DNA of 64,000 bases, from positions 21,288,629-21,352,628 of the forward strand of contig NC_081391.1 of NCBI RefSeq assembly GCF_030684315.1, written 5' to 3'. The position numbers and the translations under genes were made by a program. Shown here one piece after another: positions 1 through 64,000 of this stretch. Every line of letters begins with the position of its first letter. The first letter of the stretch is position 1. The stretch comes from Stegostoma tigrinum. Taxonomy: Eukaryota. The notes beneath the pieces were generated by a model that was not told where the DNA came from, did no database searches, and saw only the letters and a program-made list of their open reading frames with translations.

Positions 1-467
1 AGGTGGGTGATGGTGATAATGAGGCTGCTGACTGAGCTTTCTGGCTGTGTTCACGAACACATGTCCCTTCATTCAGTTGGACAGGGGCCTAACTGGTCTC
101 CACCTCCTGAACAATAGTGTTTCTAACCTGCAGAGCAGGGATGTCTAATGTCTATAGATAGCTCTCCACTTCATCAGGCACCATGCCACATGTACTGTCT
201 CTCTTTCTCGCTCACACAGGCCAGGGATTGCATTTGCTTTTTGTCCTTGATTTCCAGAAAGCTGGTGAAATATCTGCACAAAGGCTGCTTTAGTATCTGT
301 TGTTTGGGTTATAATCCATGGAAGGTGACTTCCTGCTTTGTCTGTTTTTTTACCACTTAAATGTGGAATCAAGATGGTGCCCAGGTTATTTCCTGAGTGA
401 GGAGTGTCATTCACGAATTTCAGACAGTTTCCTTTTAACCTCTCTCCCTCCCTCCCTCCCTCCACAG

Positions 468-1646
<1,179 letters not shown>

Positions 1647-3731
1647 GTGAGGTCAATAATGTGTCTGTTGTACATGGTGACATAATGCTAGTAACTTGGT
1701 TGTGCTCTGAGCAAATTAAAATAGTGTTCACCATGGAACTGAGTACTTTGTATAATTTCACAGCTGCTTCTGGCTCTTGGTATTGCTGTTTGACACCTGA
1801 TCATTAATTCCTTTTCTGTTCTGATTAACCTTTGATTCAATGCCTGCCCCAGTCGTCTGCTCCTTTTCTCTTCACTTGTTTGTAGGAATTAGGTGGGCAA
1901 TCCTTGCAGTGGAAATTCCACAAGTGTTCAATTTGGGTTTTTGGCTAGTAAGCAGTGTTGTATTGACTTTTTTATTCCAAACCAGCTTCTAGTCAATATC
2001 TTCAGTGAAACCAGCCCCCTGTCTCAATGTTAGACACTGCCCTTGGCAATGTTCAAGTCTCTTTTGTAAATAAGCAGGGGCAGGAAATAGCAGGTTTGGG
2101 GAGCATCTGTGGAGAGAACTGTTCTCAGTCCCAGGACCCAAGATACAGTCACATCTCGTGACAGATGTTGCCAGACCTGTGAGGCTTTCCAGCAATTTTT
2201 TTGTCGCACTTCAAATCTAGCAATTTGAGCATACTTTCACTCTTTTGAACAGGAATATATAGTGGAACATCCAGCATCTAAGATGCACTGATCTTTAGCA
2301 CTTTAGATAAGCAATTGTTTCCAGAGCTGGGAAATAGTTTACTCTCTTTTGCTGCAGTGGGGGAAGGAGTAAGGGCACTGCCTGATTGTAGGAGAATGGC
2401 AAAATTTGTTTTCTCGTGTATCAGTCTTTCTGCTTCTAGACAATGATCCTCATTATGTAATGCAGCAGTGCCCACCTTGGAGCCCCTGTGGTAGAACTTC
2501 TATCATTGCTCTGCAATGTAGAGATGCCAAAGGCTCAGGACACCTAGTAAAAATAAAGCTAGAATGCAAATGCCACTAGCAGAAAGCAGCAGTTTGTGTG
2601 CTTAGCAAGGAAATAAGCTCTCCTGATCTACGCTGACCGGCATGTACCTCCACCTGCAATGTGCTATGGCTGCCTAATTACTGGTGCTCAGGGGTGACAG
2701 TTTCCTTTATTTAAAGGATGAGGATGTCTCTGAGCTGACACCATTTATTTATCCATTGCTCATTGTCCCCAAGGCCAGGTCAGAGTCACACACGTGGCTG
2801 TGGTTGCAGCGTCATACGCAGGCCAGGTAAGGATGGGTTTTTGACACTGAATATAATGCTCCTCATCAGCTTCTTAATTCTAGAACTCCAGAGAGTTGTC
2901 GCACAGAATTAGGAGATCATTCCACCACTCCAGAAACTTGATGGCTCTAGCAGCCACTAGATGCATTCTTTGCACCACTGACACACACGGAGTACACTGT
3001 GTACCGCCTCCCAAAAGCTGGAGAAATCCACCAAAGCTCCTGAGAATACTTTCCAAAGCCCTAATTACTTGCCATGGGAGAAAGGCATCTGATACAGGGG
3101 AAAACCACCCCCTCTAAGTTCTCCATCAAGCTACCTGCCATCCTGAGTTGGAAACACAACACCCCATTCTCCAGTGTCGGTGGATCAGAATCCTGGAATT
3201 CCCTCACTAGGAACATTGTGGATCTGACTACAGCAATTAAAGAAGGAAAGCCACCCCATTCTCTCATGGTGGGTGTGATCTCCGAGCGGGTCAAATACCT
3301 CTGGCTGGGCCGCCTTTTGTGAAATTGTCAAGTTCTAGCTCAACTCCATCTCGAGTGCATGGTTCTAGTAGGTTCAATCCAAAGATGCTTATGCACAGAA
3401 TTTCTGGAATGAACCTGGGCAGAAAGTTAATTGGCTACGATGATAATCGTTTTCCCAAGTCCCTCGATGTAGAAGTGGACGGGATGTCTGTGCTTGGAAT
3501 TTACAAGTGGATTCATGGATTTGACAGGGTAGATAGAGAGATCCTGCTTCTTTTCAATTCACATCCAGGACTGAGAGGGGGGAATATGATTACATTCCTA
3601 GCAGTAGAAGTAAATCATCCATGATAAAGCAAAAAACAGCTGCTTTTTGGAAAGGATAATATGTGAATGAGCAGTTAGATATTTATTCGGTAAGATGTTG
3701 ATGTTGCCAATCACTTTCCCATTGGAACATA

Positions 3732-4907
3732 TGACCAAACAGGTAGATGAGAGTAAACCGGTTGATGTGGTGTATATGCATTTCGGCAAGGCGTTCGATT
3801 AGGCTCCCCACAGTAGGCTATTGTACAAAATGCGGAGGAATGGGATTGTGGGAGATATAGCAGTTTGGATCAGAAATTGGCTTGCTGAAAGAAGACAGGG
3901 TGGTGGTTGATGGGAAATGTTCATCCTGGAGACCGGTTACTCGCGGTGTACCGCAAGGGTCCGTGTTGGGTCCACTGCTGTTTGTCATTTTTATAAACGT
4001 AGAAGGATGGGTTAGTAAATTTGCAGATGACACTAAGGTCGGTGGAGATGTGGGTAGTGACGAAGAATGTTGTAGGTTACAGAGAGACGTGGATAAGTTG
4101 CAGAGCTGGGCTGAGAGGTGGCAAATGGAGGTTAATGCCGACAAGTGTGAGGTGATGCACTTTGGTAGGAGGAACCGGAAGGCAAAGTACTGTAAGATTC
4201 TTGGTAGTGTAGATGAGCAGCGAGATCTCGGTGACCATGTACACAGATCCTTGAAAGTTGCCACCCAGGTTGACAGGGTTGTTAAGAAGGCATACAGTGT
4301 TTTAGCTTTTATGAATACAGGGATCGTGTTCCGGAACCAAGAGGTTATGCTGCAGCTGTACAAAACTCTTGTGCGGCCGCACTTGTAGCATTGCGTACAG
4401 TTCTGGTCACCGCATTATAAGAAGGATGTGGAAGTTTTGGAAAGGGTGCAGAGGAGGTTTACTGGGATGTTGCCTGGTATGGAGGGAAAGTCTTACGAGC
4501 AAAGGCTGAGGGACTTGAGGCTGTTTTCGTTAGAGAAAAGAAGGTTGAGAGGTGACTTAATTGAGACATCTAAGATAATCAAAGGGTTAGACAGGTTGGA
4601 TAGGGAGAGCCTTTTTCCCAAGACGGAGACAGCGAGCACGAGGGGCATAGCTTTAAATTGAGGGGTGAAAGATATACGACAGATGTCAGAGGTAGTTTCT
4701 TTACTCAGAGAATAGCAAGGGTGTGGAACGTTTTGCCTGCAACGGTAGGAGATTCACCAACGTTAAGTACGTTTAAGTTGTCATTGGACAAGCATATGGA
4801 CGTACATGGAATAGTGTAGGTTAGATGAGCTTCAGATCGGTATGACAGGTCGGCACAACGTCAAGGGCCGAAGGGCCTGTACTGTGCTGTCATGTTCTCT
4901 GTTCTAT
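3732..4907 (+). mobile_element. 5'-truncated CR1 LINE (RT C-terminal half plus 3' tail)
   Basis: GVPQGSVLGP and KFADDTK motifs; GTTCTAT-type tail; TSD AACATA at 3726-3731 and 4908-4913. Confidence 0.92.
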
Positions 4908-4929
4908 AACATAAAAGATGAATGCATTT

Positions 4930-5452
4930 AAGATTATTTTCATTAGAAGGGTGATGGGGTCGGGGGGGAACCTGACTGAGGTCAACAAAATCATGAGAAC
5001 TATAGACAAGGTGAATAGCAAGAAGCTTTTTCCCAGAGTCGGGGATTCAATGACTCGGAGTCATGAGTTCAAAATAAGAGCAAAGTTTAGAGGGGATTTG
5101 GTTAGATTGCCTACAGTGTGGAAACAGGCCCTTTTAGCCAAAAATGTCCACACTGGCCCTTGAAGCATCCCACCAAAACCCCCCACACTTCTGAACGCTA
5201 CGGGCAATTTATCATGTGGATGTGTGGCAAGCTCTTTACGCAGAGGTTGGAGGGTGCCTGGCACACTTTGCCTGTGGAGGTGGTAGACGAAGTCACGCAA
5301 GTGTCTTTTTAAGATGTATCAGGACAGGTACATGGATGGGCAGGGAGCAAAGGGATACTGACCCTAGAAAAGAGATGACAGACTTACACAGGATCTCGAT
5401 CGGTGCAGGCTTGGAGGGCCGAAGGGCCTGTTCCTGTGCTGTGATTTTCTTT
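4930..5452 (+). mobile_element. Decayed CR1 3' fragment with a nested repeat piece; remnant of F-type intron 1
   Basis: Matches the part of gene F intron 1 from ~37450 to 37985; ends in a GGCCGAAGGGCCTGTTCCTGTGCTGT tail. Confidence 0.6.
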
Positions 5453-5559
5453 GTTCTTAAATGTGGAGTCAAGATAGTGACCAGGTTAGTTTCTGATTGA
5501 GGAGTGCCATTGATTAACATCAGATATGTTTCCCTTTCCTGCCTTTCTCTTCCCCACGG

Positions 5560-6770
<1,211 letters not shown>

Positions 6771-8716
6771 ATGGGGTCAATATCTATATCTGTTGTACAA
6801 GGTGACCTCATTCTACTAAATGACTAGTTGTGCTCTGAGCAAATTAAAATAGTGTTCACCATGGAACTGAGCACAGTGTGTAATTTTCATAGCTTCTGGT
6901 TCTTGGAGCTTTTTGTGTTTTAATGTCTGATCATCAATCCTTTGTTCTTTGTGACAAGCTTTTGATTCAATGCCTGCCCCAGTACCTTGATCAGTGTTTG
7001 ATTCTGCTGTATCTGGGGATTGAGTGGGCAATCCTTTAATTGGAAATTCCATAACTGGTAAGGTTGTTGACAGATAAATCAGCATTACTGACATGTACTC
7101 ACAGGGACAAGTTTGCAGGACCAGCTTCTAATCAATACACTGACTGAAATCATTCCTTTGCCTAAAGGGTAGGCACTGATCTAATGCACTGCCCTTGGCC
7201 ATGTGTTTGCATCTCTTTTAAATAAGGAGATTCTGGAAACCAGGAACACAACCTGCTGGGAAATCTCAGGTTGGGCAGCATTGGTAGGGAGAAGGGTTGA
7301 ACAGAACCTGGACATGAGACACTCAATCATCTCTTGATTGACTTTGTTGCCTGACAGTGAGGTGTTTTCCAGCAATTTGTTCTCATGCCTAGATGTTAGT
7401 GATTTTAGTAGTTTGTAAAATTCCTCCTTACAAGACTAAGATACAATGCTTTTCCACAGTCTCTTTTTTTCTTTGACATAAGCAATTGCTCATGTCATTG
7501 TTCCCAGAGCTAGGGAATTAGTTTCTTCAGTATTTCCTTTATACATGTAGGAGAAGGAAAAATCTACCTTCTCTTAGAATGCTAACGTCTAGGAACGGCC
7601 ATGCGAATGAAGCGGTGCCCACCTCGTTCCCTGTGTGATAATTTCTATTATTACCCTGCAACGAAGAGGTGACAAATACTGAGGATGCCTGGTGGAAAAT
7701 CAAGCTAAAATACAAATACCATGTGCAGAATCGGCAGTTCCAATTTTTACGTTTATTAATCTTCAGCAGGAGAGCTGATCTGGCTGACCTGTGACTCCAA
7801 ACAGTGCACTGTGGTGGCCTAATCACTATCAATCAGCCCTGAATTACAATGTGACTGGTTTGTGTAAGTGCTTTAACAGGATCAGGCTATCACTGACAGG
7901 CAGCATTTATTATCCATCTCTGATTACCCACCCAGCCCATGAGTAATTCAAATTAAACCCCTTTGCTCTGCCTGTGGCGTTACGCAAAGGCCCGATCAGG
8001 TAAGGATGGCAGTTTCTTACGAACAAGGACATTAGTGAACCAGAAGAGGCTTGTTTGGACCATCTCTTCTGGAAAGAGAATGATGTGCATGAAATTCTGT
8101 CAAGTCAGACAGTATCAGGATTACAGGTGTCAGTCTAACACTCCAGAATGTTGACAGCCTCCAGCAAACGAGCAGCCACTTTCGTCTATCCTTCCACCAC
8201 TGACATACGCAGAGACTGCAATATATACCATCTACCAAATGCTGTAGGAATCCACCAAAGCTCCTCAGACAACTTCTTAAAACCGTAACTACTTTCCATC
8301 GGACAAGGGCAGATGATATGTGGGAACTTTTTGAGTGCGAGCAGCAGCGGAGGCAAGACGGACCCGGAAGACTGCAGCTAAGGTAAAGCAGTTTATTTTT
8401 AAAATTACTTACCGGTAGCGGGCAGCGGTGTTTTTTTTTGCTCTTTCAGAGAAGGAGCGGGAGCATCAGAGGAAGTGACGAGGACCAGAGGGGCAGCCGG
8501 GAAGGAAAGCAGTGACCATATATATCAGCAAGGCAGCTAAACCCGAGACTCTACAACTGTAGTGTCACCCACCCGCCCTCCTCCTCTAACCTAGTTAATA
8601 AGGTAAGGTTCATTCTAAACTTTCTCTATTGAACATAAGTTTGTTATTAATTTGTTATTATTACTTGAAGTGAGCTTTCTGCTTTAGTACTGAGTGGGTG
8701 TTCAGATAAGTGGGGT

Positions 8717-9652
8717 ATGGATGCTAGGGCAGTTGCTTGCTCCTCCTGCAAAATGTGGCAGTTGGGAGATGTGGCACACGTCTCCGCTGGCTACATCTGC
8801 GGGAAGTGCACCCAGCTACAGCTCCTTGAAAACCGTGTTAGGGAAATGGAGCTGGAGCTGGATGAACTACGGATCATTCGGGAGGCAGAGGGGGTAATTG
8901 AGAGGAGTTATCGGGAGTTGGTCACTCCTAAGGCTCAGGACGAGGATAGATGGGTTACAGTTAGGGGGAGGAAAGGGGACAGACAGACAGTGCAGAGATC
9001 CCCTGTGGGCATTCCCCTCAGCAATAAGTATACCGTTTTGGATACTGCTGGGGGGGTTGACCTACCAGAGGAAAGCCATAGTAGTCAGTTCTCTGGCACT
9101 GAGCCTGACACTGTGGCAAAGAAGGGAAGGGGGCAGAATAGAAAAGTACTCGTGGTAGGGGACTCGATAGTTAGGGGAATCGACAGGAGATTTTGTGGGC
9201 AAGATCGGGATTCCCGGAAGGTATGTTGCCTCCCTGGTGCCAGGGTCCGGGACGTCTCCGATCGGGTGTATAAAGTTCTGAAAGGGGAGGGTGAACAGCC
9301 AGAAATCGTGTTACATATTGGCACAAATGATATAGCCAGAAATAGGTTTGAGGATATAAAAAGTGATTTCAGGGAGTTAGGATGGAAGCTGCAGAGCAGG
9401 ACGAACAGAGTAGTGTTCTCTGGTTTACTACCGGTGCCACGAGATAGCGAGGTGAGGAACAGGGAGCGGGCGCAGCTGAACACGTGGCTACGCAGCTGGT
9501 GTAGGAGGGAGGGTTTCAGATATGTTGATAATTGGGATGCCTTCTGGGGAAGGTGGGACCTGTACAAGAAGGACGGGTTGCATCTGAACTGGAAGGGGAC
9601 CAATGTCCTGGGTGGAAGGTTTGCTCGAGTAGTTCGAGAGGGTTTAAACTAG
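8717..9652 (+). CDS. CR1 ORF1p (311 aa): zinc finger, coiled coil and SGNH esterase domain
   Basis: CSSC...CGKC; heptad-like LQLLENRVREMELELDELR; SGNH blocks VVGDS, PGA, HIGTND, DGLH. Confidence 0.93.
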   Translation: MDARAVACSSCKMWQLGDVAHVSAGYICGKCTQLQLLENRVREMELELDELRIIREAEGVIERSYRELVTPKAQDEDRWVTVRGRKGDRQTVQRSPVGIPLSNKYTVLDTAGGVDLPEESHSSQFSGTEPDTVAKKGRGQNRKVLVVGDSIVRGIDRRFCGQDRDSRKVCCLPGARVRDVSDRVYKVLKGEGEQPEIVLHIGTNDIARNRFEDIKSDFRELGWKLQSRTNRVVFSGLLPVPRDSEVRNRERAQLNTWLRSWCRREGFRYVDNWDAFWGRWDLYKKDGLHLNWKGTNVLGGRFARVVREGLN

Positions 9653-12542
9653 TATGGCAGGGGGGTGGGAACCTGAGCTGTATACCAGAGGTGAGCGTTG
9701 ATGCAGGTGAGGCAGTAGCAAGAGGTAGACCAGCTAGTGGGAAGGATTTTCCTGGGAAGGAACCAAGGGATCGGTTAAAGTGTGTTTGCTTTAATGCAAG
9801 GAGTATCAGGAATAAAAGTGATGAACTTAGAGCATGGATCAGTACCTGGTGCTATGATGTTGTGGCCATAACAGAGACATGGGTTTCTCATGGGCTGGAA
9901 TGGTTGCTGGATATTCCAGGGTTTAGAACATTTAAAAAGAATAGGGAGGGGGGAAAAAGAGGAGGGGGTGTAGCACTACTAATCAGAGAGGGTATCACAG
10001 CTACAGAAGCTTCCATTGTCGAGGAAGATCTGCCTACTGAGTCAGTATGGGTGGAAATTAGGAACAGCAAGGGAGTAGTCACCTCGTTAGGGGTTTACTA
10101 CAGGCCCCCCAATAGCAGCAGGGAGATTGTAGAAAGCATAGGTCGACAGATTTTGGAAAAGTGTGCACGCAGTAGGGTTGTTGTAATGGGTGACTTTAAC
10201 TTTCCTAATATTGATTGGAACCTCCTTCGAGCAGAAGGATTTGAATGGAGCTGTTTTTGTAAGGTGTGTTCAGGAGGGTTTCCTAACGCAGTACGTTGAC
10301 AGGCCGACGAGGGGAGAGGCCATTCTAGACTTGGTGCTCGGAAACGAGCCGGGGCAGGTATCAGATCTTGTGGTGGGAGAGCATTTTGGTGATAGTGACC
10401 ATAACACTCTCTCATTCTACATAGCTATGGAGAAGGAGAGGATTAGGCAGAATGGGAGGATATTTAATTGGGGAAGAGGAAACTATGATGCGATTAGACA
10501 CGAGTTAGGAAGCATGGACTGGGAGCAGTTGTTCCATGGTAAGGGAACTATAGACATGTGGAGATGGTTTAAGGAACAGTTGTTGGGAGTGATGAGTAAA
10601 TATGTCCCTCTGAGACAGGCAAGACGGGGTAAGATAAAGGAACCTTGGATGACGAGAGCGGTGGAGCTTCTAGTGAAAAGGAAGAAGGTAGCTTACATAA
10701 GGTGGAGGAAGCTAGGGTCAAGTTCAGCTAGAGAGGATTACATGCAGGCAAGGAAGGAGCTCAAAAATGGTCTGAGGAGAGCCAGGAGGGGGCACGAGAA
10801 AGGCTTGGCAGAAGGAATCCGGGAAAACACAAAGGCATTTTACACTTACGTGAGGAATAAGAGAATGGTCAAAGAAAGAGTAGGGCCGATCAGGGATAGC
10901 ATAGGGAACTTGTGTGTGGAGCCTGAGGAGGTAGGGGAAGCCCTAAATGAGTTTTTTGCTTCTGTCTTTACGAAAGAAACGACCTGTGTAGTGAATGAAA
11001 CCTTTTGAAGAGCAGGTGTGCATGCTGGAATGGATAGAGATAGAGGAAGCTGATGTACTGAAAATTTTGTCAAACATTAAGATTGACAAGTCGCCAGGCC
11101 CGGATCAGATTTGTCCTCGGCTGCTTTGGGAAGCGAGAAATGCAATTGCTTCGCCACTTGCGAAGATCTTTGCATCCTCGCTCTCCACTGGAGTCGTACC
11201 TGAGGACTGGAGAGAGGCAAATGTAATTCCTCTCTTCAAGAAAGGAAATAGGGAAATCCCCGGCAATTATAGACCGGTAAGTCTCACGTCTGTCGTCTGC
11301 AAGGTGTTAGAAAGGATTCTGAGGGATAAGATTTATGACCATCTGGAAGAGCATGGCTTGATCAAATACAGTCAACACGGCTTTGTGAGGGGTAGGTCAT
11401 GCCTTACAAACCTTATCGAGTTTTTTGAGGATGTGACTAGTAAGGTTGATGAGGGTCAAGCTGTGGATGTGGTGTATATGGACTTCAGTAAGGCATTTGA
11501 TAAGGTTCCCCATGGAAGGCTCATTCAGAAGGTCAGGAGGAATGGGATACAGGGGAACTTAGCTGCTTGGATACAGAATTGGCTGGCCAACAGAAGACAG
11601 CGAGTGGTAGTAGAAGGAAAATATTCTGCCTGGAAGTCAGTGGTGAGTGGGGTTCCACAGGGCTCTGTCCTTGGGCCTCTACTGTTTGTAATTTTTATTA
11701 ATGACTTGGACGAGGGAATTGAAGGATGGGTCAGCAAGTTTGCAGACGACACAAAGGTCGGAGGTGTCGTTGACAGTGTAGAGGGCTGTTGTAGGCTGCA
11801 GCGGGACATTGACAGGATGCAGAGATGGGCTGAGAGGTGGCAGATGGAGTTCAACCTGGATAAATGCGAGGTGATGCATTTTGGAAGGTCGAATTTGAAA
11901 ACTGAGTACAGGATTAAGGATAGGATTCTTGGCAGCGTGGAGGAACAGAGGGATCTTGGTGTGCAGATACATAGATCCCTTAAAATGGCCACCCAAGTGG
12001 ACAGGGTTGTTAAGAAAGCATATGGTGTTTTGGCTTTCATTAACAGGGGGATTGAGTTTAAGAGTCGTGAGATCTTGTTGCAGCTCTATAAAACTTTGGT
12101 TAGACCGCACTTGGAATACTGCGTCCAGTTCTGGGCGCCCTATGATAGGAAAGATGTGGATGCTTTGGAGAGGGTTCAGAGGAGGTTTACCAGGATGCTG
12201 CCTGGACTGGAGGGCTTATCTTACGAAGAGAGGTTGACTGAGCTCGGTCTCTTTTCATTGGAGAAAAGGAGGAGGAGAGGGGACCTAATTGAGGTATACA
12301 AGATAATGAGAGGCATAGATAGAGTCGATAGCCACAGACTATTTCCCAGGGCAGAAATGGCTAGCACGAGGGGTCATAGTTTTAAGCTGGTTGGTGGAAA
12401 GTATAGAGGGGATGTCAGAGGCAGGTTCTTTACGCAGAGAGTTGTGAGAGCATGGAATGCGTTGCCAGCAGCAGTTGTGGAAGCAAGGTCATTGGGGTCA
12501 TTTAAGAGACTGCTGGACATGCATATGGTCACAGAAATTTGA
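9643..12542 (+). CDS. CR1 ORF2p (APE endonuclease plus reverse transcriptase), interrupted by two apparent +1 T insertions (10240-10242, 11003-11006)
   Basis: FNARS, AITETW, GGGVALL, YRPP, MGDFN, SDHN endonuclease motifs; NYRPVSLTS, QHGF, DFSKAFD, PQGS, FADD RT motifs across three frames. Confidence 0.92.
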
Positions 12543-13299
12543 GGGTGCATCCATGAGGATCAATGGTCGGCACAACATTGTGGGCTGAAGGGCCTGTTCT
12601 GTGCTGTACTGTTCTATGTTCTATGTTCTAACACCACGTTCTACACCAAACCACCGATCAGCTGGTGTTGGAAACATCGCTCCCAGGTTCCCTCCCGAAC
12701 AGCAGTATGGGTTTGATTACACCAAATGGGCAACAGTAATGCAAGAAGGCAAGTCACCACATTCTCTAAACTAATGTTGGCCCTGATCTCTGAGGGGTTC
12801 AAATACCTCTGGATGAAGAGGTTTTGGTGAAATGGTCAAGTTCCTGTTCAACCATAGCTGGAGTGCACAGTTCTGGCAGGTTCGACCCAAAGATGGTTAT
12901 GCACGGAATTTCTGGAAGTAACCTGGACAGAGAGATGGTTAATTCATGATAACGGCTTGTCTAGTCCCTCTGTGTCGGAAGTTAAGGGATGGCTGCAATT
13001 GATAATTTTCAGAGGATTAATGGATTTGACAGGGTAGAGAGGAAAGAACCCATTTCTTCTCAATGATCATCTCGGACTGTGCGCAGAATGGGATGACAAT
13101 CTTCACATTAGAATTACATCATCCAGGATAATATCAAAAACAATTTCTTTGTGGAAAGGACAATATCTGCACACACAGATATTTACTGCACAAGGTTTGA
13201 TGTTGCCAATCACTTTCCAATTTCAACAAAAAAAAGTGAGTAATGCATTTTTGTCGAAGAAACACAAAGTCAAAACAGGCTCGATGTTACAAATCTGAT

Positions 13300-13990
13300 G
13301 TGAGTACAGGAGCTCAGCGACTTTCAGTTTCAAGTATGTGATTATCTGAAAGTGGTCAGGCAGGATGAAGCTGTTATTAATGGAGATTGAGCCACTTTTG
13401 TGAACCTTGTGTTTTCAAATTGAGGCATCGAGTATAAAAGCAACGAATTGATGTTACACCTCTACAAATCATTGGTTAGACCACATTTCCATTATGTACT
13501 CAGTTCTGGGCGTGACATTCAAGGAAGGATGTGAAAAACCTCAAAAGTGTTCAAAGGTGATTTATTACAATGACCCCAGGAATGGGGAATTTTAGATACA
13601 CGGAAAGATTAAGGAAAATGGGGGAAATCTCCTTGTAGGTGACCTTATTGACGTGATCAAAACTATGATCAATTTTGTCAGAGTAAAGCAGGATATTCTG
13701 ATTTCAGCAGTTGACTTGTCAGTGACGAGGGGTCACAGTTTGTCAGTAGGGGAGATCAGAGTGAAATGGTTAGAAAACTCTTTGCTCAGAAAGTTGTTCG
13801 GATTTGGAATGTGCTGCCTGGGAGAGTGACGGAGGTCGATTCCATGGTTGGTTTCAGAACAAGAGTTGGATATGTCGTTGGAAGTGACGAATTTAGAGAG
13901 TGACAGAGATAGGGCTGGAAAGTGAGACTAATCAGGTAGCTCTTTCAGAAGCTATTACAGGAACGGTGGGCTGAACGGCCTCCTGTTGTG
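13300..13990 (+). mobile_element. Ancient decayed CR1 3' remnant repeated in the spacers (also ~21050-21750, 28200-28790, 34860-35570, 41520-42240, 53460-54165, 60060-60350)
   Basis: Degenerate CTCTACAAATCATTGGTTAGACCACA...CAGTTCTGG (LYKSLVRPH...QFW) and GGGCTGAACGGCCTCC tail; boundaries approximate. Confidence 0.6.
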
Positions 13991-14639
13991 AAAAACGCTC
14001 TGAATTTCCACTCAGGAAATTCTGAGAGTTTGGGGACGGGGTTTGAATTCCACCTGTACAAGGCACCTTTAATGTGGGAAAGCTGTTACACGCCAGCAGA
14101 GACATGGTCCTTTACACAAGGTAGACCCAGTTCCACTGGCAAAGAAATGTTGACTGGGGATCCCCCCACTGCTGACCAACACCCACTGTCACAGCCAACG
14201 ATCGCACACACCTATCTTCCACCTGGATGGCCGCTGGGGACTGGTTTTGCATTGCACTTTATCAGGACCCTCCCCTCGATCGTACCATCCTGGGTGGCCC
14301 TGCCAGGAGGTGAAATCCTCTTCACTTATCACTCTGAGAACCAACAGAACACTCGAGGCTTTCCATCACTGCGAGGTGACAATCCACGGGCAGGAGCTGG
14401 AGGCAGGGAGATTCTGCTCAGGTACAGACCCACCACAGAATCGGAGAATTGTTATGGCACAGCAGGAGGCCATTCGGTCCTTTGTGCCTGTACCTGTTCT
14501 GGTTGTTTTCTAAATCTGCCTGTAGAGATGATTTAAGATCTCTGGATCTGGTAGGAACTTGTACCAAGGCCTCCTGGTCCACAGCTAGGGACATGACCCC
14601 TTAACCACAAGACCCTGGCTGCGCTAGTTGCACAAACGT

Positions 14640-14960
14640 GGAATCATAGAAAATAAATGTTGAGTCGGCCATTCATCCCTTCCAGCCTGCTCTGCCATTC
14701 CATGTGATTGTGGCTGATTCCATAACTCAGCACCATATTCTCACCCTCTCTGCATTCCCTTTTGATCCAGCCCTCAAAGCTCTCCCCAATTCCTGTTTTG
14801 GCTTCAATCCTTTTCTGTGGCAGAGAATTCCACAGGATCCACCACCCCGCCCCCCGAGGTGAAGAGATTTCTCCTCACCTCAGTTCTAAATGTATCCTTA
14901 GACTGCAAACCCTGGTCCTGAACTCCCCCATAATCAGGAACATCCTTCCTGTCTTTTCCA
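14640..14960 (-). mobile_element. Old minus-strand CR1-type 3' fragment in Y-type spacers (also ~29450-29780, 42895-43215, 54820-55140)
   Basis: Reverse complement gives ...LFTSGVVNLWNSLPQK-like sequence and an ATGAATGGCCGACTC...TTCTATGATTC tail. Confidence 0.55.
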
Positions 14961-15220
14961 CAGCTGACACTGTTACAATTTTCTATGATCCAGAGACAAT
15001 TTCCCAACTTTCTTTCCCAAATCCCAGCATAACAAGCTGAGAAACTGATGCCCCTCTTCCTCATTGAATCCCTCGTGCAGTTGCTCACAACCACCTTAAT
15101 TAAAAAAAATGTGAAAACTTTTCTCAAACCAAATTGACTTATTTTAAAAAAGAACCAAATGACCCATGACCTGATTGAGTGGTGCAGAAGGTTTGAGATG
15201 CCGAATGGCCTCCTGCTGTT

Positions 15221-15413
15221 CCAATCACAGAATAACCATCCAGACCTGGCTCTCATCTCCACCTCTGATCAGCTCTGCTTAACACACCCTCCCCCTCTCT
15301 CTCATTGGTGCCTGTTTGCAGGGGTGGTTCCTGATTGGCCACCAGCAACTGTCAGTCATCATCAGTTCTGCCTCTCTCTGTGTGACTGCAGGATGGTCCC
15401 AGGACTATAAATA
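15221..15413 (+). promoter_or_regulatory. Ferritin C promoter
   Basis: CCAAT 15221, inverted CCAAT (ATTGG) 15304 and 15334, TATAAATA 15406-15413, 77 nt before ATG. Confidence 0.75.
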
Positions 15414-15482
15414 CAAGAGCCTGTGGGAGAGAGAGACTTAGTTCTAGAGTTTTCTTGGTGCTTGTGAGCAGGAATAGTGAAG

Positions 15483-17758
15483 ATGGTTTCCCAAGTGTGT
15501 CAGAACTACCACCAGGACTGTGAGGATGCTGTTAACAAGCAGATCAACCTGGAGCTCTATTCCTCCTATGTTTACCTCTCCATGGTGAGCTTTGTGGAAT
15601 TGAAGCCTGTGCTATGATAGTGTTGACCTGTTTGGTTTTTATGCTGGGTTAATGAATTAGCTGTAACATGTATTATTTTCTGTGGCCCTTCCCCTGTTGT
15701 AATCTAGTGCAGGTCTTATCACTGACTCTCTGTTCAAAACTTGATCACTGTCTTCATGTCCAACTGGCTCCTGGATGTGGATGCCCAGCTTGCTGTCTCT
15801 GGACAATGTAACCCTTGGTGATTTTTTTCATCTAACTCTGGAGGGATGATCTGGTCTTGGTCAATAATTAATTTTTGTAAAACTTTGGTTGTATTCCTTT
15901 TCTCAACAAAAGCTTTTCCTGACACAAATATACTCCTTTTTTAAAACCTTGCCCTATTCACCGGACTGTCTTGTGCTCAAGATGTCAAGTTCCCTGAACT
16001 AAAAGAACAGCTGCTGCTAGACATTAAACACTAACAAAAATAGCTAGAAAAGCTCTACAGAGCTGGAAGAAATCCAAGCTCTGGGTCCATTGACCCTTTC
16101 TCAGAAGTGGCTTTGAGCTATGCAATGTGAGGAAAGGGGCACATTTTCAGACTATGTACGTGTTTTTTTTTCTTTCTCTCTCTAACAAAGCAGTTAAAAT
16201 TCTGTGGAGTGGGTGGTAGGACACTGCGGTTATTCAGGTGGGTGATAGTGATAATGAGACTGCTGACTGAGCTTTCTGGTTGTGTTAATGAACACATGTC
16301 CCTTCATTCAGTTGGACAGGGGCCGAACTGGTCTCCACCTCCTGAACAATAGTGTTTCTAACCTGCAGAGCAGGGATGTCTAATGGCTCTAGACAGCTCT
16401 CCCCTTCATCATCCATGGAAGGTGACTTCCTGCTTTGTCTGTTTTTTTAACCACTTAAATGTGGAATCCAGATGGTGCCCAGGTTAGTTCCAGAGTGAGG
16501 AGTGTCATTCATGAATTTCAGACAGTTTCCTTTTAGCCTCTCTTCCCACAGTTCTCTTACTTTGACCGGGATGATGTTGCCCTGCATCACTTTGCTGAGT
16601 TCTTCAAGGAGCAGTCCCATGAGGAACGGGAACACGCTGAGAAACTGATGGCATTCCAGAATAAACGTGGAGGTCGAGTCCTCCTGCAGGACATTAAGGT
16701 TAGATTCTGAAGCCTTCTGTTTGCAGCTTTTTGTGAGCAGCTACAATCGACTGGTATCTCCATCTATTTAGCTTTAGCCTTGAACAAATACTGTGTGAAG
16801 GGGAGGGTGTTCACCAAAATAGGATTCCTTTAGGTTGAAAGGAAATACTCTGCACTTATGAGGGCAATTGAGAGGAACCAGAATAGTGAGTAGATATCAA
16901 TGTGAATGACTCTCCTTCAGACAGAATGAGGTAACAAAAGCTAAGACAGGAAATTGTTGCACTGTGGAAAGTAGCAGTGTCCAGCCTTTCTGAATCTGGA
17001 AGATGTTTCTAACACCACAATAGTGAAGCCAGGAACTACTTCCATTGGTACCTATTCTCTACATGTGAATTCTGAGAATCTACATTAACAGTAGAATGTG
17101 TTTAGAAAATTTGTTATTCCCTCAGTACAAAATCTAGTTGTTGTCTTCAAATTAAAGTTGGTTTGCAGTACCTCCCCTACAATGATGAGGGATAACTAAC
17201 TGATCAGATGTAGACTGATGATACAACTGCCTGCTGAACTGTGCTTTCTGTTCCTGCTTCCCTCCCTCCAGAAGCCAGAGCAGGATGAGTGGGGCAGTGG
17301 TCTGGAGGCAATGCAGAGAGCTCTGCAGATGGAGAAGGATGTGAACCAGAGTCTGCTGGATCTGCACAAACTCGCCTCTGGCCACACTGACCCTCATGTG
17401 AGTTTGTAAATTTTCTTCTTGGAAGAAAGTGGTGTGTTTGTGCACTCTCTGGGTAAAAATCCAATTACCTTCTCCCAGCCTCCTGCAGGCTGTTAAAACA
17501 AACTTACAAATGCATCACCTCAGTGGACCTCCACCTGGTTGTGATGGTCACATCTGTCATGGGGGTCACTTTCAGACACTTTTGATCCTCTGGATTAATT
17601 TTCTCTTCCAGCTGTGTGACTTCCTGGAGAGGCAATACTTGGATGAGCAAGTGAAGATGATCAAGAAGCTGGGAGATCACATCACCAACCTGAAGAGACT
17701 GGGAGCCCCTGACAATGGCATGGGAGAGTACCTGTTTGACAGGCTCACACTCGGCTGA
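15483..17758 (+). CDS. Ferritin unit C, intact 173 aa. Exons 15483-15584, 16552-16698, 17272-17397, 17612-17758
   Basis: [34 protein letters not shown]...DRLTLG*; canonical splice sites; ATTAAA polyA signal at 17827. Confidence 0.95.
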
Positions 17759-19833
17759 ATGGGGTCAATAATGTGTATGTTGTACATGGTGACATAATGC
17801 TAGTAACTTGGTTGTGCTCTGAGCAAATTAAAATAGTGTTCACCATGCAACTGAGTACTTTGCATAATTTCACAGCTGCTTCTGGCTCTTGGTATTGCTG
17901 TTTGACACCTGATCATGAAGTGTTTTTCTGTTCTGATTAACCTTTGATTCAATGCCTGCCCCACTGGCTTGCTCCTTTTCTCTTGTTTGTAGGAATTAGG
18001 TGGGCAATCCTTGTAGTGGAAATTCCACAAGTGTTCAGTTTGGGTTTTTTTGGCTAGTAAGCAGTGTTGTATTGACTTCTTTATTCCAAACCAGCTTCTG
18101 GTCAATATCTTCAGTGAAACCAGCCCCCTGTCTCAATGTTAGACACTGCCCTTGCAAATGTTTAGGTCTCTTTTGTAAATCAGCAGGGGCAGGAAATAGC
18201 AAGTTTGGGGAGCATCTGTGGAGAGAAAACTGTTCAGTCCCAGGACCCAAGCTTTCCAGCAATTTTGTTGTCGCACTTCAAATCTAATGATTTGAGCATA
18301 CATTCACTCTTTTTGGAACAGGAATATATATAGCAGAACATCCAGCATTTCAGATGCACTGATCTTTAGCATTTAGATAAGCAATTGTGTCCAGATCTGG
18401 GAAATTGGTTTCCCTCTTTTGCTGCGGTGGTGGAAGGAGTGAGGGCAGTGGCTGTTTGTAGGAGAATGGCAAAGTTTATTTTCTTGTGTATCAGTCTCTC
18501 TGCTTCTAGACAATGATCCTGATTACGTAATGAAGCAGTCCCCACCTTCGAGCCCCTGTGCTAGAACTTCATCACTTCTCTGCAGTCTAAGGACGCCAAA
18601 TGCTCATGACACCAGGAGAAAATAAAGCTCGAACCCAAATGCCACTGGCAGAAAGCAGCAGTTCCTATTCTTAGCAAGGAAATAAGCTCTCCTGATGTAG
18701 ATTGACTGACTGGAATGTACCTACACCTGCAGAGCACTCTGGCTGCCGAATTACTGATGCTCAGGGGTGACAGATTCCTTTATAAAAAGGATGAGGATGT
18801 CTCTGAGCTGACACCATTTATCCATTTCCGATTGCCCCCCGCCAAAGCCAGGTCAGAGTGTCACGCTTTGCTGTGGTTGCAGTGTCATATGCAGGCCAGA
18901 CTAAGTAAGGATGCATTTTTGACACTGAATTTAATGCTACTCATCAGTTTCTTAATTCTAGAACTCCAGAGAGTTGTTGCACAGAATTAGAAGATCAGTC
19001 CACCACTCCAGAAATGTGATGGCCTCCCGCTCCCACCAGCCACGAGATTCATTCTTTGCACCACTGACACACACAGAGTACACTGTGTACTGCCTCCCAA
19101 AAGCTGCAGAAATCCACCATCGCTCCTGAGACAATACTTTCCATAGCCCTAATTACGTGCCATGGGAGAAAAGCATCTCATACAGGGGAACACCACCCCC
19201 TCTAACTACTCCACCAAGCGACATGCCATCCTGAGTTGGAAACGTGACCCGCCATGCTCCAGGGTCGGTGGATCAGAATCCTGGAATTCCCTCACTCGGA
19301 ACATTATGGATCTGACGACAGCAAATAGGCAACAGCAATTCAAGAAGGAAAGCCACCACATTCTCTCATGGTGAGCCTGATCTCAGACCGGGTCCAATAC
19401 CTCGGGATGGGCCTTCTTTTGTGAAATTGTCAAGTCCTAGTTCAACCCCATCTGGAGTGCACTGTTCCAGTAGGTTCAATCCAAAGATGCTTATGCACAG
19501 AATTTCTGGAATGAACCTGGGCAGAAAGTTAATTGGCTACGATGATAATAGTTTTCCCAAGTCTCTCGGTGTAGAAGTGGAAGGGATGTCTGTGCTTGAA
19601 ATTTACAAGTGGATTCATGGATTTGATAGGGTAGATAGAGAGATCCTGCTTCTTTTCAATTCCATTCCAGGACCGAGAGTGGGGAATATGATTACATTCC
19701 TAGTAGTAGAAGTAAATCATCCATGATAAAGCAAAAAACAGCTGCTTTTTGGAAAGGATAATATGTGAATGAGCAGTTAGATATTTATTCGGTAGGATAT
19801 TGATGTTGCCAATCACTTTCCCATTGCAACATA

Positions 19834-20995
19834 TGACCAAACAGGTAGATGAGAGAAAACCGGTTGATGTGGTGTATATGGATTTCGGCAAGGCTTTCGA
19901 TTAGGCTATTGTACAAAATACGGAGGAATGGGATTGTGGGAGATATAGCAGTTTGGATCAGAAATTGGCTTGCTGAAAGAAGACAGCGTGGTGGTTGATG
20001 GGAAATGTTCATCCTAGAGACCGGTTACTCGCGGTGTACCGCAAGGGTCGGTGCTGGGTCCACTGCTGTTTGTCATTTTTATAAACGTAGAAGGATGGGT
20101 TAGTAAATTTGCAGACGACACGAAGGTCGGTGGAGATGTGGATAGTGACGAAGAATGTTGTAGGTTACAGAGAGACGTAGATAAGTTGCAGAGCTGGGCT
20201 GAGAGGTGGCAAACGGAGGTTAATGCGGACAAGTGTGAGGTGTTGTACTTTGGTAGGAGGAACCGGAAGGCAAAGTACTGTAAGATTCTTGGTAGTGTAG
20301 ATGAGCAGAGAGATCTCGGTGACCATGTACACAGATCCTTGAAAGTTGCCACCCAGGTTGACAGGGTTGTTAAGAAGGCATACAGTGTTTTAGCTTTTAT
20401 GAATCCAGGGATCATGTTCCGGAACCAAGAGGTTATGCTGCAGCTGTACAAAACTCTGGTGCGGCCGCACTTGGAGCATTGCGTACAATTCTGGTCACCG
20501 CATTATAAGAAGGATGTGGAAGTTTTGGAAAGGGTGCAGAGGAGGTTTACTAGGATGTTGCCTGGTATGGAGGGAAAGTCTTACGAGGAAAGGCTGAGGG
20601 ACTTGAGGCTGTTCTCGTTAGAGAGAAGAAGGTTGAGAGGTGACTTAATTGAGACATATAAGATAATCAAAGGGTTAGACAGGTTGGATAGGGAGAGCCT
20701 TTTCCCTAGGACGGAAACGGCGAGCACGAGGGGGCATAGCTTTAAATTGAGGGGTGAAAGATATAGGACAGATGTCAGAGGTAGTTGCTTTACTCAGAGA
20801 ATAGGAAGGGTATGGAACGCTTTGCCTACAACGGTCGTAGATTCACCAACTTTAAGTACATTTAAGTCGTCATTGGACAAGCATATGGACGTACGTGGAA
20901 TAGTGTTGGTTAGATGAGCTTCAGATCGGTATGACAGGTCGGCACAACGTCAGGGCCGAAGGGCCTGTACTGTGCTGTAATGTTCTATGTTCTAT
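19834..20995 (+). mobile_element. 5'-truncated CR1 LINE, same insertion event as 3732-4907
   Basis: RT ORF 20051-20917; TSD AACATA; same truncation point and internal deletions. Confidence 0.93.
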
Positions 20996-22127
20996 AACAT
21001 AAAAGATTAATGCATTTTGGTTGAGAAACATAGAAAGACAAAACAGGCTCGATGTTACAAATCTGAGGTGAGTACGGGAGCAGAGGGACTTTGGGTTTCA
21101 AGTATGTGATTATCTGAAAGTGGCCGAGCGGGACTAACCTGCTATGAAGAAGGCTTTTGTGAAATGTGTGTTTTCAAATAGATGCGGAGAGTATAAAAGC
21201 GAGGAATAGATGTTACACCTCCACAAATCATGGGTTAGACCACATTTGCAGTACTGTGTTCAGTTCTGGGCATGGTATTTAAGGAAGGACATTAAAGCCC
21301 TCGACAGAGTTCAAAGGGCATTTACGAGAATGACACCAGGAATGAGGGATTTCAGATACAAGGAAAGATGAAGGAAATTGGGATAAATCTCCTTGAAGCA
21401 TAGTTGATTAAGAGGTGTCCCCGTTGAAGTGACAAAAATAATGAACATTCTGGCATGTAAAGGAGGATATCCTGTTTTCACCAGTTGATACGGCAGTGAT
21501 GAGGGGTCACAATTTGTCAGTAAGGGAGCTCTGAGATGAGGACAAACCTCTCTATTCAGAAGGTTGTTAGGATTTGGAATCTGATGCCTGGGAGAGTGGC
21601 GGAGGTAGATCCCATAGGTGGCTTCAAAACAAGAGCTGGATATATACTTGGGAGTGACGAATATAGAGGGTGTAGGGCTGGAGAGGGGGACTAGGTGGGT
21701 AGCTCTTTCGGAAGCCGATACGGACATGATGGGCTGAATGGCCTCTGTCGTTAAAAATCCTCTGAATGTCCACCCAGGAACTTTTGTAAATTTTGGGTTT
21801 GTATTCCTCTCAGTCTTAAATGTCCAACCCAGTCCTCTTACATCAGGATACCCTGATCCTGGACTCCCCCATCATTGGGAACATCCTTCCTGTCCTTGCC
21901 CCGTCTGATCCTCTCACAGTTTTCTATGACCCAGAGCCAATTTGCCACCTTTCTGTCTCATATCCCAGCACAACAGGCTGAGAAACTGACACCTCTTCTT
22001 CATTGACTTCCTCGTGCAGTTTGTCACAACCGCCTTAATTTAGAAACAAAATGTTAAAGCTTTTTTCAATTGCCAGTCATCATCAGTTCTGCCCTTCTCT
22101 GCGTCAGTGCGGGATGGCCCCCAGGAG

Positions 22128-22135
22128 TATAAATA
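22128..22135 (+). promoter_or_regulatory. TATA box of unit D; upstream CCAAT region deleted
   Basis: TATAAATA; junction TTTTCAA|TTGCCAGTC at ~22069 removes the CCAAT-box segment present in other units. Confidence 0.65.
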
Positions 22136-22201
22136 CAGAGCTTGTCGGGGAGCAACTCAGTTCTCGGGTGGTCTTGGTTTTAATGAACAAGGCTAGTGAT
22201 G

Positions 22202-24610
22202 ATGGCCTCCCAAGTGTGTCAGACCTACCACAAGGACTGTGAGGATGCTGTGAACAAACAGATCAACCTGGAGCTTTATTCCTCCTATGTTTACCTCTCC
22301 ATGGTGAGACTTGTGATCTTGAATGGTCTATTTCAGTGTTAGGGCTGTGATATGATTGTACTGAGCCTTTAAGTGGCTTCTTGCTCAATGATTTAGTACT
22401 ACCATATATCTTGTCTGTTGTCCTTCCTGGAATGAATCCTGTGAGTGCTCTTAATACTAATTCTGTAGCAATTTTAAGCTTGTCTTGTGTTGGAGCTGGC
22501 TCTTGTCTAGGAGTCCCCAGTATGTTGTAATTCTGGGCAGAGCACATTTTTGGTGCTGAGGGATGGCCTGGTTCTGCTTCTCAATTCAACTCCTCCTTCC
22601 ATGTTGATATCAATGGCCCATTTATATTTGAAATCATTTACATCCTTGTGGAAGCCTGCATCAGTCCAAATCTAACTTTTTATATCTTGTCCTTTTAATG
22701 AAGCCTTTTTTTTAATAAGCATCCTAACTGTGATTAACTACTGGAAATAAAAGACTAAAATGAGCTGCTGGAAAAGCTTAGTGGGTCTGGTAGGATCTGT
22801 GGTGAGAAATCAGTTCCTGTTTTTGGTCCAGTGACCTTTCCTTCATGGTTTTTAGTTGCTAATTATGAGGAGCAGACTTTTTCCACTCCCAAGATGGATT
22901 ATCTGGAACAAAAATCAGTCACTGTCTCTGTGCAGATGAGGTGTTAGGACAGTGGGGCTAAATCAGATGAGTGATGTTGGTAATGTGAGGAGCTCAGATT
23001 TCAGCTTCTCTTGGTCAACATGCACATGCCCCTTTGTTCAGTTGGACAATGCCCTGATTGGCTTCCAGCACTGGGTAATAGTGTTTCTGACCTGCAGTGC
23101 AGGGATGTCTAATGCCTGTTGCCAGCTGTGACCGTCACCGTGCACTGTCTCACCAAGTCACCGACCAGCGGTTGTAGCGGGTGCTACTTAATCTTTATTT
23201 CTAGATGTTTGAACAAATGTCTGTCTAGTTTAGTTTATGGATGACCATAAATGTAAATACCTGTCTTCTTACTGTCCATCTAACTTCCATTTCGTGAGCA
23301 AAACCAAGCTGAATTGAGTGAAATTTACTTCCCATTTTGTCTGTTTGCAGTTCTCTCTCTTTGACCGGGATGATGTTGCCCTCCATCACTTTGCTGAGTT
23401 CTTCAAGGAGCAGTCCCATGAGGAGCGGGAACACGCTGAGAAACTGATGGCATTCCAGAATAAACGTGGAGGCTGAGTCCTCCTGCAGGACATCAAGGTT
23501 GGATTCTGAGAATGTCTGTCTGTTTGCAGCTTTTTGAGCAGCTACAATCGACTGGTATCTCCATCTATTTAGCTTCAGGATTGATCAAATACTATGTCAA
23601 GGGCAAGTTGTTCACCAAAACAGGATTTGTTTAGGGAAAAGGGAAATACTTTGCATTTGTGACTCAATAGCAGAAGGCAATTCAGATGATCCAGGCTACT
23701 GGATGGTGAGCACATGTCCCTGTATGTGACTCTATATGGACAAGGTGAGGTAACAAAAGGTAAGGCTGAGAACTTGCAGCTACAAAAAGCAGCAGCATCC
23801 AACCTCACTACATCCAGAAGAGGTTTGTAATGCCTTGGGACCATTCTGGTCACTACATCAAACAGTAAAGCAAGGGATTACTTCCATTGCGACTGATTCT
23901 AGATACGACTTCTTTCAGAATTCACAGTAACAGTGAGATATGTTAACATTTCTTTATTCTCAGACCAGCATAAAATCTAGAGGGTTTTTGTATCCAAGTA
24001 AAATTTTTTGTCTGAATGTAACCCCTGGAAATGATGAGGGATAACTAACTGATCAGATGTAGACTAATGATAGAACTGCCTGCTGAGCTGTGCTTTCTGT
24101 TCCTGCTTCCCTCCCTTCAGAAGCCAGAGCAGGATGAGTGGGGCAATGGTCTGGAGGTGATGCAGAGAGCTCTGCAGATGGAGAAGGATGTGAACCAGAG
24201 TCTGCTGGATCTGCACAAACTTGCCTCTGACCACATAGACCCTCATGTGAGGTTTTATCCCTTTCCTGGAAGAAAGTGATCTGTTTGTGTACTTCCAGGG
24301 TGGGGAATCCAATTATTTTTCTACCTGCCTCCTGCAGGATGTTTAAACAAAACCTTGTGAAGGCATCACTTGCATGCCCCTCCCCCATAGTGAGGTGATG
24401 GTCACTTCTGTCATGGGAGGTCACTGACATTTTTTGATCCTTGTTGGATTAATTTTGTCTTCCAGCTGTGATTTCATGGAGAGGCACTACTTGGATAAGC
24501 AAGTGAAGATGATCAAGAAGCTGGGAGATCACATCACCAACCTGAAGAGACTGGGAGCCCCTGACAATGGCATGGGAGAGTACATGTTTGACAGGCTGCC
24601 ACTCCGTTGA
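22202..24610 (+). pseudogene. Ferritin unit D pseudogene. Exons 22202-22303, 23351-23497, 24121-24246, 24466-24610
   Basis: CGA>TGA stop at 23474-23476; 2-nt deletion at the start of exon 4 (CTG TGA); truncated promoter. Confidence 0.93.
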
Positions 24611-27001
24611 ATGGGGTCAATATCTATATCTGTTGTACATGGTGACCTCATTCTACTAAATGACTAGTTGTTCTCTGAGCAAATTAAAAGAGTGTTCACC
24701 ATGGAACTGAGTACAGTGTGTAATTTTCATAGCTTCCGGTTCTTGGAGGTTTTTTGTGTTTTAACATCTGGTAATCAAATCCATTTTCTGTTCTTTCTTG
24801 CAACCTTTGATTCAATGCCTGCCCCAGTAATTTGCTCGGTGTTTGCTTCTGCTGAGAGTCTGTAGGGATTGAGTGGGCAATCTTGTCCTTGGAAATGCCA
24901 CAACTGGCAAATATCTGCATTGCAGACAATGCCAGAACAAAATCTGTCCTCAGCTTTCCCAGGACAATTTTTCAGGACCAGCTTCGGCTCAAAACCATGA
25001 CTGAAATCTGTCCTGTGCCTAAACATTAGGCATTGCCAAGGCCTGTCCATTCATTCAATCTTCAGCATTTTTGGAAAAACCAAGCTGACACTGGAAACCA
25101 GGAACAAAAGCTGCTGGGAAATCTCAGGTTTGGTAGTGAGAAGTGTTGAACAGAACCGGGACACGAGACACGTGTTTATCTCTTGACTGATTTTGTTGCC
25201 ATGCCATGAGGTGTTTTGCACCTACTTGTTCTCTTGCTTAAATCCTACTGACTTTAATAGGTCACAAAATTCCTCATTACAAGGATATAAAGTTGACCAA
25301 TCGTGCAAGGTACACCTGCTTTTCTGCAATTGCTTACCATTTGCATGTTTCCTGAGCTAGAGAATTGTTTCTCTAGTATGTCCTTTCCATTCAGTAGAAT
25401 GAAAGCTCTGCTTTCTCCCTGACAATGCTAATGACTATGGCCTCTATTAGGCAATGAAGCAGTGCCCACCTTCTAAAGCATCTGCTGTAACTCCTGTCCT
25501 TGCTCTGCAATGCAAAGGTGACAAATGCTGAGGACACCTGATGACAATAAAGCAAAAACCAAAATACCACTTGCAGAAGTCAGTAGTTCCAATTTCCTTT
25601 ACATTTAATTGTGAAGAAAATCAGCTTTCTGATGTAATCTGGCCTCCATGTGGCTCCACACACGCTGCATTGGGTCTAGCTCATTGCTGTCAATCACAAT
25701 CAGTCACTGGTTTCTAATGGGTGACCACTGACAATTCCTTGACAGGATAAGGATGTCACTGACCAGGCAGCATTTATCCTCTGTCTGAACTGCCCATGGG
25801 CCCATTAGTCAACTACAGTGCTTTAGGCTTGGTGTCATATACTGGCCAGACCAGGTAAGGATGGCAGTTTGGCAGTTCCCTTCCCTGAATGACTTCAGTG
25901 AAAAGGATATTTTATTCAGACTAGGAATTGCATGCTCATTTTTAGGTTCATAATGCCCAAAGAGAGTTTTTCAGACAGAATCAGGACAATGGGCATCAGT
26001 CCCACACTCCAGAAGCTTAACAGTTGCCAGCTCAGAGCAGCCACGAGATTCACTCCTTCCACCACTGACACACAGGGACTGCAATGTGTACTATCACCAA
26101 ATGTTGTAGAAATCCACCAAAGCTCCCTAGACAACACCTTCCAAAGCCCCCATTACTTGCCATGGGACAAGGGCAGCAAATACATGGAACACAACCGCCT
26201 CTAAGTTCTACACCAAGCCATTCACCATCCTGAGTTGGAAACATGGTCCCATTCCCCTAGTGTGCTGGATCAGAATCCTGGAATTCCCTCCCGAACAGCA
26301 TTGGGGATCTGCCTACACCAAATGGGCAACAGCAATTCAAGAACGCAAGCCACCACATTTTCTCATCTAATGTTAGGCCTGATCTCCGAGGGTTTCAACT
26401 ACCTCTGGCTGATGGTTCTTTTGTGAAATTGTCAAGTTCTAGCTCAACCACAGCTGGAGTGCTCAGTTCTAACAGCTTCGACCCAAAGATGGTTATGCAC
26501 AGAATTTCTGCAATGAACTTGGACAGAGAGCTGGTTCATTGATGATAACAGTTTGTCCCAGTCCCTCTGTGTAGAAGGTTAAGGGATGGCTGTGTTTGAA
26601 ATTTCAAAGAGGATTAATGGATTTGACAGAGTGGACAGACAGAATCTGTTTCTTGTCTATGGTCATTGAGGACTGTGTGCAAAATAGGATTATAATTTTC
26701 ACATTACAACTAAATCATCCAGGATAGTGTCAAAAACAGCTTCTTTGTGGAGAAGATAATATGTGCACGTGCTGTTAGATGTTTATTGGGTAAGGCTTGA
26801 CTTTGACAATCACTTTCTAATTTCAACACTAAAAATATGTGAATAACACATTTTGTTTGAGAAACATAGAAAGACAAAACAGGCTCAATGTTCCAAATCT
26901 GATGTGAGTACAGGAGCAGAGAGACTTTGGGTTTCAAGTATGTGATTATCTGAAAGTGACCAGCCAAGATGATGCTGTTATTGAGAAGGCTGTGGTGAAC
27001 C

Positions 27002-28191
27002 AAGCATGTGGATGAGGGAAGGGCAGTTGACGTGGTGTACATGGACTTCAGTAAAGCCTTTGATAAGGTTCCACATCGTAGGCTATTGGAGAAAATACAG
27101 AGGCACAGGATTGAGGGAGATTTAGCAGTTTGGATTAGAAACTGGCTTTCTGTAAGAAGGCAACGAGTGGTGGTTGATGGAAAATATCCAGCCTGGAGTC
27201 AGGTCACTGGTAGTGTGCCTCAAGGATCTGCTTTAGGACCACTGCTGTTTGTCATTTTTATAAATGACTTGGACGCAGGCATAGGTGGATGGGTTAGTAA
27301 GTTTGCAGATGACACTAAAGTCGGTGGAGTGGTGGACGGGGTGGAAGAATGTTGCACGTTGCAGGGAGACTTGGATAAACTGCAGAATTGGGCTGAAAGG
27401 TGGCAAATGGAGTTCAATGCAGATAAATGTGAGTTGATTCAATTTTGGGGGAATAACAGGAAGGCAGAATACCGGGTCAATGGAAAGATTCTTGGCAGTG
27501 TGGATGTGCAGATGGATCTTGGTGTCCATGTACATAGATCCCTGAAAGTTGTCACCCAGGTTGATAATGCTGATAAGAAGGCTTACCGTGTGTTAGGTTT
27601 TATTGGTAGAGCGATTGAGTTCCGGAGCCGTGATGTCATGCTGCAACTGTACAAAACGCTAGTGCGGCCTCATTTGGAATATTGCGTGCAGTTCTGGTCA
27701 CCCCATTACAGGAAGGATGTGGAAGCATTGGGAAAGGTGCAGAGGAGATTTACCAGGATGTTGCCTGGTCTGGAGCGCAGGCCCAATGAAGAAACGCTGA
27801 GGGACTTGGATCTGTTCTCATTGGAGAGAAGTAGGCTAAGAGGGGATTTAATAGAGACATACAAGATGATCAGAGGATTAGATAGGGTGGACAGTGAGAG
27901 TCTTTTTCCGAGGATGATGACTTCAACTTGTACAAGGGGGCATAGCTACAAATTGCGGGGTGATACATTTCAGACATTTGTCAGAGGCAGGTTCTTTGCT
28001 CAGAGAGTGGTAAGGGCGTGGAAAGCACTGCCTGCCAATGTAGTTAACTCAGCCACGTTAGGGGCATTTAAACAGTCCTTGGATAAGCATATGGATGGTG
28101 ACGGGATTGTGTAGGAGGTGGGGCTTGGATTAGCTCACAGGTCGGCGCAACATCGAGGGCCGAAGGGCCCGTTCTGCGCTGTATTGTTCTA
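27002..28191 (+). mobile_element. 5'-truncated CR1 LINE, independent insertion
   Basis: Uninterrupted 368-aa RT frame 27008-28114; TSD TGAACC 26996-27001 and 28192-28197; empty site TTGTGAACCTTGTG at ~13400. Confidence 0.93.
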
Positions 28192-30046
28192 TGAACCTTG
28201 TGTTTTCAAATTGAGGCATCGAGCATAAAAGCAAGGAATTGATGATACCCCTCTACAACTCATTGGTTAGACCACATTTGCAGTGATGTGCTCAGTTCTG
28301 GGCGTGGCTTTTAAGGAAGGGCATTCAAGCCCTGGACAGAGTTCAAAGGTGATTTATAATAATGACACCTGGAATGGGGAATTTCAGACACACGGAAAGA
28401 TTAAAGAAATAGCGCTTATTCTCCTTGGAGCAAGGAGCACTTGTTGAAGTGATCAAAATTATCACCAATTCTGTCAGGGTAAAGGGGGATATTCTGTTTT
28501 CACCAGTGGATACGTTAGTGACGAGGGGTCACAATTTGTCAGTGAGGGAGCTCACAGTGAGAGGAGGAGAAACCTCTTCACTCAGAAAGTTGGTAGGGTT
28601 TGGTATGCGTAGCTGACAGGAGTGATGGACGCAGATTCCGTAGGTGGCTTTAGCAAAGCAGCTGTATACATATATGGAAGTGGCAAATTTAGAGGGATAC
28701 AGACATAGGGCTGGAGAGTGGGGCTGGGTGTGGAATGCTTTCAGAAACTGAATCAGGCACGATGGGCCAAATGGCCTCCTATCATTAAAAATCCTCTGCA
28801 TGTTCCCCCAGGAAATTCTCAGAGTTTGGAGAGGGGCTTTGTACTCCTCTCAGTGGGCACCTGTACAAGGCACCTTTAATGTGGGAAAGCTGTTACACAT
28901 CAGCAGAGACATGGTCCTTTACACAAGGTAGACCCAGTTCCACTGGCAAAGAAATGTTGACTGGGGATCCCCCCACTGCTGACCTTCACCCACCGTCACA
29001 GCCAACGATAGCACACGCCTATCTTCCACCTGGATGGCCGTTGGGAACTTGTTTTGCATTGCACTTTACCAGGACCCTCCCCTCGATCGTACCGTCCTGG
29101 GTGGCCCTGCCAGGAGGTGAAATCCTCTTCAGGTATCACTCTCAGAACCAACAGAACACTCGAGGCTCTCCATCACTGCGAGGTGACAATCCACAGGCAG
29201 GAGCTGGAGGCAGGGAGATGCTGCTCAGGTACAGACCCATCACAGAATCGGAGAATTGTTGTGGCACAGCAGGCGGCCATTCGGTCCTTTGTGCCTGCAC
29301 CTGTTCTGGTTGTTTTCTAATTCTGCCTGTAGAGATGTTACAAAATCTCTGGATCTGGTATGGACTTGGACCAAGGCTTCCTGGTCCACAGCTAGGGACA
29401 TTACCCCTGAATCACAATACCCTGGCTGCACTGGTTGTACAAACTTAGAATCATCGAAAAAAAATTGTTGGATTCGGCCATTCAGCCCCCTCCAGACTGC
29501 TCTGCCATTCCATGTGATTGTGGCTGATTCCATAACTCAGTCCCATCTTCCCACTCTCTCTCCATACTCTTTGATCCCTTCAGCCCTCAAAGCTACACCC
29601 AACTGCTCCTGGAAAAAATTCAAAGTTTTGGCCTCAAATGTTTTCTGTGGCACAGAATTCCACAGGACCCCCACTCTCTCGGTGAAGAGATTTCTCCTCA
29701 TCTCAGTCCTAAATGTGTCCTTAGGCTGTGACCCCTGGTCCTAAACTTTTCCATCATCAGGAACATCCGTCCTGTCTTTTCCACAGCTGACACTATGACA
29801 ATTTTCGATGACCCCGAGCCAATTTCCCACCTTTCTTTCCCAAATCCCAGCACAACAGGCTGAGAAACTGACACTCCCCTTCCTCAATGAGTCCCTTCTG
29901 CAGTTGATCACAACCACCATAATTTAAAAACAAAACGAGCAATCTTTTCTCAAACCATATTTACTTCTTTTAAAAAAGAACCAAATGACCTCTGACCTGA
30001 TTGAGTGGTGCAGAAGGTTTGAGATGCCGAATGGCCTCCTGCTGTT

Positions 30047-30238
30047 CCAATCACAGAATAACCATCCAGACCTGGCTCTCATCTCCACCTCTGATCAGCT
30101 CTGCTTAACACACCCTCCCCCTCTCTCTCATTGGTGCCTGTATGCAGGGGTGGTTCCTGATTGGCCAGCAGCAACTGTCAGTCATCATCAGTTCTGCCTC
30201 CCTCTGGGTGAGTGCCGGTTGTCTCAGGAGTAGAAACA
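30047..30238 (+). promoter_or_regulatory. Ferritin E promoter with degraded TATA (TAGAAACA)
   Basis: Aligns with the other promoters; CCAAT boxes retained. Confidence 0.65.
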
Positions 30239-30306
30239 CAACAGCTTTGGGGATTGAGGCCTTTGTTCCAGAGTTGTCCTTGTGATTGTGAGCAGGAATA
30301 GTGAAG

Positions 30307-32694
<2,388 letters not shown>

Positions 32695-35600
32695 ATGGGG
32701 TCAATAATGTGTACGTTGTACATGGTGACATAATGCTAGTAACTCGGTTGTGCTGAGCAAATCAAAATAGTGTTCACCATGGAACTGAGTACTTTGCCTA
32801 ATTTCACAGCTGCTTCTGGCTCTTGGTATTGCTGTTTGCACATCTGATCATTAAATCCTTTTCTGTTACTTCTGATTAACCTTTAATTCAATGCCTGCCC
32901 CAGTAGTTTGCTCCTCTTTTGGCTGTACGAATTCAGTCAGCAATCAATGTAGTGGAAATCCCACAAGTGTTCGGGTTTTTTTTGTCAGTACAACACTGTT
33001 TACTAGCCAAACAACTTTTCAGGACCAGCTTCTAGTCAATAGGCAGGGGACTGGTCTCAGTCAAGCTAAGTGTTGGGAACTGAACTGGAGCCCTGCCCTG
33101 TGCAATGTTCAGGTCTCATTGGAATAAGCAGCTGCAGGAAATCTCAGGTTTGGCTGCACCTGGGGGAAGAACTGTTCAGTCCCAGGACCTGAGACACATT
33201 ATCATCTCCTGACAGATGTTGCCACACCTGTGACTTTTTCTAGCACTTGGAGTCTAATGATTTGAGCATACATTCACTTTGCAAACAAGAATATAAAGTA
33301 AAAAAAATTTAGCCTGGAAGATGCACTGATCTCTTTAGCAATTGCTTATCTACAAAGGATACAAGTGGTTTCGCTCCCATTTCCTTTGCTCCTTTATCAC
33401 TGGTGGAAGGAGTGAGTCTCATGGCTGCCTGTAAGAGAATGAGAAAACTTGTTTTCACTTGTCTCAGGCTCTCACGCGTGCACTCGCCAGAGAGAATGAC
33501 CTGTTAGTCAAGGCAGCAGTGCCCATCTTGGAGCAGGTGTGGCACAACTTCTCAGTGCTCTGCAACGTAAAGATTACATAGGCTAAGAACACCAGGTGAA
33601 AGTAAAGTTAGAACCCAAATACCACGAGGAGAAATCAGCAGTTCCAATCTTTAGCTCTTTATTTTCAATGAAATCAGCTCTCCTGCTCTCAACTGACCTG
33701 CATGTGCCAGCACATGCACTGCTCTGTGCCTGCCTTGTTCCTGATGTTCAGGGGTGACAGTCTCCTCTATTAAAAGGATGTGGATGTCTCTGAGCTGACA
33801 GCATTTATTATCCATTTCAAATTGCCACAAGGCCAGGTCAGAGGTGCACACATCGCTGTGCTTGCAGGGTCATATGCAGGCCAGGCTCGGTAAGGATGGG
33901 TTTTTGACACTGAATTGAATGCTCCTCATTACCTTCTTAATTCCAGAGCGGTGTCAGATAGAATCAGGAGATCAGGCCAACACTCCAGAAACTTGATGGC
34001 CTCCAGCTCCAAGCAATGATTGTCAAGCTCATTATTAGGTTCTTATTGCCAGAAGAGAGTTGTTCAGACAGAATCAGGTCAACGGGTATCGGTCCAACAC
34101 GCCAGGAGCTTAAGAGCCTCCAGCTCAGAGCAGCCGCGAGATTCATTCTTTCCGCCACTGACACACAGGGACTACAATATGTGCCGTCTAACAAATGCTG
34201 TAGAAATCCACCAAATCTTCTTAGACAACACCTTCCAAAGCCCCCATTCATCCAGTGTTGGTGGATCAAAATGCTGCCATTGCCTCACCAGGAGCATTGG
34301 GGATCTGCCTCCACTAAATCAACAACAGTTCAAGAAGGCAAGCCACCACATTCGCGAATCTAATGTTAGGCCTGATCTCGGACCAGTTCAAATATCTCAG
34401 CGTGGAGGTTCTTTTGTTCTAGTTCAAACATATCTGGAGTGCACAGTTCGAGCAGGTTGGACGCAAAGATCGTTATGAACAGAATTTCTGGAATGCCCCC
34501 GGACAGAAAGTTAATTGGTTACGATGATAATACTTTGCCCAAGCCCCTCTGTGTAGAAGTGTAAAGGACGTCTGTGCTTCAAGTTTCAAAGTGGATTAAT
34601 GCATTTGACAGGGTACATAGAGAGATCCTGCTTCTTTTCAATCCTCATCTAGGACTAAGAGTGGGGAATATGATTACAATCCTCGCATTAGAAGTAAATC
34701 ATCTATGATAAAGCCAAAAACAGCTTCGTTTTGGAAAGGATAATATGTGAATCAGCAGATACATTTTTATTTGGTCAGATTTGATGTTGCCAATTGCTTT
34801 CCAATATGAACATAAAAGATGAATGCATTTTGCTTGAACAAACGTAGAAAGACAAAACAGGCTCGATGTTTCAATTCTGAGGCGAGTACAAGAGCAGAGG
34901 GACTTTGGGTTTCAAGTATGTGATTACTGGAAAGTGGCTGAGCGGGATAAAGCTGCGATGATAAGGCTTTTGTGAAATGTGTGTTTTCAAATGGACGCAG
35001 AGAGTATAAAAGCGAAGAATAGATGTTACACCTGTACAAATCATGGGTTAGACCACATGTGCAGTGTTGTGTTCAGTTCTGGGCATGGTATTTAAGGAAG
35101 GACATTAAAGCCCTGGACAGAGTTCAAAGGGCATTTACGAGAATGACACCAGGAATGAGGTATTTCAGATACAAGGAAAGATGGAAGAAATTGGGGTAAA
35201 TCTCCTTGGAGCATAAATGTTTAAGAGGTGACTCTGTTGAAGTGATCAAAATAATGAACAATTCTGTCAGGGTAAAGGAGGACATTCTGTTTTCACCAGT
35301 TGATTATGGCAGTAATGAGGGGGTCACAGTTTGTCAGTAATGGAGCTCTGAGATGAGAACAAACCTCTCTATTCAGAAGGTTGTTAGGATTTGGAATGTG
35401 ATGCCTGGGAGAGTGGCGGAGGTAGATCCCATAGGTGGCTTCAAAACAAGAGCTGGATATATACTTGGGAGTGACGAATATAGAGGGTATAGGGCTGGAG
35501 AGGGGGACTAGGTGGGTAGCTCTTTCGGAAGCCGATACGGACATGATGGGATGAATGGCCTCTGTCATTAAAAATCCTCTGAATGTCCACCCAGGAACTT

Positions 35601-35934
35601 TTGTAAATTTTGGGTTTGTATTCCTCTCAGTCTTAAATGTCCAACCCAGTCCTCTTACATCAGGATACCCTGATCCTGGACTTCCCCCCCTCCCCCCCTC
35701 CTCATTGGGAACATCCTTCCTGTCCTTGCCCCGTCTGATCCTGTCACAGTTTTCTATGACCCAGAGTCAAATTTCCCACCTTTCTGTCTCATATCCCAGC
35801 ACAACAGGCTGAGAAACTGACACCTCTTCTTCATTGACTTCCTCGTGCAGTTTGTCACAACCACCTTAATTTAGAAACAAAATGTTAAAGCTTTTTTCAA
35901 ACCAAATGCAGTTCTTTTTAAAAAAGAGCCAAAT

Positions 35935-36031
35935 AACTTATGAAGAAGTGTCCAGACCTGAAACATCAGCTTTCCTGTTCCTCTGATGCTGCTTGACCTG
36001 CTGTGTTCATCCAGCTCAACACCTTGTTCTA
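35935..36031 (+). mobile_element. Short Penelope-type repeat fragment inserted upstream of the F promoter
   Basis: Similar to the right arm of the 60664-60840 palindrome; TSD CAAAT; absent from other promoters. Confidence 0.7.
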
Positions 36032-36096
36032 CAAATGACCCATGACCTGATTGAGTGGAGCAACAGGTTTGAGATGCTGAATGGCCTCCTGCTGTT

Positions 36097-36289
36097 CCAA
36101 TCACAGAATAACCATCCAGACCTGGCTCTCATCTCCACCTGTGATCAGCTCTGCTTAACACACCCTCCCCCTCTCTCTCATTGGTGCCTGTATGCATGGG
36201 TGGTTCCTGATTGGCTAGCAGCAATTGTCAGTCATCATCAGTTCTGCCTCTCCATGGGTGAGTGCAGGATGGTCCCAGGAGTATAAATA
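36097..36289 (+). promoter_or_regulatory. Ferritin F promoter
   Basis: CCAAT 36097, two ATTGG, TATAAATA 36282-36289. Confidence 0.72.
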
Positions 36290-36336
36290 CAGAGCTTGTG
36301 GAAGAGCAACTCACTTTTTGAGTGGGAATAGTGAAG

Positions 36337-39287
36337 ATGGCCTCCCAAGTATGTCAGAACTACCACAAGGACTGTGAGGATGCTGTTAACAAGCAGATCA
36401 ACCTGGAGCTCTATTCCTCTTATGCTTACCTCTCCATGGTGAGGCTTGTGACATTGAAGACCTGACCTCAAATTGAAGCCTGTGATATATGTGCATTGAC
36501 TCTCTTAGGTTTATTTTCTTGCCTAGTTTCATGATTTAGTTGTAGCATGTGTTTTGGTCTGTGGCCCTTCCCTGACTGAATCCCAGTGAAATGGTTCACA
36601 CTGACTCTGTTGGAAACTTGATGTTTGTCTTGTATTGCAACTGACTCCTGGGTGACAATGGCCACTTTGTTATCTCTGGACAATGTACCCCTTAGTGACT
36701 TTTCTCCTTCCTCTGAAGGGATGAGCTGATGTTGCTGATAAACCTATATTTTCCTTAAATTTGGTTGCAATTTTCTTTTAAAGAGAAGATTTCCCTGGTG
36801 AATTTTTCTATGCAAAATGTACTTGCACTCTTAAAACTTTGCCCCATTCACCAGGCTGCTGTCTGATTTGGCCCTAAATGAGTTCTTTCTTTTCTGAAAG
36901 AAAAGCAACTGCTGGAAATTAGAAACAGCAACAAAAACAGCTGGAATAGCTTTACAGATCTGGCAGGATTTAGAGAAATCAGTTCATGTTTTGGGTCCAG
37001 TGACTCTTCCGCAGAAGTCATCCTCCTCCTAGCTATTCAGTAGGAGGAAAGACAAGTGTGGCATGTTTTCACACTCCAAATGTGAATTACAGGAAAAAAA
37101 ACCAGTTAGAACTCAGTGCTGAGTAGATGGTAGGACAGAGTGGGGTTATTCAGGTGGGTGATGTTTGTAATGCTGGCGCTCACTGCGATTCATGGCTCTG
37201 TCCATCCACGTGCTCTTTCTTACAGTGCTGTGTCCTTGATCGGCTGGTTGTGTGTCCTCTCTTTCTTCTATCTTCCATGGGACAAGACTTTCTGCCTGTC
37301 TATCATGTTCCAGTAATTAAATGTCCAGTTCTGGTTGCCATACTAACAAAAGGATGTGAATGCTTTGGAAGGGGGTGCAGAGGAGGTTCACCAGGATGTT
37401 GCCTGGTATGGAGGGTGTGAGCTAGGAAGACAAGTTGAGTACATGAGCATTATTTTCATTAGAAGGTGGCAGATTTGGGGGTGGGGTCCTGATTGAGCTC
37501 CTCAAATTCATGAGGGGTGTAGACAAGGTGGATAGCAAGAAGCTTTTTCCTTGAGTGGGGAACTCAATTACTAGGGGTCATGAGCTCAAAGTAAGAGCAG
37601 GGAAGTTTTTTTCAGGGAAGATTGGGTGAGATTCCTTTCAGTGTGGAAACAGGCCCTTTAGCTCAGTGCACACTGGCCCTTGAAGCATCCCACCCAGACC
37701 CATTCCCCTATAACCCCCATACCTCGGAATGCGACGGGCAATTTATCATGTGGATATGTTTGGAAAGCTCTTTACGCAGAGGTTGGAGGGTGCCTGGCAC
37801 ACATTGCCTGTGGAAGTGGTAGATGCAGTCACACTAGTGTCTTAAGATCTATCTGGACAGGTACATGGATGGGCAGGGAGCAAAGGGATAGAGACCCTAT
37901 GAAAATAGATGACCAATTTGAGACCAGATGTCGCTCGGTGCAGCCTTGGAGGGTCAAAGAGCCTGTTCCTGTGCTGCAGCTTTTTGTCCTTAAATGTGGA
38001 ATCAAGATGGTGACTGGGTTAGTTTCTGGTTGAGGAGTGCCATTGAATTTCAGATACACTTCCCCTTCCTGCCTGTTTCTTCCCCCACAGTTCTCTTACT
38101 TTGACCGGGATGATGTTGCCCTGCGTCACTTTGCTGAGTTCTTCAAGGAGCAGTCCCATGAGGAGCGAGAACATGGAGAGAAGCTGATCACATTCCAGAA
38201 TAAACGTGGAGGTCGTGTCCTTCTGCAGGACATCAAGGTTGGATTCAAAATTTTTTCAGCTCAATACAATGGACTGATATCTCAATATGATCAGGTTCAG
38301 GATTAGACAAATACTGTGTGAATGGGAGGTTGCTCACCACAATAAGATTCCCTTCACTAAAAAGAAACACTTTTTTGCACTTGTGATTGAACAATAGTTG
38401 GCAATTGTGATAATCCAGTATTCTGGATGGTGAGCAAATATCGGTGTCTGCTGCAGCTTTGGACAAGATGAGGTGTCAAAAGGGAAAACAGAAGTCTTTC
38501 AGGTGCTGAATTCATCAGAATGAAGCCTTTATACATCTAGAAGATGTTTCTGATGCCTTGAGATCACTCTGATCACAGCCTAGCAGGATCTGTTTAGAAA
38601 TGTCCCCTTCAAGAACAGTACCAAATACAGCATGTGTTTTACCAAGGTCAAGTTGGCCTGTAGTACCTCCCCTACAATGATGAGGGATAACTAACTGATC
38701 AGATGTAGACTAATGATACAACTGCCTGCTGAGCTGTGCTTTCTGTTCCTGCTTCCCTCCCCGCAGAAGCCAGAGCAGGATGAGTGGGGCAGTGGCTTGG
38801 AGGCAATGCAGAGAGCTCTGCAGATGGAGAAGGATGTGAACCAGAGTCTGCTGGATCTGCACAAACTGGCCTCTGGCCACACGGACCCTCATGTGAGTGT
38901 GGTGTATTTAAATCTGGGTTTTTGAATAAAAACAGGGATCAGACACTTGGTCCTTTTTGTTCGCCACAAGATCTCCTTTGACATTGTGGCGGGTTTTCTT
39001 GGGTTGTACCAAGATCCTCCTGTTTCTAATACTGAGCACTTTCTCGTGTGTATTTGGCAATCTCCATGACATCACTTCACTGTTCGGTCTCCCAATCTGC
39101 ATTTGGTCAGATTTAACCAGTTCCCCTCTTTGCTTTCCAGCTGTGTGACTTCCTGGAGAGGCACTACTTGGATGAGCAAGTGAAGATGATCAAGAAGCTG
39201 GGAGATCACACCACCAACCTGAAGAGACTGGGAGCCCCTGACAATGGCATGGGAGAGTACCTGTTTGACAGGCTCTCACTCAGCTGA
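36337..39287 (+). CDS. Ferritin unit F, intact 173 aa. Exons 36337-36438, 38091-38237, 38767-38892, 39141-39287
   Basis: MASQVCQNY...[14 protein letters not shown]...DRLSLS*; canonical splice sites. Confidence 0.92.
37315..37985 (+). mobile_element. Decayed CR1 3' fragment in intron 1 of F (also ~49410-49930 and ~61875-62555)
   Basis: CAGTTCTGG...GTGCAGAGGAGGTTCACCAGGATGTTGCCTGG ([11 protein letters not shown]) and CR1-type tail. Confidence 0.7.
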
Positions 39288-42200
39288 ATGGGGTCAATAT
39301 CTATATCTGTTGTACATGGTGACCTCATTCTACTAAATGACTAGTTGTGCTCTGAGCAAATTAAAATAGTGTTCACCATGGAACTGAGTACAGTGTTTTA
39401 TTTTCATAGCTTCTGGTTCTTGGAGCTCTGTGTTTTAATGTCTGATCATCAATCCTTTGTTCTTTGTGACATCCTTTGATTCAATGCCTGCCCCAGTAAC
39501 TTGCTCAGTGTTTGATTCTGCTGTGTCTGGGGATTGAGTGGGCAATCCTTTTATTGGAAATTCCATAACTGGTAAGGTTGTTGACAGATAAATCAGCATT
39601 ACTGACATGTACTCACATGTACTTACAGGGACAAGTTTGCAGGACCAGCTTCTAATCAATACACTGACTGAAATCAGTCCTTTGCCTGAAGGGTAGGCAC
39701 TGATCTAATGCACTGCCCTTGGCCATGTGTTTGGGTCTCTTTGTAAATAAGCAGATTCTGGAAACCAGGAACACAACCTGCTGGGAAATCTCAGGTTTGG
39801 CAGCATTGAGAGGGAGAAGGGTTGAACAGAACCTGGCCATGAGACACGTGATCATCTCTTGATTTGATGTTGCGTTGCCTGACAGTGAGGTGTTTTCCAG
39901 CAATTTGTTGTAATGCCTCGATGTTACTGATTTTAGTAGATTGTACAATTCCTCCTTTTAAAGAGTAATATACACTGCTTTTCTGCAGGTTTTTCCTCTT
40001 GATAAGGAATTGCTTATGTCACTGTTCCCAGAGCTAGGGAATTAGTTTCTTTGGTATTTCCTTTTATACAGGTAGGAGAAAGAAAAATCTACCTTGTCTC
40101 AGAATGCTAATGCCTGGGAACTGCCTTGGGAATGAAGCAGTGCCCACCTTGTTCCCTGTGTGATAATTTCTATTATTACCCTGCAAAGAGGTGACAAATA
40201 CTGCAGATGCCTGGTAGAAAATCAAGCTAAAATGCAAATACCATGTACAGAAATCAGCAGTTCCAATTTTTACCTTTGTGTTCAATTTTCAAGCAGATCA
40301 GCTCTCCTGCTGTCGACTGGCTGACCTGTGACTCCACACAGTGCACTGGGCTGGCTTGATCACTGTCAATCAGCCCTGAATTACAATGTGACTGGTTTGT
40401 GTAAGGGCTTTAACAGGATCAGGCTATCACTGACAGGCAGCATTTATTATCCATCTCTGATTACATTATCCATCTCTGATTTTCCCCCCCCCAGCCAGCC
40501 CATGAGTAATTCAAATTAAAACCCTTTGCTGTGGGGTTACACATAGGCTAGATCAGGTAAGGATGGCAGTTTCTTACAAACAAGGACATTAGTGAACCAG
40601 AAGAGGCTTGGTTGGACCCTGTCTTCTGGAATGAGAATGATGTGCGTGAAATTCAGTGATGTCAGACAGACTCAGGATAACAGGTAGCAGTCTAACACTC
40701 CAGAATGTTGACAGCCTCCATCAAACGAGTAGCCACTCTCGTCAATCCTTCCACCACTGACATACGCGGAGACTGCAATATATACCATCTACCAAAGCTC
40801 CTTAACTTCTTAAAACCACAACTACTTTCCATCGGACAAGGGCTGCAGATATGTAGGAACACCACGCATCTCCACATTCTACACCAAGCCACCGATCACC
40901 CGGCGTTGGAATCGTAACCCCAGGTTCCCTCCCTAACAGCAGTATCGATTTGCCTACACCAAATGGGCTACAGTAATGCAAGAAGGCAAATCACCACATT
41001 CTCGAAACTAATGTTGGCCCTGATCTCTGAGGGGTTCAAATACCTCTGGATGGAGAGGTTTTGGTGAAATGGTCAAGTTCCTGTTCAACCACAGCCGGAG
41101 TGCACAGTTCTGGCAGGTTCGACCCAAAGATGGTTATGCACAGAATTTCTGGAAGTAACCTGGACAGAGAGATGGTTAATTCATGATAACGGCTTGTCTA
41201 GTCCCTCTGTGCAGAAGGTTAAGGGATGGCTGTAATTGATATTTTTCGGAGGATTAATGGATTTGACAGGGTAGAGAGGAAAGAACCCATTTCTTCTCAA
41301 TGATCATCTCGGACTGTGCGTAGAATGGGATGACAATCTTCACATGAGAACTACATCATCCAGGACCATGTCAAAAACAGTTACTTTGTGGAAAGGACAA
41401 TATCTGCGCGCACAGATATTTACTGCACAAGGTTTGATGTTGCCAATCGCTTTCCAATTTCAAGACATAAAAAAAGTGAGTAATGCATTTTCGTAGAAGA
41501 AACACAGAAAGACAAAACAGGCTCGATGTTACAAATCTGATGTGAGTACAGGAGCTCAGAGACTTTCGGTTTCAAGTATGTGATTATCTGAAAGTGATCA
41601 GGCAGGATGAAACTGTTATTAATGGAGATTTAGCCACTTATGTGAACCTTGTGTTTTCAAATTGAGGCATCGAGTATAAAAGCAACGAATTGATGTTACA
41701 CCTCTACAAATCATTGGTTAGACCACATTTCAATTATGTACTCAGTTCTGGGCGTGGCATTCAAGGAAGGATGTGAAAAACCTCAAAAGTGTTCAAAGGT
41801 GATTTATTACGATGACCCCAGGAATGGGGAATTTTAGATACACGGAAAGATTAAGGAAAATGGGGGAAATCTCCTTGTAGGTGACCTTATTGAGAGGTGA
41901 CCTTGTTGACGTGATCAAAACTATGAACAATTTTGATAGAGTAAACACGATATTCTGATTTCAGCAGTTGACTTGTCAGTGACGAGAAGTCACAGTTTGT
42001 CAGTAGGAGAGATCAGAGTGAAATGGGAAGAAACCTCTTTGCTCAAAGTTGTTCGGATTTGGAATGTGCTGCCTGGGAGAGTGACGGAGGTGGATTCCAT
42101 GGGAGGTTTCAAAACAAGAGTTGGATATGTCCTTGGAAGTGATGAATTTAGAGAGGGACAGAGATAGGGCTGGAAAGTGGGACTAATCAGGTAGCTCTTT

Positions 42201-43476
42201 CAGAAGCTAATACAGGAACGGTGGGCTGAACGGCCTCCTGTTGTGAAGAACGCTCTGAATTTCCACCCAGGAAATTCTGAGAGTTTGGGGACGGGGTTTT
42301 TAATTCCACCTGTAGAAGGCACCTTGAATGTGGGAAAGCTGTTACACATCAGCAGAGACATGGTCCTTTACACAAGGTAGACCCAGTTCCACAGGTAAAG
42401 AAATGTTGACTGGGGATCCCCCCACTGCTGGCCAACACCCACTGTCACAGCCAACGATCGCACACACCTATCTTCCACTTGGATGGCCGCTGGGAACTGG
42501 TTTTGCATTGCACCTTATCAGGACCCTCCCCTCGATCATACCGTCCAGGGTGGCCCTGCCAGGAGGTGAAATCCTCTTCACTTATCACTCTGAGAACCAA
42601 CAGAACACTCGAGGCTCTCCATCACTGCGAGGTGACAATCCACAGGCAGGAGCTGGAGGCAGGGAGATTCTGCTCAGGTACAGACCCACCACAGAATCGG
42701 AGAATTGTTATGGCACAGCAGGAGGCCATTCGGTCCTTTGTGCCTGTACCTGTTCTGGTTGTTTTCTAAATCTGCCTGTAGAGATGATTTAAGATCTCTG
42801 GATCTGGTAGGAACTTGTACCAAGGCCTCTTGGTCCAAAGCTAGGGACATTACCCCTAAACCACAAGACCCTGGCTGCACTGGTTGCACAAACATAGAAT
42901 CATAGAAAATAAATGTTGAGTCGGCCATTCATCCCTTCCAGCCTGCTCTGCCATTCCATGTGATTGTGGCTGATTCCATAACTCAGCACCATATTCTCAC
43001 CCTCTCTGCAATCCCTTTTGATCCAGCCCTCAAAGCTCTCCCCAATTCCTGTTTTGGCTTCAATCCTTTTCTGTGGCAGAGAATTCCACAGGTTCCACCA
43101 CCCCGCCCCCCGAGGTGAAGAGATTTCTCCTCCCCTCAGTCCTAAACGTATCCTTAGATTGCAAACCCTGGTCCTGGCCTCCCCTATAATCAGGAACATC
43201 CTTCCTGTCTTTTCCACAGCTGACACTGTTACAATTTTCTATGACCCAGAGCCAATTTCCCACCCTTCTTTCCCAAATCCCAGCACAACAAGCTGAGAAA
43301 CTGATGCCCCTCTTCCTCATTGAATCCCTCGTGCAGTTGCTCACAACCACCTTAATTTTTAAAAAATGTGTAACTTTTTTGAAACCAAATTGACTTCTTT
43401 TAGAAAAGAACCAAATGACCCATGACCTGATTGAGTGGTGCAGAAGGTTTGAGATGCCGAATGGCCTCCTGCTGTT

Positions 43477-43669
43477 CCAATCACAGAATAACCATCCAGA
43501 CCTGGCTCTCATCTCCACCTCTGATCAGCTCTGCTTAACACACCCTCCCCCTCTCTCTCATTGGTGCCTGTATGCAGGGGTGGTTCCTGATTGGCCAGCA
43601 GCAACTGTCAGTCATCATCAGTTCTGCCTCTCTCTGTGTGACTGCAGGATGGTCCCAGGACTATAAATA
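43477..43669 (+). promoter_or_regulatory. Ferritin G promoter
   Basis: CCAAT 43477, two ATTGG, TATAAATA 43662-43669. Confidence 0.75.
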
Positions 43670-43738
43670 CAAGAGCCTGTGGGAGCGAGAGACTTAGTTC
43701 TAGAGTTTTCTTGGTGCTTGTGAGCAGGAATAGTGAAG

Positions 43739-46129
<2,391 letters not shown>

Positions 46130-48212
46130 ATGGGGTCAATAATGTGTATGTTGTACATGGTGACATAATGCTAGTAACTTGGTTGTGCTCTGAGCAAAAT
46201 AAAATAGTGTTCACCGTGGAACTGAGTACTTTGTATAATTTCACAGCTGCTTCTGGCTCTTGGTATTGCTGTTTGACACCTGATCATTAATTCCTTTTCT
46301 GTTCTGATTAACCTTTGATTCAATGCCTGCCCCAGTCGTCTGCTCCTTTTCTGTTGTTTGTAGGAATTAGGTGGGCAATCCTCGCAGTAGAAATTCCACA
46401 AGTGTTCAATTTGGGTTTTTGGCTAGTAAGCAGTGTTGTATTGACTTTTTTATTCCAAACCAGCTTCTAGTCAATATCTTCAGTGAAACCAGCCCCCTGT
46501 CTCAATGTTAGACACTGCCTTTGGCAATGTTCAAGTCTCTTTTGTAAATAAGCAGGGGCAGGAAATAGCAGGTTTGGGGAGCATCTGTGGAGAGAACTGT
46601 TCTCAGTCCCAGGACCCAAGATACAGTCACATCTCGTGACAGATGTTGCCAGATGTTGTGAGGCTTTCCAGCAATTTTTTTGTCGCACTTCAAATCTAGC
46701 AATTTGAGCATACTTTCACTCTTTTGAACAGGAATATATAGTGGAACATCCAGCATCAAGATGCACTGATCTTTAGCACTTTAGATAAGCAATTGTTCCC
46801 AGAGCTGGGAAATAGTTTACTCTCTTTTGCTGCAGTGGGGGAAGGAGTAAGGGCACTGCCTGATTGTAGGAGAATGGCAAAATTTGTTTTCCCGTGTATC
46901 AGTCTTTCTGCTTCTAGACAATGATCCTCATTACGTAATGCAGCAGTGCCCACCTTGGAGCCCCTGTGGCAGAACTTCTTTCATTGCTCTGCAATGCAGA
47001 GATGCCAAAGGCTCAGGACACCTAGTAAAAATAAAGCTAGAATGCAAATGCCACAAGCAGAAAGCAGCAGTTTGTGTGCTTAGCAAGGAAATAAGGTCTC
47101 CTGATGTACGCTGACCGGCATGTACCTCCACCTGCAATGTGCTATGGCTGCCTAATTACTGGTGCTCAGGGGTGACAGTTTCCTTTATTTAAAGGATGAG
47201 GATGTCTCTGAGCTGACACCATTTATTTATCCATTGCTCATTGTCCCCAAGGCCGGGTCAGAGTCTCACACATGGCTGTGGTTGCAGCGTCATACGCAGG
47301 CCAGGTAAGGATGGGTTTTTGACACTGAATATAATGCTCCTCCTCAGCTTCTTAATTCTAGAACTCCAGAGAGTTGTCGCACAGAATTAGGAGATCATTC
47401 CACCACTCCAGAAACTTGATGGCCTCCTGCAGCCACTAGATTCATTCTTTGCACCACTGACACACACGGAGTACACTGTGTACCACCTCCAAAAAGCTGT
47501 AGAAATCCACCAACGCTCCTGAGACAATACTTTCCAAACCCCTAATTACTTGCCATGGGCGAAAGGCATCTGATACAGGGGAAAACCACCCCCTCTAAGT
47601 TCTCCATCGAGCCACATGCCATCCTGAGTTGGAAACATAACACCCCATTCTCCAGTGTCGGTGGATCAGAATCCTGGAATTCCCTCACTAGGAACATTGT
47701 GCATCTGACTACAGCAATTAAAGAAGGAAAGCCACCCCATTCTCTCATGGTGGGTGTGATCTCAGAGCGGGTCAAATACCTCTGGCTGGGCCTTCTTTTG
47801 TGAAATTGTCAAGTTCTAGCTCAACTCCATCTCGAGTGCACGGTTCTAGCAGGTTCAATCCAAAGATGCTTATGCACAGAATTTCTGGAATGAACCTGGG
47901 CAGAAAGTTAATTGGCTACGATGATAATCGTTTTCCCAAGTCCCTCGATGTAGAAGTGGACGGGATGTCTGTGCTTGAAATTTACAAGTGGATTCATGGA
48001 TTTGACAGGGTAGATAGAGAGATCCTGCTTCTTTTCAATTCGCATCCAGGACTGAGAGGGGGGAATATGATTACATTCCTAGCAGTAGAAGTAAATCATC
48101 CATGATAAAGCAAAAAACAGCTGCTTTTTGGAAAGAATAATATGTGAATGAGCAGTTAGATATTTATTCGGTAAGATGTTGATGTTGCCAATCACTTTCC
48201 CATTGGAACATA

Positions 48213-49387
48213 TGACGAAACAGGTGGATGAGAGTAAACCGGTTGATGTGGTGTATATGCATTTCGGCAAGGCGTTCGATTAGGCTCCCCACAGTAGGCT
48301 ATTGTACAAATGCGGAGGAATGGGATTGTGGGAGATATAGCAGTTTGGATCAGAAATTGGCTTGCTGAAAGAAGACAGCGTGGTGGTTGATGGGAAATGT
48401 TCATCCTGGAGACCGGTTACTCGCGGTGTACCGCAAGGGTCCGTGTTGGGTCCACTGCTGTTTGTCATTTTTATAAACGTAGAAGGATGGGTTAGTAAAT
48501 TTGCAGACGACACTAAGGTCGGTGGAGATGTGGGTAGTGACGAAGAATGTTGTAGGTTACAGAGAGACGTGGATAAGTTGCAGAGCTGGGCTGAGAGGTG
48601 GCAAATGGAGGTTAATGCCGACAAGTGTGAGGTGATGCACTTTGGTGGGAGGAACCGGAAGGCAAAGTACTGTAAGATTCTTGGTAGTGTAGATGAGCAG
48701 CGAGATCTCGGTGACCATGTACACAGATCCTTGAAAGTTGCCACCCAGGTTGACAGGGTTGTTAAGAAGGCAAACAGTGTTTTAGCTTTTATGAATACAG
48801 GGATCGTGTTCCGGAACCAAGAGGTTATGCTGCAGCTGTACAAAACTCTTGTGCGGCCGCACTTGTAGCATTGCGTACAGTTCTGGTCACCGCATTATAA
48901 GAAGGATGTGGAAGTTTTGGAAAGGGTGCAGAGGAGGTTTACTGGGATGTTGCCTGGTATGGAGGGAAAGTCTTACGAGGAAAGGCTGAGGGACTTGAGG
49001 CTGTTTTCGTTAGAGAAAAGAAGGTTGTGAGGTGACTTAATTGAGGCATATAAGATAATCAAAGGGTTAGACAGGTTGCATAGGGAGAGCCTTTTTCCTA
49101 AGACGGAGACAGCGAGCACGAGGGGCATAGCTTTAAATTGAGGGGTGAAAGATATACAACAGATGTCAGAGGTAGTTTCTTTACTCAGAGAATAGCAAGG
49201 GTGTGGAACGCTTTGCCTGCAACGGTAGTAGATTCACCAACTTTAAGTACATTTAAGTTGTCATTGGACAAGCATATGGACGTACATGGAATAGTGTAGG
49301 TTAGATGAGCTTCAGATCGGTATGACAGGTCGGCACAACGTCAAGGGCCGAAGGGCCTGTACTGTGCTGTCATGTTCTCTGTTCTAT
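48213..49387 (+). mobile_element. 5'-truncated CR1 LINE, duplicate of 3732-4907
   Basis: Same TSD AACATA, same deletions, same stop after LVRPHL. Confidence 0.92.
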
Positions 49388-50039
49388 AACATAAAAGATG
49401 AATGCATTTAAGATTATTTTCATTAGAAGGGTGATGGGGTCGGGGGGGAACCTGACTGAGGTCAACAAAATCATGAGAACTATAGACAAGGTGAATAGCA
49501 AGAAGCTTTTTCCCAGAGTCGGGGATTCAATGACTCGGAGTCATGAGTTCAAAATAAGAGCAAAGTTTAGAGGGGATTTGGTTAGATTGCCTACAGTGTG
49601 GAAACAGGCCCTTTTAGCCAAAAATGTCCACACTGGCCCTTGAAGAATCCCACCAAAACCCCCCACACTTCTGAACCCTACGGGCAATTTATCATGTGGA
49701 TGTGTGGCAAGCTCTTTACGCAGAGGTTGGAGGGTGCCTGGCACACTTTGCCTGTGGAGGTGGTAGACGAAGTCACGCAAGTGTCTTTTTAAAATGTATC
49801 AGGACAGGTACATGGATGGGCAGGGAGCAAAGGGATACTGACCCTAGAAAAGAGATGACAGACTTACACAGGATCTCGATCGGTGCAGGCTTGGAGGGCC
49901 AAAGGGCCTGTTCCTGTGCTGTGATTTTCTTTGTTCTTAAATGTGGAATCAAGATAGTGACCAGGTTAGTTTCTGATTGAGGAGTGCCATTGATTAACAT
50001 CAGATATGTTTCCCTTTCCTGCCTTTCTCTTCCCCACAG

Positions 50040-51252
50040 TTCTCTTACTTTGACCGGGATAATGTTGCCCTGCGTCACTTTGCTGAGTTCTTCAAGGAGC
50101 AGTCCCATGAGGAGCGGGAACACGCTGAGAACCTGATGGCTTTCCAGAATAAACGTGGGGGCCGAATCCTCCTGCAGGACATCAAGGTTAGATTCTGAAG
50201 CCTTCTGTTTGCAGCTTTTCGTGAAATACCACTCAATTGTGGCTCGCTCAATCTGTTTAGCTTCAGGGCTGAACAAATGCTGTATGAATGGGGGGGGTTG
50301 CTCACCACAATAAGATTCCCTTCACTAAAAGGAAACACTTTTGCACTTGTGATTGAACAACAGTTGGCAATTGTGATAATCCAGTATTCTGGATGGTGAG
50401 CACATATCGGTGTCTAACGCTGCTTTGGACAACATGAGGTGTCAAAAGGGAAAACAGAAATCTTTCAGGTGCGGAAAGCATCAGTATGAAGCCTTTATAC
50501 ATCTAAAGATGTTTCTGATGCCTTGATATCACTCTGATCACAGCATAGCAGGATCTGTTTAGAAATGTCCCCTTCAAGAACAGTACCAAATACAGCAGGT
50601 GTTTTACCAAGGTCAAGTTGGCCTGTAGTGCCTCCCCTACAATGATGAGGGGTAACTAACTGATCAGATGTAGACTAATGATACAACTGCCTGCTGAGCT
50701 GTGCTTTCTGTTCCTGCTTCCCTCCCTCCAGAAGCCAGAGCAGGATGAGTGGGGCAATGGTCTGGAGGCAATGCAGAGAGCTCTGCAGATGGAGAAGGAT
50801 GTGAACCAGAGTCTGCTGGATCTGCACAAACTGGCCCCTGGCCACACGGACCCTCATGTGAGTGTGGTGTATTTAAATCTGGGTTTCTGAATAAAAACAG
50901 GGATCAGACACTTGGTCCTTTTTGTTAGCCACAAGATCTCACTTGACATTGTGGAGGGTTTTCTTGGGTTATACCAAGATCCTCCTGTTTCTAAAACTGA
51001 GCACTTTCTCGAGTGTATTTGGCAATCTCCATGACATCACTTCACAGCTCGGTCTCCCAAGCTGCATTTGGTCAGATTTAACCAGTTCCCCTCTTTGCTT
51101 TCCAGCTGTGTGACTTCCTGGAGAGGCACTACCTGGATGAGCAAGTCATGATGATCAAGAAGCTGGGAGATCACATCACCAACCTGAAGAGACTGGGAGC
51201 CCCTGACAATGGCATGGGAGAGTACCTGTTTGACAGGCTCTCACTCGGCTGA
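50040..51252 (+). pseudogene. Ferritin unit H, orphan exons 2-4 (50040-50186, 50732-50857, 51106-51252); no promoter or exon 1
   Basis: Same deletion junction as B; all splice sites canonical and frames open. Confidence 0.85.
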
Positions 51253-54200
51253 ATGGGGTCAAAATCTATATCTGTTGTACATGGTGACCTCATTCTACTA
51301 AATGACTAGTTGTGCTCTGAGCAAATTAAAACAGTGTTCACCATGGAACTGAGCACAGTGTGTAATTTTCATAGCTTCTGGTTCTTGGAGCTTTTTGTGT
51401 TTTAATGTCTGATCATCAATCCTTTGTTCTTTGTGACAACCTTGGATTCAATGCCTGCCCCAGTACCTTGATCAGTGTTTGATTCTGCTGTATCTGGGGA
51501 TTGAGTGGGCAATCCTTTTATTGGAAATTCCATAACTGGTAAGGTTGTTGACAGATAAATCAGCATTACTGACATGTACTCACAGGGACAAGTTTGCAGG
51601 ACCAGCTTCTAATCAATACACTGACTGAAATCATTCCTTTGCCTAAAGGGTAGGCACTGATCTAATGCACTGCCCTTGGCCATGTGTTTGCATCTCTTTT
51701 AAATAAGGAGATTCTGGAAACCAGGAACACAACCTGCTGGGAAATCTCAGGTTGGGCAGCATTGGTAGGGAGAAGGGTTGAACAGAACCTGGACATGAGA
51801 CACTCAATCATCTCTTGATTGACTTTGTTGCCTGACAGTGAGGTGTTTTCCAGCAATTTGTTCTCATGCCTAGATGTTAGTGATTTTAGTAGTTTGTAAA
51901 ATTCCTCCTTACAAGACTAAGATACAATGCTTTTCCACAGTCTCTTTTTTTCTTTGACATAAGCAATTGCTCATGTCATTGTTCCCAGAGCTAGGGAATT
52001 AGTTTCTTCAGTATTTCCTTTATACATGTAGGAGAAGGAAAAATCTACCTTCTCTTAGAATGCTAACGTCTAGGAACGGCCATGCGAATGAAGCGGTGCC
52101 CACCTCGTTCCCTGTGTGATAATTTCTATTATTACCCTGCAACGAAGAGGTGACAAATACTGAGGATGCCTGGTGGAAAATCAAGCTAAAATACAAATAC
52201 CATGTGCAGAATCGGCAGTTCCAATTTTTACGTTTATTAATCTTCAGCAGGAGAGCTGATCTGGCTGACCTGTGACTCCAAACAGTGCACTGTGGTGGCC
52301 TAATCACTATCAATCAGCCCTGAATTACAATGTGACTGGTTTGTGTAAGTGCTTTAACAGGATCAGGCTATCACTGACAGGCAGCATTTATTATCCATCT
52401 CTGATTACCCACCCAGCCCATGAGTAATTCAAATTAAACCCCTTTGCTCTGCCTGTGGCGTTACGCAAAGGCCCGATCAGGTAAGGATGGCAGTTTCTTA
52501 CGAACAAGGATATTAGTGAACCAGAAGAGGCTTGTTTGGACCATCTCTTCTGGAAAGAGAATGATGTGCATGAAATTCTGTCAAGTCAGACAGTATCAGG
52601 ATTACAGGTGGCAGTCTAACACTCCAGAATGTTGACAGCCTCCAGCAAACGAGCAGCCACTTTCGTCTATCCTTCCACCACTGACATACGCAGAGACTGC
52701 AATATATACCATGTACCAAATGCTGTAGGAATCCACCAAAGCTCCTCAGACAACTTCTTAAAATTCTGACTACTTTCCATCGGACAAGGGCAGATGATAT
52801 GTGGGAACACCACGTTCTACACCAAACCACCGATCAGCTGGTGTTGGAAACATCGCCCCCAGGTTCCCTCCCTAACAGCAGTATGGGTTTGATTACACCA
52901 AATGGGCAACAGTAATGCAAGAAGGCAAGTCACCACATTCTCTAAACTAATGTTGGCCCTGATCTCTGAGGGGTTCAAATACCTCTGGATGAAGAGGTTT
53001 TGGTGAAATGGTCAAGTTCCTGTTCAACCACAGCCGGAGTGCACAGTTCTGGCAGGTTCGACCCAAAGATGGTTATGCACAGAATTTCTGGAAGTAACCT
53101 GGACAGAGAGATGGTTAATTCATGATAACGGCTTGTCTAGTCCCTCTGTGTAGGAAGTTAAGGGATGGCTGTAATTGATAATTTTCAGAGAATTAATGGA
53201 TTTGACAGGGTAGAGAGGAAAGAACCCATTTCTTCTCAATGATCATCTCGGACTGTGCGTAGAATGGGATGACAATCTTCACATGAGAACTACATCATCC
53301 AGGATAATATCAAAAACAATTTCTTTGTGGAAAGGACAATATCTGCACGCACAGATATTTACTGCACAAGGTTTGATGTTGCCAATCACTTTCCAATTTC
53401 AAAACATAAAAAAAGTGAGTAATGCATTTTTGTCCAAGAAACACAAAGTCAAAACAGGCTCGATGTTACAAATCTGATGTGAGTACAGGAGCTCAGCGAC
53501 TTTCGGTTTCAAGTATGTGATTATCTGAAAGTGGTCAGGCAGGATGAAGCTGTTATTAATGGAGATTGAGCCACTTTTGTGAACCTTGTGTTTTCAAATT
53601 GAGGCATCGAGTATAAAAGCAACGAATTGATGTTACACCTCTACAAATCATTGGTTAGACCACATTTCCATTATGTACTCAGTTCTGGGCGTGGCATTCA
53701 AGGAAGGATGTGAAAAACCTCAAAAGTGTTCAAAGGTGATTTATTACGATGACCCCAGGAATGAGGAATTTTAGATACACGGAAAGATTAAGGAAAATGG
53801 GGGAAATCTCCTTGTAGGTGACCTTATTGACGTGATCAAAACTATGATCAATTTTGTCAGAGTAAAGCAGGATATTCTGATTTCAGCAGTTGACTTGTCA
53901 GTGACGAGGGGTCACAGTTTGTCAGTAGGGGAGATCAGAGTGAAATGGGAAGAAACCTCTTAACTCAGAAAGTTGTTCGGATTTGGAATGTGCTGCCTGG
54001 GAGAGTGACGGAGGTCGATTCCATGGTTGGTTTCAGAACAAGAGTTGGATATGTCCTTGGAAGTGACGAATTTAGAGAGGGACAGAGATAGGGCTGGAAA
54101 GTGGGACTAATCAGGTAGCTCGTTCAGAAGCTATTACAGGAACGGTGGGCTGAATGGCCTCCTGTTGTGAAAAACGCTCTGAATTTCCACTCAGGAAATT

Positions 54201-55399
54201 CTGAGAGTTTGGGGACGGGGTTTGAATTCCACCTGTAGAAGGCAACTTCCATGTGGGAAAGCTGTTACACGCCAGCAGAGACATGGTCCTTTACACAAGG
54301 TAGACCCAGTTCCACTGGCAAAGAAATGTTGACTGGGGATCCCCCCACTGCTGGCCAACACCCACTGTCACAGCCAACGATCGCACACACCTATCTTCCA
54401 CCTGGATGGCCGTTGGGAACTTGTTTTGCATTGCACTTTATCAGGACCCTCCCCTCGATCGTACCATCCTGGGTGGCGCTGCCAGGAGGTGAAATCTTCT
54501 TCAGGTATCACTCTCAGAACCAACAGAACACTCGAGGCTCTCCATCACTGCGAGGTGACAATCCACAGGCAGGAGCTGGAGGCAGGGAGATTCTGCTCAG
54601 GTACAGACCCACCACAGAATCGGAGAATTGTTATGGCACAGCAGGAGGCCATTCGGTCCTTTGTGCCTGTACCTGTTCTGGTTGTTTTCTAAATCTGCCT
54701 GTAGAGATGATTTAAGAGCTCTGGATCTGGTAGGAACTTGTACCAAGGCCTCCTGGGCCACAGCTAGGGACATTACCCCTTCACCACAAGACCCTGGCTG
54801 CGCTGGTTGCACAAACGTGGAATCATAGAAAATAAATGTTGAGTCGGCCATTCATCCCTTCCAGCCTGCTCTGCCATTCCATGTGATTGTGGCTGATTCC
54901 ATAACTCAGCACCATATTCTCACCATCTCTGCATTCCCTTTTGATCCAGCCCTCAAAGCTCTCCCCAATTCCTGTTTTGGCTTCAATCGTTTTCTGTGGC
55001 AGAGAATTCCACAGGTTCCACCACTTCGCCCCCCGAGGTGAAGAGATTTCTCCTCACCTCAGTTCTAAATGTATCCTTAGACTGCAAACCCTGGTCCTGA
55101 ACTCCCCCATAATCAGGAACATCCTTCCTGTCTTTTCCACAGCTGACACTGTTATAATTTTCTATGACCCAGAGACAATTTCCCAACATTCTTTCCCAAA
55201 TCCCAGCATAACAAGCTGAGAAACGGATGCCCCTCTTCCTCATTGAATCCCTCGTGCAGTTGCTCACAACCACCTTAATTAAAAAAAATGTGAAAACTTT
55301 TCTCAAACCAAATTGACTTCTTTTAGAAAAGAACCAAATGACCTATGACCTGAGTGAGTGGTGCAGCAGATTTGAGATGCCGAATGGCCTCCTGCTGTT

Positions 55400-55592
55400 C
55401 CAATCACACAATAACCATCCAGACCTGGCTCTCATCTCCACTTCTGATCAGCTCTGCTTAACACACCCTCCCCCTCTCTCTCATTGGTGCCTGTATGCAT
55501 GGGTGGTTCCTGATTGGCTAGCAGCAACTGTCAGTCATCATCAGTTCTGCCTCTCTCTGTGTGACTGCAGGATGGTCCCAGGACTATAAATA
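55400..55592 (+). promoter_or_regulatory. Ferritin I promoter
   Basis: CCAAT 55400, two ATTGG, TATAAATA 55585-55592. Confidence 0.75.
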
Positions 55593-55661
55593 CAAGAGCC
55601 TGTGGGAGAGAGAGACTTAGTTCTAGAGTTTTCTTGGTGCTTGTGAGCAGGAATAGTGAAG

Positions 55662-57959
55662 ATGGTTTCCCAAGTGTGTCAGAACTACCACAAGGACTGT
55701 GAGGATGCTGTTAACAAGCAGATCAACCTGGAGCTCTATTCCTCCTATGTTTACCTCTCCATGGTGAGCTTTGTGGAATTGAAGCCTGTGTGATAACAGT
55801 GTTGACCTGTTTGGGTTTTTACGCTGGGTTAATGAATTAGCTGTAACATGTATTATTTTCTGTGGCCCTTCCCCTGTTGCAATCTAGTGCAGGTCTTAAC
55901 ACTGACTCTCTGGTCAAGTTTTGAACATTGTCTTCATGTCCAACTGGCTCCTGGATGTGGATGCCCAGCTTGCTGTCTCTGGACAATGTAACCCTTGGTG
56001 ATTTTTCATCTAACTCTGGAGGGATGATCTGGTCTTGGTCGATATTTTTTTTTTTTTTTGTAAAACTTTGGTTGTATTCCTTTTCTCAACAAAAGCCTTC
56101 CCTGGTGGAAACTTTTCCTGACACAAATATACTCCTTTTTTAAAACCTTGCCCTATTCACTGGACTGTCTTGTGCTCAAGATGTAAAGTTCCCTGAACTA
56201 AAAGAACAGCTGCTGCTAGACATTAAACACTAACAAAAATAGCTAGAAAAGCTCTACAGAGCTGGAAGAAATCAAAGCTCTGGGTCCACTGACCCTTTCT
56301 CAGAAGTGGCTTTGAGCTATGCAATGTGAGGGAAGAGGCACATTTTCAGACTATGTATGTGTTTTTTTTCTTTCTCTCTAACAAAGCAGTTAAAATTCTG
56401 TGGAGTGGGTGGTAGGACACTGCGGTTATTCAGGTGGGTGATAGTGATAATGAGACTGCTGACTGAGCTTTCTGGTTGTGTTAATGAACACATGTCCCTT
56501 CATTCAGTTGGACAGGGGCTGAACTGGTCTCCACCTCCTGAACAATAGTGTTTCTAACCTGCAGAGCACGGATGTCTAATGGCTATAGACAGCTGTCCCC
56601 TTCATCATCCATGGAAGGTGACTTCCTGCTTTGTCTGTTTTTAACCACTTAAATGTGGAATCAAGATGGTGCCCAGGTTAGTTCCTGAGTGAGGAGTGTC
56701 ATTCATGAATTTCAGACAGTTTCCTTTTAGCCTCTCTTCCCACAGTTCTCTTACTTTGACCGGGATGATGTTGCCCTGCATCACTTTGCTGAGTTCTTCA
56801 AGGAGCAGTCCCATGAGGAACGGGAACACGCTGAGAAACTGATGGCCTTCCAGAATAAACGTGGAGGTCGAGTCATCCTGCAGGACATCAAGGTTAGATT
56901 CTGAAGCCTTCTGTTTGCAGCTTTTTGTGAGCAGCTACAATCGACTGGTATCTCCATCTATTTAGCTTTAGCCTTGAACAAATACTGTGTGAAGGGGAGG
57001 GTGTTCACCAAAATAGGATTCCTTTAGGTGAAAGGAAATACTCTGCACTTATGAGGGCAATTGAGGAACCAGAATAGTGAGTAGATATCAATGTGAATGA
57101 CTCTCCTTCAGACAGAATGAGGTAACAAAAGCTAAGACAGGAAATTGTTGCAGTGTGGAAAGTAGCAGTGTCCAGCCTTTCTGAATCTGGAAGATGTTTC
57201 TAACACCACAATAGTGAAGTCAGGAATTACTTCCATTGGTACCTATTCTCTACATGTGAATTCTGAGAATCTACATTAACAGTAGAATGTGTTTAGAAAA
57301 TTTGTTATTCTTTCAGTACAAAATCTAGTTGTTGTCTTCAAATTAAAGTTGGTTTGCAGTACCTCCCCTACAATGATGAGGGATAACTAACTGATCTGAT
57401 GTCGACTAATGACACAACTGCTTGCTGAACTGTGCTTTCTGTTCCTGCTTCCCTCCCTCCAGAAGCCAGAGCAGGATGAGTGGGGCAATGGTCTGGAGGC
57501 AATGCAGAGAGCTCTGCAGATGGAGAAGGATGTGAATCAGAGTCTGCTGGATCTGCACAAACTCGCCTCTGGCAACACTGACCCTCATGTGAGTTTGTAA
57601 ACTCTTTCTCTTTCCTTGGAAGAAAGTGGTGTGTTTGTGCACTCTCTGGGTTAAAAATCCAATTACCTTCTCCCAGCCTCCGGCAGGCTGTTAAAACAAA
57701 ACCTTTCCAAGGCATCACCCGAGTCCACATCTGCTTGGTGATGATGGTCACATCTGTGATGGGACGTCACTTTCAGACTCCTTTTTGATCATCTGGATTA
57801 TTTGTCTTCCAGCTGTGTGACTTCCTGGAGAGGCACTACTTGGATGAGCAAGTGAAGATGATCAAGAAGCTGGGAGATCACATCACCAACGTGAAGAGAC
57901 TGGGAGCCCCTGCCAATGGCACGGGAGAGTACCTGTTTGACAGGCTCACACTCAGCTGA
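55662..57959 (+). CDS. Ferritin unit I, intact 173 aa. Exons 55662-55763, 56746-56892, 57463-57588, 57813-57959
   Basis: MVSQVCQNY...[24 protein letters not shown]; canonical splice sites. Confidence 0.94.
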
Positions 57960-60400
57960 GTGGGGTCAATAATATCTTTGTTTATGGTGACATAATCCAA
58001 ATAATTTGGTTGTGCTCTGCGCAAATTAAAGTGTTCACCATGGAACTGAGTACTTTGCATAATTTCACAGCTGCTTCTGGCTCTTGGTATTGCTGTTTGA
58101 CACCTGATCATTAAATCCTCCTGTTATTTCTGATTAACCTTTGATTCAATGCCTGCCCCAGTAGTTTGCTCTCTTTTTTCTCTTGTCTATAGGAATTAAG
58201 TGGGCAATCCTTGTAGTGGAATTTCAGTGTTGAGTCTGTGGTGTTTTTGGGTTTGGCTTGTAAGCAGTGTTGTACTGACAATCAATTTTTCAGGACCAGC
58301 TTCTAGTCAATACCCTGATTGAGCAGCCCCCTGTCTAAATGTTTTTCTGAGCTAGAGCCCTTCCCTGTGCTATGTTTAGGTCTCGTTGAGATAAGCAGCT
58401 ACCGGAAATCTCTGGTATGGCAGCATCTGTGCAGGGGAAACTGTTCTCGGTCCCAGGACCTGAGACACATCATCTTTTGACAAGTGTTGCTAGACCTGTG
58501 AGGTTTTTCCAGCAATTTGTTCTTGCACTTGGAATTTAATATTTGTGCATACATTCACTCTTTCAAACAGGAATACCAAGTAAAACATTTAGCATCAAAG
58601 ATGCACTGCTTTTTCAGATTTTATTGATAAGCAATTGCTTCCACAGGTAGGGAATCGGTTTCTCTCTCGTTTTCCCCTTTCTGCCTTATCAGTGGTGGAA
58701 GGACTTTGTCCAGTGGCCGCATCTCGGAGAATGGCAAAATCAGCTTTCCCTTGTATCAGTCTCTCTCTTCATTAGAATGACCTGTATTTGGAAATGCAGC
58801 AGTGCCCACCTTGGAGCCCATGTGGTAGAACTTCTAGCATTGCTCTGCAATGCAGAGATAACAAATGCCAAGGGCACATGGTGAAAATAAAGCTGGAACC
58901 AAACTACCACTGGCAGAAAACAGCAGTTCAGATTTTTACCTTATTTACAATGAAATCAGCGCTCCTGCAGCTGACTGCACATGTGCTGCACTATGGCTGC
59001 CTAATTTGTGATGGTCTCCTTTTATTAAAAGGATAGTGTTTATTCTCCATGTCTAATTGTCCCAGGGCCAGGCCAGAGTCAAACAATTACTGTAGTTGTC
59101 GGGTCATATGCAGGCCAGACCAGTTGAGGATGGGTTTTTGACACTTAAGCTAATGATTAGCATTAAGTTAATTCCAGAGTGTTGTCAGGAGAACAGTCCA
59201 ACACTCCAGAAACTTGATTGGCTTCCATCTCCAAGCAGCCACTGGATTGCCTCTTTCCAACACTGTGTGGGGACTGCAATGGGTATCACCTCCCAATTCC
59301 TATACAAATCCACCAAAGCATTCTAAAGCCCCTATTACTTGCCATGGGAGAAGGATATCTGATACATGGGAACATCACGCTCTGTAATTTCTACACCAAG
59401 CTACTTGCTGTGCTGAGTTGGAAACATAACCCCATTCCTCCAGCATTGGTAGATCAGAATCCTGGAATTCCCTCAAAGGCAACATTGTGGATCTGCCTGC
59501 GCCACATGGGCAACAGCAATTCAAGAAGGCAAGCCACCATGTTCTCTAATCTAATGTTAAGCCTGACCTCAGAGTGGTTCACATACCTCTGGACAGAAGT
59601 TCTTTGGTGAAATTGTCAAGTTCAATTACATCAGGACTGCACAGGTCTAGCAGTTTTGACCCAAAGCTGGTTATGCACAAAACTTTGAGAATGAACCTGG
59701 GCAGAGAGCTGATTAATTGATTACAATGATAATGTTTGCCCAAGCGCCCCCGCCACCCTGTGTAGAAGTGTAAAGGATGCCTGTGCTTGAAGTTTCCAAG
59801 TGAATTTGAGAGGATAGTTAGAGAGATCCTGCTTCTTTCCAATCCTCATCTAGGATTGCGAGTGGGGAATATGATTACATTCCGAGTATTAGCTGTAAAT
59901 CATCCATCATGAAGCCAAAAACAGCTTTGTTTTGGAAAGGATAATATGTGAATGAGCAGTTAGATTTTTTTATTCAGTAAGATTTGATGTTGCCAATCGC
60001 TTTCAAATTTCAACATAAAAGATGAATGCATTTTGGTTGAAGAAACATGGAAAGACATAACAGGCTTGAGGTTACAAATCTGAGGTGAGTACAGGAGCAG
60101 AGGGACTTTGGGTTCAAGTGTATGATTATTGGAAAGTGACCGAGCGGGACTAAGCTGCTATGAAGAAGGCTTTTGTGAAATGTGTGTTTTCAAATAAACG
60201 CAGACAGAATAAAAGTGAGGAATAGATGTTACACCTCTACAAATCATTGGTTCGACCACATTTGCAGTGGTGTGTTCAGTTCTGGGCGTGGTATTTAAGG
60301 AAGGACATTAAAGCCCTGCACAGAGTTCAAAGGGCATTTACGAGAATGACCTGATTGAGTGGTGCAGAAGGTTTGAGATGCTGAATGGCCTCCTGCTGTT

Positions 60401-60593
60401 CCAATCACAGAATAACCATCCAGACCTGGCTCTCATCTCCACCTCTGATCAGCTCTGCTTAACACACCCTCCCCCTCTCTCTAATTGGTGCCTGTATGCA
60501 TGGGTGGTTCCTGATTGGCCAGCAGCAACTGTCAGTCATCATCAGTTCTGCCTCTCTCTGTGTGAGTGCAGGACGGCCCCAGGAGTATAAATA
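60401..60593 (+). promoter_or_regulatory. Ferritin J promoter
   Basis: CCAAT 60401, two ATTGG, TATAAATA 60586-60593. Confidence 0.7.
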
Positions 60594-60629
60594 CAGAGCT
60601 TGTGGGCGAGCAACTCAGTTCTAGAGTGA

Positions 60630-60840
60630 GAGATAATGGGAACTGCAAATGCTGGAGAATCCAAGATAATAAAATGTGAGGCTGGATGAACACAGCAGGC
60701 CAAGCAGCATCTCAGGAGAACAAAAGCTGACGTTTCGGGCCTAGACCCTTCAGAAGGGTCTCGGCCCGAAACGTCAGCTTTGGTGCTCCTGAGATGCTGC
60801 TTGGCCTGCTGTGTTCATCCAGCCTCACATTTTATTATCT
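60630..60840. mobile_element. Palindromic Penelope-type non-autonomous element in the J 5'UTR
   Basis: Inverted repeat 60664-60840 centred on 60752 (88-nt arms, few mismatches); TSD CTCAGTTCTAGAGTGA at 60614-60629 and 60839-60854. Confidence 0.88.
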
Positions 60841-60884
60841 CAGTTCTAGAGTGATCTTGGTTATAATCAGTAGGGATAGTGAAG

Positions 60885-63830
60885 ATGGCTTCCCCAGTGT
60901 GTCAGAACTACCACAAGGACTGTGAGGATGCTGTTCACAAACAGATCGACCTGGAGCTCTGTTCCTCCTATGTTTACCTCTCCACGGTGAGCCTTGTGAC
61001 ATTGAAGATCTGACCTCAAATTGAAGCCTGTGATATATTTGCATTGACCCTCAGGTTTATTTTCTTGCCTCGTTTAATGATTTAGCTGTAGCATGTGTTC
61101 TGGTCTGTGGCCCTTCCCTGAGTGAATCCAGTAAAATTGTTAACACCGACTCTGTTGGAAACTTGAAGTTTATGTTGTGTTCTAACTGAGTCATGGGCGA
61201 CATTTACCACTTATCTCTGGACAATGTACACCCTAGTGATTTTTCTTCATGCTGTGAAGGGATGAGCTGGCGTTGCTGATGAGCCTATACTTTTCTTAAA
61301 GTTGGTTGCAACTTTTTTGTTAGAAAAGCTTTCCCTCGTGTGAAAATTTCAAAGCAACATGTACTCTCACTCACTTTATGCAAAATGTACTCGCACTCTT
61401 AAAATGTTGCCCCATTCACCAGGCTGCCCTCTGCTCTGGCCCTAAATGAGTTTTTTTCTTTTCTAAAAGAACAGCAACTGCTGGAAATTAGAAACAGCAA
61501 CAAAAAGAGCTGGAATAGCTTTACAGATCTGGCAGGACTTAGAGAAATCAGTTCATGTTTTGGGTCCAGTGACTCTTCCTCAGAAGTAGGTTTCTCAGCT
61601 ATTCAGTAGGAGGAAGGACAAGTGTGGTATGTTTTCACACTCCAAATGTGAATTACTGAAAAAGAAACCAGTTAGAATTCAGTGCTGGGGAGAAGGTAGG
61701 ACAGAGTGGGGTTATTCAGGTGGGTGATGTTTGTAATGCTGGACCTCACTGCAAATCCTGGCCGTTGGTGGGTGTGTGTGTGTGTGTGTCCCTGATTGGC
61801 TGGTTGTGTGCCCTCTGTTTAGGATGTAATCCATGGAAAAAGCCTTCCTGCTTTACAGATCTGGCAGGATCACATTCCAGTAATTGCATGTACAGTTCTG
61901 GTCGCCACATTACCAAAAGGATGTGAATGCTTTGGAAGGGGGTGCAGAGGAGGTTCACCAGGATATTGCCTGGTATGGAGGGTGCTAGCTATGAAGAAAG
62001 GATGAGTAGATTAGGATTATTTTCATGAGAAGGAGGGCGATTGAGGGGATGGTGGGTGGCCTGATTTGAGGTCGACAAAATCGTGAGGGGCATAGACAAG
62101 GTGGACAGCAAGAAGCTTTTTCGCCAGAGTGAGACTCACTTTCTAGGGTTCACGAGTTCAATGTAAGAGGAGGAAAGTTTAGCGGGGAATCAGGTTAGAT
62201 TCCCACAGTGTGGAAAGAGGCCTTTTAGCCCAAAAGTACCACACCGCCCCTTTGAAGCATCCCAAACAGACCCATCCCCTATAACCCCCACACCTCTGAA
62301 CCCTACGGGCAATTTATCATGTGGATATGTGTGGAGAAGTTCTTTACCCAGAGATTGGTGGGTGCCTGGCACATGCTGCCCGTGGAGGTGGTAGACGCAG
62401 TCACGCTCGTGTCTTTTAAGATGTGTGGGGACAGGTACATGGATGAGCAGGGAGCAAAGAGATACAAACCCTTAGAAAAGAGATGACAGATTTAGACCGG
62501 ATCTCAATCGGTGCAGGCTTGGATGGTCAAAGAGCCCGTTCCTGTGCTGTAATTTTCTTTGTTCTTAAATGTGGAATCAAGATGGTGACCAGGTTAGTTT
62601 CTGATTGAGGAGTGCCATTGATGAATTTCAGCTATGTTTCCTTTTCCTGCCTTTCTCCTCCCCACAGTTCTCTTACTTTGACCGGGATTATGTTACCCTG
62701 CGTCACTTTGTTGAGTTCTTCAAGGCGCAGTCCCATGAGGAGCGAGAACATGCTGAGAAACTGATCACGTTCCAGAATAAACGTGGAGGCCAAGTCCACC
62801 TGCAGGACATCAAGATTGGATTCTAACCTTTTTTAATCTGCTCACGACAATTGACTGGTATCTCAATATGTTCAGCTTCAAGACTGAACAAATACTATGA
62901 ACGGGAGGCTGTTCACCACAATGAGGCTCCTTTAAAAGGAAATACTTTGCACTTGTGATTGAATAACAGTCAGCAATTGTGATCATCCAGAATACTGGAT
63001 GGTGAGCAAATGTCAGCGTCTAACGCTTCTTTGGACAAGATGAGCTATCAAAAGGTAAGACAGAAAATTGTCAGGTGTGGGAAGCATTTGATGCAGCCCT
63101 TCCACATCTAGAAGATGTTTCTGATGCCTGGGGATCATTCTGATCACTGAATAGTAGGATATGTTTGGAAAATTTCCTCTTCAAGAAAAGAATAGTACAA
63201 CATCTGGCAGGTGTTTAACCAAAGTAAAGTTGGTCTGAGGTACCTCCCCTACAATGATGAGGGATAACTAACTGATCAGATGTAGACGAATGATAGAACT
63301 GCCTGCTGAGCTGTGCTTTCTGTTCCTGCTTCCATCCCTCCAGAAGCCAGAGCAGGATGAGTGGAGCAATGGTCTGGAGGCAATGCAGAGAGCTCTGCAG
63401 ATGGAGAAGGATGTGAACCAGAGTCTGCTGGATCTGCACAAACTCGCATCTGGCCACACTGACCCTCATGTGAGTTTGTAAACTTTCTTCTTGGAAGAAA
63501 GTGGTGTGTTTGTGCACTCTCTGGGTAAACATCCAATTACCTTCTCCCAGCCTCCTGCAGGCTGTTAAAACAAACATACAAATGCATCACCTCAGTGGAC
63601 CTCCACATGGTGGTGATGGTCACATCTGTCATGGGGGTCACTTTCAGACACTTTTGATCCTCTGGATTAATTTTCTCTTCCAGCTGTGTGACTTCCTGGA
63701 GAGGCAATACTTGGATGAGCAAGTGAAGATGATCAAGAAGCTGGGAGATCACATCACCAACCTGAAGAGACTGGGAGCCCCTGACAATGGCATGGGAGAG
63801 TACCTGTTTGACAGGCTCACACTCAGCTGA
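60885..63830 (+). pseudogene. Ferritin unit J, probable pseudogene. Exons 60885-60986, 62668-62814, 63344-63469, 63684-63830
   Basis: Exon 2 donor GT>AT at 62815; many missense changes in exons 1-2; hairpin insertion with upstream ATGs in the 5'UTR. Confidence 0.87.
61772..61789. repeat. (GT)n microsatellite
   Basis: About nine GT units in J intron 1. Confidence 0.75.
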
Positions 63831-64000
63831 ATGGGGTCAATAATGTGAATGTTGTACATGGTGACATAATGCTAGTAACTTGGTTGTGCTCTGAGCAAAT
63901 TAAAATAGTGTTCACCATGCAACTGAGTACTTTGCATAATTTCACAGCTGTTTCTGGCTCTTGGTATTGCTGTTTGACACCTGATCATGAAGTGTTTTTC

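Follow-up and report, generated by a model that had tools for sequence, protein, structure and literature searches.

A conserved U_UUA_AAC heptamer at the ORF1-ORF2 junction points to probable programmed -1 frameshifting in vertebrate CR1 retrotransposons

The window, a 64 kb stretch of shark DNA, contains a full-length CR1 non-LTR retrotransposon (4302 bp, 8328..12629, forward strand), which was delimited by self-comparison. Its 5' UTR spans 8328..8716, from the 5' insertion junction to the ATG of ORF1, and TTCTATG repeats form its 3' tail (12612..12629). The copy has no LTRs and is flanked by a 3-bp AAC target duplication (8325-8327 and 12630-12632). According to the self-comparison of the window, the left flank (1-8327) corresponds to 44491-52808 at 98%, and the right flank (12630-18140) to 52806-58343 at 95%. 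Since both flanks match the paralogue at 44491-58343, the latter represents an empty site (~52808), and the CR1 is a recent insertion. With an SGNH esterase in ORF1, APE endonuclease and reverse transcriptase in ORF2, and a short tandem-repeat 3' tail, all of which it has in common with canonical vertebrate CR1 (PMC13343379), the element is classified from its sequence as a canonical esterase-type CR1 of vertebrates, the tree being based on the esterase alone. Judged by eye, its junction region also closely resembles the rows labelled CR1 in PMC13343379. The remaining CR1 pieces in the window begin within the reverse transcriptase and lack the ORF1-ORF2 junction.

ORF1 (8717..9652, forward strand; open frame 8669..9652 with the ATG at 8717) encodes 311 aa with an N-terminal CxxC..CxxC arrangement, a segment that looks like a coiled coil by eye, and a C-terminal SGNH esterase. 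Residues 147-294 match Pfam Lipase_GDSL_2 (PF13472, E 1.4e-13), the ORF1 profile matches PDB 4C1B (E 1.7e-42), and the protein is 99% identical to Stegostoma tigrinum LOC132207556. The N-terminal Cys residues are conserved among homologues. The 3' end of ORF1 reads GAG GGT TTA AAC TAG, i.e., Leu-Asn-stop. As originally predicted, two overlapping heptamers are located here, and both their coordinates and their ORF1 phase are confirmed from the sequence: U_UUA_AAC (9643..9649), which comprises a U and the last two ORF1 codons and directly adjoins the UAG stop (9650..9652), and the incidental G_GGU_UUA (9640..9646). The string TTTAAACTAG occurs only once in the 64 kb, both strands counted. Canonical in-frame heptamers occupy just 5 of 1209 in-frame positions of the element's ORFs, with the junction pair providing 2 of these 5. 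PMC5009743 lists U_UUA_AAC with the heptamers on which mammalian ribosomes shift most readily.

The -1 frame at this site is indeed that of ORF2: the open frame 9532..10299 starts from TTG, encodes FKLVWQGGGN, and runs on to CFNARS at the start of the endonuclease, with 216 codons open after the slip site in this copy. A linker free of stops and Met (9649..9777) leads from the slip site to the APE endonuclease and the region following it (9778..10999; Pfam Exo_endo_phos, PF03372, E 1.3e-13), and then to the reverse transcriptase, which runs to the stop (11000..12542; Pfam RVT_1, PF00078, E 2.1e-35). The sole in-frame ATG before the first frame break is at 10186, within VVMGDFN, so the prediction that no AUG precedes VVMGDFN holds for this copy, but not family-wide. 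Likewise, the predicted fusion of ~1,270 aa is correct as arithmetic (311 + ~964 codons), but does not apply to the copy itself: according to tblastn against the intact homologues P0121 and P0124, ORF2 is broken between ~10223 and 10281 and again near 11000, and these 2 frame changes mean that this copy cannot yield the full fusion.

DNA-level conservation was assessed on the first 400 nt of each CR1 consensus from PMC13343379 Suppl. Table 2. TTTAAAC followed by a stop is found in consensuses of chimaera, sharks, rays, bowfin, coelacanth, frog, lizard, and crocodilians. Among these rows, which are related by descent, TTTAAACTA matches lie at ORF1 ends in 17 of 23 cases, plus 1 match with TGA. 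With an independent upstream anchor (DGLHL), TTTAAAC-stop is present in all 7 rows that have the junction in view, and with the downstream G-run as anchor TTTAAAC is present in 9/9 rows with the site in view. The 6 synonymous spellings of Leu-Asn-TAG have 14 matches in the consensus table, none of them at the junction; the same is true for A, C, or G ahead of TTAAACTA (10 matches, 0 at the junction). The stop after the heptamer varies between TAG, TAA, and TGA, and 2 junction rows (ScyCan_CR1-13 and HypSab_CR1-13) have no adjacent stop. G_GGU_UUA is restricted to the shark and ray lineages with Gly-Leu-Asn and was rejected as a second slip site on that account, the codon before the heptamer's TTA being GCT, GAT, TAT, TGT, or GGT in the consensuses.

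The frame relation is also retained in relatives. In gene models of a ray (P0037), a tortoise (P0114), a godwit (P0156), and a stork (P0231-P0236), FKL, the -1 reading of the site, continues into ORF2, and FKLxxxG is present in 11 junction-spanning proteins. Natural in-frame ORF1-ORF2 fusions were sought among 20 longer proteins and rejected, as the junction-spanning ones are gene models that enter the -1 frame upstream. The junction comparison called for by the original prediction reveals that the heptamer is kept across CR1 consensuses, and the proposed -1 frameshift at U_UUA_AAC is supported by the invariant Leu-Asn-stop, the invariant TTTAAAC, and the position of ORF2 in the -1 frame of the gene models. 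Because the heptamer is conserved, the family consensus is not one that combines an AUG with the lack of a conserved heptamer.

Conservation could in principle act on the protein, with the C-terminal Leu-Asn (LN) serving as a degron, binding motif, or helix cap and the heptamer arising as a by-product. LN is indeed the most invariant C-terminal dipeptide and always stands at the free end. Of the ORF1 homologues, 97 extend to the C-terminus, and 84 of these terminate in Leu-Asn-stop (85 of all 120); their sources are sharks, rays, a teleost, coelacanth, frogs, turtles, lizards, and a bird, with identity down to ~31%. The homologue ranking is biased, since the A1 profile behind it was built from analyst-selected sequences that all end in LN. 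With the tail excluded from the tree, LN is the end of 35 of the 36 vertebrate-clade rows (support 99/96; 8 of these 36 rows were added by the analyst) and of 0/7 rows in the ZfL2-like sister group. The alignment of the ZfL2-1 esterase structure 4C1B (171 aa) stops at position 315 of the 319 in the profile; hence, this related esterase lacks LN, and the fold does not need it. The distance from DGLHL to LN is 25, 26, 27, 32, or 39 residues, which indicates that LN tracks the stop rather than a helix. A codon ending in T is possible for the residue preceding LN in 81 of 85 proteins; as equally low scores are obtained at positions -6, -7, and -9, the comparison has no discriminating power. A protein motif cannot fix TTA, AAC, and the preceding third-base T, whose joint chance given x-Leu-Asn is ~0.01 in each lineage with the codon usage of this element, and none of the synonymous spellings tested occurs at a junction. 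A protein-level origin of the signal is accordingly barely credible.

A second clade (44 rows) has ends LN (13), GN (9, eight of which are QGN), and KN (1). At the protein level, these would be the signatures expected of U_UUA_AAC, G_GGA_AAC, and A_AAA_AAC, respectively. GGGAAAC-stop has 3 matches in the vertebrate consensus table and 0 at an ORF1 end. Look-alikes of second-clade proteins in the Atlas belong to Eukaryota/Chordata only. A tblastn search of the esterase against phages and plasmids yielded no match, and the single bacterial match (L001) from a degenerate esterase pattern scan of genome contigs was dismissed as chance, having in-frame stops.

Taken from sequence comparison, the account that fits best is that vertebrate esterase-type CR1 LINEs express ORF2 by programmed -1 frameshifting into an esterase-EN-RT fusion, which we consider quite probable. 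Most ribosomes would terminate at the ORF1 stop and release ORF1p, while a minority would slip one base back on U_UUA_AAC, cross a linker of 37-108 residues, and translate the endonuclease and then the reverse transcriptase. Such slippage would join ORF1p to ORF2p in the manner of gag-pol, giving a protein of ~1,270 aa that is produced in a low and constant proportion and brings along an ORF1 assembly domain of its own.

Regarding a stimulator, the original prediction pointed to a G-rich tract with CAGG/CCTG pairing; the tract is present, but the hairpin is no better than in shuffled sequences. In this copy GG stands at 9656-57 and the G-run GGGGGGUGGG at 9660..9669 (forward strand), a candidate 3' stimulator that may act as a linear protein-binding motif or weak G-quadruplex. 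It begins exactly 10 nt past the heptamer in this copy, and the G-run search shows the same spacing for 7 of 10 CR1 junction rows; in several gappy consensuses the run is missing or displaced. The recommended fold of 9650-9730 gives -16.5 kcal/mol (z 0.13), a value equalled or bettered by 110 of 200 shuffles, and thus lends the hairpin no support. No stable stem-loop 5-9 nt downstream was found in 4 windows folded without pseudoknots (z from -0.17 to 0.13). A two-tier G4 is predicted at 9656-9668, 6 nt past the heptamer, in 2 of the 4 folded windows. Rfam reports no family, only 2 weak lncRNA matches far under the gathering score. Distant partners of the G-tract in ORF1 (9206) and in the 5' UTR (8546) were rejected, their pairing being within background; the best such duplexes (-30.0 and -26.8 kcal/mol) fall in the top 0.1-1% of background windows. 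The stimulator is probably not a local hairpin, and more likely a pause at the adjacent stop combined with the G-run 10 nt downstream, the latter either forming a weak G-quadruplex or serving as a protein-binding site whose spacing resembles that of CCCANCUCC in PRRSV.

The main competing explanation is termination followed by reinitiation, as in SART1 or L1, in the -1 frame at a UAAUG, at a downstream Met, or independently of AUG, which would produce free ORF2p with the G-run as a helper. The precedents are SART1, which relies on UAAUG plus downstream structure, and L1, where ORF2 is translated by unconventional reinitiation (PMC5972666, PMC3894237, and PMC5009743, the last with 'independent of the AUG present'). 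Both are non-LTR elements with adjacent ORFs like CR1, but they make separate ORF2p. ORF2 translation in non-LTR retrotransposons has been called an open question, the established cases, L1 and SART1, being reinitiation (PMC3894237). In CR1, a UAAUG stop-start in the ORF2 frame is present in 3 of 18 stop-bearing junction rows, all of them shark consensuses (ScyCan_CR1-1a, SquAca_CR1-17a, and SquAca_CR1-6c); the stop nearly always adjoins the heptamer; and 8 of 10 spanning proteins have an in-frame Met between the slip site (FKL) and the endonuclease, six of the eight belonging to one stork family. Many predicted ORF2 proteins begin at a linker Met, which gene callers require. However, Met positions are not conserved (-90, -45, -27, and -13), and there is none in this copy or in P0156. 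The SART1-type UAAUG is absent from this copy, where TAG is followed by T, and the restart position is occupied by a variety of codons (GTA here; GGT, AGC, GTT, GTG, ATG, GAT, and AGT elsewhere). In contrast to SART1, it is the heptamer that is conserved in CR1 and not the AUG, and reinitiation leaves the invariance of exactly U_UUA_AAC in the slip phase unexplained. We regard it as rather improbable.

TTTAAAC-stop-G-run might also be a nucleic-acid signal unrelated to frameshifting, acting in RNA packaging, processing, ORF1p binding, or splicing to an ORF2 mRNA. Points in favour are the conservation of the motif in the DNA, a G-run that could bind a protein, and the palindromic nature of the site (here GTTTAAAC). 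The base flanking the palindrome, however, is not conserved, and in all lineages checked the motif is locked to the ORF1 phase, the stop, and the -1 relation with ORF2, which makes such a role very unlikely.

Frameshifting at the CR1 junction would have close parallels in viruses. As in coronaviruses (IBV; PMC5009743), U_UUA_AAC stands in the appropriate phase between a structural ORF and a polymerase ORF in the -1 frame, and the fusion layout is like that of gag-pol frameshifting in retroviruses and LTR elements, e.g., ALV (PMC11835228). Unlike these, CR1 is a non-LTR element with a directly adjacent stop, and no stimulatory pseudoknot or stem-loop was found. As the Pfam matches of the element include no protease domain, the CR1 fusion would probably stay uncut. 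In the PRRSV nsp2 frameshift, nsp1beta/PCBP act at CCCANCUCC, a linear motif 11 nt past the shift site (PMC5009743), compared with a spacer of 10 nt in CR1; the PRRSV motif is C-rich and that of CR1 G-rich, so the likeness is in spacing only. According to PMC3919603, -1 shifting at UUUAAAC is enhanced by G4s downstream of it and reaches up to ~7% with spacers of 6-8 nt. Those G4s, however, are engineered and three-tier, and fewer quartets give less shifting, whereas the G4 predicted in CR1 is two-tier, its G-run is short, and four tracts are not available in every family. A frameshift is also reportedly required by the non-LTR element HeT-A of Drosophila (PMC5009743), but there it lies within gag, HeT-A has no reverse transcriptase, and, unlike in the CR1 proposal, no ORF1-ORF2 fusion results. 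As for CR1, no description of frameshifting was found in the literature covered, older subscription papers lying outside it, and the main text of PMC13343379 contains none of the words 'frameshift', 'overlap', 'translation', and 'slippery' and does not describe the junction signal.

If CR1 does use this strategy, it gains a gag-pol-like means of fixing the ORF1p:ORF2p ratio, and physical linkage of the reverse transcriptase to the ORF1 coiled coil and esterase offers a simple route to co-assembly. CR1 ORF2 starts would then be mis-annotated at the first Met, the active enzyme being ~310 residues longer at its N-terminus, and the junction would be an example of U_UUA_AAC occurring naturally in a chromosome, its unusual stimulator consisting of the adjacent stop and a G-run at fixed spacing. 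More tentatively, and with some doubt on our part, -1 frameshifting may be ancestral to esterase-type CR1 and pre-date the split of cartilaginous and bony lineages, the shift being triggered, with the stop in or near the A site, by a G-run to which a protein binds in trans, possibly ORF1p as a feedback. PMC13343379 describes CR1 as the retrotransposon group that dominates in most vertebrates; under the ancestral reading, an uncleaved, retrovirus-like ORF1-EN-RT fusion would be packed in the particle of the transposon that prevails in most non-mammalian vertebrates.

Two minor observations concern strings at and beyond the junction. An ATG at 9654, outside the ORF2 frame, opens a 14-codon ORF. 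In file 2 of PMC4316615, FKL matches lie solely at the 3' end of ORF2 (4/4), so TTTAAACT strings exist as coding sequence elsewhere too.

According to self-comparison of the window, positions 1-8327 match 44491-52808 (98%) and 12630-18140 match 52806-58343 (95%), so the paralogue represents the empty site. The insertion at 8328-12629 (forward strand) is absent from it and has a 3-bp AAC duplication and a tail of TTCTATG repeats, which indicates a full-length, young CR1 that entered one duplicated unit later than the latest duplication. Its ORF1 is of the SGNH esterase type, with 99% identity to a predicted Stegostoma tigrinum protein, and ORF2 contains APE and RT domains. The ORF2 frame changes twice, once between about 10223 and 10281 and a second time near 11000, and the copy is therefore dead for ORF2.

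ORF1 extends on the forward strand from the ATG at 8717 to the TAG at 9652, ending in GAG GGT TTA AAC TAG. The two overlapping heptamers of the original prediction, G_GGU_UUA (9640-9646) and U_UUA_AAC (9643-9649), are both present and in phase with ORF1. The −1 frame is indeed that of ORF2, with 216 open codons past U_UUA_AAC that read FKLVWQGGGN; the endonuclease starts (CFNARS) 48 residues past FKL. TTTAAACTAG occurs once in the window, both strands counted, and of the element's 1209 in-frame positions, 5 carry a canonical in-frame heptamer. The proposed fusion of ~1,270 aa is correct as a sum (311 + about 964 codons) but not as an ORF in this copy. An out-of-frame ATG 2 bases past the ORF1 stop opens a 14-codon third-frame ORF (9654-9698); this ATG shows no conservation among the consensuses examined.

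At the protein level, an exact Leu-Asn (LN) end is found in 84 of the 97 ORF1 homologues aligned to the C-terminus, which were drawn from 120 listed of 146 found. The LN-ending proteins come from sharks, rays, Paramormyrops, Latimeria, frogs, turtles, lizards, and a hummingbird, with identity down to about 31% and 12 different values of the preceding residue. Among the best 150 representatives of 50% clusters, LN ends 62 and N ends 77 (background 0.3% for the dipeptide and 3.7% for N), a ranking biased by the esterase-ORF1 profile used, which was built from 42 hand-picked LN-ending sequences. As for the tree of 87 esterase domains, computed with the tail excluded and without rows that had no DGLHL match (the upstream esterase motif) or a tail >60 residues, LN appears in 35 of 36 rows of the vertebrate clade (support 99/96; 8 of these rows added by hand), in 0 of 7 rows of the ZfL2-like group, and in 13 of 44 rows of a second clade, where 9 rows have GN and 22 other ends. 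The distance from DGLHL to LN equals 25, 26, 27, 32, or 39 residues depending on lineage, and the alignment of the solved ZfL2-1 esterase (4C1B, 171 residues) stops at profile position 315 of 319. LN thus tracks the stop codon rather than the fold, and it is hardly credible that the conserved end is a protein motif of the ORF1 C-terminus.

FKL also stands exactly at the junction in gene models whose reading has moved to the −1 frame (Hypanus P0037, Gopherus P0114, Limosa P0156, Mycteria P0231-P0237, and P0079), and these models continue toward or into ORF2. FKLxxxG is present in all 11 of them and FKLxxxGxG in 10; a twelfth match to the FKL pattern, P0142, is unrelated and lies in the RT.

The phage, plasmid, and genome-contig collections searched gave no DNA of relatives. 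The heptamer was therefore surveyed in the initial 400 nt of every row of a published consensus table (PMC13343379, Supplementary Table 2), with matches classed by eye and species inferred from row abbreviations. For TTTAAACTA, 17 of 23 matches fall at CR1 ORF1 ends, in rows of chimaera, catshark, dogfish, sawfish, stingray, bowfin, a Crack-labelled teleost, coelacanth, bullfrog, alligator, and crocodile; the 7 matches of TTTAAACTG include one TGA junction (PogVit) and one stopless junction (ScyCan_CR1-13). Since these searches presuppose the motif, independent anchors were used. The upstream anchor (six DGL-codon spellings) has 18 matches, 8 of them CR1 ORF1 ends, with TTTAAAC-stop in 7 of 7 where the junction is visible. 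The downstream anchor (four G-run spellings) has 23, including 10 CR1 junctions, with TTTAAAC in 9 of 9 where the site is visible; the tenth row ends after the motif's first two bases. The survey of vertebrate CR1 consensus junctions bears out U_UUA_AAC, with TAG, TAA, and TGA all occurring as the stop. G_GGU_UUA, however, is not conserved and is incidental, since the bases before TTT vary.

Neither six synonymous spellings of Leu-Asn-TAG (14 matches) nor A/C/G-TTAAACTA (10 matches) occur at a junction in the consensus table. Given x-Leu-Asn, the chance of T + TTA + AAC under the element's codon usage is 0.0096, and synonymous sites should be saturated between ORF1 proteins 30-40% identical, though the rows share descent. 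The junction feature is real, and its conservation extends through the jawed vertebrates; that it is some other nucleic-acid signal is very unlikely. The AldAff_Crack-2 row is labelled Crack, yet has a CR1-type esterase end and TTTAAAC-TAG; PMC13343379 reports no ORF1 detected in vertebrate Crack elements.

Judged by sequence, the junction agrees with the criteria for a −1 programmed frameshift, a structured stimulator excepted, and U_UUA_AAC is among the four shiftiest heptamers for mammalian ribosomes (PMC5009743). CR1 ORF2 is probably expressed by −1 frameshifting. Production of ORF2 by reinitiation alone is unlikely: of the 10 proteins that cover both FKL and the endonuclease, 8 do have an intervening Met, six of the eight being one stork family, but its position is unconserved, and there is none in the studied copy or P0156. 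The predicted lack of AUG before the endonuclease accordingly holds for the studied copy (first −1-frame ATG at 10186) and not family-wide. In three shark consensuses, UAAUG stands in frame with ORF2, which is the SART1 arrangement described in PMC5972666, and L1 ORF2 initiation is reported as AUG-independent in PMC5009743. Reinitiation, however, leaves an invariant, phase-locked, highly shifty heptamer unaccounted for. Some families may use both routes.

As for the stimulator, the 3' hairpin originally proposed finds no support, with z-scores from −0.17 to 0.13 in four folding windows, and an Rfam search at the junction gave no match near the gathering score. A GGGGG(A/G)(T/G)GGG run starts 10 nt past the heptamer in the studied copy (9660), and the spacing is the same in 7 of the 10 G-run-anchored rows (two alligator, one crocodile, chimaera, sawfish, and two catshark), which were themselves selected via G-run spellings. 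The remaining three rows, visibly gappy consensuses, have spacers of 3, 8, and 9 nt, and the run is shifted or absent in several rows from the TTTAAACTA/TTTAAACTG survey. Folding windows and a duplex search revealed no conserved pairing partner, and with G4 energies included, 2 of 4 windows fold into a predicted two-tier quadruplex at 9656-9668. According to PMC3919603, G4s 3' of UUUAAAC can stimulate −1 shifting, optimally at 6-8 nt and more weakly with fewer quartets. In PRRSV, CCCANCUCC lies 11 nt downstream and is bound by nsp1beta/PCBP (PMC5009743); by analogy, the CR1 run at its fixed distance may resemble this linear motif. A ribosome pausing with the stop in its A site would have the G-run 7 nt beyond the stop codon. 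The run might be retained partly for Gly codons.

Of the 9 proteins in the second clade (P0299-P0378) with a GN terminus, 8 have QGN. A single protein terminates in SKN, KN occurs in four at an equal distance from DGLHL, and further proteins terminate near FF or FL. Ends of QGN, SKN, FFR, or LN at varying distances suggest, at the amino-acid level, that this clade may use other slippery heptamers. No GGGAAAC junction is present in the vertebrate consensus table.

Some non-LTR elements are described as having overlapping ORFs, and the junction may therefore already have been mentioned in passing. The CR1 −1 frameshift signal is apparently without prior description in the literature searched on CR1 and non-LTR frameshifting. 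Within the text searched, PMC13343379, PMC3894237, PMC5972666, PMC3905857, PMC2734521, PMC4120745, PMC3919603, and PMC4316615 contain no such account; PMC5009743 does not contain 'CR1' and mentions only HeT-A, TART, and L1 among non-LTR elements, and frameshift mentions in the chicken report PMC11835228 concern ALV.

The whole window consists of tandemly arrayed, duplicated multi-kilobase segments (a further example is 37449-44666 vs 49413-56607, 91%). It also contains four 5'-truncated CR1 pieces (3741-4907, 19843-20995, 27008-28193, and 48222-49387) of another family with about 70% identity to the studied element and a common RT start position. Three of them have flanking sequence in common and go back by duplication to a single insertion; the flank of the 27008 piece differs, yet its start is nearly the same. 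Within 8601-8690 of the 5' UTR, AGGTAAG at 8601 resembles a splice donor and, together with a pyrimidine tract that closes with TAG (8675-8687), may delimit an intron of ~85 nt 5' of the ORF1 ATG; shark CR1 consensuses likewise have donor-like GGTGAG/GGTAAG in the 5' UTR. Finally, P0008 and P0122, shark-like CR1 ORF1 and ORF2 annotated as Pseudomonas aeruginosa and Carnobacterium maltaromaticum proteins on 3-4 kb contigs, are probably host DNA within bacterial assemblies.

Follow-up and report, generated by a model that had tools for sequence, protein, structure and literature searches.

The tandem array of ferritin genes that spans 1.6 Mb of contig NC_081391.1 of Stegostoma tigrinum (array 1, C50:19.95-21.55 Mb, C50 being our name for this contig) has no iron-responsive element (IRE) in any of its 202 copies, these copies being matches to exon 1 that include one pair from a split hit; the same scans found both of our controls, a ferritin gene of M type and another of H type. 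In textbooks, the cytosolic ferritin of vertebrates is, as a rule, under the control of the IRE/IRP system. We consider it fairly likely that this IRE-less, M/H-like array provides a bulk iron store for the ovary or oocyte, with an output that would depend on the number of copies and on their common promoter and not on IRP1/IRP2.

Ferritin Copies in the Window

The window, that is, the whole 64-kb stretch of DNA from which the analysis started (NC_081391.1:21288629-21352628), was taken out of this 1.6-Mb array and contains ten ferritin copies, A to J, all lying on the + strand. Their features, in positions of the window, are the following.

468..1646, + strand: exons 2-4 of copy A, whose exon 1 is situated 750 nt ahead of the window; the copy is intact in the genome tile
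5560..6770, + strand: copy B, exons 2-4 only, without exon 1
15304..15338, + strand: two inverted CCAAT boxes of the copy C promoter (ATTGG at 15304 and 15334)
15406..15413, + strand: TATA box of copy C, 77 nt ahead of the ATG (15483)
15438..15482, + strand: Inr-like site of copy C (predicted start about 15440) and predicted 5' leader of about 43 nt, without IRE
15483..17758, + strand: copy C, intact, 173 aa; exons 15483-15584, 16552-16698, 17272-17397 and 17612-17758
22128..24610, + strand: copy D, pseudogene; TATA 22128, ATG 22202; exon 2 interrupted by a stop and exon 4 by a frameshift, distal promoter replaced
30130..32694, + strand: copy E, intact ORF, 173 aa; ATG 30307; mutated TATA (TAGAAA) at the usual place
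36180..39287, + strand: copy F, intact ORF, 173 aa; TATA 36282, ATG 36337; leader shortened by a deletion
43560..46129, + strand: copy G, intact, 173 aa; TATA 43662, ATG 43739
50040..51252, + strand: copy H, exons 2-4 only, without exon 1
55483..57959, + strand: copy I, intact, 173 aa; TATA 55585, ATG 55662
60484..63830, + strand: copy J, probable pseudogene; TATA 60586, ATG 60885; non-GT donor of intron 2

A preliminary description of this DNA had given the distance between TATA box and ATG as about 55-77 nt in copies C, D, E, F, G and I. Counted from the first T of TATAAA, the distance is indeed 77 nt in C, G and I, 74 nt in D and 55 nt in F; in copy E a mutated box occupies this place. The leader of copy J holds an element of 210 nt (about 60629-60838) that consists of near-palindromic halves and is accompanied by a target-site duplication of 15 nt (span 60614-60853), and because this insertion sits in the leader the TATA-ATG spacing reaches 299 nt; the same spacing is common to three array copies. 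Between copies B and C there is a long LINE-like element (8717-12542), presumably of CR1 type, with open frames of 311, 193 and 515 aa, and reverse-transcriptase fragments similar to it recur between ferritin copies.

Distribution of Iron-Responsive Elements

Our rule-based scan required a C bulge, a lower stem and an upper stem of 5 bp in which no more than one defect was tolerated, and covered canonical loops in the 600 nt upstream of each copy. A relaxed scan with 20 loop variants, a list that presumably follows SIREs-type rules, likewise gave no IRE when applied to the final 130 nt ahead of the ATG in all 202 copies. The M-type control is one of four single divergent ferritin genes that lie beyond array 1 (C50:21.57-21.67 Mb); it is situated on the minus strand 56 kb past the array end and has a perfect IRE 121 nt before its ATG (21609327), and a perfect IRE is present also in the H-type gene on contig C20. 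When the whole tile (C50:19.86-21.70 Mb of the 3.2-Gb genome, one 33-kb N gap inside the array left out) was subjected to the strict scan over its 1.807 Mb and on both strands, the sole match was the IRE of the M-type control, so that an upstream exon carrying a canonical IRE is unlikely within array 1. This result argues against an upstream noncoding exon with an IRE, one of the findings that the preliminary description had named as contrary to its claim of IRE absence.

Within the window, three approaches agree with that claim, namely that no hairpin with a CAGUGN loop and a C bulge occurs in the leaders, copy J included. The Rfam search, which had been proposed as a check, gave nothing at gathering score and no IRE family at E<=10; the bare core C-N5-CAGUGH occurs 28 times vs 34.5 expected by chance, and never in a leader; and the seven leaders fold no better than their shuffles (z from -0.25 to 0.83), whereas the IRE-bearing control reaches z -2.76. 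The absence of IREs is thus supported for the whole of array 1. The three other flanking ferritin genes have no IRE within 5 kb. Among the four flanking genes, one has Lys61/Gln65, one shows a GC-rich 5' region with the usual place of the ATG empty and a possible N-terminal extension, and one is without most ferroxidase residues.

In the genome at large, Rfam found IREs at two ferritin genes, a minimum figure because 82 candidates were scored out of 1.5 million. Away from these two genes, the core of the ferritin IRE is matched exactly at four more places, C2:129502472, C33:9627358, C59:1516686 and C61:3046913, which are possibly retrocopies. The array leader, as a candidate decayed copy of the IRE of the neighbouring M-type gene, can be aligned with that IRE region in such a way that UAGUG falls over CAGUG; the alignment has borderline significance, with p 0.03-0.06 when anchored and 0.10-0.20 when local, and falls in part within an internal 13-nt repeat.

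Promoter and Predicted Leader of Array 1

The consensus promoter of array 1 has inverted CCAAT boxes at -149, -102, -72 and -45 relative to TATA, and 120 of the 123 intact genes possess two to four such boxes within 260 nt, vs a background of 0.32. The exact TATAAATA lies 55-79 nt ahead of the ATG in 74/123 intact genes, and an Inr pattern follows at +30 to +34 from TATA in 61 of the 95 intact genes having a TATA match. From the TATA and Inr elements we predict a start site near TATA+30, and their spacing therefore gives a predicted leader of about 43 nt. For 23 copies chosen for their divergent introns, the median identity is 0.72 over TATA plus leader and 0.64 over -200..-100, vs 0.49-0.52 for introns and far upstream sequence.

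The three predicted introns of copy C are joined in spliced contigs of runs X1 and X2. Contigs of runs X1, X2 and X4, which are presumed to be RNA and come from two other organisms and two studies, with no tissue on record, cover copy C from about 15455-15471, so reaching 12-28 nt upstream of the ATG into its leader, and show no upstream joint. On the control M-type gene, contigs of the same runs end about 51 nt before the ATG, short of its IRE; since they stop there before the real 5' end, contig ends do not map the start.

CPE-driven control of maternal mRNA is not supported, since CPE-like motifs, which are typical of stored maternal mRNA, were present in a single one out of 100 short 3' UTRs. 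An sR1 C/D-box in intron 2, a sub-threshold Rfam match in nine window copies, was rejected: it has its full box pattern in 1/123 intact genes and lies in a region that is not conserved across the array.

Genes and Proteins of Array 1

The 202 copies comprise 123 that are intact, 49 with four exons but broken and 30 partial; the intact ones follow the four-exon plan of vertebrate ferritin genes, with GT-AG introns and an ORF of 170-180 aa. Homologues of array 1 carry PF00210, and the nearest named proteins come from carpet sharks. The order of exons along the array shows repeated multi-gene units as well as inversions, and an unplaced contig, C216, holds many more copies of the same type, as an extra array or an alternative haplotype outside the count of 202. 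When synteny was compared with that of mammalian FTL, C50 proved to bear one TIP49 (RUVBL-type) gene of the two present, at 18.55 Mb, and glycogen synthase genes were situated on C20 and C33.

When residues are numbered on the pig H chain (P0179), E27, Y34, E61, E62, E107 and Q141 are retained in all 123 intact genes and H65 in 122 of them. These seven positions are what we take to be the ferroxidase centre, which array 1 would therefore keep in full, as expected of a subunit of H/M type. Among solved structures, the best matches of an array-1-type protein are M ferritins (bullfrog M, PDB 1mfr/4mjy). Pairwise dN/dS is about 0.30 (1500 random pairs from 110 distinct coding sequences), a value to which gene conversion probably contributes, because exon 3 is about 0.98 identical among copies whose introns are unalignable and at background identity. 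This pattern suggests gene conversion restricted to exons.

Near the C-terminus, His173 is replaced by Leu in 122/123 intact genes. In the cleft that binds NCOA4, the position of Arg23 is occupied by Lys in 122/123 and that of Ala19 by Asp in 112/123. Binding of NCOA4 to human FTH1 is abolished by R23A and A19Y (PMC11076521); the shark substitutions, of which that from Arg23 to Lys is conservative, differ from those studied there.

A Second Array with Lys62

The same contig bears a second tandem ferritin array (array 2, C50:12.99-14.37 Mb), 5.6 Mb apart from array 1, which gave no fewer than 150 matches to exon 1 when 150 out of 412 candidates were scored. Of these at least 150 genes, 20 leaders and 11 genes were sampled. 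No canonical IRE was present in any of the 20 leaders, each searched over 1.5 kb, and a weak non-canonical hairpin with a UAGUG loop and a mismatch was present in five. Lys62 and Glu141 are present in each of the 11 genes that were read; E27, H65 and Glu107 are kept. Lys62 marks the L-chain's loss of its ferroxidase site (PMC11396501) and the change from Glu62 to Lys abolishes activity in FTHL17 (PMC7760355); judged by Lys62, and leaving orthology to FTL aside, the predicted subunit of array 2 is L-like.

The two arrays have in common a block of 40-60 nt before TATA (blastn E 4e-5). In shuffling tests of this block, p was <=0.004 in 4 of 4 cases; by comparison, the two genes with an IRE gave 0.94 and 0.97, and the other three flanking genes 0.02-0.21.

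Evolution of the Arrays

The proteins of array 1 fall into a single clade that takes in carpet, mackerel, ground, horn, cow and saw sharks (support 97/99, or 91/99 with fewer rows), in trees that have no Greenland shark sequence among their rows and no mammalian FTL. A ray sequence nests inside this clade on a long branch. In other sharks, the homologue lists show clusters with 127, 138 and 180 members. These comparisons of sequence indicate that array 1 represents an ancient, pan-shark tandem expansion. The IRE-bearing M-type gene belongs to a shark-and-ray clade of its own (100/98).

In phylogenetic terms, from where did array 1 derive? Protein trees place arrays 1 and 2 together without strong support (93/78 and 89/49). 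Three further groupings all withstood AU tests: array 1 with the M-type IRE gene, both arrays with that gene, or array 1 with the H type. A sister position of array 1 to the neighbouring M-type gene is absent from the best tree but not rejected (p-AU 0.23), and the promoters of the two are unrelated (p 0.94). Clusters of turtle M-type ferritins list 21-48 member sequences and may be parallel expansions; some reptile ferritins are also changed at positions 62 and 173.

Comparison with Known Ferritin Systems

In Greenland shark, 155 copies of FTL and 179 of FTH1 have been reported, in clusters that are common to white shark, and the largest cluster is described as expressed ovary-specifically (bioRxiv 10.1101/2024.09.09.611499). 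The expansion of Greenland and white shark resembles ours in having hundreds of clustered ferritin copies, in its ancient origin and in its sharing between sharks, and the array family presented here very probably is the same family. A second genome report on Greenland shark reportedly also mentions a gain of ferritin copies. In the main text of the preprint, 'iron' does not occur as a word, and IREs, promoters and catalytic residues are not dealt with (10.1101/2024.09.09.611499). Our search of the literature, in which few subscription journals were covered, brought up no publication in which sharks are said to have lost the IRE or to possess a common promoter or a partner array with Lys62. 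What appears to be new is the regulatory anatomy, with the loss of IREs and the pairing of H-like with L-like arrays, the expansion and the ovary-specific expression of its largest cluster being already known from Greenland and white sharks.

With vertebrate ferritin M (bullfrog M, fish middle subunit) array 1 shares the four-exon gene and a predicted complete ferroxidase centre, but it differs in its approximately 200 tandem copies, the lack of an IRE, Leu at 173 and Lys at the Arg23 position. IREs are missing also from FTMT (PMC8393899, PMC7760355), which is, however, intronless and mitochondrial, whereas the shark genes have introns; FTHL17 is expressed in germ cells, is multi-copy in mouse and has undergone the same change from Glu62 to Lys as array 2 (PMC7760355). 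The shark genes are far more numerous than FTHL17 and FTMT, and the ferroxidase site is retained in array 1. The yolk ferritin of snails (Lymnaea, Biomphalaria) is similarly IRE-less and egg-linked and exists beside soma ferritins of IRE type; it is, however, encoded by a single gene, and the protein, which has a signal peptide and an insert of 42 aa, is made in the digestive gland and secreted (PMC10799875). Neither a signal peptide nor a 42-aa insert of the snail type was seen in the shark proteins, which have 173-176 aa and match cytosolic M ferritin colinearly, beginning at residue 1.

Possible Function of the Arrays

How would ferritin genes of this kind be used outside the canonical rule of IRE/IRP control of cytosolic ferritin (PMC11719527)? 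In the explanation that we favor, array 1 would escape repression by IRP1/IRP2, with short leaders devoid of IREs allowing translation independent of iron; the output of ferritin would be set by gene dosage and by the common CCAAT/TATA/Inr promoter; and the genes would supply a large iron store to ovary or oocytes, the expression in ovary being extrapolated from Greenland shark. The ferroxidase-active subunits of array 1 and the predicted ferroxidase-poor subunits of array 2 may then co-assemble in the manner of H/L heteropolymers. Of the bulk tissue-specific roles listed in the preliminary description, it is the oocyte role that gains from the ovary-specific expression of the largest Greenland-shark cluster (10.1101/2024.09.09.611499), and nothing in our results favored the antioxidant or the iron-withholding role in particular. 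This ovary basis consists of one preprint sentence on another species, with orthology to array 1 presumed. It should be weighed as well that 79/202 copies are broken or partial and that the spliced contigs of array type come from runs without a tissue record.

An extended form of this explanation is possible, though we hold it with clearly less confidence. The two arrays, with about 200 ferroxidase-active genes and at least 150 L-like ones with Lys62, would constitute a second, germline H/L ferritin system under one promoter, free of IRPs and, by virtue of the changes from Arg23 to Lys and from Ala19 to Asp, partly free of ferritinophagy, which would load very large yolky oocytes with iron by dosage as histone and rRNA repeats do.

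Alternatively, the IRE-less arrays could serve a somatic bulk role, antioxidant, anti-ferroptosis or in immune iron withholding. We regard this as unlikely: the full ferroxidase centre predicted for array 1 would suit such a role, as would spliced array-type contigs in RNA-like runs of two other organisms, whose tissue is not on record, but the sole statement on tissue that we found is the ovary-specific one for the largest Greenland-shark cluster (10.1101/2024.09.09.611499), and IRE-less ferritins elsewhere are tissue-restricted or egg-linked. Slightly less probable again is that the array reflects mostly birth-and-death churn in a recombination-prone region, its founder having lost the IRE passively and few copies being of consequence. 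The 79 broken or partial copies and the repeated units and inversions in exon order are consistent with churn, and homogenisation of exons, which clouds dN/dS, can mimic purifying selection; yet several orders of sharks share the clade, more than one species having large clusters of members, conservation of promoter and leader exceeds the intron background, and catalytic residues are near-invariant across the 123 intact copies. Least probable of all is that regulation by iron persists, whether by a non-canonical IRP site, by an upstream exon that escaped our scans or by transcription responsive to iron, to which the predicted nature of the start site, the uninformative contig ends, the borderline alignment to the neighbour's IRE region and the weak UAGUG hairpin in 5/20 array-2 leaders lend themselves, and against which stand the empty 20-loop scan of the last 130 nt of every array-1 copy, the lack of a strict IRE within the array part of the tile and leaders without a stable fold.

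For the biology of sharks, the arrays would mean that hundreds of intact, intron-bearing ferritin genes escape the IRE/IRP rule while two single-copy genes keep it. The loss of the IRE provides a mechanistic handle on the published but unexplained expansion of shark ferritins, and argues for reading this expansion as reproductive iron provisioning over a longevity trait. Paired arrays of ferroxidase-active and Lys62 subunits would, moreover, constitute an independent re-invention of the H/L division of labour.
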